Shown: piece by piece, positions 1 to 64,000 of the stretch
How the letters are laid out: every line of letters begins with the position of its first letter
Position numbering within the stretch: position 1 is the first letter of the stretch
Source: a virus
Lineage: Duplodnaviria > Caudoviricetes
DNA: 64,000 nt
Reading direction: 5' to 3' (one strand)
IMG/VR virus record: IMGVR_UViG_2558860250_000001
Coordinates: 1-64,000 of that record
The notes under the pieces: model-generated
Told to the model about the DNA's origin: nothing
Databases searched by the model: none
Seen by the model: the letters and a program-made list of their open reading frames with translations, nothing else
Program-made: the position numbers and the translations under genes

Positions 1-36
1 CTGTAGTCAGCACGTCTGAGAACTCACTGACTACAG
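1..36 (-). terminator. Hairpin downstream of lysis cassette (possible terminator, U-tract would lie outside window)
   Basis: Perfect 10-bp inverted repeat CTGTAGTCAG (1-10) / CTGACTACAG (27-36). Confidence 0.45.
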
Positions 37-104
37 GGTGCTTTGCGTGTTCAATAGCCTCGCTCCGTAATGGAGCAGGGCTTGATGTATACTATATAGA
101 TCAG

Positions 105-629
105 TTACGCTTGCGCCGTTTCCGGTGCTGGTGCCGGCTGTGTATCTTGCTTATTCGCATTGTCCAGTAATTGTGTGAACTCCTGCGCCTTCTTGAACGC
201 TGGATCATCAGCAAACAACTTAGCGATGTCCGGTGCGTCCTTCAAAGCCTGCACAATTTCCTTCTCGGTCGCTTCCACGTTTTTCGGCAGATGTGCTTTG
301 ATAAACGCAATCGCGGCGGCCTGTTCAGATGGGCTTAATTCGTCGTACGTTTTACCGACAACGTGAATCACAGCCAGCGCATACTGTGCTAGCACGGACT
401 TCTTTAGGTCATCCGTCGCTGTACTCAACTCATGATGCAGTTTAGCCTCAATTGTTTTTGCGATAGGTGTGTGTATCAACGCTTCGACACCTTTTTCGAT
501 TTCACCCTTTTCGCCATTCAAAAATGTCATCGATGCTTGGAACCATTTCGTCTTGCTGAATCCAAGCAATGTGCCGGCCACGCCAAATAGAACGACTGCA
601 TCATTTACTACACTCGCAACAATAGTCAT
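105..629 (-). CDS. Putative holin-like / lysis-associated membrane protein
   Basis: N-terminal hydrophobic helix; GGAGG RBS; directly after endolysin. Confidence 0.45.
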   Translation of the reverse strand: MTIVASVVNDAVVLFGVAGTLLGFSKTKWFQASMTFLNGEKGEIEKGVEALIHTPIAKTIEAKLHHELSTATDDLKKSVLAQYALAVIHVVGKTYDELSPSEQAAAIAFIKAHLPKNVEATEKEIVQALKDAPDIAKLFADDPAFKKAQEFTQLLDNANKQDTQPAPAPETAQA

Positions 630-644
630 ATTATTTTGTCCTCC

Positions 645-2909
645 TTAAAATTTGCTTGTTTGGCTAGTCCCATCTGCATATGTCAACGTGACGGAAACTG
701 GTTTCGCGTCAACGGAAGTGGTGACAAAGTTCCACGTACCATCGGATGTCTTGGTGGATTTGACGCCAGGGATAGCTGACCATATCACATAGGTCTTATC
801 GTTGATGGCGTACGCATCGACTTTGGCACCATTTACTTGAGCGGTAATAGGGGTAGCTGCAACAGTCGATGAAGGGGAAGGTGCTGGTGATGGGGGAGTG
901 GGGATGACAATGGATTTCAATGCGGCATCAATTGCGCTCCATGTTGCGGGTCCAACAATACCATCCACGGTTAACTTGTAGTCACTTTGGAACGACTTCA
1001 CGCCGGATAGTGTATTTGGTCCAAAGTCACCATCTGCACTACCGACAACACTATAGCCAAGCCGTATCAGCGCAATCTGCAATTGTTGCACGACTGTACC
1101 AGTGCTACCATTTTGTACGGTTGGATTGGATGCGACGTTATCTTGTTGCACTGTGATTTCTGGCCATGCACCAGGTGAGGCGAATATCGCGTCTCTGTCA
1201 GCACTTATACCTGCTACGGTAACATCGTTTTGATATTGATAGCCATGCGCACCATTGAACAATTTGCCATTTGACCACGCGTATGTTTGGATAAACTTGT
1301 CGACATATCCTGATTTGAATAGCGCTGCAATCACATCATAGCTGCCGTACGCACCGACTAGGTAAGAACCGTTAACCGTCTCATATACAGACTTGAAATA
1401 CGATTCAATAGCGGTCATATCCGATGTTTGTGCATCATAATCAACAGTGAAATAAATCGCCGCTGTCTTCGGAGCACCGAGATATGCCATTTCCGTCATT
1501 GCTTGTTTTGCGTCAGCAATGCCTTGCGTCGCGGAAAAATATGCCGCACTTGTCGGACTGGATTCCCAAAACAAAATCACCGATAATCCCGCGTCGTGTA
1601 TTGATTTCAATTCATCAGGTGTGATCGTTTTTGTCCAACTCGTCGTTTTGGCACCAAGATACCGTCCGATTGTCTTAATGCCACTTGATTTCAGCGACTG
1701 CACATTTGCCGCCGTTAGACGCGTCGCACAATCAATATGGTTCAATTGGGTCACTCCTTGTGGAGATGGTGATGGAGTGGGTTGTGGTTGATTGACTGTA
1801 ATCGTGCCTGTTGATGTTGCGGGCATATCGCCATACGGATCGAGGAAAGTTGCCACACACGTAATTGTGTCTGCTGATGGTGGTGTAAATGTCATACTAA
1901 ACTTTCCGTTGGTATCACTTGTTAATGTCGCAGCAATCAGCGCACCATTTGCATCGTCAAATTCATACGACACGGATGCGTTTGGATATGGTTGGCCATT
2001 GCACAAAGTTTGACCATTTACTGTGATTGATTGCCCAACTGTAATAGACGTGGCTGATGGCGTAACGGTGATTGTATAGTTATCGGTAATTGGTTTGACG
2101 AACGGCGTCGGCAGGGGTTGTGGTTGAAGTGGTTTCCCGTTGTCAGGCGTGCCAGCTACAGCATCAAACATGTATTGATTGAAGAAATCATATGGAATCC
2201 AGAAACAACCGGCAAGCGATGTATCGTTATGAATACCCCACGTCGATCCCCATTGATTCAGCGCTAATAGAGCCTGTAGATTGTCGTCGTATCCAATCAG
2301 ATTAATCATATGGCCGCCAAGTGAATTAGTCGGATCAGCAGGCATACCCATCCAACCTGTTGCAGCACACAATCCACTTTCTAACTCGGCGAACACTTCC
2401 ATGCCAACCATCACAGGCATACCTTGTGCAATCGCATCTTTCACGTTGTTCAAGTCCGTGCCAACATAATAGGCTTGCGTTGGCAACAATTTTAGCGATG
2501 CATCCCAATCGTTCGGTGGTGCCTGTGTAAAGTCCTTCGCGTAATTTGGATCGTATGGGTCATCAGCTTCTGGCATCGCACCGTACGTTTCTAACACCTG
2601 TACGGCCTCTTGCATTGTTGCGCCACTATCAGAGGACACAGTGCCATTCAGTACGCGTTCCTCGTAATAATCAGCCAACTCGCTTAACCGTTCATACGCG
2701 CCACCACCAAGCACGTGCAACGCCATACGCCATTGTGTTGACGCAAACGCAGAACATGCACCGAGTGATTCCTGGTTAAGTATTGGGCCGTACAACGCAC
2801 GATTGTTGGCACGAGGCGGGAGTGTTTTTCCACTGTTCACGTAGGTTTGCCATATAGTAGGAGTGGTAGACGATGACGGGGCGACATTGTACAAATACTT
2901 AGCCATCAC
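645..2909 (-). CDS. Multi-domain endolysin: papain-like C1 cysteine peptidase + Ig-like + DUF1906-like glycoside hydrolase + PG-binding domain
   Basis: NQESLGACSAF, GGHMI, LNQWG (papain Q/C/H/N); DCATRL..GRYL..IYFTVDYD..GAYG..QTYAWS (DUF1906-like); LQ..L..LGY..DGDFGPNT..VKSFQ..L.VDGIVGP.TW (PG_binding_1). Confidence 0.85.
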   Translation of the reverse strand: MMAKYLYNVAPSSSTTPTIWQTYVNSGKTLPPRANNRALYGPILNQESLGACSAFASTQWRMALHVLGGGAYERLSELADYYEERVLNGTVSSDSGATMQEAVQVLETYGAMPEADDPYDPNYAKDFTQAPPNDWDASLKLLPTQAYYVGTDLNNVKDAIAQGMPVMVGMEVFAELESGLCAATGWMGMPADPTNSLGGHMINLIGYDDNLQALLALNQWGSTWGIHNDTSLAGCFWIPYDFFNQYMFDAVAGTPDNGKPLQPQPLPTPFVKPITDNYTITVTPSATSITVGQSITVNGQTLCNGQPYPNASVSYEFDDANGALIAATLTSDTNGKFSMTFTPPSADTITCVATFLDPYGDMPATSTGTITVNQPQPTPSPSPQGVTQLNHIDCATRLTAANVQSLKSSGIKTIGRYLGAKTTSWTKTITPDELKSIHDAGLSVILFWESSPTSAAYFSATQGIADAKQAMTEMAYLGAPKTAAIYFTVDYDAQTSDMTAIESYFKSVYETVNGSYLVGAYGSYDVIAALFKSGYVDKFIQTYAWSNGKLFNGAHGYQYQNDVTVAGISADRDAIFASPGAWPEITVQQDNVASNPTVQNGSTGTVVQQLQIALIRLGYSVVGSADGDFGPNTLSGVKSFQSDYKLTVDGIVGPATWSAIDAALKSIVIPTPPSPAPSPSSTVAATPITAQVNGAKVDAYAINDKTYVIWSAIPGVKSTKTSDGTWNFVTTSVDAKPVSVTLTYADGTSQTSKF

Positions 2910-3415
2910 ATCGACTCCTTATTTTTCACATCTTCAATTGTTCCGGCTTCCGTTTCGCCTTCTTGTGGTACGGGATTTTCTACACATAACTTTTGAGCAA
3001 TCCAAACGGGGAATGTGATTTCGTGGATACCTGTACCTGTGCCGCCATTTGCATGGTCGACGCCCGTGTGATGGTGCGCACACAAGACCATCGCATTGCG
3101 TATATCATCAGGAGACGTGATTGGCTTATTTCGTAGCAATCGTCCATAGCCATACACATCGAACGTTTCAACAAATTCCTTTAACGCATCGTAATCGCCG
3201 ATATTACCGAGTGACCATTCCAGCCCATAATGGTGCACTTGTAGGTTGTCAGTCGAACCGCATACCCAACACTTGTAATGACCATCCTCCTTCAATCGCT
3301 GTTTTGTGCGTCTAAATTCAGACGATTCGCTACGTTTAACGTGATCGGGTGTAATGACCATTTCATGTAGCGTACGTGTTTCGGCATGTGCCTGTACTAT
3401 ATGTTTATCTGTCAT
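2906..3415 (-). CDS. HNH-like zinc-binding protein
   Basis: CWVC..LQVHH..N..VLCAHHH pattern. Confidence 0.55.
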   Translation of the reverse strand: MTDKHIVQAHAETRTLHEMVITPDHVKRSESSEFRRTKQRLKEDGHYKCWVCGSTDNLQVHHYGLEWSLGNIGDYDALKEFVETFDVYGYGRLLRNKPITSPDDIRNAMVLCAHHHTGVDHANGGTGTGIHEITFPVWIAQKLCVENPVPQEGETEAGTIEDVKNKESM

Positions 3416-3686
3416 TCTGTCGATCTACCTTCTCGTGGAGTGCGGCGTGTCGTTCCGCTAATTTGTCATGCTTGAGGTGTAAATGTAGAAGGGATTGTTT
3501 GAGATGGGATATTTCGTTGCGTAATTCGCGGTCATGTTGAGTATAAAAATACCAGAATCCATATGCCATACCGATTATAGACACGTTTTGTATCACATTT
3601 GCCCATGTATCGAGTCCGAACACGAACAAACCGATTAAATCAAGTATGACGACGACATAGAATGCTGGATGTTTGAAAAATTGCAT
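3405..3686 (-). CDS. Small two-TM membrane protein (holin/antiholin candidate)
   Basis: Two hydrophobic segments, coiled C-terminus; lysis region. Confidence 0.5.
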   Translation of the reverse strand: MQFFKHPAFYVVVILDLIGLFVFGLDTWANVIQNVSIIGMAYGFWYFYTQHDRELRNEISHLKQSLLHLHLKHDKLAERHAALHEKVDRQNDR

Positions 3687-3695
3687 CGCTTCACC

Positions 3696-4046
3696 TCACT
3701 TCCACAAGTGCGATACGACATCACCTAAAATAACGATGATGAATCCAAGCAAAGCAATCGCACCAGCCAAATACCATCTCCACGCTGTCAGTGAATCAAC
3801 TTTCTTTTCCAGTTTGTCGAGACGAGAATCTTGCGCATCGTCACGTTCATTACGATGTTGCACCATCAACATAATCTGATCGCGTGGCACAAATCGTTCG
3901 GATACTTTGCTTATTTCCTGTATAACGGACGCTAATGATGTTTTCATGTCAACATTTTGTTCGCGTATCGTATCCTTGATTTCAACAACATCATCACGCA
4001 ATCCGTTGACTTGCTCTTCAATACGCGCCAATTTTTCGTTATCCAT
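3696..4046 (-). CDS. XhlA-like coiled-coil protein with C-terminal TM
   Basis: LARIEEQ heptads followed by WRWYLAGAIALLGFII. Confidence 0.55.
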   Translation of the reverse strand: MDNEKLARIEEQVNGLRDDVVEIKDTIREQNVDMKTSLASVIQEISKVSERFVPRDQIMLMVQHRNERDDAQDSRLDKLEKKVDSLTAWRWYLAGAIALLGFIIVILGDVVSHLWK

Positions 4047-4053
4047 ATTCCAC

Positions 4054-4560
4054 CTAATTCACTTCGAAATCTGCAATAGCCAAATAAACATCTTGCGGAG
4101 ATACATTGCCGCTTAGGTTGATATAGTGTGCGGCTCTGAAATACTCTGCGACAACAGTGCTACATATCTTTCTATATCGTTCGCTACGTTTTACCATTGC
4201 AACAGGCAAATGGACAATGTTATGCGTGGAATATCGCAGTGCGTCATCAACAATGAGTAGCCAATCATACCGCTGTCCTTCGAGGGATTTTACATACGAT
4301 AATCCATCACGAATATTGCGAGGTAAAATAGGAGGACGATATACGTCGAATGTGCCACCGTTGTCAATAGGCGCGATTGCAACCTGATTACCATTTGCTT
4401 CAATTTTTTCTTTATCATTTAGCGCAATTGCTACGTGATAATAAATCGGCGAACGCTGTCCATCTTCAAAGTATTCGCCAATATCAATGAGGTGAGTGAG
4501 GAATGTAGGTGGATTGCGATAGAGGAGGATATCACCTGGTAATATTATTATAGTTATCAC
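4054..4560 (-). CDS. Permuted papain-like NlpC/P60 (YiiX/YebB-type) amidase
   Basis: PGDILL..YHVAI..YDW..CSTVVA, His before Cys. Confidence 0.7.
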   Translation of the reverse strand: MITIIILPGDILLYRNPPTFLTHLIDIGEYFEDGQRSPIYYHVAIALNDKEKIEANGNQVAIAPIDNGGTFDVYRPPILPRNIRDGLSYVKSLEGQRYDWLLIVDDALRYSTHNIVHLPVAMVKRSERYRKICSTVVAEYFRAAHYINLSGNVSPQDVYLAIADFEVN

Positions 4561-4584
4561 GACCTTACCATTTAATTAACTAAT

Positions 4585-5229
4585 TCAGGTTGTCGGCGCA
4601 GGAAGGGGCGTATACGCTGTTGGCGTCCAGACGATAGCTTGTACATCACTCGGTGACTGCGCTTGTGCAATTTGGTTAAGTAACGCTAGTTTCTGATTGC
4701 GATTCCCCAAAACAAAATTTTGGGCGTCGGTGATAAGTTGGTCAGCTTGCGTCTGATTGAAAGTCATGTGGGTACCCGCCGCGTCCAAAACTGGCACACC
4801 GTCAGGCGGGAACTGATTTGCAAGGATGACGGAACGCAACATCAGTAACTCGTCGATCGTGTCGCTATCCGCTGGATATGTGCGACTTGTTCCATCTGCA
4901 AATGAAACGAATCCCTGTGCGAGCGTGTCATTGTAGCCTTGGGTGATCAGGCTTGATTGAGCGGTTTGTGCAAGCGCTAATTGTTCGGCCTCAGACAACG
5001 GTGTAAACGTCAACGTCCCTGTCGCGGTTGGTACGGTGTACTTTTGGCCGGCGACAATATTGGTGATGGTGTATGTGCCAGGGAGGTTGTTCGGATTCGC
5101 GGCGCTAACTGCTGCGTCGTCGATGTAGATAGCATAGTCAGCACCCGATGGCAGGTGTGTGATGCCTGTTAAGTCGCTCCCGCTTGTGCCGCCGATGATT
5201 GTACCGGATGATGATGTGTAGTAGATCAT
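4585..5229 (-). CDS. Tail fibre assembly/chaperone protein (DUF4376-like)
   Basis: C-terminal LLNQIAQA...VQAIVW; position after fibre genes. Confidence 0.6.
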   Translation of the reverse strand: MIYYTSSSGTIIGGTSGSDLTGITHLPSGADYAIYIDDAAVSAANPNNLPGTYTITNIVAGQKYTVPTATGTLTFTPLSEAEQLALAQTAQSSLITQGYNDTLAQGFVSFADGTSRTYPADSDTIDELLMLRSVILANQFPPDGVPVLDAAGTHMTFNQTQADQLITDAQNFVLGNRNQKLALLNQIAQAQSPSDVQAIVWTPTAYTPLPAPTT

Positions 5230-5420
5230 AACCGCGCCTCCAACTGTGTTATCTTCTCTCGTAACTCTGCGATTGTTTTATCTCGCTCCTTTACGGTTGC
5301 GAGTAAATCCAATGCGTCCGTATTTGTATGTTTACGCGCCCACATTACCGCTGTAAATCGTTCTAACTCCTTAATCTCGTCTTCGGTTAAAACTCGTCCT
5401 TCATACTCCATTTCGTTCAC
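5226..5420 (-). CDS. Hypothetical protein
   Basis: AAGGAG RBS; coupled to next gene. Confidence 0.55.
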   Translation of the reverse strand: MNEMEYEGRVLTEDEIKELERFTAVMWARKHTNTDALDLLATVKERDKTIAELREKITQLEARL

Positions 5421-5448
5421 TCCTTACGTTTGAACTTATCTTACTATT

Positions 5449-5907
5449 TTACTGTGGGAAGATGATTAGAGATGCGTCGGAAAACACTACAGAACCACCA
5501 TTTGAACTACCTGCAACACCGTAGGTGTGGCCTGGAGTCAAGTTGAATTTACCCGAACGAATTACCGTAAGGGTAGTGCTCGTCGTTGATACTTGCGATC
5601 CACTAATGGCGGTTTCTGAATTTGACATGTCAATGAGGTTTGCCGATGCTGTATATGACGTACTTGATGACCGTACTGTAGTCTCAAGCGCAAACTGCAT
5701 TTGCAGTGGCCAATTAGAACTAAGCGTAAACAATGACTGATTTGAAGTCGCTGGAGAATCACTATTCAATCCAGCACCGTCGCCTAGGGCATTTCCTGAA
5801 GAGGTGTTGCTTACGGTAGTCCCATCCGCCCACCACAACGGTATTTTCGTTTCCGCTATTCCGCTACCTGGTGTCATACTCATCGTCGCAAGGTCGATAT
5901 ATCGCAT
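5449..5907 (-). CDS. Tail fibre/receptor-binding-associated protein (one copy of ~150-aa repeat domain)
   Basis: Shares PLW..FTL.SNWP..FALE..RSGKF.LTPGHTYG with 5920-6897. Confidence 0.55.
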   Translation of the reverse strand: MRYIDLATMSMTPGSGIAETKIPLWWADGTTVSNTSSGNALGDGAGLNSDSPATSNQSLFTLSSNWPLQMQFALETTVRSSSTSYTASANLIDMSNSETAISGSQVSTTSTTLTVIRSGKFNLTPGHTYGVAGSSNGGSVVFSDASLIIFPQ

Positions 5908-5919
5908 GTGACCACCTCC

Positions 5920-6897
5920 CTATGACGCCAATGCGACGAGATGGGCTTTTGTAATTTGGGCAGCAGTAGTACCCCAAACGGTAAGCCCAAAAGAGTGACC
6001 GGTGACGAGAGTAAAACTTCCCGATCTCATTAGTGTCGGAGAGGTTGAACCTGTTGAAATTGAAGAATTGTTTACTAATGACCCTAATGTCATGTCATAC
6101 AATCCAATGTTTGCGGAAAAACCACTCGCATGAGCTTCCATAGATACTTCAAGTGCAAATTTTTGAGATGAAGACCAAGTTGAACTAAGCGTAATAAGAC
6201 TTCCTGCTGACCCTACGTTATTGCCTGCGACGGTTGACCCCTTGGGTATAAAATCTGCGCCTGCGGAAGCACCTGAGTTAGAACTTGTTCCGACACTGTA
6301 CACCCACAACGGTATATACGCTTCCTTCAACGTGTTCCCATTTGGATTCGCCAAGCTGATGCTCGCCAAGTCAAATGGCGAAGTCGTTGGTGATGGTGGG
6401 AAGATGATGAGGGAGATGTCGGTGATATCTAGTGATGTGCTTCCTACATATGACACAAACTGTATTCCGTATGTGTGACCAGGAGTCAGAGTGAGTTTAC
6501 CAGACCGGACAACGTTGAAGATTCCGGAAGTGCCCATGAAAGTTTGTTGAGAATTCGCCACAGCAGAGTTTGTTGTTGCATCATATAACTGAAATGTTGC
6601 CGATGTCCCAGCCGCTAAGCGGCCACAATATTCAAGTGCGAATGTCGTTCCACTGGGCCAGTTCGAGTTTAGAGTGAATAATTCGTTCATTGAACTAGGA
6701 GATAGATTCATACTTATATTAGCCCCCGAACCTGTAACTCCTTTTGCAATGAAGGAATTATCTTCTTGACCACCATATCCAAGCCTTGTAAAACTCCCAC
6801 TGTACCACCACAACGGATAATACAATTCAGGGAACGTCGGAGCTTGATTGAGCGATGCTAACGCCACGTCACCATTCCATTGACGAGATAATCCCAT
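5920..6897 (-). CDS. Tail fibre/receptor-binding-associated protein (two copies of the repeat domain)
   Basis: Internal duplication; Ser/Thr/Gly-rich. Confidence 0.55.
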   Translation of the reverse strand: MGLSRQWNGDVALASLNQAPTFPELYYPLWWYSGSFTRLGYGGQEDNSFIAKGVTGSGANISMNLSPSSMNELFTLNSNWPSGTTFALEYCGRLAAGTSATFQLYDATTNSAVANSQQTFMGTSGIFNVVRSGKLTLTPGHTYGIQFVSYVGSTSLDITDISLIIFPPSPTTSPFDLASISLANPNGNTLKEAYIPLWVYSVGTSSNSGASAGADFIPKGSTVAGNNVGSAGSLITLSSTWSSSQKFALEVSMEAHASGFSANIGLYDMTLGSLVNNSSISTGSTSPTLMRSGSFTLVTGHSFGLTVWGTTAAQITKAHLVALAS

Positions 6898-6912
6898 ATT
6901 ACATCACCCCCA

Positions 6913-7314
6913 TCATTGGATTTCGACGCCGGAAATTGTGCAATATATACCTGCGGCAGATGCGAAACCTTGGATTACGGAATTAGCTGGTAACATCGTA
7001 TTGAGGCCGCTGATTATCTTAGTATCGAAACCGTTGATTGTGACATTGGGTATAAACGGGTATTGATTACTGCTGTTTGGCCCGATAGTAATGCTTGCGG
7101 TTACAGATGATGACATATTATTGGATAAAACAATTTCTTTTACATAAGCAGTCGCTGAACCCGCCGATCCTGAACTTCCGCTAGTTCCCGCTGTTGTTGA
7201 TGTTACATTAGAGGATGCCGCAGGTGCTGTATACAAAGTGGTTACAGATGATGTACTTAACTGACCTTGATAGAACTGCCGCCCACTTGCTGTTGCTCCT
7301 GATAAAACTGTCAC
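6913..7314 (-). CDS. Tail fibre-associated structural protein
   Basis: LYTAPA..VKEI.L.N..TISGVEI; start moved to GTG 7314 behind GAAGGAGG. Confidence 0.55.
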   Translation of the reverse strand: MTVLSGATASGRQFYQGQLSTSSVTTLYTAPAASSNVTSTTAGTSGSSGSAGSATAYVKEIVLSNNMSSSVTASITIGPNSSNQYPFIPNVTINGFDTKIISGLNTMLPANSVIQGFASAAGIYCTISGVEIQ

Positions 7315-7331
7315 GATGATTCCTCCTTCGT

Positions 7332-8438
7332 TTACCCTATCCACGCCATAGGATTAGTGAGTGGACTATACCCTTGTACAGTGACCGCGCCTGTTTGACC
7401 GTTTACGCTGAGTACACCTGTATTTGTAATGGTGTCGCTATTTCCATTTGCCGTAATTTCAATTCCTGTACCAGCCACGATATTTCCGATGGGCAAATTT
7501 GTCAATTGTGAACCATCGCCAATGAATTTTTGCGCCTGTACATTTCCACCGAATACCACATTGTCTGTAGTACCAAACATATTTACAATTGTCGGTCGCA
7601 CATTAGTTACCGATGCGATATTGCCGGATGAATCGGTTTCAACTTGTGCGATTGGTACATATCCAGATTTGATAGAATGCGATAACCCAAATGAGGTTGT
7701 CCCGTCGCTGTTGTAATCGAGGTAGTATGTTGTGGAGGCAGTGGTCGTAACGAATTGCCCATTTTGTGACGCAGCAAACGATACACGTTGACCATCTGCA
7801 AAATAGATATCAGCAGCCGTAACGTCTAGTTGATTGTGTACACTCGAATTTGCTGTTGGGATACCACCACTAAGCACCGTTGATGTGCTACCGAACAAAT
7901 CAGCGACAATTTCATTTACATAGTCAGGTTGTACGGCTGGTATGTTCTGGATCTGACTACCATCCACATTTAACGGTACGCGTGTACGTCTATCGATTAC
8001 GTCAGATAACGACACAGAAGTTTGGTTGGCCGCGATATTAACTGCATACAATTTAACAAATCCACTATCTGCACCAGGTTCAATCGGAGTAGACGACGGC
8101 ACACCTTGCTTAATTTGTATAATTGGGCTACCTGTTGTGGTATTCGTTGCGTCAGTAGTTGCTGAATATCCAACTTCAATGATGTCAATACGCGGATTAG
8201 TTGGATCGGCAGTTGCGAATGTCAAAGTTATAGTAGACGAACTATCATTGTTAATACGGTATCCATTTACCCATGCGGTGCCAGCCCCGATATATACGTT
8301 CATACTAGGTGGGTTATCGAATGTGATAGGGAAATCGGTTAAGTTGACAACACCTGCACCGAAAAAGTCAGCATCCCGCGCAACGAAATCCGTTGATTTA
8401 TATTTAACGTTATCGAAAAATGTTATATTAAGCGCCAC
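7332..8438 (-). CDS. Proximal tail fibre protein
   Basis: G.AWVNGY..ADPTNPRID..LY.V.I..D.R N-terminal anchor; GVLSVNGQTGAV fibre repeat. Confidence 0.7.
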   Translation of the reverse strand: MALNITFFDNVKYKSTDFVARDADFFGAGVVNLTDFPITFDNPPSMNVYIGAGTAWVNGYRINNDSSSTITLTFATADPTNPRIDIIEVGYSATTDATNTTTGSPIIQIKQGVPSSTPIEPGADSGFVKLYAVNIAANQTSVSLSDVIDRRTRVPLNVDGSQIQNIPAVQPDYVNEIVADLFGSTSTVLSGGIPTANSSVHNQLDVTAADIYFADGQRVSFAASQNGQFVTTTASTTYYLDYNSDGTTSFGLSHSIKSGYVPIAQVETDSSGNIASVTNVRPTIVNMFGTTDNVVFGGNVQAQKFIGDGSQLTNLPIGNIVAGTGIEITANGNSDTITNTGVLSVNGQTGAVTVQGYSPLTNPMAWIG

Positions 8439-8450
8439 ATATTCACCGCC

Positions 8451-8927
8451 TTACGCAACCAAATTGCCGATTATGTTGATATTTCCACCGGACACTTCAT
8501 TGATATATCCGAGTACGTTTACCAATCCCGTAACGTCGAATTTATATAATCCAAATGACGTGATGGATTGAACACTTGATAGCCCGTTTAAGTTGACGCC
8601 TGTTAATGGATAATATGTTGTGCTGTCCAATCTCCCTTGAATTTCGATGTTGAAACTAGATGCCGTCCCATACACCTCGACAACCAATGTGCGCATACTG
8701 TTTGTTGGTTGTGGGGATTGTGGACCAGTTACAAGTGAGTTTGTGGCTAAAATGACTTGTTCAACATTACATGTGCTAAGTGATGTGGGGAAGGGGTTTG
8801 TTGAACTAATAACGGTTACTCCATCAGCACCGTACATTACGGTAGGAATGAAGAAGTTGTTCCCATCTGCTGTCGGACGAACGGCACCTGCTTTACCATT
8901 CGCATCGACTGGAAATTTATATCCCAT
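8451..8927 (-). CDS. Baseplate/tail structural protein (hypothetical)
   Basis: Synteny; beta-rich composition. Confidence 0.45.
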   Translation of the reverse strand: MGYKFPVDANGKAGAVRPTADGNNFFIPTVMYGADGVTVISSTNPFPTSLSTCNVEQVILATNSLVTGPQSPQPTNSMRTLVVEVYGTASSFNIEIQGRLDSTTYYPLTGVNLNGLSSVQSITSFGLYKFDVTGLVNVLGYINEVSGGNINIIGNLVA

Positions 8928-8937
8928 ATTTCACCAC

Positions 8938-9516
8938 CTAAGATTCAGTCATTGTGAGAGTTGCCATGCCACTATTGCCATCAAATATAAAATTAGCCGT
9001 ACTACGTGCAGGCTTAGCATTGTTGACGGCATTGATTAGATCTTGCTGGTTGTATGACACATTGTTGGGGTTGTGTACTGTGACTAGAAACGAAAATGCC
9101 TCACCCGATGGCGCGAATCCGAACTGTCCCATGATGGATACGCCCATTGTAAATCCATCTGGCCCATACTCAAATATGTCAGGATCAACGCCCGTAAACG
9201 CACGCACAACAGATTTGATATTGTCCACCGTTGGGCCAGACGCATATGTTGGTAGTTCAGCTAGAATACGAGCACGATAAGAGTCATCTGATTCCTTGTA
9301 TCGACGTGGGATACCCCAATCCTTACCTTGCAAATCAAGATACTCACCAGTCGCAGATGTTACGCTTCCGATATTGTTGGCCAAATTTATTTGTGCGGGG
9401 TCTACATTATCAAGTGCAGCACCAACGCCACCGAGTATTTGATATAGCGTGGAAGTGGTGGATGTCGTAAATATATTGGTCAGTCGTTTGAGCAAATTTT
9501 GCAATTGTATACTCAT
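8938..9516 (-). CDS. Baseplate wedge protein (gpI/gp48-like)
   Basis: LDLQGKDWGIPR..ESDDSYRARI..KPA; follows J. Confidence 0.75.
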   Translation of the reverse strand: MSIQLQNLLKRLTNIFTTSTTSTLYQILGGVGAALDNVDPAQINLANNIGSVTSATGEYLDLQGKDWGIPRRYKESDDSYRARILAELPTYASGPTVDNIKSVVRAFTGVDPDIFEYGPDGFTMGVSIMGQFGFAPSGEAFSFLVTVHNPNNVSYNQQDLINAVNNAKPARSTANFIFDGNSGMATLTMTES

Positions 9517-10631
9517 GAACCTGTCACCTGTACATTACCGACGATAGGTAGTTGAGACTGTGTAAACGTAATATCAGATGACGGTACGGTTGGGGCAGCG
9601 GCGTTGGCAACACCAGTTACACCCAATGCAACAGCCTGTAGTTGACTGACATACAATGTACCATTTATACCACCACCAATGCCAAGTCCACTGATATAAT
9701 TTTCAATCGCAGTTTGGACTTGCACAGCCGTCTCGTCTGGATCGTATCCAGCGGTAGCCTTAATCGTCATTGTTACATCAACTGATACAGGTGATGGTGC
9801 AAAAACTTTAGCGTCATCAGTGATCACACGTCCCGCATCAATAACTGTTTGCGTATTTGCGATAATAGTGTCTGATGGAACCGTGTTACCGTCGCCAACA
9901 ATGTAAATATCGACTGTGCCTGGTCCACGTCCTTGCGGTACCACCAATGCAGATGACACGCCAGTGACAGATTCAGCCGTTGATGTATACCAATTTGTCG
10001 TCGATATTGACAATCCTTTGAATGCAGCCAAAGCACGTGCCCGTAAAGCATCATCTGTTTCCGTATCAATCGCAGGCGTACCGTTAGATGAATCATCGAA
10101 CTCGACGCCATCTATACCTGGTACTGCACTAGCCCATAGCAATTGTGTGCCAACTGCGATGTTTCCTTGCGTTCCTGCGACCGTACATGTGACGGGAATA
10201 TTAACCTTTGTCGATCCAATGGGCAATTGCGTATCCGTATCAACTGTATATGTTATTCCTGTGCCACTCGAATCTGGTTGAGTGGTAATAAGTGAACCAG
10301 CGGGAATTGTGATGATGGATTGGCTTGGCACTTCTTTCGTCGCAACGAATGTCCATTGTGCATATGTGGCTTGTTTACGGGTGATGCCGAAATCATTGGC
10401 TTTATTGTCTAAGTTAGTGCCTGTAGCTGTCGCAAGATACGCCTGTTGTTGCGCGACGGATATGGCTGTCGTCAATTCATCTACGACGGAGGCAATCGCG
10501 GCAAGTATGACGCCAATTACGCTCGACGAAGAATAGTCTGTTATTTTCTTCCCGATTGATGCAAGGCCAGATTGAATAAAAGAAACCATGGTGCTTAAAG
10601 CATCAGAAAAATTAATATGTTCCACCTCCAA
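9513..10631 (-). CDS. Baseplate J/gp47 family protein
   Basis: ATGTNLD..G.TRK.AT, G..GN, ETDDALRAR, GPGTVDIYI. Confidence 0.92.
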   Translation of the reverse strand: MEVEHINFSDALSTMVSFIQSGLASIGKKITDYSSSSVIGVILAAIASVVDELTTAISVAQQQAYLATATGTNLDNKANDFGITRKQATYAQWTFVATKEVPSQSIITIPAGSLITTQPDSSGTGITYTVDTDTQLPIGSTKVNIPVTCTVAGTQGNIAVGTQLLWASAVPGIDGVEFDDSSNGTPAIDTETDDALRARALAAFKGLSISTTNWYTSTAESVTGVSSALVVPQGRGPGTVDIYIVGDGNTVPSDTIIANTQTVIDAGRVITDDAKVFAPSPVSVDVTMTIKATAGYDPDETAVQVQTAIENYISGLGIGGGINGTLYVSQLQAVALGVTGVANAAAPTVPSSDITFTQSQLPIVGNVQVTGS

Positions 10632-11037
10632 TCGGCACAGTAGTAGAAACGTCGCCGTATCCAGCTACAGTCACATTCACACTCACAAAAAAACGCATCG
10701 TACCATCGTTCGGATCTGTGACATTTATGCTATTGATTTGTTGCACACGAGGATCGACGCTTAGAGCATCGGATACATACTGTTGAATCAATGCGATATT
10801 GGTTGGATTAAGTGGTTCGTCAATGGTTGTACCGAGTTCGCTGCCAAGGTCATCACCGAATATGTACGTGTCGGGAATCGTGCCAATTCGCACACGTATC
10901 ATTTGTTTGATATTGTCGTTGTTGGTGGAGGTGGATATATCACCTTGTGTAGTAATCACCAAATCACCATTGGAATCGAGTGTTAAGTCAGTTCCAGAGG
11001 GGTCAGTGGGGTCAAGTGGGGGAGTGGTATAGTTCAC
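10612..11037 (-). CDS. Baseplate wedge / sheath initiator (gp25/gpW-like)
   Basis: DL.L...GDL, NIKQ.I..R..T, G, AL..DPRV. Confidence 0.8.
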   Translation of the reverse strand: MNYTTPPLDPTDPSGTDLTLDSNGDLVITTQGDISTSTNNDNIKQMIRVRIGTIPDTYIFGDDLGSELGTTIDEPLNPTNIALIQQYVSDALSVDPRVQQINSINVTDPNDGTMRFFVSVNVTVAGYGDVSTTVPIGGGTY

Positions 11038-11055
11038 GTTCTGCGTTTCACCACC

Positions 11056-11589
11056 TTATGCTTTTACATTTGGCGCGCCTGATGTAATGGTGCCGGTATA
11101 TGTTGTGCCACCGATATCAACCTGTACATTGTCACCGACACGTGCAATTTTGGCTGTGCCATCATTGAATACGACATCTTTACCCGATGCAGACGACACT
11201 TTCACTTCGCCATCACTAGTGATATAAATTTGTGCGCCAGATTTGTGTTGCAGCACTACGTCATCGACATCGGATATGGTTGGTGGCGCATCTTCATCGT
11301 TATATACACAACACGCAACAACGCCATTGTTGATATCACCTAAATCGAATATCACCTTGACCGTCATGCCTTCGGGCGGTACAGCAAGGAATCCGTAGCC
11401 TGGACCAGCATACATTGTGCCGATGCGTATCCAGCCAGTTTCGATATTGTACGGTTGCAACATCACCTTGACCGATGGAGGACTTATAGAACGTGATGTG
11501 ACTGTGCCTTCGCATACATAACATCGAGCATTGTGGGATTGTTCGGCTATATTGCGCATCTGTTGAAATAAATCTCGATTAGATAACAT
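11056..11589 (-). CDS. Baseplate spike (gpV-like)
   Basis: ETGWI..G.G..PP.G..V OB-fold; ARVGD..GTITSG tip. Confidence 0.85.
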   Translation of the reverse strand: MLSNRDLFQQMRNIAEQSHNARCYVCEGTVTSRSISPPSVKVMLQPYNIETGWIRIGTMYAGPGYGFLAVPPEGMTVKVIFDLGDINNGVVACCVYNDEDAPPTISDVDDVVLQHKSGAQIYITSDGEVKVSSASGKDVVFNDGTAKIARVGDNVQVDIGGTTYTGTITSGAPNVKA

Positions 11590-12744
11590 TTAATCACCGC
11601 CAGGATCAGAGGGGAGGAGAAGATTGCTAAATGTAACATCTATTCCATAAAACCCTGTTGTTCCGTTTTGATTTGTAAATGTATGTGTTGCCTTAGTAGG
11701 CCAAAATGTTACACCATCTATGCCCTTACCAACACTCTTGAATTGCACAGGTTGGTATTCGTTAATGATTGGATTCCCGTAGGAAGTAAATTCTCCAGTT
11801 ATTTCAGTCATCGATAATTGCTGGAGAATAGACTCCGCGCGTTGAGTTGCTTGTTGTTTCGTCAGTCCAGGCACATAGTACGTTTCTTGATATGCTGCAC
11901 GTTGGTTGATATTCGTGCCTACACGCGGGATATACCCAGAAGGTTGCTCGGCTGTGCCGCTAATACGAGTTTTTTTACCAGGTTGCCAACTATATACGGT
12001 AACTTTAATATCGCGACTAGCATGTGGCGCACGAGATAATGTTAACGAATATATATTTTCTCCCCACGTGTAAACAACGGGTTTAGATGCAACCAGTTTT
12101 GATTGAGGACCAAAAAACAATGTGTTGCCGCTAACATTCGCGATAAACCCCTCTTGATTCGCAAGGAACATAATTAAATCCCATTGCGACTGACTGGACG
12201 TGAGTGATGTGTTATCGTTTTTGTAGTATGTTCCTGCCGTTGTATATGTCGGAGTAATTTGCGTCGACAAACCGTGTTGTTCGGCCAGAGTTGATACAAT
12301 TGCAGACGAGGTTAAATTAGGATATTTATTTGTCATATCCGTATCCATAAATGGCGCAATTTGATTACGTCCCTGCAATTCCGCGTAATATCCTTCTGTG
12401 GTATTTTGCGCGGACAAATATACGTCTAATGTATCCATATATCCGTACATAATTCTTGTTAAATCTGAGGTGTTATAGGATGATGGGTCATCTGGGTAGC
12501 CGACATATATTTCGACCAATATATCTGGATTAGCAAACAAATCAGACTCGAAATCAGGTGTCAGCGCCAATTCTGTTGTTCCCGCTAATTCTGATAAAAT
12601 CCGAAATGGGACGTCTAATGTAAAGGAATCCGCAGCGCCATATCCATTTAAGTCAACAGACCAAGTGTGAAACGGGACACGCACACCGTTCAACAATACG
12701 ATGCTACACGGTTGACTATACTGAAATGTGCCAAATGTACTCAC
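11590..12744 (-). CDS. Baseplate hub (gpD/gp44-like)
   Basis: ADSF.L, L.GR, SQWDL..LA..EGF, GNP; synteny. Confidence 0.8.
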   Translation of the reverse strand: MSTFGTFQYSQPCSIVLLNGVRVPFHTWSVDLNGYGAADSFTLDVPFRILSELAGTTELALTPDFESDLFANPDILVEIYVGYPDDPSSYNTSDLTRIMYGYMDTLDVYLSAQNTTEGYYAELQGRNQIAPFMDTDMTNKYPNLTSSAIVSTLAEQHGLSTQITPTYTTAGTYYKNDNTSLTSSQSQWDLIMFLANQEGFIANVSGNTLFFGPQSKLVASKPVVYTWGENIYSLTLSRAPHASRDIKVTVYSWQPGKKTRISGTAEQPSGYIPRVGTNINQRAAYQETYYVPGLTKQQATQRAESILQQLSMTEITGEFTSYGNPIINEYQPVQFKSVGKGIDGVTFWPTKATHTFTNQNGTTGFYGIDVTFSNLLLPSDPGGD

Positions 12745-13331
12745 GGTATAATCAACACCGTCCCAACCTGTATGACCGATGGATTTTTAATATTGTTAGC
12801 TGTCACTATTTTTGTATATTGACTACCGTCGCCATAGAATTTTTGCGCAATTCCCCATAAGGTATCGCCCGACTTGACTGTGTATTTTTGCTGTACTTTA
12901 TCTGATTGAGCGGAGGATACAGACGAGGGAGATGAGGAACTAGATGATGCTGCCGATGACGAAGAATATATAACAGCGTCAGAATTCGCACTATCAATCG
13001 GCTCCAACGATATATCATAATCAATTTGGTAGTCATTGTAGTACGTGGGATGGAACATAGTAATAAGTACGTATCGAGGAGAAAATCCAGGCGCCGTCAA
13101 TAACACTGGTTGTTTTTTCATCCACATGTCATTAATTTTGTTCATTTTTGATACGGCACCTTGATACATGAACGTACCCTGCAATGATATAGTGTCGAGA
13201 AAATTCCCTAGCAATTGAACAGATTTTCGTCCGCCAGGAAATTGTTGAATGGATGTTAATGATGTGCCGCCCATTTGAATTGAGGTTGGATAATCATCAA
13301 CTGAAAAAGTGAAATTGCCTAGCTTGAGCAA
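12741..13331 (-). CDS. Tube initiator with LysM domain
   Basis: YTVKSGDTLWGIAQKFYGDG..I..AN.I.NP..I.VG..L.IP. Confidence 0.9.
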   Translation of the reverse strand: MLKLGNFTFSVDDYPTSIQMGGTSLTSIQQFPGGRKSVQLLGNFLDTISLQGTFMYQGAVSKMNKINDMWMKKQPVLLTAPGFSPRYVLITMFHPTYYNDYQIDYDISLEPIDSANSDAVIYSSSSAASSSSSSPSSVSSAQSDKVQQKYTVKSGDTLWGIAQKFYGDGSQYTKIVTANNIKNPSVIQVGTVLIIP

Positions 13332-13345
13332 TATACATCACCTCA

Positions 13346-15697
13346 TCAATGGCTAGGCGCTAATTTGTTTGGTGCATACGTGTTCGATCTCGTGTTGATT
13401 GCAGCAGCATTTCCTAATTGCTTAACAACATGTGTAGCCACTGTTTTTGGGTCTCCAGCACCATTTACATTAACGGTCACATTGGAGTGGCTTGTTGTCG
13501 ACATTGATCCAGTAGGTATCGATGGAGTTGATGGTGTGCTTGCCGATGATCCATTCCACAGCCCAAGCCAATGAAGCGCGTTTTTGATATGATTACCAAT
13601 ATTGTCGAAGAATTTCCCGATACCAGACCAATGCGCAATGATTTGTGCTGGAATCGCAATAAACGGAGCCAATAGATCGAGGACAAATTGAATATTCGTT
13701 CCGAGATTTTTATACCATTGCCACGCTTTTTGAAGCCACGCAATAACATTTTTCCAATGTGTAATCAGTAAAACTATACCAGTGCTTAGCAGCGCTATTA
13801 ATCCGATGATAGCGCCAATAGGGTTCGCATCCATAGCTGCATTTAACGCCCATTGTGCCGCAGACCAAGCCATCGTTGCGATACGAATGGCGATAATAGT
13901 TGACCGCCACATCACAAACAGTGCAACTCTACCAGCAAACACTGCCATACGAATGATGAACTGCCCTAATGCTGAATTTGCCAATTTAATAGCAACCGCT
14001 ACAGCCTTCCACGCGGCAATAGCAGCAGCCAATCCCTTTGTCCAATCAGGAATCTGAAATTTTGTTGTTTGCGTCCATCCCATTTGCTTCCCATTTGGAC
14101 CACGATTCATTTGCTCTGTTGTGTACTCGAACCCTGTAGCCATGAGCACCTTATTTAAGCCATTAGTAATGGTTGGCAATTGGGATTTAAACCAAGATAA
14201 CACTTTTTGCGTTTTCTGTTGTATGCCGCCAAAATTCGATGTCCAAGCCTTGTACAACAGATATGACACGGCGACAAGAGGGAGAACACTGGTCATAGCT
14301 CCACTGGCAGCAATTCCTACGACACGCAACATTGCAGAGAATCCGCCTAGCGCATTAATAAATCTCAATGCACCAGCCATAGCCATCAATGTACCACTCA
14401 ACGCCAAAAACGCTGATACAACGGTCATAGTAATTGCAGCAAGTTTAACCAGCCCAGGATGAGCGATTGACCATTTGAGCAATGCGCCTGTTATTTTGTT
14501 TGTCACAGTCAATATCTTCGTGAACAACGGTAATAATTGTTGTCCAAGCACTTGAGCCAAATCTTCAAATGTGGTTTGCGCCTGTTTCGCTTGTCCGAAA
14601 AATGATTTGTTGTACTGTTGTTGGATACTATCGACCGATGCAGAATTATTGACTTGTTGTTGAATAATCGCGTATTGTTCTGCTGCTCCGCCATTTTTAC
14701 CCGATATCAAACTTTGTGCAACACGCATACCTTGAATACCGAATATCGTTTTCAATAATGAGTTTTCAGTAGTTGCATTCCCGCCAAATCGCTTATTGAA
14801 ATCACTCATCACTTTTATCGCATTTTGCATACCAAGAAAATTACCCTTGGCATCTGTAAATGCACTATGACCATTCACTATGAATCCAGCCGTTTGCATT
14901 GCCTTAGCCGCAGCAGCACTTGCATTACCAGTCATGCGCAACAAGAAATCATTGAACGATGAACCAAGCGAGCGGCCGTTGCCGCCAACACCCATACGTT
15001 GCAAGAACATTTCATCCATCAACGCAGAGTTTGCGGATATTCCCGTATGTGATGCCGTGTTTGAAAAATATCGGAACTGGTTGGCGAATTGATCGATAGT
15101 GGTATGTGTGTGCATCAATGCAGCATTGAGAGTATTGAGGAATGGCTTGAGTTGCTGCACCGTGTACAATTGGTACGTATGCGCCATTCCCACTGCATCC
15201 GATACACTAGTGTCAGGATTTTCTTGTCCGTTAGTGGAAACATATCGAGCATCCGCAAATTTAATAAACTCATCACTGAATGATTTGTTGAATATCATCG
15301 AGTTTGTGAGTCCAGCCTGCGACATATCCTTGTACAAATTTGCCGTTTGAACAGCACTAAATGCAGTTTGGATACCTTGAGTCATCGACATGTTGGTCAG
15401 TTCTTGCTGTTGTTGTTTTGTCAATTTCATTGCAGTCGATACGCCAAGAATGGCATTCTGCAATTTACCAGCCGATTCCGCAGCTTTAACCAGTCCAGCA
15501 GCCATTCCAGCTCCAACCGCAGCCATACCAGTACCAACTGCCATCATAGCCTTAGATTGCATCATCTTTTTTTGCGTTGCATCGAATTGTTTCGAATACT
15601 GTTCCGACAATTTAGCCATTTGTTTGAACATCGATGTGTAATGATCGACAGCACGTATCTCAACAAATAATTCGAATGCCGATTCCATGCCGGCCAT
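13346..15697 (-). CDS. Tape measure protein
   Basis: Ala/Gln-rich helical; AAQWALNAAMDANPIG; position after chaperone. Confidence 0.9.
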   Translation of the reverse strand: MAGMESAFELFVEIRAVDHYTSMFKQMAKLSEQYSKQFDATQKKMMQSKAMMAVGTGMAAVGAGMAAGLVKAAESAGKLQNAILGVSTAMKLTKQQQQELTNMSMTQGIQTAFSAVQTANLYKDMSQAGLTNSMIFNKSFSDEFIKFADARYVSTNGQENPDTSVSDAVGMAHTYQLYTVQQLKPFLNTLNAALMHTHTTIDQFANQFRYFSNTASHTGISANSALMDEMFLQRMGVGGNGRSLGSSFNDFLLRMTGNASAAAAKAMQTAGFIVNGHSAFTDAKGNFLGMQNAIKVMSDFNKRFGGNATTENSLLKTIFGIQGMRVAQSLISGKNGGAAEQYAIIQQQVNNSASVDSIQQQYNKSFFGQAKQAQTTFEDLAQVLGQQLLPLFTKILTVTNKITGALLKWSIAHPGLVKLAAITMTVVSAFLALSGTLMAMAGALRFINALGGFSAMLRVVGIAASGAMTSVLPLVAVSYLLYKAWTSNFGGIQQKTQKVLSWFKSQLPTITNGLNKVLMATGFEYTTEQMNRGPNGKQMGWTQTTKFQIPDWTKGLAAAIAAWKAVAVAIKLANSALGQFIIRMAVFAGRVALFVMWRSTIIAIRIATMAWSAAQWALNAAMDANPIGAIIGLIALLSTGIVLLITHWKNVIAWLQKAWQWYKNLGTNIQFVLDLLAPFIAIPAQIIAHWSGIGKFFDNIGNHIKNALHWLGLWNGSSASTPSTPSIPTGSMSTTSHSNVTVNVNGAGDPKTVATHVVKQLGNAAAINTRSNTYAPNKLAPSH

Positions 15698-15711
15698 TAA
15701 ATCACCTCAAT

Positions 15712-15735
15712 AAAAAAGACCGCCTAATGGCGGCC
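15712..15735 (-). terminator. Intrinsic terminator after inserted YbjQ-like gene
   Basis: Minus strand GGCCGCC-ATTA-GGCGGTC then TTTTTT. Confidence 0.7.
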
Positions 15736-15757
15736 ATCACGTTACTGTCAACTGTCG

Positions 15758-16039
15758 TCATTTAAAACGGATCGCGGTTCCGTATCCATAAATTCCAGCA
15801 TTGTTATACTGTATTATCCGAAACCCAACAACTGCGTCAGCGCCTAACGACTCAGCTTCTTTGCTTATCGCATTTGTAACTTCTGAAAATTTTGCTCTTG
15901 TTGTGGGAGTGGGCCAAAATTTTTCGGCGGTTACTAAACCGATAACTTCGTAATCTTTTCCGTGATAATCGTCAGTTGTAACAATCGGAAGTAACTCGGA
16001 TGCATCGTTAGTCTTTTTACCTTTACCAAACATAACCAT
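15758..16039 (-). CDS. YbjQ-like (heavy-metal-binding domain family) protein, moron
   Basis: IVTTD..GKDYEVIGLV..EA..LGADAVVG.R..YGTAI. Confidence 0.75.
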   Translation of the reverse strand: MVMFGKGKKTNDASELLPIVTTDDYHGKDYEVIGLVTAEKFWPTPTTRAKFSEVTNAISKEAESLGADAVVGFRIIQYNNAGIYGYGTAIRFK

Positions 16040-16103
16040 CGCCTCGTGTGATTTGATACTAACGTTATATCACATTTTATAAACAATTATGTCATCCGTG
16101 CAC

Positions 16104-16130
16104 AATAAAACCACGCATAAACTTGCGTGG
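16104..16130 (-). terminator. Intrinsic terminator after chaperone GT frame
   Basis: CCACGCA-N6-TGCGTGG then TTTTATT on minus strand. Confidence 0.6.
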
Positions 16131-16145
16131 ATCGATCTACACAGA

Positions 16146-16666
16146 TTACTTTTTCTTCATTTCTTCATCGATTTGTTTCTTAATGCGCGCTCGCACACGT
16201 AACATAGCGATGCGTTCAGAAGAACTTAATTTCATCACTTCATCATATGTCATCGATTCATAAGAAATTGCTACAGCTTGCACAAATGCGGGGCACATCA
16301 TTAACATACCAATCGTGGACTCGCAATTGTGCTTTAAGCTAAAGGGTTATCTGGATTCGCCTCGAAATTCATCTCAGCATATTTCAACAAAATCTTGTTC
16401 ATATCTTTCGTTTTAAATTGTCTAGCCAAATTCACAAATGTCTCATAATTGTTCATAATAGGGGCTGGTTGATTATCAATAGATTCAATACATTTTAAAG
16501 CATTTGCCTGCATCAAAATAGTTTGTCCAGCGCCCTGCAAACTAACCTTATCGCCCAACATTCTTGCTACAGCGATATCGTCTGCGCCAGTAGATTCTCG
16601 CATGGCAACGATACGTCCATCGCTCAGTTTAATCTCATTGCTCATTAATTCACGTTCATCAGCCAT
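16146..16666 (-). CDS. Tail assembly chaperone G (16334-16666) and -1 frameshift product GT (to 16146)
   Basis: Between tube and TMP; slippery C CCT TTA at 16340-16346; -1 frame open to TAA at 16146. Confidence 0.8.
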
Positions 16667-16712
16667 TTATATATTCCTCCATATGTAAGCCACCCTTGAT
16701 GGATGGCAAAAA

Positions 16713-17171
16713 TTAACCTTGTACACGCGTTTGTGCATCACCTGTAAATTTCCAAGTAATTTCACTATTGGCGGCGCTAATATCTTTCTCAAATCCATAC
16801 AATACTGTATCAGGGTATACCCACGTTTCGATAGAACCATCATAATATTCAATTGTTTCGGTTACTCGAAAACGCATATTGGCCGCCCCACTAAGTGCTG
16901 ATTGATCGATTTGATACACGATATCATCGTACGAATGATCGACTATGGCACCACCAAAACTCAATGTCCACCCTTCGTAAATATCTTGTGTACGTTGACC
17001 AACTTGTCCAAGCGGTTGATACTGTTTTTGACTGGATTTACGTGTGGCAGTAAACGAATCACATTCAGCAAACGTTACGTAACCACCTGTAGATGTATTA
17101 TACAAAGCTATAGTTGCCGATGATCCGAGTACGCGATCCTTGGCAAATCTCTGAAGATTTAATTTGACCAT
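16713..17171 (-). CDS. Tail tube protein
   Basis: 152 aa, follows sheath, beta-rich. Confidence 0.8.
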   Translation of the reverse strand: MVKLNLQRFAKDRVLGSSATIALYNTSTGGYVTFAECDSFTATRKSSQKQYQPLGQVGQRTQDIYEGWTLSFGGAIVDHSYDDIVYQIDQSALSGAANMRFRVTETIEYYDGSIETWVYPDTVLYGFEKDISAANSEITWKFTGDAQTRVQG

Positions 17172-17190
17172 ACTTTTTTATATCAGCCCT

Positions 17191-18681
17191 TTACGAATTG
17201 GATACGGAAGAAGTGGTGGTTACAACTCCGGCGGCAATCGTTGTGCGGAATAAGAGGAATCTGTTCATATTGAATAATTGAACACGAGTATCAATGATAG
17301 TCATATCATTGTCGGTCACAGAAGGAGGGTTGTTTTTTGTATCGCACTGTACACTATAAGCCTGGATCATAGGTTCTCCGGCTTCGTTGTTTTCCCCAAG
17401 AAGAGGGTCTAAGAACGCGGACACTGTGTGCTGTTGTTGGTCGAGCAAGCCACCAGTAGTCGTCGTAATTGGTTCGTCCACATATTGACCTAGCGAAGTT
17501 TCGACGGATTCCACGATAAAATCGTCCATACGCCGACGATAAACTGGACGAAGTTGTGGATTGGCGTTTTGGCTCAATGTTTGACCAGAGAAACACCCGA
17601 TACCACCGCGAGGAATTGTTACGCCGATTGGCACAACACGAGCCGATGGGTCCATTGCTTTCTGGATGTCATCAGATGAAACGGGAAATTCTGGTCCAGA
17701 GGTATATGCAAGATTTTTATTACCAGGGGATTGATGAGGATACAGCGTTGCAACAAGTCCAACCCAATGTCCCGTTGGAGCGACCGTCAGTGTTTGTTGT
17801 AAGTCGTCCACATACATCTGCTGCCACGGCCAACAATACACTAAACGATCACTGTCGATATTGGCTGTTTCAGTGATAGCTTGAGTAATTGTATTGCCCT
17901 GAGCACCGCATATTGCAGCCATACACTTATTATTTTCGCAAAATGTTTCTAGTGCTGATACAGTATTGCTATCGGAACAAGCAATATTCGCCAAGAAAAC
18001 TATGTTGACGGCAGGTGTTGTTCCAGATAATGCTTGCAAACCTGTATTCGGGCTTGTTGTACCAACATAATCGGAAACTGTTGGCGTGCTTCCATTAGCG
18101 CCACCGGATAGAGGATATTCGCCATTTACAGGTAGGTTGGTGTTTGGCGTTTCAGGTTGTGAGAATGTCACAATTTGCGATGTAATGGAAGACAGCAACG
18201 TTGCACCTGTAACTGTGGAAGTTGTGGCCAAGTTATCCCACACTTCGCTCGTATCGCCATCTTCAATAGTCAATTTGAATGTTCCTGTTTTAGTGCCGGA
18301 CGAAACAGTGATCGTCGCGGAGTTGCCACCTGTACCAACGGAATTATATGTGGCGGTAAACACTTCGGATGACGTAGATTCGCTGTCGTTGATGGTTACA
18401 CTTGCAGCAGTAGCACCAGAACCAACAATGCGAACCACTTGAAACTCACTGGCACCTTGTCCAATAGCCGATAATGCACCAATGTATCCTGTAAGACTTG
18501 GATCGGCACCACCAAAGATATTTTCCAAATCATCAAGAGAGAGGATATGGGTAGGTGTATTGACTGGGCCTTTGCTAAAAGTACCTACAATTCCCCATAT
18601 GCCGGTTGAAATACCTTGTACTTGTAAGGGTGGCTGTTCATCGATGTTATATACTCCATCGACTGTATAAGCATTAGCCAT
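17191..18681 (-). CDS. Tail sheath protein
   Basis: GVY..E, G.VG.F.KGP.N.P, LSGG.NG, WPW, P.G, RR..D, V.CD..NN. Confidence 0.92.
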   Translation of the reverse strand: MANAYTVDGVYNIDEQPPLQVQGISTGIWGIVGTFSKGPVNTPTHILSLDDLENIFGGADPSLTGYIGALSAIGQGASEFQVVRIVGSGATAASVTINDSESTSSEVFTATYNSVGTGGNSATITVSSGTKTGTFKLTIEDGDTSEVWDNLATTSTVTGATLLSSITSQIVTFSQPETPNTNLPVNGEYPLSGGANGSTPTVSDYVGTTSPNTGLQALSGTTPAVNIVFLANIACSDSNTVSALETFCENNKCMAAICGAQGNTITQAITETANIDSDRLVYCWPWQQMYVDDLQQTLTVAPTGHWVGLVATLYPHQSPGNKNLAYTSGPEFPVSSDDIQKAMDPSARVVPIGVTIPRGGIGCFSGQTLSQNANPQLRPVYRRRMDDFIVESVETSLGQYVDEPITTTTGGLLDQQQHTVSAFLDPLLGENNEAGEPMIQAYSVQCDTKNNPPSVTDNDMTIIDTRVQLFNMNRFLLFRTTIAAGVVTTTSSVSNS

Positions 18682-18684
18682 TAA

Positions 18685-19251
18685 TTAACCTCCTTGGGGA
18701 CTAACATCAATATTGAACTGCTGTGTCTTATTCGGATGCGCGACATACCCATCAAGCACACGAGCAGAAACTTCAAAAGTTAAATCTCGCTGATAATAGT
18801 TGTCGATACCAGATATCAGGTGGTCGTCTTTTAATAAAAAACGTGCTGTATCAACCGCGTTAATGGGGAGTTGGATAGTGTTCACAAGGAATTGCTTGAT
18901 CGCCCACCCAATGTCTAATTGTTGTTGGGGATCGGTTGTAATGAGGGATAATTGCAATAGATACGTGATGCGTTCACGCTCATAGTAGACATTGAATGTG
19001 CCGTCTTCATTTTCAACCGTTGCGTATACCAGATTGCGGCTAGTCATCGACTTGGCGGTTTGAGAAACGTTGACCAAAAACACACTCGGCAAATTTGCAC
19101 CTGTATTCTCAAGCCATTTAGGATCGGGCCAACCAATCCATACTCCCTTTAAACTAGGGCACAATGCCATCAATGCTTGTTCTAACGCACCGTGTATGGC
19201 ATCAAGCGGATCGGTCGACAGGATTGGATCGTTTGGTATCATTTGAACCAA
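18685..19251 (-). CDS. Tail terminator/completion protein
   Basis: Immediately upstream of sheath; LPSV motif. Confidence 0.6.
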   Translation of the reverse strand: MVQMIPNDPILSTDPLDAIHGALEQALMALCPSLKGVWIGWPDPKWLENTGANLPSVFLVNVSQTAKSMTSRNLVYATVENEDGTFNVYYERERITYLLQLSLITTDPQQQLDIGWAIKQFLVNTIQLPINAVDTARFLLKDDHLISGIDNYYQRDLTFEVSARVLDGYVAHPNKTQQFNIDVSPQGG

Positions 19252-19754
19252 CTCACCATCCCTAATCCAATAGCTTCTCGCATTGTCTTGTTAATCCATC
19301 CCGTTTCCTGATATAGTGCTGGCCTAAGAAATGGTCGAGGTGGCAATACACTGTTTTTCCGTACAGCGCCGTATTCGTGATATACACCCAGCATATTGTT
19401 TGTGCCTACATAAGCCGTTAGAGATACATCCTCAACTTTGATTTCGATTGAATCACGGAGTTTCGTCGCACTATTGGCTGCTGCATCACGACTTTCACGT
19501 TTGAAATACGCGCCGATAAGAGGGTCATCACCAGAAGCGCCTGCTGCAATTTTTTCAATGACATAATCTCTATTCAATAAAGCCCAAGCCTGAAATGGTC
19601 CATATGCTGGCTGGTATTCACTAAACTTACCTTTGGCTGTTTTCTGTACCTGTTGCGCAGATTCCTTCAACGCTTTCTGAACAGCCGCATCTACAGCCAT
19701 TGGAGCGGCGGTAATTAGAGCATTTAACACTGTCGTCTGTTCAAATAACCCCAC
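19239..19754 (-). CDS. HK97 gp10-like neck protein
   Basis: LRDSI..VGTN..YHEYG..PPRPFLRPA. Confidence 0.85.
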   Translation of the reverse strand: MGLFEQTTVLNALITAAPMAVDAAVQKALKESAQQVQKTAKGKFSEYQPAYGPFQAWALLNRDYVIEKIAAGASGDDPLIGAYFKRESRDAAANSATKLRDSIEIKVEDVSLTAYVGTNNMLGVYHEYGAVRKNSVLPPRPFLRPALYQETGWINKTMREAIGLGMVSWFK

Positions 19755-20383
19755 TATGCATCAACCTCCCGTTGCGCTTTGCAATGGGATATACGCGCCG
19801 TAGCAGCGAACGCAAATGGCCACGTCATAATCACACGATACGTATGTCCGTTCCATTGGATTTCATCGTTTTCATTAACATCGCCAGTGTGGCAATAAAA
19901 CTCCAATTGTTCGACAGGTTTGCCACCACCAACATCTGCGACGATATTCAAATCGGCCTTTGTAATAATCACATTTACCTGCGTCGGAGGAATCGTACTC
20001 AGTGGGCGACCAAATTTGTCACGTTCAACATTTTCATCGGCTTGCGAAGGAAGTAGTTGTATTGCATTAGGGAAGTGCAAACGTACCAGTTCAGCCGATA
20101 TGCTGATTGGTTCACCGAGAACACGTTGTACTTGTGTAGCAGTAACAAACAGTGTCTCACCCGTATCAGTCATTTCGACCAAGTATCCCAAATCAATGTC
20201 TGTGCATGGCTGGAAGGTTGCAGTACGTACTAAGTCCATACCGAACATAAACGTATCGCTAAACGTACCATTGGGCGATACAGAACGTTCATACAAAATG
20301 CGCGTTCTATATGTCGTATTATCGTTACGTGTTACGATGGCAGGAGACCCGTATCGATAAATGAACTGGCTTTTACTCATCAC
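19754..20383 (-). CDS. Head closure/stopper protein
   Basis: Synteny; D.I.WNG..YRV. Confidence 0.5.
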   Translation of the reverse strand: MMSKSQFIYRYGSPAIVTRNDNTTYRTRILYERSVSPNGTFSDTFMFGMDLVRTATFQPCTDIDLGYLVEMTDTGETLFVTATQVQRVLGEPISISAELVRLHFPNAIQLLPSQADENVERDKFGRPLSTIPPTQVNVIITKADLNIVADVGGGKPVEQLEFYCHTGDVNENDEIQWNGHTYRVIMTWPFAFAATARISHCKAQREVDA

Positions 20384-21171
20384 AAATTCACCCTATACGG
20401 CTGCAACAACACCTGAATATCACTGGTAATCACGCTGTCAGACGCCCACTGTTCCTTAAACTCCTTGTCACCAACAACAGTTTTCCCATCACTGCCGCGC
20501 GAAATCAAGTTGGCGGCGATCATTCCGGTCGCTTGTGAAATGTCATTTGGCATACCGGATATATGCGTATATTTTGCATGTTGGTAGAGAAGTGGAAGAG
20601 TCGTTATCGTATTTCCACTTACCGATAAGACAGTGACAATTTCGCTATTTTCGCCATCGTAAATTGATAATTTATCACCTTGACGAATTCCAGACGTATC
20701 AAGCAATGTTAACGTATCAGCACCAGCTACCACATCATTCGCAAGTGTCGAGACGGGAAATCCATTTACATATGTGTACTGGACAAACATGTTCAGCCCA
20801 TTGTTAAAATGCCGACCACTATACTTAAACATGGCATCCAGTACATGCAAATTAGTCGTGATGTCAATATCGTGCCATTCGGTTTGACCATCAAATTGAT
20901 ATTGGAGATTGAGGACTTGTCGAATAGGCGTGTAAAATGGCCACACAGTTATTGTCCCATCCATCGCTGGATGAAACATACGAATTTCTGTGTCGATAGT
21001 GGAACGCAGTATCTGTTTGCACCATCTATCCGCCAACGAAGACGCTCGACGTAAAATTGATAATAGTGCCGCCGATGGGTCAGTGTTGCCGTTACCTGAT
21101 AAGCAATTTAAATCAACCTCGACAAATGTATCAGCGAATTCCTTGGGACCGATATATGGTGCAAACAACAT
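20380..21171 (-). CDS. Head-tail adaptor protein
   Basis: AS..AD.WC, Y.Y.NG, P.DI..A, LL.PYR. Confidence 0.75.
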   Translation of the reverse strand: MLFAPYIGPKEFADTFVEVDLNCLSGNGNTDPSAALLSILRRASSLADRWCKQILRSTIDTEIRMFHPAMDGTITVWPFYTPIRQVLNLQYQFDGQTEWHDIDITTNLHVLDAMFKYSGRHFNNGLNMFVQYTYVNGFPVSTLANDVVAGADTLTLLDTSGIRQGDKLSIYDGENSEIVTVLSVSGNTITTLPLLYQHAKYTHISGMPNDISQATGMIAANLISRGSDGKTVVGDKEFKEQWASDSVITSDIQVLLQPYRVNL

Positions 21172-21184
21172 GGTTCACACCACC

Positions 21185-21445
21185 TTACTTCGTACGCCTA
21201 GTAGTCGTTGTTTTCTTTGCCGTTTCAACAGCAGATTGCGTAGATGTAGAGTCTAATCCCGTAAATTGTTTGATTGCTGCTTCGCCTTCGGACACCAACG
21301 CAAATCCTTGTTTGACGAACACCTCGGCGTCTTCTGCCAAATCGACTAAGAAATGTTTCGCTTTAACTTCATACACTTTAGTCCGCGACACATTTGTTGC
21401 ATCCGCATCCAGCCTAAACAAAGCTGGTAATTTCACAGTAGTCAC
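21185..21445 (-). CDS. Small head-associated hypothetical protein
   Basis: RBS; basic C-terminus; synteny. Confidence 0.5.
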   Translation of the reverse strand: MTTVKLPALFRLDADATNVSRTKVYEVKAKHFLVDLAEDAEVFVKQGFALVSEGEAAIKQFTGLDSTSTQSAVETAKKTTTTRRTK

Positions 21446-21446
21446 C

Positions 21447-21674
21447 TCAATTTGATTTGCCGAAAATACGATCCCATTGCTCCTTGGTCAAACTTGAACC
21501 AAGCGCATAGGACTGTTTGTATACACCACAAAATGCCTTTCGTCCATTTTTGCTCTCATTCACAAATTTCTGCCCAACTGTATCAGGAACATCAATTACG
21601 CCGTCGCGATTGTTATAAACAACACCATTGTGTTCAATATTCATATTTTTATCGATTGCTTCGAGTTTCATCGT
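21447..21674 (-). CDS. Small hypothetical protein after capsid gene
   Basis: GGAGG before MKLEAID; start approximate. Confidence 0.45.
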   Translation of the reverse strand, partial: TMKLEAIDKNMNIEHNGVVYNNRDGVIDVPDTVGQKFVNESKNGRKAFCGVYKQSYALGSSLTKEQWDRIFGKSN

Positions 21675-21730
21675 TACCTCCACACAAAACAAATAGGGCA
21701 ATGAGTGTTAACCCATCGCCCTGTGTATTA

Positions 21731-23185
21731 TTAAGCAGTTAGGGAAGGAGAAATACCGTACAACACACCTTGCAGCATCGGGATGTACAACTTTAGCGTA
21801 CCAAGCAAACGAACCTCAGTCGTCCAACCTGGGTTATTGTACGTTGGAGCATAGTTGATCTCCGTGTAATCTTGCACCAAGTCCATCGCAATCGGCGCCG
21901 GAATTTCTGCGCCAGGATACCACGACGGTAGTTCCGTTTGTAGTGCCAAAATCATACCCTGCGGCAAGTCACGGTGCGTATTCACCTTTACGACAGATGC
22001 GGTCTGCGGGTTAATCAATCGACTTACCTTCACGCCGCCAGCCGCGCCATTTTGTTCCTCGACGAGAATTGTGTATGGCGTATTGGAATTGCCAAGAACC
22101 AAATCGGTAATCGTTTGAGATTCGGTCGAATGTACGTAAATAACATTCGGATCACCAGCAGCGTTGTCCCACAATGCCTTAAACATACTCTTGATCGGCC
22201 CCATGTCCGTCAATTCGCCACCGACATTCTGTGTATAACCACCACCAGCAAAAATCTGTGGGATAATACCGTTCCATGCGAGTGGAGATGCCGAATTATC
22301 GGTCACATATACAGACGGTTGTTTCCCACTCGTCGGCAACGAAGTGATTGTTAGAGGCGCACCATTCGTCGAATACTGCTCAGACAACAACTTACCATCT
22401 TGAACGTTCGCAGCGGTCACGAGATATTCCGCACCAGATGCCGAGCCAGCATATACTTCAAAGCCGACAATTGGTTGATTCGTCGGGAATACCGGCGTAA
22501 CCACAACGTTCTCACCGTCCGCTACCGACACGCTTACTTCAGAAGATGGCATTGCATTGCCCATAGCGGTAAACGCAACTACTTGGACGTATACATTTCC
22601 AGCAGATAGACCAGAACCACTACCCGATGTTACAACAGTAGGGGAAGGAGACGTACCCACAGCACCAGGAGCATTAGAATTAGCAGAGCCGACCGTGTTC
22701 TGTGCGTAAAGGATATTGCGTTCCTCAGCAATCATGGTAGCACGAAGCAAGTTCGCAACAGCCAGTGCACGAGATTGCACATACGGCTGACCTTCCCATT
22801 CTTGCTCGTAGGTAACTTTGTCAGCAAGCGCCATACTAGCATACTTAGCATTTTTATCACTAACACTCGATGCGACAATTTGTCCGGCCATACCCTCAGC
22901 AACGAAGCCGTTCAAACCAGCCGTGTTGATGCCATCGACAACTTTGTATTCGACTTGCTTACCGCGTCCAGATTGACGAGGGAGGACATTACGAATCGGC
23001 GTAAGTAACGGAACCAGTGTACCCAAGAATGGTTCCAAGTTATAAGGTTGTAAGCCACTTGAAGTGTCGAATGTCTTCTTGAATTCAGGATCGAGAGTAG
23101 CAGGAATTGGTGCTTGCCCAGTCATTACTTCGACCGTCTTCTGGATTTCATTCATAACCATTTGATCATCTTCGATATATGCCAT
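21731..23185 (-). CDS. Major capsid protein (with beta-rich insertion)
   Basis: Follows scaffold; YNLEP..L.P..TPIRN.LPR, FVAEG, EER.IL. Confidence 0.85.
   Translation of the reverse strand: MAYIEDDQMVMNEIQKTVEVMTGQAPIPATLDPEFKKTFDTSSGLQPYNLEPFLGTLVPLLTPIRNVLPRQSGRGKQVEYKVVDGINTAGLNGFVAEGMAGQIVASSVSDKNAKYASMALADKVTYEQEWEGQPYVQSRALAVANLLRATMIAEERNILYAQNTVGSANSNAPGAVGTSPSPTVVTSGSGSGLSAGNVYVQVVAFTAMGNAMPSSEVSVSVADGENVVVTPVFPTNQPIVGFEVYAGSASGAEYLVTAANVQDGKLLSEQYSTNGAPLTITSLPTSGKQPSVYVTDNSASPLAWNGIIPQIFAGGGYTQNVGGELTDMGPIKSMFKALWDNAAGDPNVIYVHSTESQTITDLVLGNSNTPYTILVEEQNGAAGGVKVSRLINPQTASVVKVNTHRDLPQGMILALQTELPSWYPGAEIPAPIAMDLVQDYTEINYAPTYNNPGWTTEVRLLGTLKLYIPMLQGVLYGISPSLTA
23034..23068. repeat. 35-bp exact direct repeat, copy in capsid gene
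   Basis: TCCAAGTTATAAGGTTGTAAGCCACTTGAAGTGTC identical to 23906-23940. Confidence 0.97.
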
Positions 23186-23187
23186 TA

Positions 23188-24759
23188 TTATTTATTACCT
23201 CCAGTTAATTTTGCGAATTCTTCATCAATACGTTGCTTTCTCAGGGCAGGACTCAAGTTGGGGTATTTAGCGGATACCGTCTTAACAGCCTCGGCATACA
23301 AATTGCTCTCGTCAGTCTTGTCCGGAGTATCAGCGTTAGCAAATTTCTCGACCGCAGTAGTCGTGATACCCTTTGGCGGTTGCGCAGTATTCTCGACCAC
23401 TTCGAGCCGTTCATTAAACTGACTCAACTTTTCGCCAAGTTCATTTGCGGATTTTTGTAATCCCGCAATCATGCCTTTTATATTATCTGTATCAATAACG
23501 GTCGACTTCGTAACGGTATTAAATTTCTCGTCCATAATTGCCAATACGGACTTAGTAACCTCTTCAATAATTGCATTTTTAAGTCCAAGTGGATCATTAT
23601 TGGCTTCTTCAACAGCGTTTGGTGCATTGGTTCCTGTTGAATCGACTGGCTTTCCGGGTTCCTCGACAATTTCATTTGCAGCCTGTGCTTCCGGTCGAAC
23701 TAAATTGTCGTTATCTCCATCGCGATCTTTATCAACTTGATTAGCCATTGCTTCGACAACACCGCGAATCTCACTAAGTTGCGTTTGCATGCCTTCCATG
23801 ACATTGCGTAATTCGTCAACCGCTGCCTTAGTGGAATCAGCCGATGTTACCTGTGGGGTATTTTCATCTGCCACAGTTGTTTTTTCCTCCTTTTTATCAT
23901 CACCATCCAAGTTATAAGGTTGTAAGCCACTTGAAGTGTCCAGAGTTTTATTGGCATTCTCTTTCCATGCTTCAGGTATCTTTAAACCTTTACGACGGGC
24001 AATCTCAATAATGCGACGTTTTACTGCATCGGGATCTTTTGCATGACCGATTAGTCTAGCAGCATTGTCTACGTCTTCTTGATCTTTAATGGGGAACGAA
24101 CGATGTGGCCCAGCGAAATCTTCTTCCGACATCGAGTTTCGTTCCTTTTGACTATAATAACGTTTTGCGAATTGCGCAGTATCATCGTCATCAATTCCGA
24201 AACCATCAACCATTGCATTAATCCAATCGATATCGTCATCGTTTAGCATAGCAACAATTACGTCATTCTGATCTACCGTTTTCCACTCCTTTAATTCTGC
24301 ATCGAACGTGGCAACAACGGGAGATTTGATGACTTGGAAATCCGCTTGATACGACGCGGGGATATCGACAATTGATGTCTCAATCACTTCACCGTCTATC
24401 AATCGTCCACGATCAGCCTGTGGATCATGAACTATCACAGGATTTTTGATACCAATGCTAAAGCCATTTAACTCTCCATCCTCTATTTGTCGCCACGCAT
24501 CAGGATCGGAAATTTTAGCTGTAATATAAAATCCTTTTTGGACTGGATCCCAATCTGAACACGTTAGAACTTTCCCTACAACTCGCGGTTGATGAAGATA
24601 CCTGATGTTTCCGTATTTTTCTGCCCACTGTTTGTAGTTGTTCTTCAGGAAGTTTTCATCAATAATTTGTTTGTCTCTGTCTAGATTTGAGGATGCCGCT
24701 ATACCCTCAACTATATGTTGTTTTGAGTCCTTTTTTGTGAAATCAGCTACGAGTGCCAC
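23188..24759 (-). CDS. Prohead protease (HK97-type) + DUF6582-like domain + scaffold
   Basis: V.G.A....DRD, YLHQ, GFSIG, E.S.VD.PA; FAGP.RSFPI.D..DV.NA; acidic coiled-coil C-terminus. Confidence 0.85.
   Translation of the reverse strand: MALVADFTKKDSKQHIVEGIAASSNLDRDKQIIDENFLKNNYKQWAEKYGNIRYLHQPRVVGKVLTCSDWDPVQKGFYITAKISDPDAWRQIEDGELNGFSIGIKNPVIVHDPQADRGRLIDGEVIETSIVDIPASYQADFQVIKSPVVATFDAELKEWKTVDQNDVIVAMLNDDDIDWINAMVDGFGIDDDDTAQFAKRYYSQKERNSMSEEDFAGPHRSFPIKDQEDVDNAARLIGHAKDPDAVKRRIIEIARRKGLKIPEAWKENANKTLDTSSGLQPYNLDGDDKKEEKTTVADENTPQVTSADSTKAAVDELRNVMEGMQTQLSEIRGVVEAMANQVDKDRDGDNDNLVRPEAQAANEIVEEPGKPVDSTGTNAPNAVEEANNDPLGLKNAIIEEVTKSVLAIMDEKFNTVTKSTVIDTDNIKGMIAGLQKSANELGEKLSQFNERLEVVENTAQPPKGITTTAVEKFANADTPDKTDESNLYAEAVKTVSAKYPNLSPALRKQRIDEEFAKLTGGNK
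23906..23940. repeat. 35-bp exact direct repeat, copy in protease/scaffold gene
   Basis: Identical to 23034-23068. Confidence 0.97.
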
Positions 24760-24781
24760 GTATCACCACCTCCGACAGACG

Positions 24782-25222
24782 TTATTCATTAACGCTGTTG
24801 TCTTGTTCGAGCATACGTTTCAGTTCGTCCAACTCTTCATTGGACATATCAGATATCGACTTGTGTTCGTCAACTGTCGCATCTAACTTAACGTTGTCCT
24901 TCAATTTGCCCAATGCTTTCAGCGCCAGTTCCAGCGCTTTAACACTTGGTCCCTTACCATTTGGGTTATTGAATATGAGCAAGTCTAGTTGACGATAATA
25001 CTCGCCAACTCTTGACTCCATGCCCTTGTCAGCAACGTGATTGATATACTCGACAAAATCATCATTATTTGATAACCACTCGTACAACGTTGAGCGTGGA
25101 CATCCCGTTTTCTCGCACACTTCAACCTTGGTGAGTGGTCTAAAGCCATCGTCAGGATCGCCAAGTGCAATCATTTCCGCAACACGACGCTGCTTGGCGG
25201 TGAGATTGAATTGCTTTGGCAT
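24782..25222 (-). CDS. Terminase small subunit-like HTH protein (phBC6A51-like)
   Basis: LTAKQ..A, EV.EK.G..RSTLYEW..F, PSVKALEL..K..G.L. Confidence 0.7.
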   Translation of the reverse strand: MPKQFNLTAKQRRVAEMIALGDPDDGFRPLTKVEVCEKTGCPRSTLYEWLSNNDDFVEYINHVADKGMESRVGEYYRQLDLLIFNNPNGKGPSVKALELALKALGKLKDNVKLDATVDEHKSISDMSNEELDELKRMLEQDNSVNE

Positions 25223-25254
25223 AATGGTTCACCTCCGTTCTATATCACCACCTC

Positions 25255-27579
25255 TTATATGGATTCCGATGTTATGAAATGGATACAATTTGGGTGTGCA
25301 GGTATGGGGAGACTCATAGCCTCGCTGTAGGTATATGGACCATTTGCAATCATAGTTTGACATGTTGTGCATTTGCCGCTACCAGGTGAAACAATGTATT
25401 GACGCGCATCTGTTCGATTCATCGCTCTATCAAATGCAAATACGCCAAGATTCCACGGGCGCGAAACTTCTGTCATTGCGATGCTTTGACCTTTCCAACT
25501 ATTACGGTCACTCAGCCATTGTTTTAGCGAATTGTACAATTGCTTACCAAGCACTCCGGCAGCCACCAATTTGGCGTGCTGTGCAGTAAGTTCGTCGTGA
25601 TACGTATTCACGATTTCCTGCGCTGTACGGTTGGCATCTTGTCGCAATTCCATAGATACGGAAGGTGGGAGGGAAGTGATTAACTGTTCGTCCTCGTCAC
25701 GCGCCATTGTATTATACGATTCAAGAAATGTGTCTTGCTTCAACGTATAAAGCGCCTGGGAAAGTTGATGTATTTGCGATGAATCCAACGTAAATGCCGA
25801 TTTCACCATATCAGCGGTAATCATGCTCGGCGACCAATTACGTTGTCGCATTAATCGTAAAAACGCGGCTACGAATATCAATTCGAACTCGTGCGTTTCG
25901 CGTTTCTCGTCATTTGCCTTCTTGGTCGTATCGGCTACCAATGTTTTCTTAACCGTATTAATTGTTGGTCCATTAGGAGTCCCTGCACGCGCACGAGGTG
26001 GTTGGGCGGGCTTCGATTTATTCTCTTCCGGCGCCTCCGTATGCGACGTGTCTAATTTGGCAGATGGGTCTTTGGTCTGATTCGGATTCGGCGTTTCTAC
26101 ATCAGGATTTGGCGCATCTTGCGTCAACGGTACATCATGAGTAAATGTATCATCAGGTAATGGCACGCCACCAATTGCACCCAAATTGACAGCCACGCTA
26201 CCCTTAACGGAACCAGCAACAAGGTCAGGTAAGAAGTAAACTCGATCACCAACAACCAAAATTCGATTGATTCCTTCTGGTTCCTCGCCGTTCTCAATCA
26301 ATATCTGGTCGATGGATTTTTGCCCACTGTTTATAAGGATTTGGTTAATCTCAGCGCGTTCACGTTCCTCACGTTCGAGCAAGTCATTGAACACGAAACA
26401 CAAGTCATCGTTGCCGAAATGATATTTGATAATATCGCTAAATAAATCCTGAATGAATTCGCACATAAACAATGTTTGTTTATCATGCACGTCACTAGCA
26501 ATCTCGCCAAAACTTTTACCACCAAGTCCACTCGTTTGCGGTACAATGCCCATTTCGTGAGGTTGTACGCCAAGTAAGCAGCACGTCATACTAGCTACCC
26601 AGTTCACAAATGTACTGTCCCACGAAAATGGTCTAACTTGTACTGGTGCAGTACCAGCAGGGATCGGGTTAAACTCACGCAGCGCATTGGCATTCCCTTT
26701 TAAACGAGTGTTCATGTATTGCGCGAATTGTTCAACCTTCTGCATATCCCATTCGGCGGGAACACTGAACAATACTTCCGGTATCGAACCTTCCTTGAAA
26801 TAGGACTCGATGTATTTCTCGTTGTTCATCGCCAAACGGATGTGAGCCAATACCTGTTGGACAATTGAAACGCCATATGGAGATGTATTTGTCGGATTAT
26901 ATACGCGATATATCAATTCCTCGATGGTGAATTGTTCGCGTGGCATTCCCCATACCCACTGTTGATAAGCAGGGTAGGGAGGCTCAGGCAAACGTCCATC
27001 ATTCGCCAACAACACTTTTATGGTTTCTGCGGCGATACGTTCCATCGACAGGAGTTCATTATTACGCTTGCGTCGCGCCCACAGCGCCACGGCATCAACA
27101 ATAAAAATATCATCCACTATTGCATTCAGCCACGACTTGTAATCCGTCTTCGGCATCCGTACCCATTTTCCATTTACCTTGGACATGTAGCCCTCTGGAT
27201 GTCTGAAAAACTCCTCAATATCGCGGATCGCTTTAGCGTTTTTCTCCTGCAACTCATACATCTGTTTCTTGTTCTTACGTTCACGGACTTGAATAGACCA
27301 TTTCAACGACCGCAATTCTTCCTTGCGGCGAGATAGGCACCTAGCCATCAAGTCATATTCGGTCGCTATTTTGCGGAGATACTCGTGCGATACCGCTTGT
27401 TCGGCTTGAGGAGGATTTAAATTGACGCCAGGGCGATATTGCCACTGTCGAGGAGTCCCTTCGATTGGCGATGGATTGATTGGCTCGTTTGGCGAAAATT
27501 CACCAACGAACTCAGATTGATCCAACTTTTTACGACCGAGCAACCAATTTAGTGGACGTTGGAAAAATCCATTCTGTAT
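25255..27579 (-). CDS. Portal protein fused to C-terminal MuF-like head morphogenesis domain
   Basis: PYG.S, YF.EG..P, GV.P.E.G; Pro-rich linker; IA.TE..CTTC..PAHPNC; frame extends upstream of TTG 27543 to an ATA behind GGAGGTG (start approximate). Confidence 0.88.
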   Translation of the reverse strand: MQNGFFQRPLNWLLGRKKLDQSEFVGEFSPNEPINPSPIEGTPRQWQYRPGVNLNPPQAEQAVSHEYLRKIATEYDLMARCLSRRKEELRSLKWSIQVRERKNKKQMYELQEKNAKAIRDIEEFFRHPEGYMSKVNGKWVRMPKTDYKSWLNAIVDDIFIVDAVALWARRKRNNELLSMERIAAETIKVLLANDGRLPEPPYPAYQQWVWGMPREQFTIEELIYRVYNPTNTSPYGVSIVQQVLAHIRLAMNNEKYIESYFKEGSIPEVLFSVPAEWDMQKVEQFAQYMNTRLKGNANALREFNPIPAGTAPVQVRPFSWDSTFVNWVASMTCCLLGVQPHEMGIVPQTSGLGGKSFGEIASDVHDKQTLFMCEFIQDLFSDIIKYHFGNDDLCFVFNDLLEREERERAEINQILINSGQKSIDQILIENGEEPEGINRILVVGDRVYFLPDLVAGSVKGSVAVNLGAIGGVPLPDDTFTHDVPLTQDAPNPDVETPNPNQTKDPSAKLDTSHTEAPEENKSKPAQPPRARAGTPNGPTINTVKKTLVADTTKKANDEKRETHEFELIFVAAFLRLMRQRNWSPSMITADMVKSAFTLDSSQIHQLSQALYTLKQDTFLESYNTMARDEDEQLITSLPPSVSMELRQDANRTAQEIVNTYHDELTAQHAKLVAAGVLGKQLYNSLKQWLSDRNSWKGQSIAMTEVSRPWNLGVFAFDRAMNRTDARQYIVSPGSGKCTTCQTMIANGPYTYSEAMSLPIPAHPNCIHFITSESI

Positions 27580-27907
27580 ATCAATTCACCTCCATTCTGA
27601 CGTGGGTATTTTTATGTACATCAAAGTAAACATTGGTAATTTAGGACGCTTTTTAAATCGAATATCGGTAATCTTGGACGTGTGGCATCAGCCTTACTGC
27701 CACAAGGGATTCAGCCGCTTTTAAGCACTATTTTCGAGCAATTATATCTATTCTTATTCAACTACTACTCATGCTCATCGAACATAATACGATGCGTTTT
27801 ATTTGGATACGAATCCATGCGATTAATTACAAACTATTCAACGTTGAGACAAACGCCTCATGGATGGGTGCGAGAGATTATATCAATCACACCACACCAT
27901 CAAACGT

Positions 27908-28285
27908 TTAGTATACTGAATCTGAAACCACATAAGCAGCGAATATAATTGCGCCTCTTACTTCGTTTGTATCTACTCCATATTCATCACATATCCAATC
28001 AACTGTTCTTCCATTTGCTAGGTCATTTAATATTTCTCGAACAGTTAATGATGTTCCAATTATCCTTGGCTGCCCATCTAGTCCACGATCAATTAGAGGG
28101 TGCTTGGATAAATGATAGTCAATATTAACTTTTCGTGTTTCTTCTAATCCTAATTCGTGTTGTATAGCTTCCATCGTAGTATTAATCTCACGATATACTT
28201 TGTTTCCCTGTTCACTTAATTTGATTAATTGTTCAAGATACCCCTGTAAATACTTAACTCGATCAGCGCCTGTTAAATTCAACAT
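27908..28285 (-). CDS. DUF433-domain protein with N-terminal helical extension
   Basis: GQPRI.GT.LTV..IL..LA.G......EY......V..AI.FA. Confidence 0.75.
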   Translation of the reverse strand: MLNLTGADRVKYLQGYLEQLIKLSEQGNKVYREINTTMEAIQHELGLEETRKVNIDYHLSKHPLIDRGLDGQPRIIGTSLTVREILNDLANGRTVDWICDEYGVDTNEVRGAIIFAAYVVSDSVY

Positions 28286-28505
28286 TCATCATCATCCTCA
28301 TCATCAAATGTAGTCAATGGGTCGCACGGCACGTAACGGCCAACCGACTCAACACGCGATACGACACGGGGATATGTCATATCGCACGCTCAATCGATTG
28401 ATAGGGGAGGGAAGTATATGAATAAGGGGATAACGTAAATCAACCCACGCACGCAATGGTGAGTGGGTGGGTGAGATTGCCCATGACGAGATGGGCGATG
28501 TTCGA

Positions 28506-28579
28506 TACCGCATGTGGGATTCGAACCCACGTGTCACCGATAGAAAGTCGGCTGTGTTAGACCGCTTCACCAATGCGCC
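28506..28579 (-). tRNA. tRNA-Glu(TTC), atypical or degenerate
   Basis: T-arm GTGGG-TTCGAAT-CCCAC; anticodon arm GCCGA-CTTTCTA-TCGGT; D-loop with GG; acceptor G1-U72 and G2/G71 mismatch; no CCA. Confidence 0.75.
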
Positions 28580-28584
28580 ATGTA

Positions 28585-29059
28585 ATACGACGTTTAGGGT
28601 ACGTCGTCAACCCGCGCCTTGATAGGCCGATGTACAATTGTTCAATGGTCGAAGTATAAGTCAAGTCGGCGCAAGGCCATATACAAATTCCGGTCGGCGT
28701 ATAGCCTTTGCTGCGCGCAACGGCGCACACATCATGTGGTAATTTGCCCTTCGGCTAGACATCATTGCTGCGTCATCGGCAGCGTAGATGGTATCGTAAC
28801 CGGTTAATGCGCGACCTCATAGGTATCTGCTGTAATTTGCGATTCGCATACACAGATTTAACCCGCCGGTGGATTTACGGCTGTTAGACACAACTACGCA
28901 TACGATACCACCTACGCCAGCGACGAGGCTGGCTGGTGGTCTCAGGTGGATTACTCCACTAGTTGAGGTAATTCGCTCACCGTAGGCAGGTTGACCTACC
29001 CTGCATCGACTACCACTTTCGTGTGCCCGATGGCTGTCCGTTCCATCGCTCTACGGTGA
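28585..29059 (-). ncRNA. Candidate large ornate structured ncRNA (~480 nt)
   Basis: No credible ORF; more than a dozen helices including 9-bp and 17-bp long-range stems; candidate pseudoknots; extended -10 directly upstream. Confidence 0.7.
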
Positions 29060-29061
29060 TT

Positions 29062-29070
29062 ATTATATCA
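29062..29070 (-). promoter_or_regulatory. Extended -10 (TGATATAAT) upstream of the ncRNA/tRNA
   Basis: TGnTATAAT match abutting the first RNA helix. Confidence 0.6.
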
Positions 29071-29125
29071 ATTGCATAATGTCCGACTTTGTACGATGGT
29101 ATATCCTTTTCTATACATATATGCA

Positions 29126-29929
29126 CTAATCGTCGATTTTACAGGTTTTTTCGTCTATAATTATAATTGGATTTACTTCGTTATATGTCCAATGCCACTT
29201 ATCCTTGTTGATATTGTTATCGTTCGGCATATGTACATAGAACCGTCTACGTTTCCCGCCATCTTCACCCGAATATTCCGCCGAACGTTTTCGCCTACGT
29301 GTTGAGTGCAAAACACATTGTTCGGGTTTCTCCATTAACACCTCCCAGTCTGTATCTGACGTGTCGCTTAACCTATACTCATATGTTGATTCTTCGTCGT
29401 AGTCGGTGCGTTCGATACCACATACACTAGGAAAATATTTCGCCAACGCAGACAGCGCGCTATTGTCGATTTCCCACCACCTGTCGTCGTTGTTGATTAC
29501 GCGCTGATTCCATTTTTCGATCTCATCACCAAAGTTACGCACATGGTCTGAATTCCATATCGTCTGTGGCTTAACACTACCGTCCGAATTGGATATGTAC
29601 TGTGCGATATGCAATAATGCTCGTTGTCTACGTTCGTGAAAACTCTGCTGGCTGATTCGAGATAAACGTGCGCATTCCTCGTCGTTCAATTCGGCCATAT
29701 AATAAAATGCGATTGCCTGTCTTTGGCGCGGAGTCATACACGTGCTATGGAGTGCTTCTTCCAGGTCTAATCGCATGACTACGGCATCGATATCCCCATT
29801 GAACATTTCACCGTGTCGCATCGCGTATAGGTCTTTCAGCAATCGGCCTACGCCGCGACTGGTTTCAGGGTAAACTGTGTCGTATGTAATTTCGTTCTTA
29901 TACAAATCGATATGTACGTGACTTCCCAT
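29126..29929 (-). CDS. Sigma-70 region-4-like HTH regulator (late transcription activator candidate)
   Basis: LDLEEAL...MTPRQRQAI..YY......E.A....ISQQ......RAL..I. Confidence 0.65.
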   Translation of the reverse strand: MGSHVHIDLYKNEITYDTVYPETSRGVGRLLKDLYAMRHGEMFNGDIDAVVMRLDLEEALHSTCMTPRQRQAIAFYYMAELNDEECARLSRISQQSFHERRQRALLHIAQYISNSDGSVKPQTIWNSDHVRNFGDEIEKWNQRVINNDDRWWEIDNSALSALAKYFPSVCGIERTDYDEESTYEYRLSDTSDTDWEVLMEKPEQCVLHSTRRRKRSAEYSGEDGGKRRRFYVHMPNDNNINKDKWHWTYNEVNPIIIIDEKTCKIDD

Positions 29930-30153
29930 TAAGCATCCTCCACTTGGCCATATACCCATTCGTTGGTGTAATAATATTCCTCGCCGTCATTTTCGTCGGT
30001 AAATGGGTCATTGATAGTCCAATCACATGCGGAACACATAACAAACCACTCAATTTCACCTGAATTGGCGTTTTCATCCTCCATATATAGCAATGTACTG
30101 TTGCAACAAGGGCAATTTTCGTAAAGCGTTTGACAATTGTTATCCATTGTCAT
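29929..30153 (-). CDS. Small zinc-ribbon protein
   Basis: CPCC..CSAC. Confidence 0.5.
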   Translation of the reverse strand: MTMDNNCQTLYENCPCCNSTLLYMEDENANSGEIEWFVMCSACDWTINDPFTDENDGEEYYYTNEWVYGQVEDA

Positions 30154-30539
30154 TCATCATCCTGCTCCAGATTGATGTCGATGTGAATCTCGTCTCCTAT
30201 GGTCGTAACAACTTGTCCCTTATTCGACCAATCGCTACTGTCATCTGACCATCGAATACCAACATAATCCAACTCCGTGTTGCCGCTTCGCAATTGAAAA
30301 TGTGTGATATCGGAATATTGTTTGACACGTTGGTATTCAGGTTTGTCGACAATTACCACCTTGGCTCTTTTAGCCGTCCTGAAGTAATGCGCGTTTTCTT
30401 TTTCCCGCAACAAGAGGTTATTCATACATATTGATTCGGTGATATCGTATAGATTTATATATCTAAAGTCAGAGCACGGAACCTCGATGTATTCGCAGTT
30501 CTCAAATACAATATGAATGTTGTCAACTGATTTATCCAT
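30150..30539 (-). CDS. Hypothetical phage protein
   Basis: RBS GAGGTG; coupled to next ORF. Confidence 0.55.
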   Translation of the reverse strand: MDKSVDNIHIVFENCEYIEVPCSDFRYINLYDITESICMNNLLLREKENAHYFRTAKRAKVVIVDKPEYQRVKQYSDITHFQLRSGNTELDYVGIRWSDDSSDWSNKGQVVTTIGDEIHIDINLEQDDE

Positions 30540-30722
30540 CTACACAGTCACCTCTTGTTGTTTAACTATTGTCGCCATTTTAGCACACCAACCGTTAATT
30601 TGTGCCCTAAGCGTACAACATCTGTAAGCTTTTTTTCATCTCTACCACAATGTTTATTCCTCCTCATTTTCAACTAAATACATGTTGCGTACTGGTGTGT
30701 ATAAGCGTGATGGATGGACTGT

Positions 30723-30950
30723 TTATTCAGCCAAACCAACTATTTCATACCACGCCCCCATGTTGCTTGGAGTCAAAGTAACAATGACAACATCGTTTGC
30801 ACTTGTCTTTGGATATATATTCCCGTTTTCATCGCAATACCAAAAGAATCCGTATCGTCTAGTAATAAACCAACGCTCATCTTGTGCGTAATTTGCTCTC
30901 GCAATTTCCCCTTCTTTCATGTGCTCTATCAACCAAGATAATCTAAACAC
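30723..30950 (-). CDS. Hypothetical protein
   Basis: GGAGG RBS. Confidence 0.5.
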   Translation of the reverse strand: MFRLSWLIEHMKEGEIARANYAQDERWFITRRYGFFWYCDENGNIYPKTSANDVVIVTLTPSNMGAWYEIVGLAE

Positions 30951-31222
30951 CGCGACATCGCCTCCAATCCATTTTCACTCCACTACATGTCGTCGCACGG
31001 TGCTCACCGTTTCCACAATTTCATACTGCGCGTACCCATGCTTACGTGCTTCTGATTCAGCCAATTCATGCGGAATAGGGTCTATACACGACGCATACTC
31101 CTTCTCGCTGCTTTCATCAAACAAGATAAGTTGATATGTACGATATACTTCCGCGTCATATTGGCGCGATGACATATGTGCCACCTCCAGTTTGAGTGGG
31201 GAAGGGGGTATCCCCCAACCCG

Positions 31223-31774
31223 TCAATCTTCATGACCGTACAGCGTGATGGTGCGGTCGTTGTCGTGGACAATATCACTCACACTACCAGCATCCAATTG
31301 ATTATCAAGTATATACACTTTCCTAATCAAAGATGACCTAATCACTGGTGCCAGTGCATTTATAACCTTATTGGAGACGGAGTGTTTCCTTGCGAATTGG
31401 TACACGGATGAATTAATCCCCATCGTCACATAGTACACGTTGTCGAAGGTTAAAAGTGCGGCCAATGCCGATGTGGTGGCACCGTCAAAATGCTTATAGT
31501 GTAAGACCACATCGCTAAACGTTGAATCGATAATCAAGTCGTACAATTGCTTGTTGATATAGCGTACATCTACAGGTTTGTCGCCTGGGACACCTAACAC
31601 TTTGCACAAATTCGAGTAGTACAGTTGTTGGTAACTGCTGTTCATTATTTCACCTGATACAGATTCAATCTCCTTCAGCGTATGTATCGTTTCCTTTGCT
31701 TGACGTTGCAACGCCTTCAAACCGCTAATCGCATCTGACACATCAATGTTTACGGTTGCCTTGATATCACTCAT
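31223..31774 (-). CDS. Hypothetical protein
   Basis: Start MSDIK behind AAGGAG; own promoter near 31800-31820. Confidence 0.55.
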   Translation of the reverse strand: MSDIKATVNIDVSDAISGLKALQRQAKETIHTLKEIESVSGEIMNSSYQQLYYSNLCKVLGVPGDKPVDVRYINKQLYDLIIDSTFSDVVLHYKHFDGATTSALAALLTFDNVYYVTMGINSSVYQFARKHSVSNKVINALAPVIRSSLIRKVYILDNQLDAGSVSDIVHDNDRTITLYGHED

Positions 31775-31845
31775 CTTCTCAACACTCTCCTTTGATTTAA
31801 TTATATCAATTATATCATACAATTCACATGTGGGATAGTATAAAC

Positions 31846-33582
31846 TCAAATTTTCGATTTGTACCAATCCAGTATTCCGTCATGCATGTTCTCGTTCATG
31901 TACGCAACACATTGTTGGATGATATCTGGACAGTCATCGTTCACGGTACTGCCTGTTGGCGTGAACTTTTCCAATTGGTCAAGCAACATGTAATGCGTTG
32001 GATTAAATCGCAATGAACCGTTTGACACCATCGGCTCCAACTCGGCGATACGGTCTTCTTTGGACTTGTTCTGTTTCGGTGGAACCTCTACAACCTTAGT
32101 TCCATACACATTTCGGCGCTGCAATTCCTCTAACAACTGATCGTAGAACGAACCTTGATACGCAGTTGATTCTACGATAAACACTTTTGGACGATATTGT
32201 TCGATAAAGTCTGCTGCCCGTTTCAACTGCTCGCTAACCTTCGCCTTGAACGGATCACAGTGAACAATGTACATGGCGCCGGACTCACTCTTCACAACAC
32301 GACCAATAACGATGAAATCACCTTTGGCTTTACCACGAGCTAAGTCAATACCAGCCACATCTTGTCTGCAATCCGCAATGGCAATTTTATGTCCGTGGTC
32401 GTATATGAACTCACCATCGAAATTCTCGTAATACGTGAAATTATCCTTGACAAACAGTTGTCTGGATTTGTCTATTGGATCATTTTGCTGCTCGGTTTGG
32501 AATGCCAATGGATTGGTGATTTTTAGATCCATCAACATTTTGTAATCACGTTTTTCCGGCCACAATACAACAGCGCCTCTGTTCATTTCCTCCTTATTAT
32601 CCTCGTAGAATTTCTGGCTTTCTGGCCCACGATTAGGGTTACTGAAGTCCTTTACAATAGTCTCATATTGATGCCATAAGTCCTGTCGGTCAGCGTCACG
32701 AATCACAGCTTGCCAGAACAATGTTTCCCATTCATGTTGTCGTTTTGTGTATATCTGATGAAGCAACGAGTCGTACGCCAAAATAGTACCGGCATAAAAG
32801 TATTTACTATTACGACTATCGCCCAATGGCATGAACTCTTTGTCGAACTTGTCCACCATTTTTTGTATAGCTTCGCGATTAGTAACGTTTTCACGATCTT
32901 CTAAGTCATCGAAAATCAAATCTGGTCGAGATACTCCGCTACGCGCACCACGCAAAGGTGAGTCTGCGCCGTAACACTCGATGGTGATACCGTTTAGCGT
33001 TGTAATTGCGTCTTCTCTGTCCATGATGTTCCGTTGGGGAACTTCAGACATTAACTCGCCGAAATCCTCACGAAACTTTTTGTTATATTTCAGTACATCT
33101 TTAATGAACTTCATCAGACGGACAACGGTTGGACGCATGGCTGATATGAAAATTGTATAGTTGGTCAATTCATAAGCAATACTATGTATGATATTGATTT
33201 GCGATATGACGGCGCTTTTCGCGTGTTCGCGTGGCGCAATAATAGCCAGTCTCGCTACACCAGGTCTGTCCTTGACCTCCAACACCTTTTTCGCCATCTC
33301 ATAATGAAATGGTGGGGAAGGGGTCTCATTGCGCAATAGAAACTGTTCTGGATTACTGCCGCGTTCTTCGGATAGATATTCCTTGGCAAACTCCATCATA
33401 TCCCATCGGCACCGTTCAATGCGCTCCAACTTTTTCAATTCCGCATTGACAGTGAGCAACACCTGTCTGTCCACAGTTGACAAATTTTCTATCTTACCGC
33501 TGGCTTTCCGCACAAGTTTCTTCTTAATTTCCTCAAGTTTGTCGATGCGTTCGCGACGCTGTTTATCCTTTTCTGTTAACAT
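31846..33582 (-). CDS. terL: Terminase large subunit
   Basis: APREHAKS Walker A, RGAR..RPDLIFDDLED Walker B, GT coupling motif, GIDLA, DDCPD nuclease acidic residues. Confidence 0.93.
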   Translation of the reverse strand: MLTEKDKQRRERIDKLEEIKKKLVRKASGKIENLSTVDRQVLLTVNAELKKLERIERCRWDMMEFAKEYLSEERGSNPEQFLLRNETPSPPFHYEMAKKVLEVKDRPGVARLAIIAPREHAKSAVISQINIIHSIAYELTNYTIFISAMRPTVVRLMKFIKDVLKYNKKFREDFGELMSEVPQRNIMDREDAITTLNGITIECYGADSPLRGARSGVSRPDLIFDDLEDRENVTNREAIQKMVDKFDKEFMPLGDSRNSKYFYAGTILAYDSLLHQIYTKRQHEWETLFWQAVIRDADRQDLWHQYETIVKDFSNPNRGPESQKFYEDNKEEMNRGAVVLWPEKRDYKMLMDLKITNPLAFQTEQQNDPIDKSRQLFVKDNFTYYENFDGEFIYDHGHKIAIADCRQDVAGIDLARGKAKGDFIVIGRVVKSESGAMYIVHCDPFKAKVSEQLKRAADFIEQYRPKVFIVESTAYQGSFYDQLLEELQRRNVYGTKVVEVPPKQNKSKEDRIAELEPMVSNGSLRFNPTHYMLLDQLEKFTPTGSTVNDDCPDIIQQCVAYMNENMHDGILDWYKSKI

Positions 33583-34112
33583 CTCACCAACTCACTTTCT
33601 GCCAAACCGAGTGACAATGCTTCATCCGCATATATGTACCATTCGTTCACTGTACCTTTAATTTGATCTAGCTGTTCTTGCCTAATTTTCGTCTTACTGA
33701 TTACGTAGTCGTCGTACATTTTCATCCAGCGCGTATCTTCTTTTTGTCGTCGCATACGTTCAGTCAAAGTGCCCCATGTGCACCCGTTCATGTCGTGGTA
33801 CATAAAAATGGCCAAATTATGTACAAATCTCTTATGACCAGATAGAAATATAAGCAACGACATACTAGCCACTAATCCCATTGCGACAGTATGAATCGGT
33901 GTTTCACTTGACTCTATAGCACCTACTAATGCAAATCCATCCGTAACGTTGCCGCCAGGACTATTGATAGCCAGTGTAATCGGTAAACGCTGATGGCCAA
34001 CCACCTTCAATACCTGTTCATCATCGTGGTTGTTAATCTCATTTATTTTCTCAATTAGTTTAGAAACTGTACCACTATTAATCTCATCAAATAACAACAA
34101 TCTCCGATTCAA
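33576..34112 (-). CDS. clpP: ClpP-like serine protease (S14)
   Basis: INSPGG.V, G.VASM, FMYH, ADEAL.LGL. Confidence 0.85.
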   Translation of the reverse strand: MNRRLLLFDEINSGTVSKLIEKINEINNHDDEQVLKVVGHQRLPITLAINSPGGNVTDGFALVGAIESSETPIHTVAMGLVASMSLLIFLSGHKRFVHNLAIFMYHDMNGCTWGTLTERMRRQKEDTRWMKMYDDYVISKTKIRQEQLDQIKGTVNEWYIYADEALSLGLAESELVRC

Positions 34113-34350
34113 CTCATCACCACCTTTGGAATATACGTGCTACGTTCACCATTGCATCAGTGATTCCGATAACCAACGCCAACACAATCACCGAAAAAAA
34201 GATACGGGTGTGTCATTGCCCATAGCCACATACTGTTCACCCCTTATAATTCGTTGTTTGAGGCACCTAGCGTCCATTCTGACGGCTTTTGTATCATCGC
34301 ATGATAAAATGGTCGTACGCATCATATCCAAGCGTTAAATGTGCCAAGTT

Positions 34351-35070
34351 TTAACGTTTTTCTAATCTCACATTAAATATTTGTACCATGTCATCTGCCA
34401 CTTCCATTGGCATCAAATATTGTCGTGCGAATTCTTTCCCTTGTAATCCGCGACGATATGTAGCCATGACAGGATATCGTTTGCGTATCAATGACATCAC
34501 CTTACGATCCTCTGTATATCCAGCGATATGTTCATCATCGTACTTCCACAATCGATTATGTACGCTCATCATCGCATTCACACTCCTCGCACAATTCACC
34601 GCAACTACCACAACGGTCACATTCGCATCGACCTATCCATAGGTTGCATTGTTCACAACGCCTAAACCATTCACCGTCAATCGGTCGCCATCCGCAATCA
34701 GCACATCTGTAATCGTCCACCATATATCCACGCCCATCACGGTCGATGCCATCCAAATATGTATCGCACACTAAATCAGCATTGCATCGTGGGCATGTGT
34801 GGTCACTCAATATCATCACGTATTGTCAACTCATCAAACATCTCCTTATTGTTGGTATCTAGCGCATAGTCGATTAACATTTTGCGCACCAATTTCTCCG
34901 CATCCTTGGTGTCGCCTAGTCGTGGCGTAAATTCTTTGATGGAAGATATGTACCGCCTGTACATGCCGTTGTCATATGTAATTATCCCTTGTAGATGTTG
35001 AATGTTGTACTTGCGGCACAATACAAACAACTCTAAGAAGAATTTATTCATGTCTTCGGCATTCACGATG
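34351..35070 (-). other. Three small hypothetical genes (34351-~34570, Cys-rich 34556-~34813, 34803-~35066)
   Basis: Overlapping stop/start chain behind a promoter near 35090-35115. Confidence 0.45.
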
Positions 35071-35208
35071 ACACCTCCAATTTGTTTTAATTTAATTATA
35101 TCGATTATATAATACAAAATCAATAGTTGCTTTGATATAAAAATGGCGGTATATTGTGTGCATAACTTCGCTATAATGATTTTAACGAAGCACATGGAGG
35201 CGATGATG

Positions 35209-36096
35209 ATGCTGACAACGAGTGTGTCGTCTGCGGATACAAATTATATCAACTTGTACTTGTCAATGTATGAAACGCAGAGCGTTGAAACGATGAAAGT
35301 GTACGAAAACACAATTTCTGGATTCGTTCGATTTGTTGGCAAACCACTTAATACGGTCACGGTAGGGGATATCATCGAATACCAGAAGTCGATATCACAC
35401 TTGGCTGTATCCACACAACGCCGGATGATTAGTACGCTTAAATCATTGTACAAATTTCTCGGCGGCCAACCAGGGTATCTTATCGCCAATCCATTCGCCG
35501 TATACAAATTGCCGAAGGAACAGAAGAATGAAACAATTGAGCGAGTGTTGTCGCATGATGAGGTGGAATTAATTCGTTCATATTTACGGTCGCACAATAC
35601 TCGTGACTGGCTATTGGTGACGATGTTGTATACAACCGGTTTGCGTGTTAGTGAATTAATCAACGCCACCTGGAACGATGTATATTATGACGAAGAAGGA
35701 CATTGCGGATTGCGTGTGGTGGGGAAGGGGAACAAAGTCCGCTACGTGAAATTGCAATGTGCTTTAGTCGATGCGTTACAACATTACCGTTCGGACTGTG
35801 GATTGGATGAGGTAGAGGATGCACCACTATTTGTTAGTCGACGAGGAACTAAATTGACGAAAGAAGCCGTAGAGCAAATGGTGCGCAAAACTGTCAAAGA
35901 GGTTGGTATTCATAAACGAGTCACGCCACACTGGTTTAGACATAGTGCAGCAACATCGGCACTGTATAACGGGGCGAATGTGCATCAGGTGCAACAATTA
36001 CTCGGCCACAGTGACATGCGCGTTACCAGTCGATACGTTCACACAATCAATAAGTTACGTGACTCGGCTGTGGATTTTATCAACGTGGAAATGTGA
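35209..36096 (+). CDS. Tyrosine recombinase, XerC/D-like
   Basis: TGLRVSEL, GKGNK, HWFRHS, LLGH, RY (R-K-H-R-H-Y); SAM-like N-terminus. Confidence 0.95.
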   Translation: MLTTSVSSADTNYINLYLSMYETQSVETMKVYENTISGFVRFVGKPLNTVTVGDIIEYQKSISHLAVSTQRRMISTLKSLYKFLGGQPGYLIANPFAVYKLPKEQKNETIERVLSHDEVELIRSYLRSHNTRDWLLVTMLYTTGLRVSELINATWNDVYYDEEGHCGLRVVGKGNKVRYVKLQCALVDALQHYRSDCGLDEVEDAPLFVSRRGTKLTKEAVEQMVRKTVKEVGIHKRVTPHWFRHSAATSALYNGANVHQVQQLLGHSDMRVTSRYVHTINKLRDSAVDFINVEM

Positions 36097-36145
36097 TCAT
36101 AGAACACTTAATGTTATATTTTGAACACCAAATTATAATATTTAA

Positions 36146-36166
36146 GGGTGGCCGTAATGACCACCC
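36146..36166. terminator. Hairpin between convergent recombinase and DUF262 genes
   Basis: GGGTGG-N9-CCACCC. Confidence 0.55.
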
Positions 36167-36172
36167 CCAATT

Positions 36173-37249
36173 TTATGCACTCAATTGGTCTTCGTTTCTC
36201 CTGCGTCCACGTGGGCGAGGAATCTTTGGCTGATACACCGGTGCATCATCAATGTGCTTCTCAAAATCGCGTATCATAACATTAATACGCTTTTGCACAT
36301 TTTCCTTTTTAGCACTACCGCCACGAGTGGCTTCGTTATAGGCGCTCCCATTTCGTTGCCGATTAAAGAATTGCTGTGCCCATCCGCCAAACTTTAATGG
36401 TGGCACTTCTAACTCCAATGCTTTCATAGCCACTATGAACAAATTGGGCAAGTGTGTTTTACGCAGGAATGTTTCGCGTTTAGCGCCTTCTACAATAGGG
36501 AACGCTTCACCCAAATAGTCGGTCACAACATTGATTGTTTCAGACACTTTATCTGATATGCCTGTGTCGCGTAACCACTTGACGAATTCTTTTACGGACG
36601 CACCACCGATATCAGCACCTGCGCCATCATTGGCTACCAATAGCATAATCTGTAAAATCAACTCTTCATGAGTGAATCGACTACGCATTGTCGATGTGAA
36701 ATTGACACTATCGGTGAAAAATGGCTTTGTTACGATTGACTCCACAAACTCAATTACATCCGACCCAGCCATAGCGCGCGTCAACTCAATTGGTTTTAGT
36801 GCAATACCACGGTTGAGACGGATAAAGGCCTCTTCAATCTGCTCCTCAGTCATGCCACGCATCTGCACAAACTCGATAGAAGCGTTGTTAAACCTTTGCC
36901 GAAGTATTTCTGGTAGTTCTTTATATGTCAAGTTAGCAATTTCATATTCCTCATCATCCAACTCAACGGAAGGTGTATTGTCGGCCAAAGCGTATTCTCC
37001 ATCAATGAATCCCAATATTGCCCTTGTACGTTGTTTACCGTTTAGCACCCACAGGTATGTGTCACCTTTGTCAACCGCATAAATGTCAGGCACAGGATAA
37101 CCTTGTGTCAACGAGTGGATAAGTAGGGACTTATCTTCTAGTTTCCATACGTCATTACGTTGAAATTTTATATCTAGTCGAATCTGCTTGCGTTCGAGAG
37201 CAATTTGTCCAACAGTCTTACTAACCCTAGATGTACTAATCACGTCCAC
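36173..37249 (-). CDS. DUF262 (ParB/Srx-like, GmrSD N-terminal type) domain protein
   Basis: FQR..VW......LI.S...GYPVP.I, VLNGKQR, F.RLN.G..L. Confidence 0.85.
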   Translation of the reverse strand: MDVISTSRVSKTVGQIALERKQIRLDIKFQRNDVWKLEDKSLLIHSLTQGYPVPDIYAVDKGDTYLWVLNGKQRTRAILGFIDGEYALADNTPSVELDDEEYEIANLTYKELPEILRQRFNNASIEFVQMRGMTEEQIEEAFIRLNRGIALKPIELTRAMAGSDVIEFVESIVTKPFFTDSVNFTSTMRSRFTHEELILQIMLLVANDGAGADIGGASVKEFVKWLRDTGISDKVSETINVVTDYLGEAFPIVEGAKRETFLRKTHLPNLFIVAMKALELEVPPLKFGGWAQQFFNRQRNGSAYNEATRGGSAKKENVQKRINVMIRDFEKHIDDAPVYQPKIPRPRGRRRNEDQLSA

Positions 37250-37291
37250 ACTCTCCTTATGGAATTCTTAATTGCATTATACCACGTTTAA

Positions 37292-39730
37292 TCAAATTTT
37301 AGACCGCAATCTGATATCGCGTAATACGTCATTGATTGGGCGACCGTACCGTTTGCTGTGTTCACGTGTAAGTGCGCTGTTGTATCGTGTTTCATAACGT
37401 TTGTATACAAGAGGTGGCGCATGATATAAGAATGGTGTTTGATACTCGCCACTGGTATCCCGCCACACAGCTATAAACTGGAAACGCTTAACCTGTTCTT
37501 TCGCTTCCTCTGGTGTAAATGTAGGAGTGAGAACATCCTTGAGCCGTGTGAATACGTCGAGTGAACTGTTGTTGCCAAGATGCCAGTTGACGCCACTGGA
37601 CATTAGTACATCAGTGAAATCCTTCGTCAACTTTTTGAAGTCATAAAACGCGAATATTGGTGCGATGCGATATTTCGGCCCCTCATACAACATGCGCTGT
37701 AAAAATGATACAAGTCCAGGTGTTTCATATTGATGTGGTTCGTTAAAAATGCAATACGTACGCCCACCACATCCACTTATTTTCGTAAGGAATATGACCA
37801 ATGTCAGCCAATGCATAATTGTTTTCACCGCCATTGGTCCTAAGTCACGTGATGGTATACGAACAATTATCACTTTGTTCTCGTTCATCCATTTGCCCCA
37901 CGTAATTTTAGGATTATATCGTTGACCGAACAGTGGCTTGAGGAAGGCGTCGCGTTGTATCTTGTTTAAACGTGTAATGATTGGTGCAGCTACCGTTGCA
38001 CGCATACTGTCTGACGATAATTCGTTAAATTGCTGTAGTGCGTCGATAGCTTCCTCGTCGTTCAACTCGTGTAGTACCTTTTCGCGTAATTGTGCGTTTG
38101 TTAGCAATGACCGTATCATGACAGGATCGGCATTTGCCGCTTGTGCGAACCCTTGTAAATAATCTTCGGTACGATGTTCATCACCGTCGCCCATTAGGAA
38201 TGAGGTCAACTCTTGCGCGATTCTGTTGCGAATAATACGCGCTGATTTGAATGACGCAATATCTTGCAATCCAAGATATATCGGGTACTCGTAGTCACCC
38301 AAGTTCAAATCAATCACATCATCCTGATTCAGCGCATCGCGTACCGAATCAGACATACCACGTTCACCACGTTCATCAATCGCGTCTAATATGACAGTTC
38401 CAATATTATGTTTCTTCTTGGCTTCAACAATAAAGTTGACAATGGCCATATCCTTGCCTGCACGTGGAGATGCAACAAATGCACGAGGTGTAAATAACAT
38501 ATCATCATCTTTAGTGGGGAGGAAAACTGGTTTCGATTCTCCACGATATACGACATCGCCCATGTATATACCTTTATCATCCGTAAACACACTCGGCACT
38601 TCAACTTCAACGGTACGATTAGCCTCCAACACATCTTTATATTCCTGTTGCAAGTCTGATGTTGGCAATTGTACCAACTTACCGATCTCTTCGTTGCTGA
38701 GTAACACAGGATCACGGTCAATCACGTTGTATTGTAGATGATTACACATATCAACTATTCCAATGCGACGTGGTTCAATCACCAATTGATTTTTTCCATT
38801 CAACTCGACAAACGACGCACCAACACTCTGTATCAACATATCACGACGCACACGATCTTCTGAGTGAATCAATACGTACAATGACGATTTGAATACAGGT
38901 CGATTTTGTTTGTTCATCGTATCTGAACCTAATTCACCATCAACCAGTAATCGTTGTCGTTCTAAATCCTTTATCTCAAGACGCCCTATTGTTATTTGGT
39001 CTGACTTACGAGTGCTAAATACACTTTGCTCAATTCCGTTGACGACATCTTCTGTCATATCGACTATTTGATTCACCGTACCCGTCACAAGTTTGCTGGC
39101 TGATTGAACCGCATTGGCGGGTTTTATTTTATTGCGTTGCGGCACTTTATCGTTGTTCCAAATATGCCACGCGTAATCAGCCGAGCGCTTCCATTTCATA
39201 CGAGGATATGCTTCAAATCGCATGTGAAGCGATACTTTGTCGCCTGGTTTGAGTTGACGAATGACATCCATCAAATTGCGTAGTGGGGAAGTCTGTTCAC
39301 TGTAATTACATCGCAGGCTGAATATGTTGTTTCGTATCAATCTCAATTCGCCAACGGATGTATTGTTTGGTGTTACGTTAACGTCATCAGTCGATGCCTC
39401 TGTCAACGTATTGTTGTGCCATTGGTCGTGATTGGCGAGACGTAGTTTCAAGGTGTCATTAAATGTATCTGTGACAGCCATATAAAATTGTATCTGTCGC
39501 TGTTCATTTTCGTCGCACATCAACTGTACAATCCACCAAATATCATCCTTGTTGCGTACTTCGATATGTTTTCCTCGCCGTATTGTGCGTGTAGAAATGG
39601 GGGAGTAGAGGGACATTAATTCATGTAACACTAACCACAAACGTCTATTTTGACTGTTTAATACGGACTTGTGTGGCGTGATGCGATAAATGCGATGTGT
39701 GTTAGGGATGATTCGGATAGGCGAGTACAT
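37292..39730 (-). CDS. VirD4/TraG/HerA-FtsK-superfamily ATPase-like protein with degenerate motifs
   Basis: ASPRAGKD (Walker A-like), CIFNEPHQY (Walker B-like), EGPKY, PI..RL..I; long N-terminal domain. Confidence 0.65.
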   Translation of the reverse strand: MYSPIRIIPNTHRIYRITPHKSVLNSQNRRLWLVLHELMSLYSPISTRTIRRGKHIEVRNKDDIWWIVQLMCDENEQRQIQFYMAVTDTFNDTLKLRLANHDQWHNNTLTEASTDDVNVTPNNTSVGELRLIRNNIFSLRCNYSEQTSPLRNLMDVIRQLKPGDKVSLHMRFEAYPRMKWKRSADYAWHIWNNDKVPQRNKIKPANAVQSASKLVTGTVNQIVDMTEDVVNGIEQSVFSTRKSDQITIGRLEIKDLERQRLLVDGELGSDTMNKQNRPVFKSSLYVLIHSEDRVRRDMLIQSVGASFVELNGKNQLVIEPRRIGIVDMCNHLQYNVIDRDPVLLSNEEIGKLVQLPTSDLQQEYKDVLEANRTVEVEVPSVFTDDKGIYMGDVVYRGESKPVFLPTKDDDMLFTPRAFVASPRAGKDMAIVNFIVEAKKKHNIGTVILDAIDERGERGMSDSVRDALNQDDVIDLNLGDYEYPIYLGLQDIASFKSARIIRNRIAQELTSFLMGDGDEHRTEDYLQGFAQAANADPVMIRSLLTNAQLREKVLHELNDEEAIDALQQFNELSSDSMRATVAAPIITRLNKIQRDAFLKPLFGQRYNPKITWGKWMNENKVIIVRIPSRDLGPMAVKTIMHWLTLVIFLTKISGCGGRTYCIFNEPHQYETPGLVSFLQRMLYEGPKYRIAPIFAFYDFKKLTKDFTDVLMSSGVNWHLGNNSSLDVFTRLKDVLTPTFTPEEAKEQVKRFQFIAVWRDTSGEYQTPFLYHAPPLVYKRYETRYNSALTREHSKRYGRPINDVLRDIRLRSKI

Positions 39731-39742
39731 ACGGACACTCCC

Positions 39743-39922
39743 TTAAAATAAATGCTCGATTATGTCATTCAACATATAAGCATCGAATGACCATAAACTG
39801 TGCGAATGTTGAAGTACCGATGCCAATTCGATCAATTGTATATCATTGGCATGTTTCGCAAAATCAATGAGTTGTTGCTTGTTGTCTGTATCAAATTGCG
39901 TTCCACCTATCACGACTACCAT
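39743..39922 (-). CDS. Small hypothetical protein
   Basis: Fills gap in operon; GAAGGGA RBS. Confidence 0.45.
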   Translation of the reverse strand: MVVVIGGTQFDTDNKQQLIDFAKHANDIQLIELASVLQHSHSLWSFDAYMLNDIIEHLF

Positions 39923-39927
39923 ATTAG

Positions 39928-40575
39928 TCATCCCTTCACAAATATCATCCATGCAGCACCAATACCAGAAGCAATCCATAATCTAGGTGCCCAGACTTTG
40001 CTTCCGAACATCTTCAGAAATCCTCCAATAACCAACGTTGCCACAACGATATATGGCATCTGTTCGGTTAATTCGTGCACAAGCTCTCGCAAAAGCCCAT
40101 TGACGCCATCGCCTATTGCATTGCCAATTGAACTGAACCATCCAGACACAACTTTGTGTGACCAGTCACCACCACCATAGAGCACACTCGGTTCCATGAC
40201 TTGGTGTAAGTTGATGTATCGTTCGGGATTAATCCATTCGCCATGTGGGTCCATAATTCCGAGATGAAGGTGGGGTCCAGTGCTATGTCCACTATCCCCA
40301 CTACGCGCGATGATTTCTTGTACATATACATGGTCGCCTGGTTTGACATACACTTTGTCGAGATGCCCAAGTACAGCCGTGTACCCATCATTAAATTTGA
40401 GCCAAATTGCATTGCCGAATCCAGCATTGTCGTGTGTAACTTTGTCGACTACGCCACCCTCAAACGCCCGTATTGGTGTATCCATTGCGACACCAAAATC
40501 AATTCCTTGATGTAGGTGATCGGAGTGCGCTGCGTCATGTTCATGCCATCCACTCGTAATGCGCCAAGTTGTCAT
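39928..40575 (-). CDS. M23 (LytM-type) peptidoglycan endopeptidase with C-terminal TM helices
   Basis: HQGID, GN, GHL, SG.SG.STGPHLH, NP; two hydrophobic C-terminal segments. Confidence 0.9.
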   Translation of the reverse strand: MTTWRITSGWHEHDAAHSDHLHQGIDFGVAMDTPIRAFEGGVVDKVTHDNAGFGNAIWLKFNDGYTAVLGHLDKVYVKPGDHVYVQEIIARSGDSGHSTGPHLHLGIMDPHGEWINPERYINLHQVMEPSVLYGGGDWSHKVVSGWFSSIGNAIGDGVNGLLRELVHELTEQMPYIVVATLVIGGFLKMFGSKVWAPRLWIASGIGAAWMIFVKG

Positions 40576-40778
40576 GACGCCCCACGCCCACGCATCAATT
40601 TCACTTTCTGGCTCGTATCACAAATGAATTCATATGCACCCGTTACGCATTCGGTGGCGCCGATAGTTGCTAACAATGGTATCCAACCACCCATCATCCA
40701 AACAGGAATACTCGCAACCGTTGCAGCCATATATAGCGCCAAATCCGCTTTCGTTTCCGTCTTAGCAAAAAATATCAT
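40572..40778 (-). CDS. Small membrane protein
   Basis: Two hydrophobic segments; GGAGG RBS. Confidence 0.55.
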   Translation of the reverse strand: MIFFAKTETKADLALYMAATVASIPVWMMGGWIPLLATIGATECVTGAYEFICDTSQKVKLMRGRGAS

Positions 40779-40790
40779 CGCAATTCCTCC

Positions 40791-41099
40791 TTAGAACTTT
40801 AGTAACCAACGTATGATTTGGGGAGCATGTATTATCACCTCCAGTCCAATCGCCATGTCGAGTAGTCGTTTGATAGCCAACGAACGATTGCCGAACATCC
40901 ATAAGAACCCTGTGATGACTGCAATCGAAATAGCAGTCCAATCTGCGGCTTTAATCACTTCAGGCCAGATATCATCAAAATCGAAATCATGGTTTCGACT
41001 ACTCGCTGGAATCCCATCATCAAAAGAAGATGATCGTAAATTGGCGACGTTTGTTGAGTTATTAAAAAAGTCATTCCACTTTATCGTCTCCGCACGCAT
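40791..41099 (-). CDS. TrbC/VirB2 pilin-like membrane protein
   Basis: Two TM hairpin ..IAVITGFLWMFG.R..A..RL....IG...I..AP.I. Confidence 0.5.
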   Translation of the reverse strand: MRAETIKWNDFFNNSTNVANLRSSSFDDGIPASSRNHDFDFDDIWPEVIKAADWTAISIAVITGFLWMFGNRSLAIKRLLDMAIGLEVIIHAPQIIRWLLKF

Positions 41100-41100
41100 A

Positions 41101-41325
41101 TCAATGACCTCCAGTTAGGGCATTTAATATTTCGGTCAACATCTCGTGGTGAGTCTGAGCCAATTTAATCAACTCGTGAATAGCCGCCGTACTTTGACCT
41201 TTTAGATTCGCCGCTTCAGCCTTAATTTGAGCCATTTCAGCTGCGTGTTCATTATTGATACGTGCGAGTGCCTTTGCTTTACGTGTCTCCATCGCACCTT
41301 TAACGATGATGCCCATAAGTCCCAT
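41101..41325 (-). CDS. Small coiled-coil protein
   Basis: GGAGG RBS before MGLMG. Confidence 0.55.
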   Translation of the reverse strand: MGLMGIIVKGAMETRKAKALARINNEHAAEMAQIKAEAANLKGQSTAAIHELIKLAQTHHEMLTEILNALTGGH

Positions 41326-41326
41326 T

Positions 41327-41443
41327 TTATTGACCTCCAATCGCAGTTAAAAACATATCGATTACGTCTTGTATATTGAGTTGTGTCGGCAAGTCCGATG
41401 GATTGACTTTGGCTAACCATTGCATTGCTTTAATCCACAGCAC
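41327..41443 (-). CDS. 38-aa peptide MLWIKAMQWLAKVNPSDLPTQLNIQDVIDMFLTAIGGQ (not in ORF track)
   Basis: GTG behind AAAGAGGTG; stop abuts next start. Confidence 0.5.
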   Translation of the reverse strand: MLWIKAMQWLAKVNPSDLPTQLNIQDVIDMFLTAIGGQ

Positions 41444-41627
41444 GCAACTTCACCTCTTTAGAGTATTGAACCAATGGGCATACATGTTGCGGTTGCTTAC
41501 GACGTTGCAATACGGCATATCCAACGCCCCAAATTGCGATAGGATAGGTGGCTGACAATATTGCGCATACACTTGCAGCACCAACAAATGTTGTAAAAAC
41601 AATTACACCTTTAATTTTAGGCGACAT
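41430..41627 (-). CDS. Small membrane protein (MSPKIKG...)
   Basis: GAAAGAGGTG RBS; hydrophobic core. Confidence 0.55.
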   Translation of the reverse strand: MSPKIKGVIVFTTFVGAASVCAILSATYPIAIWGVGYAVLQRRKQPQHVCPLVQYSKEVKLRAVD

Positions 41628-41628
41628 C

Positions 41629-41658
41629 GAATATTCACCTCTTTCTGCGGACACACTA
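41629..41658 (+). promoter_or_regulatory. SigF/SigG-like forespore promoter
   Basis: GAATA-N15-GGACACACTA (also GAATA-N18-CACACTA). Confidence 0.55.
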
Positions 41659-41691
41659 CCCTCAACAAATAAACCAATTGGAGTGATCAAT

Positions 41692-41775
41692 ATGTTCGCG
41701 GAACCTTTGTACCTTTTCATCGGCGGCGCAATTGGAGCTGTGCTAAACGTGTTGGCCGGAGTGTGGCATTTTTAA
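41692..41775 (+). CDS. 27-aa hydrophobic peptide MFAEPLYLFIGGAIGAVLNVLAGVWHF
   Basis: GGAGTGA RBS; downstream of SigF/G-like promoter. Confidence 0.55.
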   Translation: MFAEPLYLFIGGAIGAVLNVLAGVWHF

Positions 41776-41867
41776 TGGGATATATCATTGGAACCATTAC
41801 GCTATTGGGTATAACAATTTGGACTGCACACGATTGGGTGCATTTGGCACATGTACTGCACCCGTAA
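41775..41867 (+). CDS. 30-aa peptide MGYIIGTITLLGITIWTAHDWVHLAHVLHP
   Basis: TAATG coupling; stop abuts the convergent gene's stop at 41868. Confidence 0.5.
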   Translation: MGYIIGTITLLGITIWTAHDWVHLAHVLHP

Positions 41868-42170
41868 TTAAATTAATCCATCCAGTATATCGTCGTCTGA
41901 TATGGGGACATTATCCATGACGGATGATTTGATAGTGGGTGCAGGCGGTGTGGTTGCTTGCGCCCCATTTTGCATCATCAACCGAACACGTCTCACACAC
42001 TCGCGTATACGACCAGCACGATTGGGCGCGGAATATATCCATTCTAAATCTGCGCGTTGTTCAGAATCGAGCACATTCCATCCGGTTGACATAGTGACAA
42101 TTTCACACTTATCGCTGCGTCTGTAACTTTTTACTGAGTAACCGGCCAACTGTATAGTATGACTTTGCAT
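41868..42170 (-). CDS. ParR-like adaptor / DNA-binding protein
   Basis: Directly after ParM; L.W....N....IR..VR; acidic tail; GAAGGAG RBS. Confidence 0.55.
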   Translation of the reverse strand: MQSHTIQLAGYSVKSYRRSDKCEIVTMSTGWNVLDSEQRADLEWIYSAPNRAGRIRECVRRVRLMMQNGAQATTPPAPTIKSSVMDNVPISDDDILDGLI

Positions 42171-42928
42171 TCGCGTACACTCCTTCTTCGATGGACACAA
42201 CATCTTTCAATCCATATTCGCGTAACGCAACTGCTAGTATTTCGGCGGTACCGCCCATCGTGTACACTGGTCCATTGAATCCCCACATGTGTTTCATCAA
42301 ATCGAACGCAATCAATCGCGCTAAATCGTGAAACTCCATTTCCTTATTTAACACTCCGTATGGCAACGTACCCGACCGCAAATCCATCCATTTTCCATTT
42401 TCCCACGTTACATAATTTGTTGTCGCGCCACCCAAGTCGATCCCATGTACTATGCCCGATTTAGACGGAAGTAGATACACACAACTCGCACACTCCGGCA
42501 CCACATCCACTCGTTCAATTGTGATTTGTTTGACACGACCATCAACTTCAATAGCGTGTTGCCCCCAACATCAACCGTTTCATCCGTTCCTTTTCATCCG
42601 GTACATGGTTGGTAATAGGGTGACCGATGACTAAGTGTACCGGTTCCTCATGCGCAGCCAATCGCGATATCGCAACTAATCCCAATATGCGTGTATCGTC
42701 GATAGCCTTCGTCGCCATAAAGTTGCGGCGTCCGTCCCGTGACTCGTTCGCTATGTTTCCGACGTAATACCGTTTGCCGATATGTTCAACCTCCATATCA
42801 TCTGGCGTGCGCTGATATTCTAGTTTGAGTGGGCGATATGTCCCTATGATGGCTGGAAACATCGCACATTTATCGTCGGTGTACGCTTTGACACTGTGAC
42901 GCCCGACATCCAATCCGATTACCTTCAA
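42109..42928 (-). pseudogene. parM: ParM/StbA actin-like partition protein, split by +1 frameshift in G5 tract (42562-42566)
   Basis: GLDVGR..VK, G.PI, V.VVPE, GIDLGGATTN, GG.A, YANA; removing one G joins the two ORFs via LGQHAIEVDGRVKQITIERV. Confidence 0.85.
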
Positions 42929-43073
42929 TGCGATTTCCTCCTTCGTGATTACCTAGTTCATACCTATACAGAGGACAAAATCGCAATACATTGTCCTTGT
43001 GTGATGCGCAAAATTATTTTTGCGCGGACATCCAATAAAGGTGCGTACAAGTTTCGCGTCGAAATAAGCCCTT

Positions 43074-43298
43074 ATGGATACGATAACTCCACTTAAACGA
43101 ATGTTAATGGAACGCGGATTGAAGAATAGATGGCTGGCCACGCAGATAGGGATGGATGAATCCAGCTTGAGTCTCATCGTTAATGGCAAACGCAAACCAA
43201 CAATCGATACCGCCATACGCATCGCACGCGCACTCGACACAACGGTCGAAGATTTATGGTATTGGACGATAAGTAACGGCGGAGATACAGATTCGTAA
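43074..43298 (+). CDS. XRE/Cro-family HTH regulator
   Basis: LK..L.ERGLK..WLA..IG......S.IVNGK..PT...A.RIA.AL....EDLW. Confidence 0.9.
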   Translation: MDTITPLKRMLMERGLKNRWLATQIGMDESSLSLIVNGKRKPTIDTAIRIARALDTTVEDLWYWTISNGGDTDS

Positions 43299-43490
43299 TC
43301 AACCAGTTAACAACGGGGAGAAGGATAAACAAAAACCCACCTAGATACGTTGTCCAGGTGGGTGTATACACTATTGCCACATCGCCGGTCGGCACAAGTG
43401 CTCGACACAGCGTATGCGAGAGGGTGGGTGAATGTTGCATGTACACGATTGTACAGATGAAATTTTATAAGCAAAATGTTTCAAGTATAA

Positions 43491-43949
43491 TCAAATATCC
43501 ATACGCATCGTCCTTCGGTGGTGCTTTTTATGCTTGTTTACCGGTTTAAGCAATTTATCTTCAGGCCACCCTTTGCGAGTTCTATAAAAAAGCACATTAG
43601 TCGGTATCCCAGTAATTTCTGACCATTCCCCTATAGACTTAGTTTCAGAGTTAATGGTCAAATAAATGGTTTTTCTCTTATTCCAATGTTGTTCTTTACG
43701 AGTTATCCATCTACAGTTACTTGGTTCGTAGTTACCGTTCACGTCTATTCTGTCGAGCGTTAAATTATCGGCATACCCATTGTTGAGCGCCCAATCAACG
43801 AACGAATCTATGTTCTCCATCCAATCGTTACATACGCGTATTCCTCTTCCACCATAGTCGGCAAAATCTTTGTCGTTTGGGTTTAAACAACGCCTCTTAG
43901 CCATATACAAAATGTTTACAAGTCGCTCCCTTCTCTTGTCTAAATACAT
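43491..43949 (-). CDS. HNH homing endonuclease
   Basis: KRRC.N....YGGRGI.VC..W..F..WA..GY..LTLDRID.NGNYEPSNCRW. Confidence 0.9.
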   Translation of the reverse strand: MYLDKRRERLVNILYMAKRRCLNPNDKDFADYGGRGIRVCNDWMENIDSFVDWALNNGYADNLTLDRIDVNGNYEPSNCRWITRKEQHWNKRKTIYLTINSETKSIGEWSEITGIPTNVLFYRTRKGWPEDKLLKPVNKHKKHHRRTMRMDI

Positions 43950-43950
43950 A

Positions 43951-44714
43951 TTACATTCCTCCGAAAAAAGCATCTGTCCATGGTTCAACCTCAACCACAC
44001 ATTCACGCAACCGTTCGGCCAGTTCAGTGATTTCGTGTTGTGCACCTCGACCTTTTCGACGTTTGCTATAAAAATCGAGCAAAGCGCGTAGATTAGCAGT
44101 CATCGTCAAGTTTGTTGCGGTTGCGTTGGGCAATATTGCGCGTGCATCTTCTGATGGAATGCCGTAATGCCGTAACATATCGTACACTTGCTGCAACCTT
44201 TTCATTGTTTCAACGAATATGTCGAGAGCCGCAGAATTGTTGATGGTTTCCGGCACAACATAATCGAATCCACCTGACTTATCACCGCTACCCAATTTCA
44301 CGTACCGTTGCGACTGTACACTGAAACTAAATCCGACACGATGACGCGTAAGTTGGGCGAGTAGGGCACGTGATACACCTTCTACGGCAAATGTGAAGGT
44401 AATATGCTCCATGGTGGAAGTGTGTTTAGATGCAACAATTTGACGAAATAGCCGATCTGCATCCGTACCCGTACCACCATCAGTTGCTTGTTTGCCGAAA
44501 TATTTATCACCTTCAACCTCTACAATTTCAGATGGTTTGAGTGGGGAATAGCATGTACGAATAGCTGATAATGCAACCGCCTGTCCATGTGTTGCATCAA
44601 TTGGTGGTGCAACATATGCATCGAATGGTTCGTCACACATAAACAATTTATCCCGCATTTGTTCAGTCAATTGCGTATGTGCTAATAGCGTAACCGACAT
44701 CGTTGTTTCAGCCA

Positions 44715-44715
<1 letters not shown>
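43951..44715 (-). CDS. thyX: FAD-dependent thymidylate synthase
   Basis: H.S.MEH, SRA..AQL.RHR..FS.QSQRY, EDAR.ILP, AQ.EI. Confidence 0.95.
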
Positions 44716-46433
<1,718 letters not shown>

Positions 46434-46442
<9 letters not shown>

Positions 46443-46793
46443 CAAGTCACCACCATTCGGTTTATAAATGTCAACTGGTTTGCCGCATTTCCGTGCAATA
46501 TCAATCGTATGTTTAGTTCCCTTGCTTTTACCGTCCCAAAATGCAACAACCTTGTCTGCGTAGTTCACAATATCTACATTTCTTCGATACCCAGCCGATT
46601 TTCCGTATTTATCCCAATCGGCGTGGAATACCTTGACTGTCATCCCGCGTTGACGCGCAAACGTTTCAGCGTATGAATCAACTCCTCGTGCGCCACCTGA
46701 TACAACAACGTCTTCAATGGGGAGTGAATTAATGTACCAAAAAATATCATCTTGGTTAGGATAGTTTCGCGAACCGACAATGGCGATATTCAT
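46434..46793 (-). CDS. SLOG family (YspA/DUF2493-like) protein
   Basis: AIVGSR, VSGGARGVD, ADW..YGK.AG..RN, FWDGKSKGT. Confidence 0.88.
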
Positions 46794-48269
46794 TCAACCA
46801 CACCATCCCATCGTTCAAATTGTGTGATGCCATCGTTGTGTGCTTGTTGGGAACGTAATTGATTGACCATCATTTGCTCATATCCACGCACTGCTAACTT
46901 TGCAAACTCGACGTATCGACCAGTCCATTCATTGCGCTTATCCCATCCAGTATGCGTCCTATATACCAACTTCCATTTTAGGAATCGAGAATTACGCTTG
47001 ACGTAGACACGTGCGACAAGGTTGTAGAGTCTGGCGGTAACATACTTGTCTTCCAGGTCTACGTAATACTCACCAACAATGGTGGTAACAGGATACTTGG
47101 ATAACTTAACGGGTTCCATTATTATCACCGTCGCTTCCTTGGTTATAATTTGTGCGATTTTCGGATCAATGCGCAATCTATACACACACCGTTATGTACG
47201 ATGGTTTTTTCGCCACATTTGCAACATGCAGTAGTTGATGTCTGTTCGCCACCGTCCACATCACCATCAAGTCTGACCAATTGCAATGCCCATTCGTCGG
47301 CGGAGTAGATGGTGTATTCATAATCATACTCACTCCACAATTTAACTATTTCATCAAATGAATCCCACTCAGATCTAAGCGTGCCATCGCGTAAGAATAA
47401 CAAGCCTTTTGTGCCGCGTTTTGTCGATATGCACATAATTGGCTCGCCAGTAAACCATACAATTACATCACCAGCACGGAGCGTGCGATTCAGCGATTGG
47501 TTAGGTGTGATTAGTTGCATTGATTATTCATCCCCTTTGCGGTATAGGCTTCGGCATATGATAGGAAGATGTCATATGATCCATATATGCGTTCGCCAAT
47601 TACATATACCAGTATGTCGTCGTCGGGAATATTGGCTACGCGGTCAATTATGACTTCGACAACTTCGCCAGAATCAATGGTATAAACTTTGTCACCAATT
47701 TCAAACATTATTCACGGCCTCCATATAATCTATTGAGGTAACATCAATTGATATATGTACCACGTTGGATTGTGCAATTCTTGATAAATATTGATTCCGT
47801 TGATTATCAACACCACAGCGCCAGCAAACGCAAATAACAATAACACGCCATGGTATACTTGGCGACAATCGAATCAATGATGGAGATATTCATGTGATTA
47901 CTCATTAGTCAATTCAGATTCCAGATATGCTATGGTGCTTTCGATATTATCCAAATTATCCATTGCCTGTTTCAAATCGCGACGCAATAGTTCAGCACGT
48001 GTACGATAAATCATTTCAGAGGTCACATAATATTCTCCATCATCAGTAGAAATCCCATATTCGTAATATCTATTGAATTTATCAATCAGATTCTTTACGG
48101 TGACAGTTCCGTACAATTTAATTTCATAGTCGTCGTCCAAACGGAACACAAACCATACTGTTTCGCCTAATTGTGGTTTATACAAGTGGGCACCTCCTAT
48201 GTGATACAATACCATAATTATACTGATAACCATCCGATCACAGTGAACGCAACAGCCACAGCCAACCAA
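46790..48269 (-). other. Small hypothetical genes (46790-47185, 47143-47520, 47511-47708, 47898-~48185)
   Basis: Tightly packed ORFs with RBS. Confidence 0.45.
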
Positions 48270-48270
48270 A

Positions 48271-48774
48271 TCAATATGCCGAGGATAGTGGTCCCTCCTT
48301 TAACAACTGTACATAATACCCGTAATCTCCATCATGTGTAGTGGAGTATGTACATGCGTCCAGACGGATATGGTCGGTTGAAACAAACCGCTTGAAATAA
48401 TCCAACTTACGCAGCGACGCATCTGATAACTCGGCATAACACTGCGCAAAGTAATCACGGCAATTGTGTGCGCGTACATATGCGTAAATTTCGCGACCGA
48501 ACCAATGTCGATTAAGCACGTATTCAATCCACACTAGCCCTTGGTACACGGAACGTGGAGTGGATTTGTTTGCGCCGTAATCGTGAACAATACAGTGATA
48601 ACCGAGTGCAAGGGACATGAGGAAATTATAGTCCAGTTCGCGAATAATATAGTCCCATCGATGTTGTTCGCAAGCTGTCGACTGGATACGGATAAACGCA
48701 TAGTCGGAGTTGAGCGATGGGATAGCTTCGATCCCATTGGTGAGATTGATAAAGTGCTTATCCAGTTCAATCAC
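48271..48774 (-). CDS. Hypothetical protein
   Basis: Own promoter near 48787-48807; NLTNG, RIQST..E segments. Confidence 0.6.
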   Translation of the reverse strand: MIELDKHFINLTNGIEAIPSLNSDYAFIRIQSTACEQHRWDYIIRELDYNFLMSLALGYHCIVHDYGANKSTPRSVYQGLVWIEYVLNRHWFGREIYAYVRAHNCRDYFAQCYAELSDASLRKLDYFKRFVSTDHIRLDACTYSTTHDGDYGYYVQLLKEGPLSSAY

Positions 48775-48809
48775 CCCCTTTCAACTTTATATCAATTATA
48801 TCATATAAA

Positions 48810-50309
48810 TCACATATACGGTTGAATGTATGTAGTATTTTCATTAGCCAATGATTGATATGTATTAGTCTCTTCAAGCATATGTACCAGTTCTCGTCCA
48901 ATGGCCTCAATCACAGGAACAGTTACCGCATTTCCTGCTAACTTATACAATTGTGTATCGCTAATGCCATCCGACTTCAATTTATAATAGTAGTCATCAG
49001 GGAACCCTTGTAGACGAAAACATTCAAGTGGTGTCAGTTTACGGATGCGATATGTAGGCTTAATAACCAACCATTGTTCAACCGTTTGTGTCGATGTCAA
49101 TGTATTCGCCACCTCATCATCTCTTTCAACCAATTCTTTACCACGACGAGGAGAAAAGTCACGTCCATATTTTTCACGATACTCACGCCGAATTTGTTTT
49201 GCTTCATCGGTACGACGTTCGGTTAATGCGCGCACCTCAATTACTGCGTTCTGCATCTGATTTCGATTCAGACCACGCCAATCCGATGCGTTAAGTGTGT
49301 GTGCCACATCAAGTTCTTTACCGATGCCAGTTTGCCGACTATATTCGACGACCGCTGTTCGTGCGCCATGATTATCGATACCCTTATGATAGTTGGCGTC
49401 AACACATGTCGATAACCCATCCATACGTTCGCGTAATTCACCATGATCTTGAACTACAATCTTCGGCTCCCGATTACCACCGCCCATCGTGGTTAATGTG
49501 AGGGAAATGCCTAGGGATGAATAGACTCGACGCGTACAATCTGCACCTTTGACATCAAGCATACCAACCATTTGCATATCACTTTGTTGATAATATGTAT
49601 CGTTCAACTGCTCTAACAACTTCGCTGCTTTCTCATCGCTTATGTAATATTTCTCGTCAACGTTATCTTCGAGTATATCGAGTAGGCGAGTGGTTACAAT
49701 GTTGTTAGTGGGATATGGGAAGTTGAACGTTCGTAACCCCATATCAGCCAATTTACGTTTAGCCTTAGTTACGACATCATTACCAGGTGGAATATCCCAC
49801 GGCACATGTTCATCAGTTCGTTTGCCAATGATAAAAATACGTTCGCGATTCTGTGGCACACCGAAGTATTTGCTATTCAACACGGCGAAATCCACAGCAT
49901 ACCCGATGTCGTTGAGCACGAACAACATAGTCTCCAACGTTTTACCTTTATCATGTGAGATTAAACCTTTCACATTTTCCATGAACACGAATGACGGTTG
50001 CTTGACTGATGCGATACGCGCTGCTTCGAAAAACAGTGTACCACGTGCATCATCAAATCCAAGACGCTTACCGGCGACGGAGAATGATTGACAGGGAAAA
50101 CCTCCCACAAGTATGTCGTGGTCAGGTACGAGTGATGCATCAATTTGTGTGACATCACCAGCCGTTTCGTGACCATACAACAACTTATACGCACGATTAG
50201 CATACTTGTCGATTTCCGATGCAAGCACACATTCGCCACCGAGACGATTAAGTGCTGTCTCGAAACCGCCGATGCCACTGAACAGTGACACATATTTAAA
50301 CTTGGGCAA
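48810..50309 (-). CDS. dcm: DNA (cytosine-5) methyltransferase
   Basis: LFSGIGG, GGFPCQ.FS, ENVKG, PQNRER, R.LTP.EC.RLQGF, GNAV. Confidence 0.95.
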   Translation of the reverse strand: MPKFKYVSLFSGIGGFETALNRLGGECVLASEIDKYANRAYKLLYGHETAGDVTQIDASLVPDHDILVGGFPCQSFSVAGKRLGFDDARGTLFFEAARIASVKQPSFVFMENVKGLISHDKGKTLETMLFVLNDIGYAVDFAVLNSKYFGVPQNRERIFIIGKRTDEHVPWDIPPGNDVVTKAKRKLADMGLRTFNFPYPTNNIVTTRLLDILEDNVDEKYYISDEKAAKLLEQLNDTYYQQSDMQMVGMLDVKGADCTRRVYSSLGISLTLTTMGGGNREPKIVVQDHGELRERMDGLSTCVDANYHKGIDNHGARTAVVEYSRQTGIGKELDVAHTLNASDWRGLNRNQMQNAVIEVRALTERRTDEAKQIRREYREKYGRDFSPRRGKELVERDDEVANTLTSTQTVEQWLVIKPTYRIRKLTPLECFRLQGFPDDYYYKLKSDGISDTQLYKLAGNAVTVPVIEAIGRELVHMLEETNTYQSLANENTTYIQPYM

Positions 50310-50600
50310 TACTATAACACCTCCTATGTGTTTATATCAATTGTATGATATAAAGTTGGGTGCGTCAATAGTATAAAGCGAGGTTTCCGAAAAAATATTA
50401 TAATAAAAATTTGGACGGTGAATAATCAACCGAGGTTGGTGATGAGAGGCGCGTATAAGTTTGACGTGCTTTAGTATGCTAAAGCGATGTTTTCCAAAAT
50501 ACATATTATCGAGCTTTTAGGCTTGTCTGCGAAATTTAAACGAAATAACAATTATTACCAGAAGTTTGACCCCCACTACACTAAATGTGAGTAACTATAA

Positions 50601-50614
50601 CGAACGTATGTTCT
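50601..50614. promoter_or_regulatory. Bacillus-type LexA (SOS) box
   Basis: CGAAC-GTAT-GTTCT matches CGAACRNRYGTTC. Confidence 0.5.
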
Positions 50615-51137
50615 GTTGGACACACTTTTTGTCGCACTTATATAGGAAGAAACTCGTCATTTTTCGCATCGAGACCCCTGAATATGTCCACTTTTGTACG
50701 GCTTTTCTACTTCGTTAAAATACGATACAGCGAAGTTGGTGCCATTTCTCACTTTTTACTTGACAAATGTACGCACGTATGCTGCCTTGTATGTGTACGA
50801 TGCCGGTGTGGTTGACTATTACACATTGCTATCCCATTGCGGTGTGGTGCGAGGTTTTGACGAAACGAGGGCTGGCGCGCGCGGGAGCTAGACTTTTTTC
50901 ACCTTTTACACACTCATCATCACACTATGATTTACGCCACATACACTATACACAGGGTGAATGAGGCCATAGAGGGGGATACCTTGACGCCTGGTAAGCG
51001 TGAGGATTCGTGGCGGGGTAGGGGGTGATATACGCAACAAAAAAACCACTGGCTATTGTACCAGCGGTATTGATTAAAAATCAGTCACCCATGTGTATTT
51101 CTTCTTGAGTGAATTTCATCAACAATTCGCCAGCCTG

Positions 51138-51305
51138 TTACTCCAACGCTCTAATCATGCGTATTGCCATTTGTTCGACTGTCAATTTTGTATCGTCACG
51201 GTCGAATAATTCGAGATACTCGATTTTCAGGTTTTCTGCGTTCATCTCGTACGGATACGCCGAATTAAGTTTCAATAGTGCGCGTTCGATTAATTGTTGT
51301 TCCAT
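51138..51305 (-). CDS. 55-aa protein (MEQQLIERALL...), cassette 5
   Basis: TTGACA-N17-TACAAT promoter, GGAGG RBS; below ORF-track cutoff. Confidence 0.6.
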   Translation of the reverse strand: MEQQLIERALLKLNSAYPYEMNAENLKIEYLELFDRDDTKLTVEQMAIRMIRALE

Positions 51306-51418
51306 CGTTCATCGCCTCCATTTGTTGTTACCATTGTATCAATTATATCAGCATCTGTCAACATTTTATATCATACAAAAGGCCACCAGCCGTAGCCGGT
51401 GACCGTATAGGTATCGTC

Positions 51419-51898
51419 TTATTGTATCTGTGGCAATTTAGCCATGCCACACAGTGTATCCATATCCACTCGTTCCAACGCTGCATCCATCGTCATGTTC
51501 CGTTTAGCCAGCCACTTGTTTAACTCGCCCGTAATATCGTCGTTACTCATATACTCTACCTGCATCGCCTCTAGTTGTTCCCATACTTTACTGTACCGTG
51601 TGATATCACCAGCTGCATAATATACGCCATTTCCTACACTTTCGCCTTCCCATACGATATCGCCAGGTAGTGGACGTTGCGCACATACAACTGTATAGGC
51701 GTCTTTTGCCACACCTTCGGGACGGCTGCTCTCGTGTGCTCGAACTGTCTCCATCGATGTTACTTGTTCGATTACATCTTCTTCAAACGGTACGATCATA
51801 TCGTGGAAATCGAAGTCAACCATGTCGCAGTATGCCATTGCCTCTTCGTATGTCTCGAATGCTCGGTTGCCAACTGTGTATTTCATCATGTTTATCAT
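51419..51898 (-). CDS. Hypothetical protein, cassette 4
   Basis: TTGATA-N17-TATAAT; terminator near 51377-51405. Confidence 0.7.
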   Translation of the reverse strand: MINMMKYTVGNRAFETYEEAMAYCDMVDFDFHDMIVPFEEDVIEQVTSMETVRAHESSRPEGVAKDAYTVVCAQRPLPGDIVWEGESVGNGVYYAAGDITRYSKVWEQLEAMQVEYMSNDDITGELNKWLAKRNMTMDAALERVDMDTLCGMAKLPQIQ

Positions 51899-52037
51899 CC
51901 TCCGTGTCTGTTGCTCTTTCTGTGTTCATTATATCAATTCAACTATACAGTATCAATGGTTTATACAATATAAAACACGGCAAATAGGCCATCGATTTTA
52001 CCCGATGACCGTTGTATCATCATATACGCGTTGTACA

Positions 52038-52400
52038 TTACATCACAGCCACAATTGTCTTAAATCCGCGTTCGATAGCAGCCACAACAGCCTCATCACG
52101 TGTATCGCGTACCGTATCAGCATATGCGCCGTTGCTATCAAAGAAGGATACCTGCCATACACCAATTGTTTTACTGCAACGGTGTACGATAGCCATACGT
52201 CCTTTTGCATCAACTAATTGAAGCGACTCAGCATCGGAAGGTAACGCGGCCACGAACAACTTAATTGCGTCTGTCTCGTACATAAATTTTTTCCCATCCG
52301 AGGTGTACATTTCACTTTCGTCGAGTAGAAACATGAAGCAGTCGCCATATTCGGCGATCATTTGTTGTTCATGTGTTAACTCTTCGAGTGTCATATACAT
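52038..52400 (-). CDS. Hypothetical protein, cassette 3
   Basis: Own promoter and GGAGG RBS. Confidence 0.7.
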   Translation of the reverse strand: MYMTLEELTHEQQMIAEYGDCFMFLLDESEMYTSDGKKFMYETDAIKLFVAALPSDAESLQLVDAKGRMAIVHRCSKTIGVWQVSFFDSNGAYADTVRDTRDEAVVAAIERGFKTIVAVM

Positions 52401-52531
52401 TCGCGTCGCCTCCGTGTTTTGCTTTCTGATAATACTATATCACATATACAATCACATACGCAACAACAAATGTATATAAATGATATACACAACAAAACCA
52501 CCTACCGAAGCAGGTGGCTGTTATATCGTTT

Positions 52532-52741
52532 TTATCGTTCTAGCGTCAAACCATTATATGTGATTTCTATGAACAATGTTTTTACATATTCTTTAGCCAT
52601 TTGGCCGATTGTCATAGCGTCCAACATCGGGAATTTTTCAGCCATAAGCGGTGCGATTTTGTTTGTCATATCTTGAGCTAATTCGGTGATGTTACCACCT
52701 GCTTGAATGTACTGTGCTAACGTTTCCTTGTTGATCTTCAT
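52532..52741 (-). CDS. Hypothetical protein, cassette 2
   Basis: Own promoter; terminator near 52494-52518. Confidence 0.7.
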   Translation of the reverse strand: MKINKETLAQYIQAGGNITELAQDMTNKIAPLMAEKFPMLDAMTIGQMAKEYVKTLFIEITYNGLTLER

Positions 52742-52895
52742 CTTCCATCAACCTCCGCTTGTGTTGTTCTTCATGTATTTATTATATCATCTATATCATC
52801 GAGTATGCAATATCGAATTTAAATAAATGATATACACAACAAAAACCACCTATCACTATGATAGGTGGCGGATTACCGTGTATTATCGATGCGGA

Positions 52896-53171
52896 TCAGA
52901 ATGTGTACACCAATTCGCCTTGTATTTGCTGTAAAACCGGCTGATACGATTCATACATCAATTGCTCATTAACACCTGTGTCTACCCAACCTTTGTAAAT
53001 TTTCAACTCGCTATCCTTGTCATATGTGTGCTTAAATCCACTGCGTTTTCCTTTCGGTTTGTGGATGACAATAACACGATCATGTTCCTCTGTAACGCTA
53101 ATAATATTCGTTTTCATTTCGTACATAATACCCACCGAGTTGAACGCTACAATTGTGTATTTACCTGTCAT
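52896..53171 (-). CDS. Hypothetical protein, cassette 1
   Basis: TTGACG..TGATATAAT promoter; terminator near 52841-52868. Confidence 0.7.
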   Translation of the reverse strand: MTGKYTIVAFNSVGIMYEMKTNIISVTEEHDRVIVIHKPKGKRSGFKHTYDKDSELKIYKGWVDTGVNEQLMYESYQPVLQQIQGELVYTF

Positions 53172-53265
53172 CCCTCATCGCTCCTCGTTCCTTTTGATAC
53201 GATTATATCATCTATACCATGTACGTCAAGCGGTTTACATGATATAATTTAATCAAAGAGGAGGT

Positions 53266-54507
53266 ATGCATATGACAACTATACGCGTAGTTGACGCTTT
53301 GCCAGGTGCAGGTAAGACATCGGCAGCCATCAACATGATCAACGAAGATATGGATGAATTCGGTGATAGTGCCAACAATTATGTGTACATAACGCCGTAT
53401 CTTGATGAAGTTGATCGCATCAAACAATCTACCCACCGTAAATTTTACTCGCCAACGTTCCAAACTGTAAAAGGTGAGACATTCACCAAATTCGACTCAT
53501 TTCATGCTCTATTGGCAGACGGTAAGTGTATCGCATCAACACACGCACTGTTTCAGCGCGCGAATGACGAAACAAGGGAACTGATTCAGAATGGAAATTA
53601 CGTTCTGATATTAGATGAAGTTATGGATGTAATTGAACAGTTGGAGGTGAAAAAGAACGACATCGATTTATTATTCGAAAACGGTCTAATCAGTGTTGAT
53701 GATGATGGATTTATCACTTGGAATAAAGACAAAATGAACTACGAAACGCGTTACGATGACATACGCGATATGGCACTTAATCACACATTGATTTACTACC
53801 GTGACACTATACTGGTATGGGCATTCCCAGCAGACATATTCCGTGCCTTCAAACAAGTATACATATTGACATACCGATTCAGTGGACAAATTCAAGCATA
53901 TTATTATGACTTGTTCAATGTTTCTTATGAAATGTGGCACGCCGAAATAGTCAATGGTCGTTATTCATTCGTTCCTGGCCCCGCCGATGAGTCACATACG
54001 CGTGCGAAGCTACAACAATTAATCAACATATATGATGGTAAATTGAACGATATAGGCGACGCAGATTACAGCTTATCGAGCACGTGGTATGATAAACGCA
54101 GCGCACTAGTAATCCGTCAACTTAAAAATAACATCAGCAACTACCTGCGCAATATTGTTAAATCCAAATCATCCGATGCCATGTGGACAACATTTATCAA
54201 GCATCGTAATAAGTTAAAAGGGGAAGGATTTGCCCGTGCGTTTGTTCCATGTACAGCACGTGCTACAAATGACTATCGAGATCGTTCAAATGTCGTATAT
54301 GCTGTAAATCGCTACGTTAACCCAATTGTATATGGCTTCTTCCATGACAAGGGTATAACGGTTGACCAGGATGAATATTTTTTGGCGGAAATGATACAGT
54401 GGTTATTCCGTTCAGCAATACGCGACGGCAAGCCGATTAATTTATACATACCATCGAAACGCGCTCGCACATTGTTGGTGAATTGGTTATCAGATCATAC
54501 CCGATAA
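53266..54507 (+). CDS. SF2 helicase-like protein (candidate replication/origin-binding protein)
   Basis: DALPGAGKTS Walker A, LILDEV Walker B, LTY, Q..FRSAIR. Confidence 0.7.
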   Translation: MHMTTIRVVDALPGAGKTSAAINMINEDMDEFGDSANNYVYITPYLDEVDRIKQSTHRKFYSPTFQTVKGETFTKFDSFHALLADGKCIASTHALFQRANDETRELIQNGNYVLILDEVMDVIEQLEVKKNDIDLLFENGLISVDDDGFITWNKDKMNYETRYDDIRDMALNHTLIYYRDTILVWAFPADIFRAFKQVYILTYRFSGQIQAYYYDLFNVSYEMWHAEIVNGRYSFVPGPADESHTRAKLQQLINIYDGKLNDIGDADYSLSSTWYDKRSALVIRQLKNNISNYLRNIVKSKSSDAMWTTFIKHRNKLKGEGFARAFVPCTARATNDYRDRSNVVYAVNRYVNPIVYGFFHDKGITVDQDEYFLAEMIQWLFRSAIRDGKPINLYIPSKRARTLLVNWLSDHTR

Positions 54508-54631
54508 AATTGCGTAAAAATGGCTCAACCACGCGGTTTATAGGGTGTTACCCTTAAAGAGAGACTATATTATATAAAAGTGTTGATCCGCGTTGATACA
54601 ATTGATATAATACAAACGGGAGGCGGTAACA

Positions 54632-55354
54632 ATGGAACGTACAGTAATCGACGCTATCAATGCTTATCCATGTCACGCACAGGAAGCACTCGCTAATGTT
54701 TATCGCAGCAAAGTGTTTGTTGTATCAATGGCAAATGGTGCAATCGTTAAATTTGCCAAGACTCGTCGTGGTGCAGAAGGGTACGTAAAACGTCACAGCA
54801 CAGCATACTATGACGAGTACACGCAATCCATGGTTTCGACCAGTTACGATATCACCGAAGTGGCTGCCAGTGAAATTGTTGATCCGACCACATCAATCAG
54901 CGTATGGTATAACTGGCTGAAGGATGTAAATGGTCACGATTACATGTACAACAATGTACTAGCGACAGCGAAACACATAGGTGTAAGCGAAGCAGTTATG
55001 GCATATGTGGCCAACACAATCAACGAAATGAAACGTGGCGAATGGTTGACCGTTATCGACGCATACGAATCCGCATTGGTTGTTGAGAAGCCATCTCTAG
55101 ACGTTGCCGAAGTAACCGCACCAACACACGACGTTACATATACGCCAGTATCCAACGTCATCGACTTCACAGCACGAAAACGACAACGTGAACAGGACGC
55201 CGAGCACAACGCATATATCGACTATTTTATCAACGTCATCCTGCCGAAATTAGACTTTAACGACTTGCAACGGTTGATTGCATCTGATGGCGACATGGGC
55301 AACGAGTTGATGCGGATTATGTTGGCTAAGTCGCTGGAGGAGATGAGGAGGTGA
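54632..55354 (+). CDS. Hypothetical protein
   Basis: TTGATC-N17-TATAAT promoter, GGGAGG RBS. Confidence 0.65.
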   Translation: MERTVIDAINAYPCHAQEALANVYRSKVFVVSMANGAIVKFAKTRRGAEGYVKRHSTAYYDEYTQSMVSTSYDITEVAASEIVDPTTSISVWYNWLKDVNGHDYMYNNVLATAKHIGVSEAVMAYVANTINEMKRGEWLTVIDAYESALVVEKPSLDVAEVTAPTHDVTYTPVSNVIDFTARKRQREQDAEHNAYIDYFINVILPKLDFNDLQRLIASDGDMGNELMRIMLAKSLEEMRR

Positions 55355-56851
55355 CGCATATGTCCACCGTACCACCGTTTGAAGAGTGTCAACGCCGTTT
55401 TGTATTGTATTGCATCGCGCATGGTTTACAGCCTGGTGACGAGTGGAAACCATATAAATACATGGCATGGATATGCAAAATGGAAAGAGAATATAAAATC
55501 TCACGTGGTATACAAGGTAGATGGACACCAATCGATGATCAAGATGATTTTACGCTGTATATCGAGCAACATGTCCGCCAAAATTGATTGTATGGAGTGA
55601 ATAAGTCTGTGCGGAAATTGTATGTCATTTACAGGGAATATGGGAAAGTGTGGTTTTTAACTGAAAGCGAATCATGGCACGAGGAACTAGCATACGCAAA
55701 ACTTTATGAAAATATCACCGAAGCTTTACAGGATAGTGGGGAAATCGAAGATAGTAGAGTAGGAGAAGTGACGATGACATTTCACTTAACCCCATCACCA
55801 ATGCACATACACGTATAGATGTGTTGTCATGGGATATTGTATCAATTAAGGAGGTGCGGTAGATGCGACTGATAGTGAACGTACTATATGACAATGGCAT
55901 AGAACGTGAATATGAAAATTTAGTAGACAAAGCATTTAGAGAAAATATACACGCTTCAATCACTATACACGACTCTCACCATTGTCGAGTGATAAACGTA
56001 TCCAAGGTGTCCGACATCCACTTTTATAAAACGATATAGCTGCTACGGCATTTTATATCAACAATCATATTGACTTCGTTCGTTTTATATAATATAATCA
56101 TATCAACAAATCACACCGATGACGCCGATTGGCTGAGGTAACAACGGGAGGTACATATTATACACACACATCCGGCTATCACAATGGTCGCACTGGTGCA
56201 ATTGTGCACATCGATGGCCACGAGTACGCGTTTGAACGTGGTGAGTATACGCTGTCACCGGTGAATATGTCAAACAATGGAAAATAGATTACGGAAACGG
56301 GTATCACGGATACTTAAACGTGAAGGTGTTTGCGGAAAACTAATCTCGGCGGGAACATTTAGGCGTCATGATGATTATGGATATTGGTTTGTAATGGATG
56401 ACGGCAAGCGTGGCGAAATCATGATTAGCGATAGATGTGCAATTGTATTTAATTAAGGAGGTGTCGTGCTGATGTATGGTAAAAATGTCACACTAAAATG
56501 TGATTCATTTACGATTACTGTTTTCGTTTTGTGCAGTCCTTATGACACTAATGAGGATGTGATTGAACGCGCAAAACTTATTGTGGAGAATAGAATACGA
56601 ACGACGGAAGGAAGCGTGTTATGATTTCATTCATCGTCAACGCAGCCATTAACATTTACGCAGCTGTATACAACGCATTATCGTCGCTCCTATGGCCACT
56701 TAATTGGCGTATTTGGTGGGCAATTGCGGCTCACACACATCAACGTACTGATTTGGTCGAATCTGCATATAATATTGTGTTGTGGGAAATGTGCGCTATT
56801 GTCGTATTGATTGCATTGGCCGCATACATTGTGGTTCGACGGGTAAGGTGA
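55351..56851 (+). other. Small hypothetical genes (55351-55587, 55588-55818, 56621-56851 and shorter ones)
   Basis: RBS-led small ORFs. Confidence 0.45.
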
Positions 56852-56978
56852 TTCAAATTAATGACGTGGCGGAATTTTATGTCGGTAAGGATAAAGTAGT
56901 CTTATGTGCCAATTGTCGCATGAAATTTTTCGGTAAGAAAAGTAAGTAGAATTCGAGTTTATGGAAAGGCGATGACGT

Positions 56979-59967
56979 GTGAAGAATAAGAAGTATTACA
57001 ATGCAGGCGGTGCGTTAGGTGTTATAGGAGTAGAAACAGCACACACCGATGGTGACTATACATTTTTGCCAGACCATGTAATGTCTAATCCTTGGATACG
57101 AACAGAAGATTTATACGACACCTACGAAGAAGCAAAGAACAATCCAGTAGCAAGGTTCTCAGAATGAAATGCAAGTTCCATGCGAGGGGAAATGTAAATG
57201 AAAACATATATAGTTGAAATCCCATTAACGGGATATGTATCAGTAGAGGTTGAAGCAGAATCAGAACAAGAAGCGATTGATCGAGCGTTTGAAGAGGCAC
57301 AATTAGAGCATATCGAAGAATGGGATCTACATCGTCAAATAGTTAGAGGAAATGTGTTTAGCGGTTTGCGAAATGAAATTCATGTTGAAGAAATTGATGA
57401 TGACGACGAAGATTGAACGAAACGAGACTTTCGTAGGAGTGATGCCGTTGGTAACGATTATAGTACCAAAGACGGTTTCCTTTAGTGAATGTTATGAACC
57501 TACATTATATGAAAAATTAAAAAGGAGAAGGGAAGGCATTAAACAGATTGTCAAATATTTAAGAGAACGAAAAAGTTCTCATGGTGACGTGTCTTTTACG
57601 CAAACAAAAGAGGAATTAAAGGTCTCAATATACCATAATGAGACTTGTGAACAAGCAAAAGAAATCCGTTCGAATATTCTTAGAATCAAATTTAAATATT
57701 GGCAATTAAGGCAAAACTTCATATAGGAGTGATGGATATGGATGAGATAGATCTGAACAAAGTTGAAGGTTTAATTGAAGAGCTATATTCCAAGAATCAT
57801 CATGACGCACAGCTTAGTTACGAGGATGCACAGCGTATTTTGAGTTCGGCTTCACAATTAGTTAAAAAAATTAAAGAACTAAGAGAAAAAATAAACAAAA
57901 ACATAGGAGGTTAAATAATGAACGATAAAGAAAAGACGTTGTTGCTAGAATTGATTCTGAGAGACATTAGAGCGAATTGGGCATTTGACCTAGAAAAACG
58001 TGTGAACGTTGCGTTGAATTTAGCAACAGAGTTGAAGCTAGAAAAACACATTGAACTGATTGCTGATTTCCAACAGACGATGGGTTCCAACTGGTGCGAT
58101 GGGCGTCATTTTAGAACAAGCGTTGAATACGGTGGCTATGAAGGCATGAGTTCTATGCATAACTTGGAGTACACCTACAATGACAAAAGTGAAGAATTTA
58201 AAGCTATGGCATATGAGTATATTACTTACCCTGAGTACGCATTTGAAGATTGGGAACAAATACAAAACACACTTTTATAAGAAGTGATGGGCATCATGAG
58301 AAAATATTGGAGGTAGATTAAATTGACAGAGGTTTATATGTCGCCAGAAACCTATTTAATTTATTTGCAGGAAGGTTGGTGGATTATTACAGCAAGTAAA
58401 TACCCTTGTGGGGAAACTATTGTCCCCGTTGCAATAGATGATGAAAAACTTGAAGATGTTTCGTTTGGGCAAGATTTGGTGGCGGTATTTAAAGACTTGA
58501 AATACTATTCACCTTCAGCGTTCAAGGAATAAAACAAGATTTGATATGGGGTGACAGTATGGCTAAAAAGTCGAAGAATCACGACAATGCAGTTAAAAAT
58601 GCTTATACTTTTCGAAAGCTATTAGAAGAAGAGAGGAACGCAGAATTAGCGTCCAAAGTTGAGGAAACGTACAAAGAACTATGGTGTGAGTGTCTTAATG
58701 AGAAAGCGCCTTGGACTTGAATAAAATCAAGAGTCTCATTGGAGGTTTGTAAAAAATGAATGCAAAACAGTTTTATGAACTAGTTCAATCTGGAACACGC
58801 CCAGTGATTGAAATTACGCAGGAATATGATGAGGGTGCAGACATTGGAATGCGTATGAGAGCATTATCGATCTCAATAGACGACCCCGAAAGTCAATACG
58901 CTTGCTACATTATAAAATGCGATTTAAAAGAATTTGAGAATTACAACGAACCATTTGAAAAGGCAAACTGGTATGACAAGAACGGACAACCAACGTTAAA
59001 ATGGAGAGAAACGGGTTTTTATCCTCGAGATGGAATTACAGAGTTGTATCTTAATGTGAATGATGTTGATGATATTGAAAGTGCATTATTTAAAGTGGTT
59101 GAAGAAAATACAATTTACAACGAATATGTACAGAGTGAAAGCAAATTGCCGTATGTTGTGTGGTTAGAGGATAGAGTGAAGTTGTTACAATTTTGTTGTA
59201 GAGAATTGGAACATAAGCAATTAAAAACAAAGGTTCTTTAAGGAGGCTAACAAAATGATTAATCCGTCCGAATGTAGTAAGCATATTATACTATTGTGCA
59301 AGGGGCACCATAAATTCGAGGATAATTTAACTGCGGTCAAGCACTTTATTGCTGAATGGTGCGATTTAGAAGTTAGTCAAGTATGTAGTTCGACTGTATA
59401 TGAACTTGTATTAGACGCGATGTGTGAAATTGTTGATAAACAAAAGATTAAGCATTTCATCAGAGATATTTTCAGGTTTCAAGAAAGTGTTCATTGCGAA
59501 GACGTAATTAGGCATATGATGGCTGTGATTGCAACTACGAAAGTTAAAGACGAACAGAAAATATTGATTAACCTGGATGTTGACGATAAAATTGTCCAGC
59601 GTATGTTGGAGAGAGCAATGAAATCACAGCAGACCCTCAGTTTAGAACCAACTGAAGGACAAAAACAATGGATGAGATTGATGAGTAAGTGAGTATTGAT
59701 TCCCCTTCCGACAAGTGGTAAATTACGCTTGCAACTAATACTAAGGGTGATGATATGAGCAATCTTCAATCAGAAATAGAAGCATTGAAAGATGAGATAG
59801 CCGAACTCAAAAAGAGTGATAGACGTAAGAATAAAAGTATCATGGAGAGTACGGCTTTGGGTACAATCTTTGTCATCGTATTGGCGTTAATTATTGGTTG
59901 TGCTGGTGGATATGCCATTGGTAAAGACGTGAATCAACAACGCTCGGTCACTTTAAACTTGCAATGA
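56979..59967 (+). other. A-rich array of short genes (56979-57167, 57198-57416, 57442-57726, ~57732-57914, 57918-58280, 58323-58532, 58559-58720, 58756-59241, 59255-59692, 59755-59967)
   Basis: Co-oriented, each with SD; short quasi-palindromes at many junctions. Confidence 0.6.
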
Positions 59968-60071
59968 GATATTTGCCTCCGGCCACCATCAACACAGGTG
60001 GCTATATTTGCGTCCACATTTTCGTCACAAATTTTATATTATAAACCGTCTTTGTATGATATATAATAAGA

Positions 60072-60898
60072 GTGTACAATACGAAACAAAGGGTGATTGA
60101 TATGACATACGTCGAACGTTGGTATGCAACGCTAACTCCGCAGGCTAAACTAAAATTTGCAGCTTTGACCGCACTATACGGTCAGGAACGGATTGCCGAT
60201 GCATTGTGCGACATCAATGACATTGATCAATTGTTCGATCTAATTGCACAACGTGTGTATGGAGCAAATTGATAATTTAACGTATGCGCAAAGTTTTTAC
60301 ATATCATAGTTGATTTATATAATATAGTGTAGTATAATGATCCGTGTTGAGGCGATGACGTACGATTCGTACAGAGTCACAACAAATAACTTGAAAGGTG
60401 GCAATGATCATGGAGCAGGTAACGAATCGTTTCAATGCACGCGAAGCATCCCGCGCTATGGGAGCCGCAAGTGTAGAAAAGGTTATGTGGGGACACGATG
60501 AAATTTCGCATGTCTGTTTTACAGGCGGTACACGAGCACGAATGGCCATGATACATCTACATAAACACGATGATGGAACAATGTATGGTATGTGTCCTGA
60601 TTGCAAACGTTTTGTGTATGCAAATCCACGTAAGATGGTCGGTAAAGGGTATAAATCATTTGATACACGCACACAACAGCAGCCACAACGCCGATATGCG
60701 ATGGCACAGTGAGGAGGATGTATTGTGACAATGGCACCAGAGGAATTTAAAAATAAAATGCAGGAAATCGCCGATATCATGGATGAAGAAATATCACATC
60801 CTCAAGCAGACGATTTGATGTGCGAAGTGTTGGATTCATTGGGATATGGAGAGGGTATAAGTATATTTGTGAAGATGCCGAAATGGTACAAATAAATA
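60072..60898 (+). other. Small hypothetical genes (60072-60272, 60398-60712 with CPDC, ~60732-60896)
   Basis: RBS and promoter-like AT tracts. Confidence 0.45.
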
Positions 60899-60930
60899 GT
60901 CGACACACCCGCATCAATGACGCACACACG

Positions 60931-60959
60931 GCACCTGGTTACGGGTGCTTTTTTATTTT
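60931..60959 (+). terminator. Intrinsic terminator
   Basis: GCACC-N8-GGTGC followed by TTTTTTATTTT. Confidence 0.65.
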
Positions 60960-61030
60960 CATCTTGAAAAGTGTATTGCATAATTATTTTGATAAATGTT
61001 ATACTTAAATCAAGAAAGGAGAGGGTTCTG

Positions 61031-61693
61031 ATGGTACAAAGCGCATTCGAACTTGGAAACGTAAAGTTGGAGGTGTTCGGGTTTGACACAAGGAATGAGG
61101 AAATAATCGATATCGCCAACATTGAAGAATTGGTGGAGAACGTGTTTGTGTCCGTCCGCGTAGATGGTGATTGGATTGATGCGGGTACACTGGATTGCTT
61201 CGACACGGACAACATGACATCGGATGAAGTTGTGGCACTCGAAAACTCTGACCTAGGCATACAGTCTTGGTTGGAATCCTTGATGAGTACAATCGAAGAC
61301 TTGCGTAAAGAGCGTGATGAGCAGGAAGCACTACAGGAGTTGTATCAAGATGAGGCTGAAGAATCCTTTGACCGTGAGGACGCCCGTATTCATGCGCTAA
61401 ATACCTACAAGACAATCTCGTGGGAGTTATTAGCCCAACGACACTATCCCAAGTGTCAAAACATTGAGGTTTTAGTGGATATCATGCAAGATAACTATCT
61501 CGACGGTGGTATCCTTTATCGAGACGGCATATCGGCAGACAACATTTACGCTGCGGTTGTCGCTCATTATCGACACAACCACACAGATTACGATGATGAG
61601 TTCATTTTGCGGGAGGATCGTCCCGATATACGCCGTGAATTTAATTCGGTAGTCCGTAACGAAGTACGTCAATTTTTGGGGATGGAAGCATGA
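61031..61693 (+). CDS. Acidic hypothetical protein
   Basis: AAGGAGAGG RBS before MVQSAF. Confidence 0.65.
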   Translation: MVQSAFELGNVKLEVFGFDTRNEEIIDIANIEELVENVFVSVRVDGDWIDAGTLDCFDTDNMTSDEVVALENSDLGIQSWLESLMSTIEDLRKERDEQEALQELYQDEAEESFDREDARIHALNTYKTISWELLAQRHYPKCQNIEVLVDIMQDNYLDGGILYRDGISADNIYAAVVAHYRHNHTDYDDEFILREDRPDIRREFNSVVRNEVRQFLGMEA

Positions 61694-62173
61694 GTAATCA
61701 GCATGGAGGTAAACGTCCAGGGGCAGGAAGGCCAGCCACAGGTAGAAAGCCAACAAGGTCAATACGAATGACGGATAAAGAGTATGAACTTGTCAAGAAA
61801 TTTTTGGCTGAATTGCGGTCAAATAATGATACAGTAATTTCGATCAGTCTTTCTGACGAAGAAAATGAACAATTATGTGCAAGTGCAGAACGTCTTGGTG
61901 AAACAGTTGATGAACGAGCTAAAATGATCATATCAGCCTATCTGTCGGGGATCAGGAAGAAAAAAAACACGGCGTCGTTTCCCAGAAGGCAGCAAACTAA
62001 GAAGGCTACGGAATAACGCTAATTTGTCACTTTCAGATGTGGCTCAAAAAATCGGAATACTGGGAAGTTCTCTTGGCGATATCGAGCTTGGCAAAAAGAG
62101 ACCATCTGTACAGACGCTAAAAAAGTTATGCGAATTTTACGGTGTTAGTATGGAAGAAATCATGGATAACTAG
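61690..62173 (+). pseudogene. DNA-binding protein (GGKRPGAGRP + RHH-like) with C-terminal XRE HTH in +1 frame after A8 tract
   Basis: ORF 61690-62016; +1 frame from 61960-61967 reads GSKLRRLRNNANLSLSDVAQKIGILGSSLGDIELGKKRPSVQTLKKLCEFYGVSMEEI to TAG 62173. Confidence 0.75.
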
Positions 62174-62402
62174 TTGCATAATTCCCGTTATCCTATAAGA
62201 TATACCTTGCGATGGTGCCATTCCGTTCACTCCTGCTGGTTAGTGGGAGTTTTTACGTCCTCTACGCGACAATCCAGATATGCACACAACCGGTCGCATC
62301 AACCCCATCCAATATCGGACGGGGCTTTGCTGTGCTTTCGATTGCGTTGGAGTGGTCGTTTTCAATGACGATGTACGGAAGTTATGCGAAATTGTAGGCG
62401 GA

Positions 62403-62630
62403 TCAAATGTCATTTGAATTGAGCGCGTCATCCTCGTACCATTCAACGTGGTCTGGATTATTGCGGTCGAGTAATATTGTACCGTCGTCCTCGCGTTCAG
62501 TTGGCCATATATCCGTATACTTCAACTTGCTAATACCGCGCGTAAGTGTGGTTTGTTCATTCCACTCGCGTATGTCCTCCGGCGTCATATTCACCAATTT
62601 AGATTTGCGTCGTTTACGATTAATATCCAT
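62403..62630 (-). CDS. Hypothetical protein
   Basis: GGAGGTG RBS. Confidence 0.55.
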   Translation of the reverse strand: MDINRKRRKSKLVNMTPEDIREWNEQTTLTRGISKLKYTDIWPTEREDDGTILLDRNNPDHVEWYEDDALNSNDI

Positions 62631-62894
62631 CTCCGTTCACCTCCAAATATCTCACATACGCGTCACGTTGCCGTATATCCTTCGCGTTGGGTCTCGTTGC
62701 ACCGTGTACGTTTGCCATTGGCGTGTCATTTAGCATTACCTCTTTGCTTATCTATCCTGGGCACACGATTACTCAATATCTGCCGCAGCCTATCAGTTTT
62801 CTCTTGTGTAGATGGTTGACGCATTTCCTTGGCTATCTTGCGTGCTTGTTTGCCTGTTACAACAATAGGACGTGTGCGGAAAGGGATATTGTTG

Positions 62895-63293
62895 TTATTC
62901 ATTGCTCACCTCATTCACACTAACAGTGATTACACCCTTATATTTCACATCAACGTATTCGCCGCGCTTAAAAGTTGTATACTGCGTCTCGTCAATGTCA
63001 TATGTGTTGCCGTCATCCAATGTTAATGTGTATGTAGGCGGATTCCACACTACGGTTGATGTTTTTCCACTCGATACGTATGAATAAGAGCCAGGTATCA
63101 TATCCATTGATTTAATGGTGCCAACATCATCTCTAACTGGCTGGAAGAATGACCAAACCCATGCTCCAATATATACGACAACTAATAAAATGGTAGCACC
63201 TATTATTGCCCAAATTAGAGTGTCAAGTATTTTGGAAAAATAATCACGAAATGAATATTTCCTATTGTATCGTATCATCAGTATACATCCCAC
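62895..63293 (-). CDS. Membrane-anchored hypothetical protein
   Basis: Single TM then beta-rich domain. Confidence 0.55.
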   Translation of the reverse strand: MGCILMIRYNRKYSFRDYFSKILDTLIWAIIGATILLVVVYIGAWVWSFFQPVRDDVGTIKSMDMIPGSYSYVSSGKTSTVVWNPPTYTLTLDDGNTYDIDETQYTTFKRGEYVDVKYKGVITVSVNEVSNE

Positions 63294-63922
63294 ACTTTCA
63301 TGCGCTCAATATCGCCATCCTTTGGCAACTCAACCATACTCAGTTTGCCACGGAACACGCAGCCAGTGTCGACATATAGTTGATCGTGTACTAGTATCAC
63401 GCCATCCACTGGTGTATGCCCGTGTACGTTAACCTTGTCAACACCAACAGGGAGTTCGTGGCGACCCCATAGCAAATCATCACGTGTTTGTTCTGACACG
63501 GGTGTATTTGGCGCCATGTGCGCGTGCGTGAATATGTAATGGTCGGTTTCGTGATATAGTGGCAATGTTTTAAACCACGCGACATACCTGTCCAACTCGT
63601 ACATATACCCTTCAAACGCGTCCAATGTCGACCATCCGCCGTTCTGAACCCACAATTGCATGTCTAAGTATCCATCGAGTTGATTACGTGGTGATAGGGC
63701 ATTGATACACATGTCCTCGTGATTACCAGGGAGACAAATGGCACCATCCTTCTTTAGTTGTACGACACGCTGCAAGACATCGCGCACACGTGGCCCACGG
63801 TCAATGTAATCGCCAAGGAGAACCAATTGGTCGCAATCTGGATTGTAATTTGATTCGAGCAATATGGCGTCAAATTGGTCATAACATCCGTGTATATCCG
63901 ATAGAGCGAGTAGTCGTCCCAT
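63278..63922 (-). CDS. Calcineurin-like metallophosphoesterase (Ser/Thr phosphatase type)
   Basis: SDIHG, LGDYIDRG, GNHE, HA, HGHT, DTG. Confidence 0.93.
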   Translation of the reverse strand: MGRLLALSDIHGCYDQFDAILLESNYNPDCDQLVLLGDYIDRGPRVRDVLQRVVQLKKDGAICLPGNHEDMCINALSPRNQLDGYLDMQLWVQNGGWSTLDAFEGYMYELDRYVAWFKTLPLYHETDHYIFTHAHMAPNTPVSEQTRDDLLWGRHELPVGVDKVNVHGHTPVDGVILVHDQLYVDTGCVFRGKLSMVELPKDGDIERMKVWDVY

Positions 63923-64000
63923 TTATTCATCTCCTTTTGAATGTTTGATCGTCCCATCCCATTCATTAAATTTGCGCTTAGAAAAGTTGATTAAATTGTC

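Follow-up and report, generated by a model that had tools for sequence, protein, structure and literature searches.

Gene content of the locus

The window, a 64,000-nt stretch of a Caudoviricetes virus record (IMG/VR IMGVR_UViG_2558860250_000001), contains, as the initial annotation of this DNA had it, a compact locus; its ORFs are tightly packed and all lie on the minus strand, with a divergent regulator at the upstream end (Table 1). The locus is very likely a copy of an accessory cassette already known from the Bacillus phages SPP1 and SPO1; its genes are real and belong together, and they do not constitute a new kind of system. The constant core of the cassette consists of a ribbon-helix-helix (RHH) DNA-binding protein, a VirB2/TrbC-like two-helix membrane protein, the gp31.2 hairpin and a VirB4-type ATPase, and an actin-like ParM is an optional front end for which the core RHH protein is the ParR. 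The order RHH, VirB2-like, gp31.2, ATPase recurs, with the complete order directly read at ~9 loci, and the gp31-family HMM matches 20 of the 29 loci scanned.

Table 1. Features of the cassette and its control region (positions in the window)
Feature	Position	Strand	Evidence
Predicted VirB4-type ATPase, 812 aa, two-domain, SPP1 gp32/SPO1 gp27.4 family, GKD + NE	37292..39730	-	phrog_5156, fold
Small soluble ORF between the M23 and ATPase genes, 78 aa (~62 aa from internal ATG)	39743..39979	-	ORF only
M23 metallopeptidase fused to gp31.2 membrane-anchor domain (residues ~125-210)	39928..40575	-	PF01551 4.5e-23
Hydrophobic hairpin protein, 68 aa, version-specific	40572..40778	-	ORF and sequence
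VirB2/TrbC-like two-helix membrane protein, 102 aa, gp31.1 family	40791..41099	-	PF04956 E 7.1e-5
Helical coiled-coil-like protein, 79 aa, version-specific	41101..41340	-	weak coiled-coil-type Pfam matches only
Membrane protein, 96 aa, version-specific	41430..41720	-	hydrophobic segment ~residues 36-66
ParR-like RHH protein, 74 aa from internal ATG, positional equivalent of SPP1 gp31	41868..42092	-	gp31-family HMM
Actin-like ParM/ALP gene, frameshifted (1 nt) at G5 run 42562-42566	42109..42928	-	ALP_N, phrog_691
Divergent control region	42929..43073	.	perfect 20-nt palindrome at 43006-43025 (GCGCAAAAATAATTTTGCGC)
XRE-family HTH regulator, 74 aa, divergent	43074..43298	+	PF01381 HTH_3 1.6e-11

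The product of the largest gene matches phrog_5156 over its full length (E 4.4e-172) and is 32% identical to SPP1 gp32 across 98% of its length. In the AF2 model of this protein (pLDDT 93.7), the N-terminal domain has TrwK/VirB4 as its sole fold match (Z 16.2; next best 8.4) and the C-terminal domain likewise resembles VirB4 (Z 28.1); the score against the FtsK-type motor of SpoIIIE is lower (Z ~19, versus 28 for VirB4). The protein is thus modelled as a soluble, two-domain VirB4-type ATPase, with ~10% sequence identity to TrwK and no match to Pfam VirB4. Its initial identification as VirD4/HerA-like was rejected because both domains fold as VirB4/TrwK, and the accompanying statement that no VirB4 is visible was mistaken, the 812-aa protein itself being VirB4-like. 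The motifs GKD, hhhNE and EGPKY had been read exactly; their description as degenerate fails since they are conserved family variants. K426 and E664, the catalytic Lys and Glu, are invariant; one clade (support 100), which extends down to ~27% identity and includes the functional lytic phage SPP1, has the GKD/NE pair in 26/26 members, and GK[ST]/DE is present in all 90 family members outside this clade. The combination of GKD with NE appears to be a paired substitution that was fixed once and retained across a deep clade, not a sign of decay. Given the non-canonical Walker motifs, ATPase activity is assumed.

A VirB2/TrbC-like protein is present, but it is the 102-aa ORF at 40791-41099, with a score against PF04956 (23.4 bits) that is below the cut-off of 27.9. 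TrbC matches at E<=0.01 are obtained for 15 of 22 gp31.1-family members (best 3.9e-7), BLAST with the window protein finds the gene upstream of the ATPase at 14 genome loci, and a homologue on a Clostridium sporogenes plasmid, adjacent to the ATPase and annotated TrbC/VirB2, scores above the Pfam cut-off. The window protein lacks the hydrophobic signal-like leader that most of its relatives possess. The M23 peptidase is membrane-anchored, as had been noted, with a hairpin at its C-terminus; the anchor domain matches an HMM built from 11 stand-alone gp31.2 proteins (E 1.3e-9; shuffles 0/200), and no similarity of gp31.2 to VirB3 is detectable. The catalytic residues H22, D26, H102 and H104 are invariant among 10 homologues, in keeping with an M23 endopeptidase of the ordinary, active kind.

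Several small genes are interleaved with the core. The 96-aa membrane protein has no match in Pfam, PHROG or PADLOC and no counterpart in the closest relative, L033. The 79-aa gene ends where the next gene starts, and the stop of the 68-aa hairpin gene overlaps the M23 start; the hairpin protein matches no family, and a (TA)3 run in its gene (at 40729) carries a 2-nt deletion in 6/17 RNA reads. It is uncertain whether the 78-aa ORF is a genuine gene: it matches no family, and L033 and L035, in which the M23 gene overlaps that of the ATPase, lack a counterpart.

The family assignment of ParM stands (ALP_N 1.3e-16; phrog_691 matches both halves), in contrast to the intactness of the gene: the N-terminal part (42548-42928) is followed by a C-terminal part that runs on to 42109 in another frame. 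An independently assembled RNA-library contig (X3, 41789-45657) has the identical sequence here, with no gap, and the frameshift inactivates the window ParM. Intact homologues of 264-274 aa exist at L008, L015, L016 and L033, and in these four elements, SPO1 and the window ParM lies directly upstream of the cassette; an actin-like gene adjoins the cassette also in elements as distant as those of SPO1, Cohnella, Paenibacillus sediminis and Niallia, as well as in L033, yet ParM is absent from most carriers. The ParR-like protein is of the RHH class, with a weak, in-register match to the gp31-family HMM (E 0.003, against a single sequence) and an acidic-hydrophobic C-terminal tail, DDDILDGLI, that is common only to RHH proteins encoded after a ParM gene. 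Homologues of the divergent XRE gene, itself correctly annotated, occur in the same arrangement at L019 and L020; L033, too, has an XRE gene upstream. This regulator probably represses the cassette in the lysogenic state, and the palindrome in the control region may be the operator. No parC-like direct-repeat array was found.

Genomic context, expression and host range

The cassette is a conserved accessory module in phages and phage-like plasmids of endospore-forming Firmicutes, and the window copy belongs to a chromosomal prophage. The element sits within a 4.22-Mb chromosome contig, with genes for a penicillin-binding protein, YceG and alanyl-tRNA synthetase just beyond window position 1, so that the phage-plasmid status first proposed was rejected. 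A Xer-like recombinase is encoded within the element, and related ATPases are found on 45-100 kb plasmids of the Bacillus cereus group. The window contains no relaxase (the PF13814 match is on contig 2 only), and a general scan of the cassette ORFs yielded no coupling protein/VirD4, VirB6, VirB8, VirB10 or VirB11. The cassette adjoins a highly expressed NsnA-like defence gene.

The cassette is nearly silent in RNA-seq of the lysogen (run X14), where its coverage is 1.6-7.5x compared to 9-28x in other prophage genes; the XRE gene reaches ~15x on its own strand, against 2.3x on the ParM side. Such low expression fits a function in the lytic programme rather than in lysogeny. In SPP1, the cassette is transcribed from an early promoter during vegetative infection (PMC6316719). 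The SigF/SigG-like promoter reported inside the locus was discarded: the single SigG-type match (41629-41658) falls within an ORF and runs antisense to the operon, on the plus strand, and its count is at chance level (1 found versus 2.2 in shuffles).

As had been predicted, the family members found all come from endospore-formers, among both Bacilli and Clostridia (Bacillus, Geobacillus, Lysinibacillus, Brevibacillus, Paenibacillus, Cohnella, Neobacillus, Niallia, Peribacillus, Alicyclobacillus, Mechercharimyces, Desulfotomaculum, Clostridium and Terrisporobacter); in the sets of phages, plasmids and genomes that were searched, no element from a non-sporulating host carries a member, and phages and plasmids of Staphylococcus, Listeria and Lactobacillales gave no family match. 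Spo0A is present in the host genome (G000) and in all 5 other host genomes tested, and in 34/35 carriers versus 334/400 sampled genomes, a cross-tabulation without power. The pattern could also reflect host phylogeny, which a host-range test cannot separate from sporulation. The two-domain layout is shared by Atlas clusters from Saccharimonadota, Chloroflexota and Actinomycetota, which is a lead only.

Comparison with known systems

In SPP1, the cassette (genes 31, 31.1, 31.2 and 32) is early and non-essential and has been described as a putative trans-membrane translocon (Godinho et al. 2018, PMC6316719). The same four gene families occur there in the same order as in the window, and gp32 has the same GKD/NE motifs. 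In the window, unlike in SPP1, gp31.2 bears an N-terminal M23 peptidase, the VirB2-like protein is leaderless, four extra small genes are interleaved, the cassette is preceded by a broken ParM and the divergent XRE gene, and the element is an integrated prophage; furthermore, the window Walker A loop lacks the GxxG glycines (SPRAGKD) and EGRKE is replaced by EGPKY. For the "DNA translocation operon" of 0305phi8-36 (orf200-207) and for SPO1 gp27.9-27.3, cell-to-cell transfer of DNA has been proposed (Pathria et al. 2012, PMC3357382), and the virion-independent transfer route suggested in the initial annotation coincides with this published hypothesis. The operon is dispensable under laboratory conditions, its deletion in 0305phi8-36 having no phenotype there, and its ATPase was read as a VirD4-like coupling protein (PMC3357382), whereas the fold obtained here is that of VirB4. 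Both phages share with the window an actin-like gene in first place, followed by small membrane proteins and the large ATPase, and differ from it in that their motifs are canonical (GKT/DE) and a relaxase-family gene is adjacent (Replic_Relax/CloDF13 MobC-like; in SPO1, Replic_Relax 2.9e-12, after the ATPase).

Compared to the VirB2-VirB3-VirB4 core of type IV secretion systems (R388 TrwL-TrwM-TrwK; PDB 7o42, 8rtd), the window has the TrwK fold in both ATPase domains, a TrbC/VirB2-like protein beside the ATPase and a small membrane hairpin immediately upstream of it, the usual place of VirB3. The wall hydrolase parallels VirB1, but is of the M23 type and fused to the hairpin; the low identity, the missing Pfam match, the non-canonical Walker motifs and the phage rather than conjugative setting are further differences. 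In ICEBs1 (ConE/CwlT) and pCF10 (PrgJ/PrgK), a VirB4 ATPase is partnered by a cell-wall hydrolase anchored in the membrane, and PrgK contains a LytM/M23-type domain; these machines additionally possess a coupling protein, a relaxase and channel proteins that resemble VirB6 and VirB8 and, to our knowledge, no VirB2-like pilin. With type II partition systems (ParMRC of R1; AlfA/AlfB of pLS32) the window shares an actin-like ATPase of ~270 aa followed by a small RHH adaptor with a C-terminal tail; it differs from them in that no centromere-like repeat array was found, ParM is broken, the element is chromosomal and cassettes without ParM can likewise encode a member of the adaptor family. SpoIIIE and SpoIIQ, like the window, combine an ATPase of the FtsK/HerA/VirB4 superfamily with a membrane-anchored M23-fold protein. 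This parallel does not extend to the proteins themselves: the ATPase is VirB4-like rather than SpoIIIE-like, SpoIIIE carrying a membrane domain at its N-terminus and a motor of the FtsK type, and SpoIIQ was rejected for the M23 protein, which scores 31 bits against a model cut-off of 250 and retains all catalytic residues.

Possible functions of the cassette

The most likely mechanism that we infer is that of a translocon. During the lytic programme, the ATPase would dock at the membrane via the gp31.2 anchor and spend ATP to extract the pilin-like subunit or assemble it into an envelope-spanning conduit, which would pass through a hole opened by the M23 domain. The RHH protein, together with ParM filaments where present, would carry phage DNA to the conduit site, and DNA, or perhaps protein, would leave the infected cell in a conjugation-like manner. 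Taken as a whole, this explanation is on balance probable; the odds that the cassette forms a type-IV-secretion-like envelope translocon are about even, and DNA as its cargo is rather doubtful. The VirB4 fold, the VirB2/TrbC signal, the gp31.2 domain at the M23 C-terminus and the intact M23 residues argue for a translocon. Against it count the lack of a relaxase in the window and of a coupling protein, VirB6 or VirB8 among the scanned ORFs, the absence of VirB3 similarity in gp31.2, the leaderless, sub-threshold VirB2-like protein, the non-canonical Walker motifs and the occurrence of the cassette in strictly lytic phages that have no obvious need for conjugation. We know of no VirB4 protein that pumps DNA unaided.

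The other explanations are each unlikely. Delivery into the forespore, where ParM/ParR would push phage DNA poleward and the ATPase, pilin-like protein and M23 peptidase would aid septal carriage or tethering, yielding more virospores, is suggested by the exclusively endospore-forming hosts, by the formation of virospores by SPO1, which has the cassette with ParM (PMC12991052), and by the fact that phages known to be trapped in spores are lytic phages of spore-formers, such as phi29 (PMC2731898). However, the host pattern may simply track phage host range, Spo0A does not discriminate, the Atlas clusters are a lead against it, and ParM is dispensable in most carriers. Together with the chance-level, antisense promoter match, the chromosomal location, the lack of SpoIIQ and SpoIIIE resemblance and the early vegetative expression in SPP1 (PMC6316719), this speaks against a sporulation-specific function. 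Of the initial interpretation, one functional cassette that is related to type IV secretion and includes a peptidoglycan-cutting enzyme is supported; the underlying observations held for the genes and motifs and not for ParM intactness, VirD4, the promoter or the phage-plasmid state. Similarly improbable is a change of the wall or membrane, without export, that blocks superinfection, conjugation or competence or tunes lysis. The cassette is an early accessory module that is not essential (PMC6316719, PMC3357382), which is typical of exclusion genes, and the anchored wall hydrolase and the neighbouring defence gene would agree with such a role, but PADLOC models match none of the cassette proteins, the near-silence falls in the lysogen, the very state that exclusion would benefit, and a conserved VirB4-VirB2 pair exceeds the machinery usually needed.

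The cassette could also be a decaying remnant of a plasmid-prophage backbone, its partition and transfer genes inherited from a plasmid ancestor and non-working in the integrated prophage, which we consider very unlikely. The ParM frameshift, confirmed by independent data, and the low expression could reflect decay of the window copy, and the Walker variants, the Arg to Pro change in EGPKY, the plasmid-borne relatives and the Xer-like recombinase point the same way. The damage is, however, limited to ParM: the 812-aa frame is intact and confidently modelled, the catalytic residues of the ATPase and M23 domain and the gp31.2 domain are retained, and the motif variants are conserved throughout a clade that includes SPP1. 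Least probable is a membrane organiser in which the actin-like filament, DNA-binding protein and anchored ATPase would position or anchor replicating phage DNA inside the cell, with no envelope transport. This would leave the pilin-like protein and the extracytoplasmic wall hydrolase unexplained, and most carriers lack ParM, even though ParM/ParR pairs move DNA inside cells and the replication of phi29 and SPP1 is membrane-associated and MreB-dependent. In SPP1, GBK2 and L035, the cassette lies between lysis and replication genes, as such an organiser might.

Genomic context and gene content of the cassette

The minus-strand gene group that runs from an actin-like ParM gene to an 812-aa ATPase (see the table) is an additional copy of an already known cassette that was first noted more than a decade ago and occurs in SPP1 and SPO1, two of the best-studied Bacillus phages, in about 100 other phage records of the collection searched and in phage-like plasmids. 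In phage 0305phi8-36, a "DNA translocation operon" consisting of relaxase, coupling ATPase, VirB6-like and MreB-like genes was described, and gp27.3, gp27.4 and gp27.9 of SPO1 were recognized as its counterpart; the deletion had no phenotype, and virion-free cell-to-cell propagation in biofilms was the speculated function (Pathria et al., 2012; PMC3357382). In SPP1, gp32 is non-essential, belongs to the early PE5 operon and shows HHpred similarity to TrwB, VirB4 and FtsK, and a trans-membrane translocon formed with gp31.1 and gp31.2 was suggested (Godinho et al., 2018; PMC6316719). No later functional study of the cassette was found in the literature.

The genes of the cassette are co-directional and close-packed, as read from the ORFs, and the order of the core genes recurs in the relatives, in agreement with the initial annotation, which had treated them as one unit accompanied by a divergent XRE regulator. 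The 96-, 79-, 68- and 78-aa ORFs produced no matches in Pfam, NCBIfam or PADLOC. The XRE–ParM intergenic region contains a perfect palindrome, a likely operator. A SigF/SigG-like promoter had also been placed inside the locus; the SigG-type match found there is, however, antisense to the cassette, the consensus occurs once in 64 kb vs 2.2 matches expected in shuffled sequence, and no match was obtained with 17-nt spacing.

A chromosome contig of 4.22 Mb contains the window, whose position 1 is bordered directly on the outside by genes encoding a penicillin-binding protein, YceG and alanyl-tRNA synthetase. The element, which encodes sheath, portal, terminase and lysin genes, is thus an integrated myovirus-like prophage and not the phage-plasmid that had been proposed. 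None of the phage records searched matches the window at the nucleotide level. On the far side, phage-type genes, including a KilAC antirepressor, a TnpB/Cas12f-like gene and a class II ribonucleotide reductase, extend at least 8-18 kb past position 64000, so that the prophage is larger than the window. The Xer-like tyrosine recombinase does not mark a prophage end because phage genes flank it on both sides; it may act in dimer resolution or inversion. In three of the other genome loci compared (L007, L012 and L033), the ATPase is likewise followed by recombinase genes.

Features of the cassette, its surroundings and related loci (window coordinates unless a contig or locus is named)
Feature	Position	Strand	Description
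Cassette, genes 1-9	42928-37292	minus	ParM to 812-aa ATPase
Gene 1		minus	Actin-like ParM; ALP_N 1.3e-16; phrog_691 "partition protein" matches both halves
G5 run in ParM	42562-42566		Frame change
Gene 2		minus	Small ORF; C-terminal 74 residues ribbon-helix-helix-adaptor-like
Gene 3		minus	96-aa membrane protein
Gene 4		minus	79-aa helical protein
Gene 5		minus	102-aa two-helix membrane protein; PF04956 TrbC/VirB2 E 7e-5, sub-threshold
Gene 6		minus	68-aa hydrophobic hairpin
(TA)3 run in 68-aa ORF	40729		2-nt deletion in 6/17 RNA reads of run X14
Gene 7		minus	215-aa M23 peptidase; PF01551 4.5e-23; membrane hairpin at C-terminus
Gene 8		minus	Small ORF, <=78 aa
Gene 9		minus	812-aa protein, no Pfam match
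XRE regulator		divergent from cassette	74 aa; HTH_3 1.6e-11
Palindrome	43006-43025		Perfect, 20 nt, GCGCAAAAATAATTTTGCGC; in 145-nt XRE-ParM intergenic region
SigG-type match	41629-41658	plus	Antisense, within 96-aa ORF
NsnA-like/DUF262 gene	36173-37249	minus	358 aa, just 3' of ATPase; PADLOC 1.4e-27; Pfam GmrSD_N 1.8e-15
Xer-like tyrosine recombinase	35143-36096	plus	Between terminase and early regions; XerC/XerD/XerA models 1e-50 to 1e-55, all below cut-offs
Region past position 64000	G000:C1:3041107-3061106 (L027)		Phage-type genes
Paralogous cassette in the host genome	G000:C1:3359869-3363230 (L003 1456-4820)		Adjoins tRNA-Leu
T2SSE/VirB11-family ATPase cluster	L033 1-3502		On one side of the L033 cassette
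Large serine recombinase	L033 10649-12184		On the other side of the L033 cassette; abuts host spore-germination genes

Family and fold of the 812-aa ATPase

The 812-aa protein matches phrog_5156 end to end, its residues 9-806 aligning with positions 25-804 of the 824-position profile (E 4.4e-172). Over 97-98% of the protein, tblastn shows 27-34% identity to gp32 of SPP1, gp32 of Geobacillus phage GBK2, gp32 of 0105phi7-2 and proteins of SP-10-like myoviruses; the link to SPO1 gp27.4 runs through a paralogue in the same host genome. As in the gp32/gp27.4 family, gp31.1-like and gp31.2-like membrane proteins are encoded immediately 5' of the ATPase.

By sequence, the family is dark to Pfam: the ATPase has no Pfam or NCBIfam VirB4 match at E<=0.1, a PDB profile search reaches VirB4 only at E 0.81, and type-IV-secretion Pfam models match one of 52 relatives. 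The AlphaFold2 model of the ATPase is confident (pLDDT 93.7, pTM 0.86, with 92 homologues as input) and has full-length TrwK/VirB4 of plasmid R388 as its top Foldseek match (E 7e-13). The C-terminal domain (residues 377-781) is best matched by Thermoanaerobacter VirB4 (Z 28.1, 337 residues aligned) but is not decisive for the family on its own because HerA (Z 26.6), DndH (26.3) and TrwB (25.4) score nearly as high. The N-domain (residues 1-375), modelled separately (pLDDT 82.5) and compared with 48,161 PDB representatives, has a single strong match, TrwK/VirB4 (Z 16.2, rmsd 3.7 A, 259 residues) vs Z 8.4 for the next one, and all 13 Foldseek matches below E 0.001 are TrwK chains.

Judged by these models, the 812-aa protein is a two-domain VirB4-type ATPase. 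Assignment to VirD4, HerA or FtsK/SpoIIIE was rejected on account of the VirB4-specific fold of the N-domain; in the model this domain is globular alpha/beta and has no long hydrophobic helix of the kind that forms the N-terminal transmembrane anchor of VirD4/TraG. The published annotation of SPP1 gp32 likewise includes no transmembrane segment (PMC6316719). The initial annotation had labelled the protein VirD4/HerA-like and stated that no VirB4 was visible, the single wrong item of its gene inventory, given that both domains of this very protein adopt the TrwK/VirB4 fold in the models. As a whole, that account of the locus was largely right.

The nucleotide-binding site

The motifs reported for the ATPase (GKD, hhhNE and EGPKY) proved exact on re-reading: Walker A is ASPRAGKD and Walker B is CIFNE, which depart from the canonical GxxGxGK[ST] and hhhhDE. 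Their description as degenerate does not hold, however. Among 118 full-length relatives, aligned from 331 matches at E<=0.001 in 1.84 billion representative proteins, Lys-Asp in Walker A is paired with Asn-Glu in Walker B in 26 of 26 cases and Lys-Thr or Lys-Ser with Asp-Glu in 90 of 90, with no mixed cases. The 26 GKD/NE sequences, among them that of SPP1, a working lytic phage, form a single clade (FastTree support 100). Such strict pairing within one clade indicates that the GKD/NE variant arose in one evolutionary event and has been kept down to ~27% identity, as a conserved clade-wide variant and not as decay. The Walker lysine K426 and the catalytic glutamate E664 are invariant family-wide. 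The Mg ion of P-loop enzymes is served by both the hydroxyl of Walker A and the aspartate of Walker B, and the combined Thr-to-Asp (D427) and Asp-to-Asn (N663) replacements read as what would be a rewired yet working nucleotide site. The Arg-to-Pro change in EGPKY is confined to the subclade of the window; several canonical members have Ala at this position, so that the arginine is not universally required.

Partner proteins of the ATPase

The 102-aa protein is a member of the SPP1 gp31.1 family, which in 14 genome loci is encoded directly 5' of the ATPase region. Its PF04956 score is 23.4 bits, compared to a gathering score of 27.9; a Clostridium sporogenes homologue reaches 28.5 bits, and in the family TrbC/VirB2 is matched at E<=0.01 by 15 of 22 proteins (best 3.9e-7) and T4SS_pilin by two. 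Most of these VirB2-like proteins consist of a leader that ends in Ala-x-Ala followed by two hydrophobic helices with a GNR(T/S)KA loop between them; the versions in the window, L033 (the closest relative of the window cassette) and L035 lack the leader, and that of the window keeps both helices and a GNR(S/T)xA loop.

The membrane-anchored M23 peptidase was correctly recognized by the initial annotation. The catalytic HxxxD and HxH motifs (H22, D26, H102 and H104) are invariant, so that the enzyme is predicted to be active. Eleven stand-alone gp31.2-like proteins, SPP1 gp31.2 among them, were used to build an HMM, which matches residues 125-210 of the M23 protein in the window (E 1.3e-9; none of 200 shuffles) and, with E-values down to 1.7e-30, the corresponding region of nine further M23-anchor proteins; the window protein is accordingly an M23 domain fused to a gp31.2 membrane anchor. 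The suggested parallel with SpoIIQ is not borne out, the NF053738 equivalog giving 31.2 bits where its cut-off requires 250. The position of gp31.2, directly 5' of the ATPase and often overlapping its start, is that of VirB3 in classical systems; no VirB3 signal was detected in the gp31.2 sequence with Pfam. As a minor observation, the deletion in the (TA)3 run of the 68-aa ORF may stem from strain heterogeneity or slippage, or be an artefact of the library.

ParM and the ParR-like protein

The actin-like gene noted initially is present, but its reading frame is not intact. The frame changes within the G5 run, the downstream frame matches the sequence of intact homologues of ~270 aa, and an independently assembled contig from RNA library X3 crosses the break without a gap, which shows that the DNA itself carries the break and that no assembly error is involved. 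ParM forms part of the cassette: it lies directly 5' of it in the window, in L033 (intact, 269 aa), in Cohnella, Paenibacillus sediminis and Niallia, and in the strictly lytic SPO1, where gp27.9 (ALP_N 2.2e-27) is followed by small proteins and then gp27.4.

A gp31-family ribbon-helix-helix gene precedes the VirB2-like gene wherever the order was read, and the HMM for this family matches in 20 of the 29 loci scanned; the candidate in the window matches weakly (E 0.003, one-sequence search). All the ribbon-helix-helix proteins that follow ParM carry an acidic-hydrophobic C-terminal tail (DDDILDGLI, DDFSPDGFI, DAMNDIL, NIDMLHGLI, DDDQFLL and, in SPO1 gp27.8, LDNITFGL), vs polar or basic ends in 16 of those without ParM. 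By analogy with ParR-ParM contacts, the tail is read as a putative ParM-binding peptide. No centromere- or parC-like repeat array was found in 41700-43500, where the 20-nt palindrome stands alone.

Host distribution, expression and possible functions

Homologues were found in 106-118 phage records, from Bacillus, Geobacillus, Lysinibacillus, Brevibacillus, Clostridium and Terrisporobacter, plus one Microcystis record, and in 49 of 72,556 plasmid records, from Bacillus, Clostridium and Alicyclobacillus only. The 19 genome loci, retrieved with one NEP-containing pattern that samples the GKD/NE clade only, come from Paenibacillus, Cohnella, Neobacillus, Niallia, Peribacillus, Bacillus, Desulfotomaculum and two Bacillota MAGs; a more distant member is present in Mechercharimyces. 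The phage, plasmid and genome collections searched contain many entries from Staphylococcus, Listeria and Lactobacillales, and none of these matched. The Microcystis phage record aside, the named host genera in these sets are endospore-formers of the Bacilli and Clostridia, as the initial annotation had predicted. Spo0A is present in the host of the window and in five other carrier genomes; its cross-tabulation (34 of 35 carriers vs 334 of 400 sampled genomes; samples of 400 genomes each were drawn from the phylum and the class) has no power because ~84% of the sampled genomes encode Spo0A. Candidate look-alikes with the same two-domain layout (TM 0.66-0.75 over ~700 residues) were detected in the ESM Atlas for Saccharimonadota, Chloroflexota and Actinomycetota.

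In the stranded RNA-seq run X14 (same organism, growth conditions unspecified), the cassette is covered 1.6-7.5x compared to 9-28x for other prophage genes, and the XRE gene ~15x on its own strand. By far the top prophage gene in this run is the 358-aa NsnA-like gene (110-619x, with sharp transcript ends at 36180 and 37256), which is expressed in lysogeny, separate from the cassette and probably a defence gene carried by the prophage. Run X13, with no reads on the region, was left out of the comparison. Library X3 covers window 31001-51000 evenly (13-29x over the whole 20 kb), a sister library of the same study covering only parts of it; this may reflect prophage induction or DNA carry-over and was not counted as expression.

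The best-supported reading of these data is an envelope apparatus that derives from type IV secretion, is driven by ATP and belongs to the lytic programme. A lysogenic maintenance function is contradicted by the low depth in X14, and low expression in the lysogen together with the early transcription in SPP1 points to lytic growth. Neither is the cassette a complete conjugation system, as was already recognized: no relaxase, coupling protein or VirB6-like channel was found among the cassette ORFs scanned, with the flanking ORFs sampled; Replic_Relax occurs in the host genome on contig 2 only, outside the window; and SPO1 gp27.3 (Replic_Relax 2.9e-12) has no counterpart in the window. As for defence, none of the eight cassette proteins compared with PADLOC matches an anti-phage model.

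Following the sporulation-linked idea favored by the initial annotation, the cassette could be a device that takes phage DNA into the forespore or otherwise across a septum between sister cells. The ParR-like adaptor, together with ParM where present, would take the genome to the pole, and a VirB4-derived, wall-cutting translocon would then pass it through or tether it there. Such delivery would explain both the restriction to endospore-formers and the dispensability in laboratory growth, and SPO1, which carries the cassette with ParM, forms virospores (PMC12991052), making the hypothesis directly testable. The host restriction nevertheless speaks weakly for a role in sporulation, given that phage host range or search sensitivity may account for it, and we consider this minority hypothesis improbable compared to the envelope apparatus of the lytic programme. 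If phage DNA is indeed moved between cells or into spores, the cassette would constitute a virion-independent route by which phages persist or spread; otherwise it is one further accessory module. In either case, the sharpened parts list (a two-domain VirB4 relative as modelled, a VirB2-like partner, a gp31.2 anchor carrying an M23 hydrolase, a ParR-like adaptor with a tail that tracks the presence of ParM, and a fixed Thr-to-Asp/Asp-to-Asn swap in the nucleotide site), along with the spore-former-limited hosts in the sets searched, turns a vague "putative translocon" into concrete tests in tractable phages; in SPP1, the SPP1invmir inversion already silences 31.2 and 32.

A second cassette and a close relative

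The host genome encodes a second, paralogous cassette with a 145-aa VirB2-like protein, a 214-aa M23-anchor protein (45% identical) and an 809-aa ATPase; the latter has the canonical GKT/DE motifs, so that both motif versions coexist in one host. The L033 ATPase, encoded on a MAG contig, is 55% identical to that of the window, and its cassette is located between a T2SSE/VirB11-family ATPase cluster and a large serine recombinase; this element may not be a phage.

Follow-up and report, generated by a model that had tools for sequence, protein, structure and literature searches.

The 64,000-nt stretch of DNA that we analyzed (Duplodnaviria; Caudoviricetes; IMG/VR record IMGVR_UViG_2558860250_000001, positions 1 to 64,000; hereafter the window) is part of a prophage in a 4.35-Mb genome of a spore-forming Bacillota host. 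Around the locus of interest the genes run on the minus strand and comprise a divergent XRE regulator, a ParM-like gene, a ParR/RHH-like ORF, a 240-nt gap (41628-41867), genes for a 65-aa membrane protein and a 79-aa protein, a TrbC/VirB2-like protein and a 68-aa protein, an M23 peptidase with transmembrane segments, and an 812-aa ATPase that is about 32% identical to SPP1 gene 32. The features in and around the gap are as follows:

41629-41633 (+), predicted -35 element GAATA
41649-41658 (+), predicted -10 element GGACACACTA, 15 nt after the -35
41680-41686 (+), Shine-Dalgarno (SD) sequence GGAGTGA, 8 nt before the ATG at 41692
41692-41775 (+), ORF A, a micro-gene of 27 aa (MFAEPLYLFIGGAIGAVLNVLAGVWHF), a single hydrophobic helix with a GGxxG core
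41775-41867 (+), ORF B, a candidate micro-gene of 30 aa (MGYIIGTITLLGITIWTAHDWVHLAHVLHP) with a hydrophobic N-terminal half and a His-rich tail, its start overlapping the stop of ORF A as TAATG
41937-41965 (+), a terminator-like hairpin with a weak T-tract downstream of ORF B, antisense inside the ParR-like gene
41868-42203 (-), the convergent RHH/ParR-like (gp31-like) gene, whose likely true start is near 42092
41430-41627 (-), the divergent 65-aa membrane-protein gene, with SD AAAGAGGTGA (complement of 41635-41644) and ATG at 41627

ORF B ends one base before the stop codon (41868-41870) of the convergent RHH/ParR-like ORF, and the -35 element lies between the SD and the ATG of the minus-strand 65-aa gene, so that the promoter overlaps the ribosome-binding site of that gene. 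The initial annotation had described a forespore-type promoter driving two hidden membrane micropeptides against the operon direction, and each sequence element that it reported was found at the position given, which confirms the observation.

We next asked whether these elements could be chance ORFs and a chance promoter match in an ordinary intergenic spacer. Taken alone, the promoter match is not above chance. The SigG-type pattern GHATR-N18-CAHWHTA has 1 match in the window against 2.17 expected, matches to the SigF consensus with at most one mismatch occur 12 times in the window, which is the background rate, and exact SigF-consensus matches number 11 in the whole host genome, as predicted from composition. 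One of the exact matches (GTATA-N14-GGGGACATTA) lies within the window on the plus strand, 18 nt after ORF B, and is followed by the hairpin noted above, the two together spanning 41885-41965; it is not conserved in relatives and is probably due to chance. The significance of the match upstream of ORF A comes instead from its conservation in relatives.

Related loci in phages and prophages

No close DNA relatives were found: a megablast search of the region against phages and a DNA search of 45 genomes of the host family both returned nothing. Likewise, searches for related loci with the ParR-like protein, the 65-aa protein or the ATPase as single queries returned nothing, and only alignment-based queries were productive. 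Using the ATPase in this way, we reached a same-order MAG (G058, 56% identity), metagenome and IMG/VR loci (27-55% identity), the annotated phages SPP1, GBK2, 0105phi7-2 and Ray17, and more distant paralogous clusters at 26-29% identity, including a second one in the host genome. The closest ATPase homologues on Logan and ENA contigs (P0002, P0003 and P0005, 51-56% identity) were left out of the comparison of loci. In total, we identified 22 non-redundant relatives of the surrounding module (RHH/ParR-like gene, small membrane proteins and SPP1-gp32-like ATPase at 26-56% identity). The RHH gene of the window itself gives a pairwise E=0.001 to its counterpart in one of these loci (L036), which in turn matches SPP1 gp31 at E=1e-6.

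In locus after locus, the gap between the RHH (gp31-like) gene and the next small membrane-protein gene contains a hydrophobic ORF of 17-30 aa that lies on the strand opposite to the operon, follows a strong SD located 7-9 nt from the start codon, and is preceded by a SigF-type promoter motif. Its 3' end overlaps or abuts the convergent RHH gene in all loci. Examples of the encoded peptides are MIFLVGGLVGGAIGLLVNVLVG and MHFLIGLIIGGAIGALTHLF (loci L026 and L041), MSFFIGLIVGGVVGWFASGI (locus L043), MPALLLEILGEWPYLFVGGFFGLLANMAHH (G058, locus L018), MFIAALIVGYGIGLAVNSLVG in GBK2 and MHVAIAVAVGAIIGTLVNIFVG in 0105phi7-2. SPP1 carries a 17-codon ORF (MHFFISLLIGYIVGVLV; L053:3062-3115, minus strand, equivalent to about 24460-24513 on the light strand of NC_004166.2) in the gene 31-31.1 gap, where it follows SD AAAGGAGGG and a perfect SigF-type -10 (GGGCATACTA) and overlaps the end of gene 31 on the opposite strand. 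SPP1, Ray17, GBK2 and 0105phi7-2 all carry the cassette without annotation. ORF A aligns with the family over its FIGGAIGAVLNV core, for example with the L026 peptide, and the family consensus is M-x-F-x-I-G-L-I-x-G-G-x-I-G.

Two other clades carry different peptides at the same place. One consists of 27-29-aa peptides (MP.F.W...LVQIGKAL...) in loci L025, L027, L029, L031 and L045, about 700-800 nt upstream of the ATPase on the opposite strand and behind the same type of promoter, except that the motif of L045 fits poorly. The other consists of 25-28-aa peptides (MP..AA.WEIIVG..C) in locus L021 and in the second cluster of the host genome (L022:3408-3546, plus strand, about 3363300-3363450 of host contig G000:C1), whose ATPase is 26% identical and whose own opposite-strand micro-ORF (MPLFAAYWEIIVGAVCSIVGHAMMVAGQ) lies behind GGATA-N14-GGACATCCTG. 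A pattern scan of IMG/VR for GGACATACTA followed by an SD and an ATG, which returned mostly unrelated matches, added at least three further 0105phi7-2-type copies. No cassette was recognized in phages Carmen17 and PBC1 or in loci L044 and L019.

Coding potential of the two ORFs

Given the conserved position of the micro-ORF, we sought to determine if selection acts on the peptide. Among 16 non-redundant sequences of the first family, pairwise differences by codon position are 0.53, 0.34 and 0.67, and 501 of the differing codon pairs are synonymous and 1399 are non-synonymous. The conserved glycines use GGA, GGC, GGG and GGT. This is the signature of selection on a peptide rather than on an RNA or a DNA site, and ORF A is therefore a real, conserved micro-gene. 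Conservation of the ORF, its SD and the promoter motif across 22 loci whose flanks are unconserved rules out the chance explanation for ORF A and its promoter, although that explanation remains a possibility for ORF B alone.

These data also bear on the possibility that the functional product is the antisense transcript, or that promoter occupancy alone acts through transcriptional interference, with the ORF being incidental. In its favor, the promoter overlaps the ribosome-binding site or 5' end of the next operon gene and is directed head-on into the RHH/ParR gene in every locus. However, conservation of the start codon and of a strong SD at fixed spacing, together with the codon-position pattern and the synonymous variation at the glycine codons, makes this unlikely as the sole explanation, while interference may well act in addition to the peptide.

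Scans of the peptides against Pfam, NCBIfam and PHROG gave only sub-threshold hits: SpoVM (PF08183) at 12.2 bits (E=0.2), below its gathering threshold of 20.6 bits, YtxH at E=0.3, and PHROG 11252 at E=0.016 for ORF B. No family in these libraries covers the peptides. We also considered a type I toxin-antitoxin-like element, in which the peptide would be a membrane toxin and its mRNA would be held in check by the overlapping convergent operon transcript acting as antisense RNA. The peptide is short, hydrophobic and prophage-borne, and sense and antisense transcripts must overlap given the arrangement of the 3' ends. On the other hand, Fst/TxpA/BsrG-type toxins usually have a charged C-terminal tail, whereas the members of this family show no consistent charged tail and are as short as 17 aa, the cassette is kept in the strictly lytic phage SPP1, the promoter is of the sporulation type, and a sigma-70 scan of the window, the only search made that bears on a dedicated antitoxin RNA promoter, gave no hit in this stretch. 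We regard this reading as quite unlikely.

The evidence for ORF B is weaker. It overlaps ORF A as TAATG, it fills the 92 nt up to the RHH stop exactly (in relatives the micro-ORF also abuts or overlaps the end of the RHH gene), its N-terminus (MGYIIG...LLG) and one Gly align with the N-terminus of the family, especially with that of locus L039, and the PHROG hit, although borderline, also speaks for it. However, no relative has a tandem second ORF, no significant homologue was found, an ESM Atlas search gave no hit of 0.9 or more, and ORF B has no good SD of its own. Its DNA also holds two imperfect direct repeats of about 30 nt, which could serve another purpose; a parC-like centromere or RHH operator is not excluded for the ORF B region, but does not explain the ORF A cassette. 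ORF B is unique to the window and remains uncertain, and we consider it only somewhat more likely than not to be real. The initial claim of two hidden peptides is half confirmed.

The predicted promoter

The published B. subtilis SigF consensus (Wang et al. 2006, as quoted in bioRxiv 10.1101/2023.12.01.569620) is GYATA at -35 and GGnnAnAHTR at -10, with a 14-15-nt spacer. The spacing and the G residues upstream of the -10 are confirmed by other reports as the SigF hallmark; a PsigG analysis is given in PMC5942855 and C. difficile equivalents in PMC3789822. The -10 element of the window, GGACACACTA, matches this consensus at 10 of 10 positions and its spacer is 15 nt. The predicted transcription start is about 7 nt after the -10 (41665-41667). 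The -35 element GAATA matches at 4 of 5 positions and is a variant known from several SigF promoters; relatives carry GTATA, GCATA and GAATA. With at most one mismatch, 13 of 16 non-redundant loci have a match ending 19-39 nt upstream of the ATG of the micro-ORF, against a background, measured over 348,774 positions of the same loci, of 9.2e-5 per nt (0.0046 per 50 nt). Apart from these, matches are scattered. When 22 loci were anchored on the -10, information content was high only at G, A, T and A of the -35 and at G1, G2, A5, T6, A7, T9 and A10 of the -10, and near zero in the spacer and flanks. The resulting consensus, G.ATA-N15-GG..ATA.TA with a spacer of 14 or 15 nt in all relatives, reproduces the SigF consensus.

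The initial annotation had proposed that the element fits both SigF-like and SigG-like spacing. The SigG consensus is GHATR-N17/18-CATXHTA, and the window reads GAATA-N18-CACACTA, which fits the looser CAHWHTA form but has C instead of T at position 3 of the -10, whereas many relatives have CATACTA or CATAATA. The host has sigG, spoIIR, gpr and SASP genes, and its own forespore genes carry the same signals: sigG has GCATA-N14-GGACATACTG, spoIIR has GTTTA-N15-GGCTAGAATG, and a SASP gene has GTATA-N18-CACAATA. The other bacterial hosts that were checked (G058 and two further genomes, G005 and G014) also carry spoIIR, and the ATPase module occurs almost only in phages of Bacillus, Geobacillus, Lysinibacillus and Brevibacillus.

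Since the promoter class is inferred from sequence alone, we considered whether the promoter is read by another holoenzyme, such as a SigB-type general-stress sigma, a phage-modified polymerase or weak SigA recognition, in which case the peptide would be made during stress or lytic infection and not specifically in the forespore. Some copies (L025, L029, GBK2 and locus L035) carry a GTTTA -35 and a GGGTAT or GGGCAT -10 start, which resemble the SigB consensus, and a few copies (GTTTA-N14-GGGTAT...) would also fit a SigB-like consensus. The SPP1, Ray17 and 0105phi7-2 copies have perfect -10 elements (GGGCATACTA in the SPP1 group, GGACATACTA in 0105phi7-2) but poor -35 elements, and those of the SPP1 group can be read loosely as TTGTTA-N17-TACTAA. 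In addition, just beyond window position 1 (G000:C1:3125096-3125347, locus L008), a 171-aa ORF gives a partial match to the SigG model (E=1.7e-11, region 16-95) and may be a prophage-encoded sigma-like protein. However, the most conserved positions (A7, T9 and A10 and the GG of the -10, and A3/T4 of the -35) are those of SigF/G and not of SigB or SigA, 3 of 5 complete relative phage genomes encode no sigma70_r2 domain, so that a phage sigma is not required, and the sigma-70 scan found no SigA-type promoter upstream of ORF A. We consider this alternative unlikely. Readings by the mother-cell factors SigE and SigK were rejected because the invariant T9/A10 and the GG do not fit CATACAHT or CATANNNTA.

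Interpretation and relation to known systems

The explanation that we favor, with fair confidence, is that the stretch is a compact expression cassette, predicted to be forespore-specific and set backwards inside a phage operon, which consists of a SigF-type promoter (probably also read by SigG), a strong ribosome-binding site and a 27-codon gene for a single-helix membrane micro-protein, to which a second 30-codon ORF is probably translationally coupled. The cassette belongs to an uncatalogued family that sits at one fixed position, between the RHH (gp31/ParR-like) gene and the first small membrane-protein gene of the gp31.1/31.2/gp32 (VirB4/FtsK-like ATPase) module, in phages and prophages of spore-forming Bacillota. 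What our comparisons establish is the conservation of ORF, SD and bipartite promoter motif, protein-level selection on the ORF, and agreement of the motif with the SigF consensus and the host sigG promoter. Forespore expression, although well supported in silico, is an inference, as is all that follows from it: the cassette would be silent in vegetative cells and would fire only when the phage genome lies in the forespore after asymmetric division, and the peptide would then insert into the forespore membrane and modify or block the neighboring membrane/ATPase machine, a link that rests only on conserved gene position. RNA polymerase leaving this promoter would also run head-on into the operon and occupy the ribosome-binding region of the next gene, damping the module in that compartment. 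A forespore-specific switch or inhibitor of the adjacent module seems most likely as the function.

The interpretation offered initially is therefore supported in part. The forespore-type promoter, the first micro-gene, the overlap with the ribosome-binding site and the head-on orientation hold, whereas the proposed function, an 'already in the spore' exclusion signal or transcriptional interference, is plausible but rests on no direct evidence. A bolder and more doubtful possibility is that the cassette is a compartment sensor for phages of spore-formers, in which the micro-protein, made only if the phage genome has reached the forespore, switches off or gives direction to the VirB4/FtsK-like machine (and ParMR where present). 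It would thereby govern entrapment of phage DNA in spores (virospores) and keep the phage quiet until germination, in a system conserved from SPP1 to Alicyclobacillus prophages.

Compared with the SigF/SigG-dependent promoters of B. subtilis, the architecture inferred from sequence is the same (-35 G(Y/A)ATA, a 14-15-nt spacer and -10 GGnnAnAHTR), but the predicted promoters described here lie in phage and prophage genomes, antisense inside an operon, and some have a degenerate -35. Phage elements wired into the host sporulation program include phage-encoded sporulation-like sigma factors (PMC9429907) and Spo0A boxes and par-like elements linked to virospore entrapment (PMC12991052). The sspC gene inside prophage SPbeta is transcribed by SigG. 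In the present case the phage brings not a regulator but a target promoter plus a micro-protein, conserved at one position of a specific membrane/ATPase module, and we found no description of such a cassette in the literature searched.

The RHH gene, small membrane proteins and ATPase of the window are the counterpart of the SPP1 gp31-gp31.1-gp31.2-gp32 module, for which a membrane translocon of unknown role formed by gp31.1, gp31.2 and gp32 has been proposed (Godinho et al. 2018, PMC6316719). That re-annotation considered only heavy-strand ORFs longer than 45 codons and listed the 31-31.1 gap, where the SPP1 copy lies, among five unexplained non-coding segments; the light-strand 17-codon ORF and its promoter are not described there. 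SPP1 transcription in vegetative infection has been reported from the heavy strand only, which fits a light-strand cassette that is silent outside sporulation. With bacterial small membrane proteins that modulate larger membrane complexes (for example SpoVM, KdpF, AcrZ and MgrB; reviewed for Gram-positives in PMC10730256), the peptides share size, a single hydrophobic helix, a small-residue (GGxxG) motif and a gene next to candidate partner membrane proteins, but there is no significant sequence match. SpoVM is a mother-cell protein.

How phages enter the forespore, stay silent and resume after germination is an open question, and what is known so far concerns mostly Spo0A boxes, par-like sites and phage sigma factors. 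Entrapment of phage genomes in forespores (virospores) is an active topic. A conserved phage gene with a SigF-type promoter would be a direct molecular handle on that stage, attached to a widespread module (gp31-gp32) whose role is still unknown, and its presence in SPP1, which infects B. subtilis, makes it directly testable by routine assays. The case also shows that 17-30-codon genes on the 'wrong' strand are missed by phage annotation, even in a 50-year-old model phage.

Flanking genes

At 41101-41627 (-), the two small genes for the 65-aa membrane protein and the 79-aa protein lie between the cassette and the TrbC-like gene, whereas the closest relative, G058, lacks them and its cassette is directly divergent from the TrbC-like gene. 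At 42109-42928 (-), the ParM-like gene is split into two ORFs in different frames, of which 42548-42928 matches residues 1-124 and 42109-42510 matches residues 142-262 of the intact 269-aa ParM of G058, indicating either a frameshifted pseudogene or a sequencing error.
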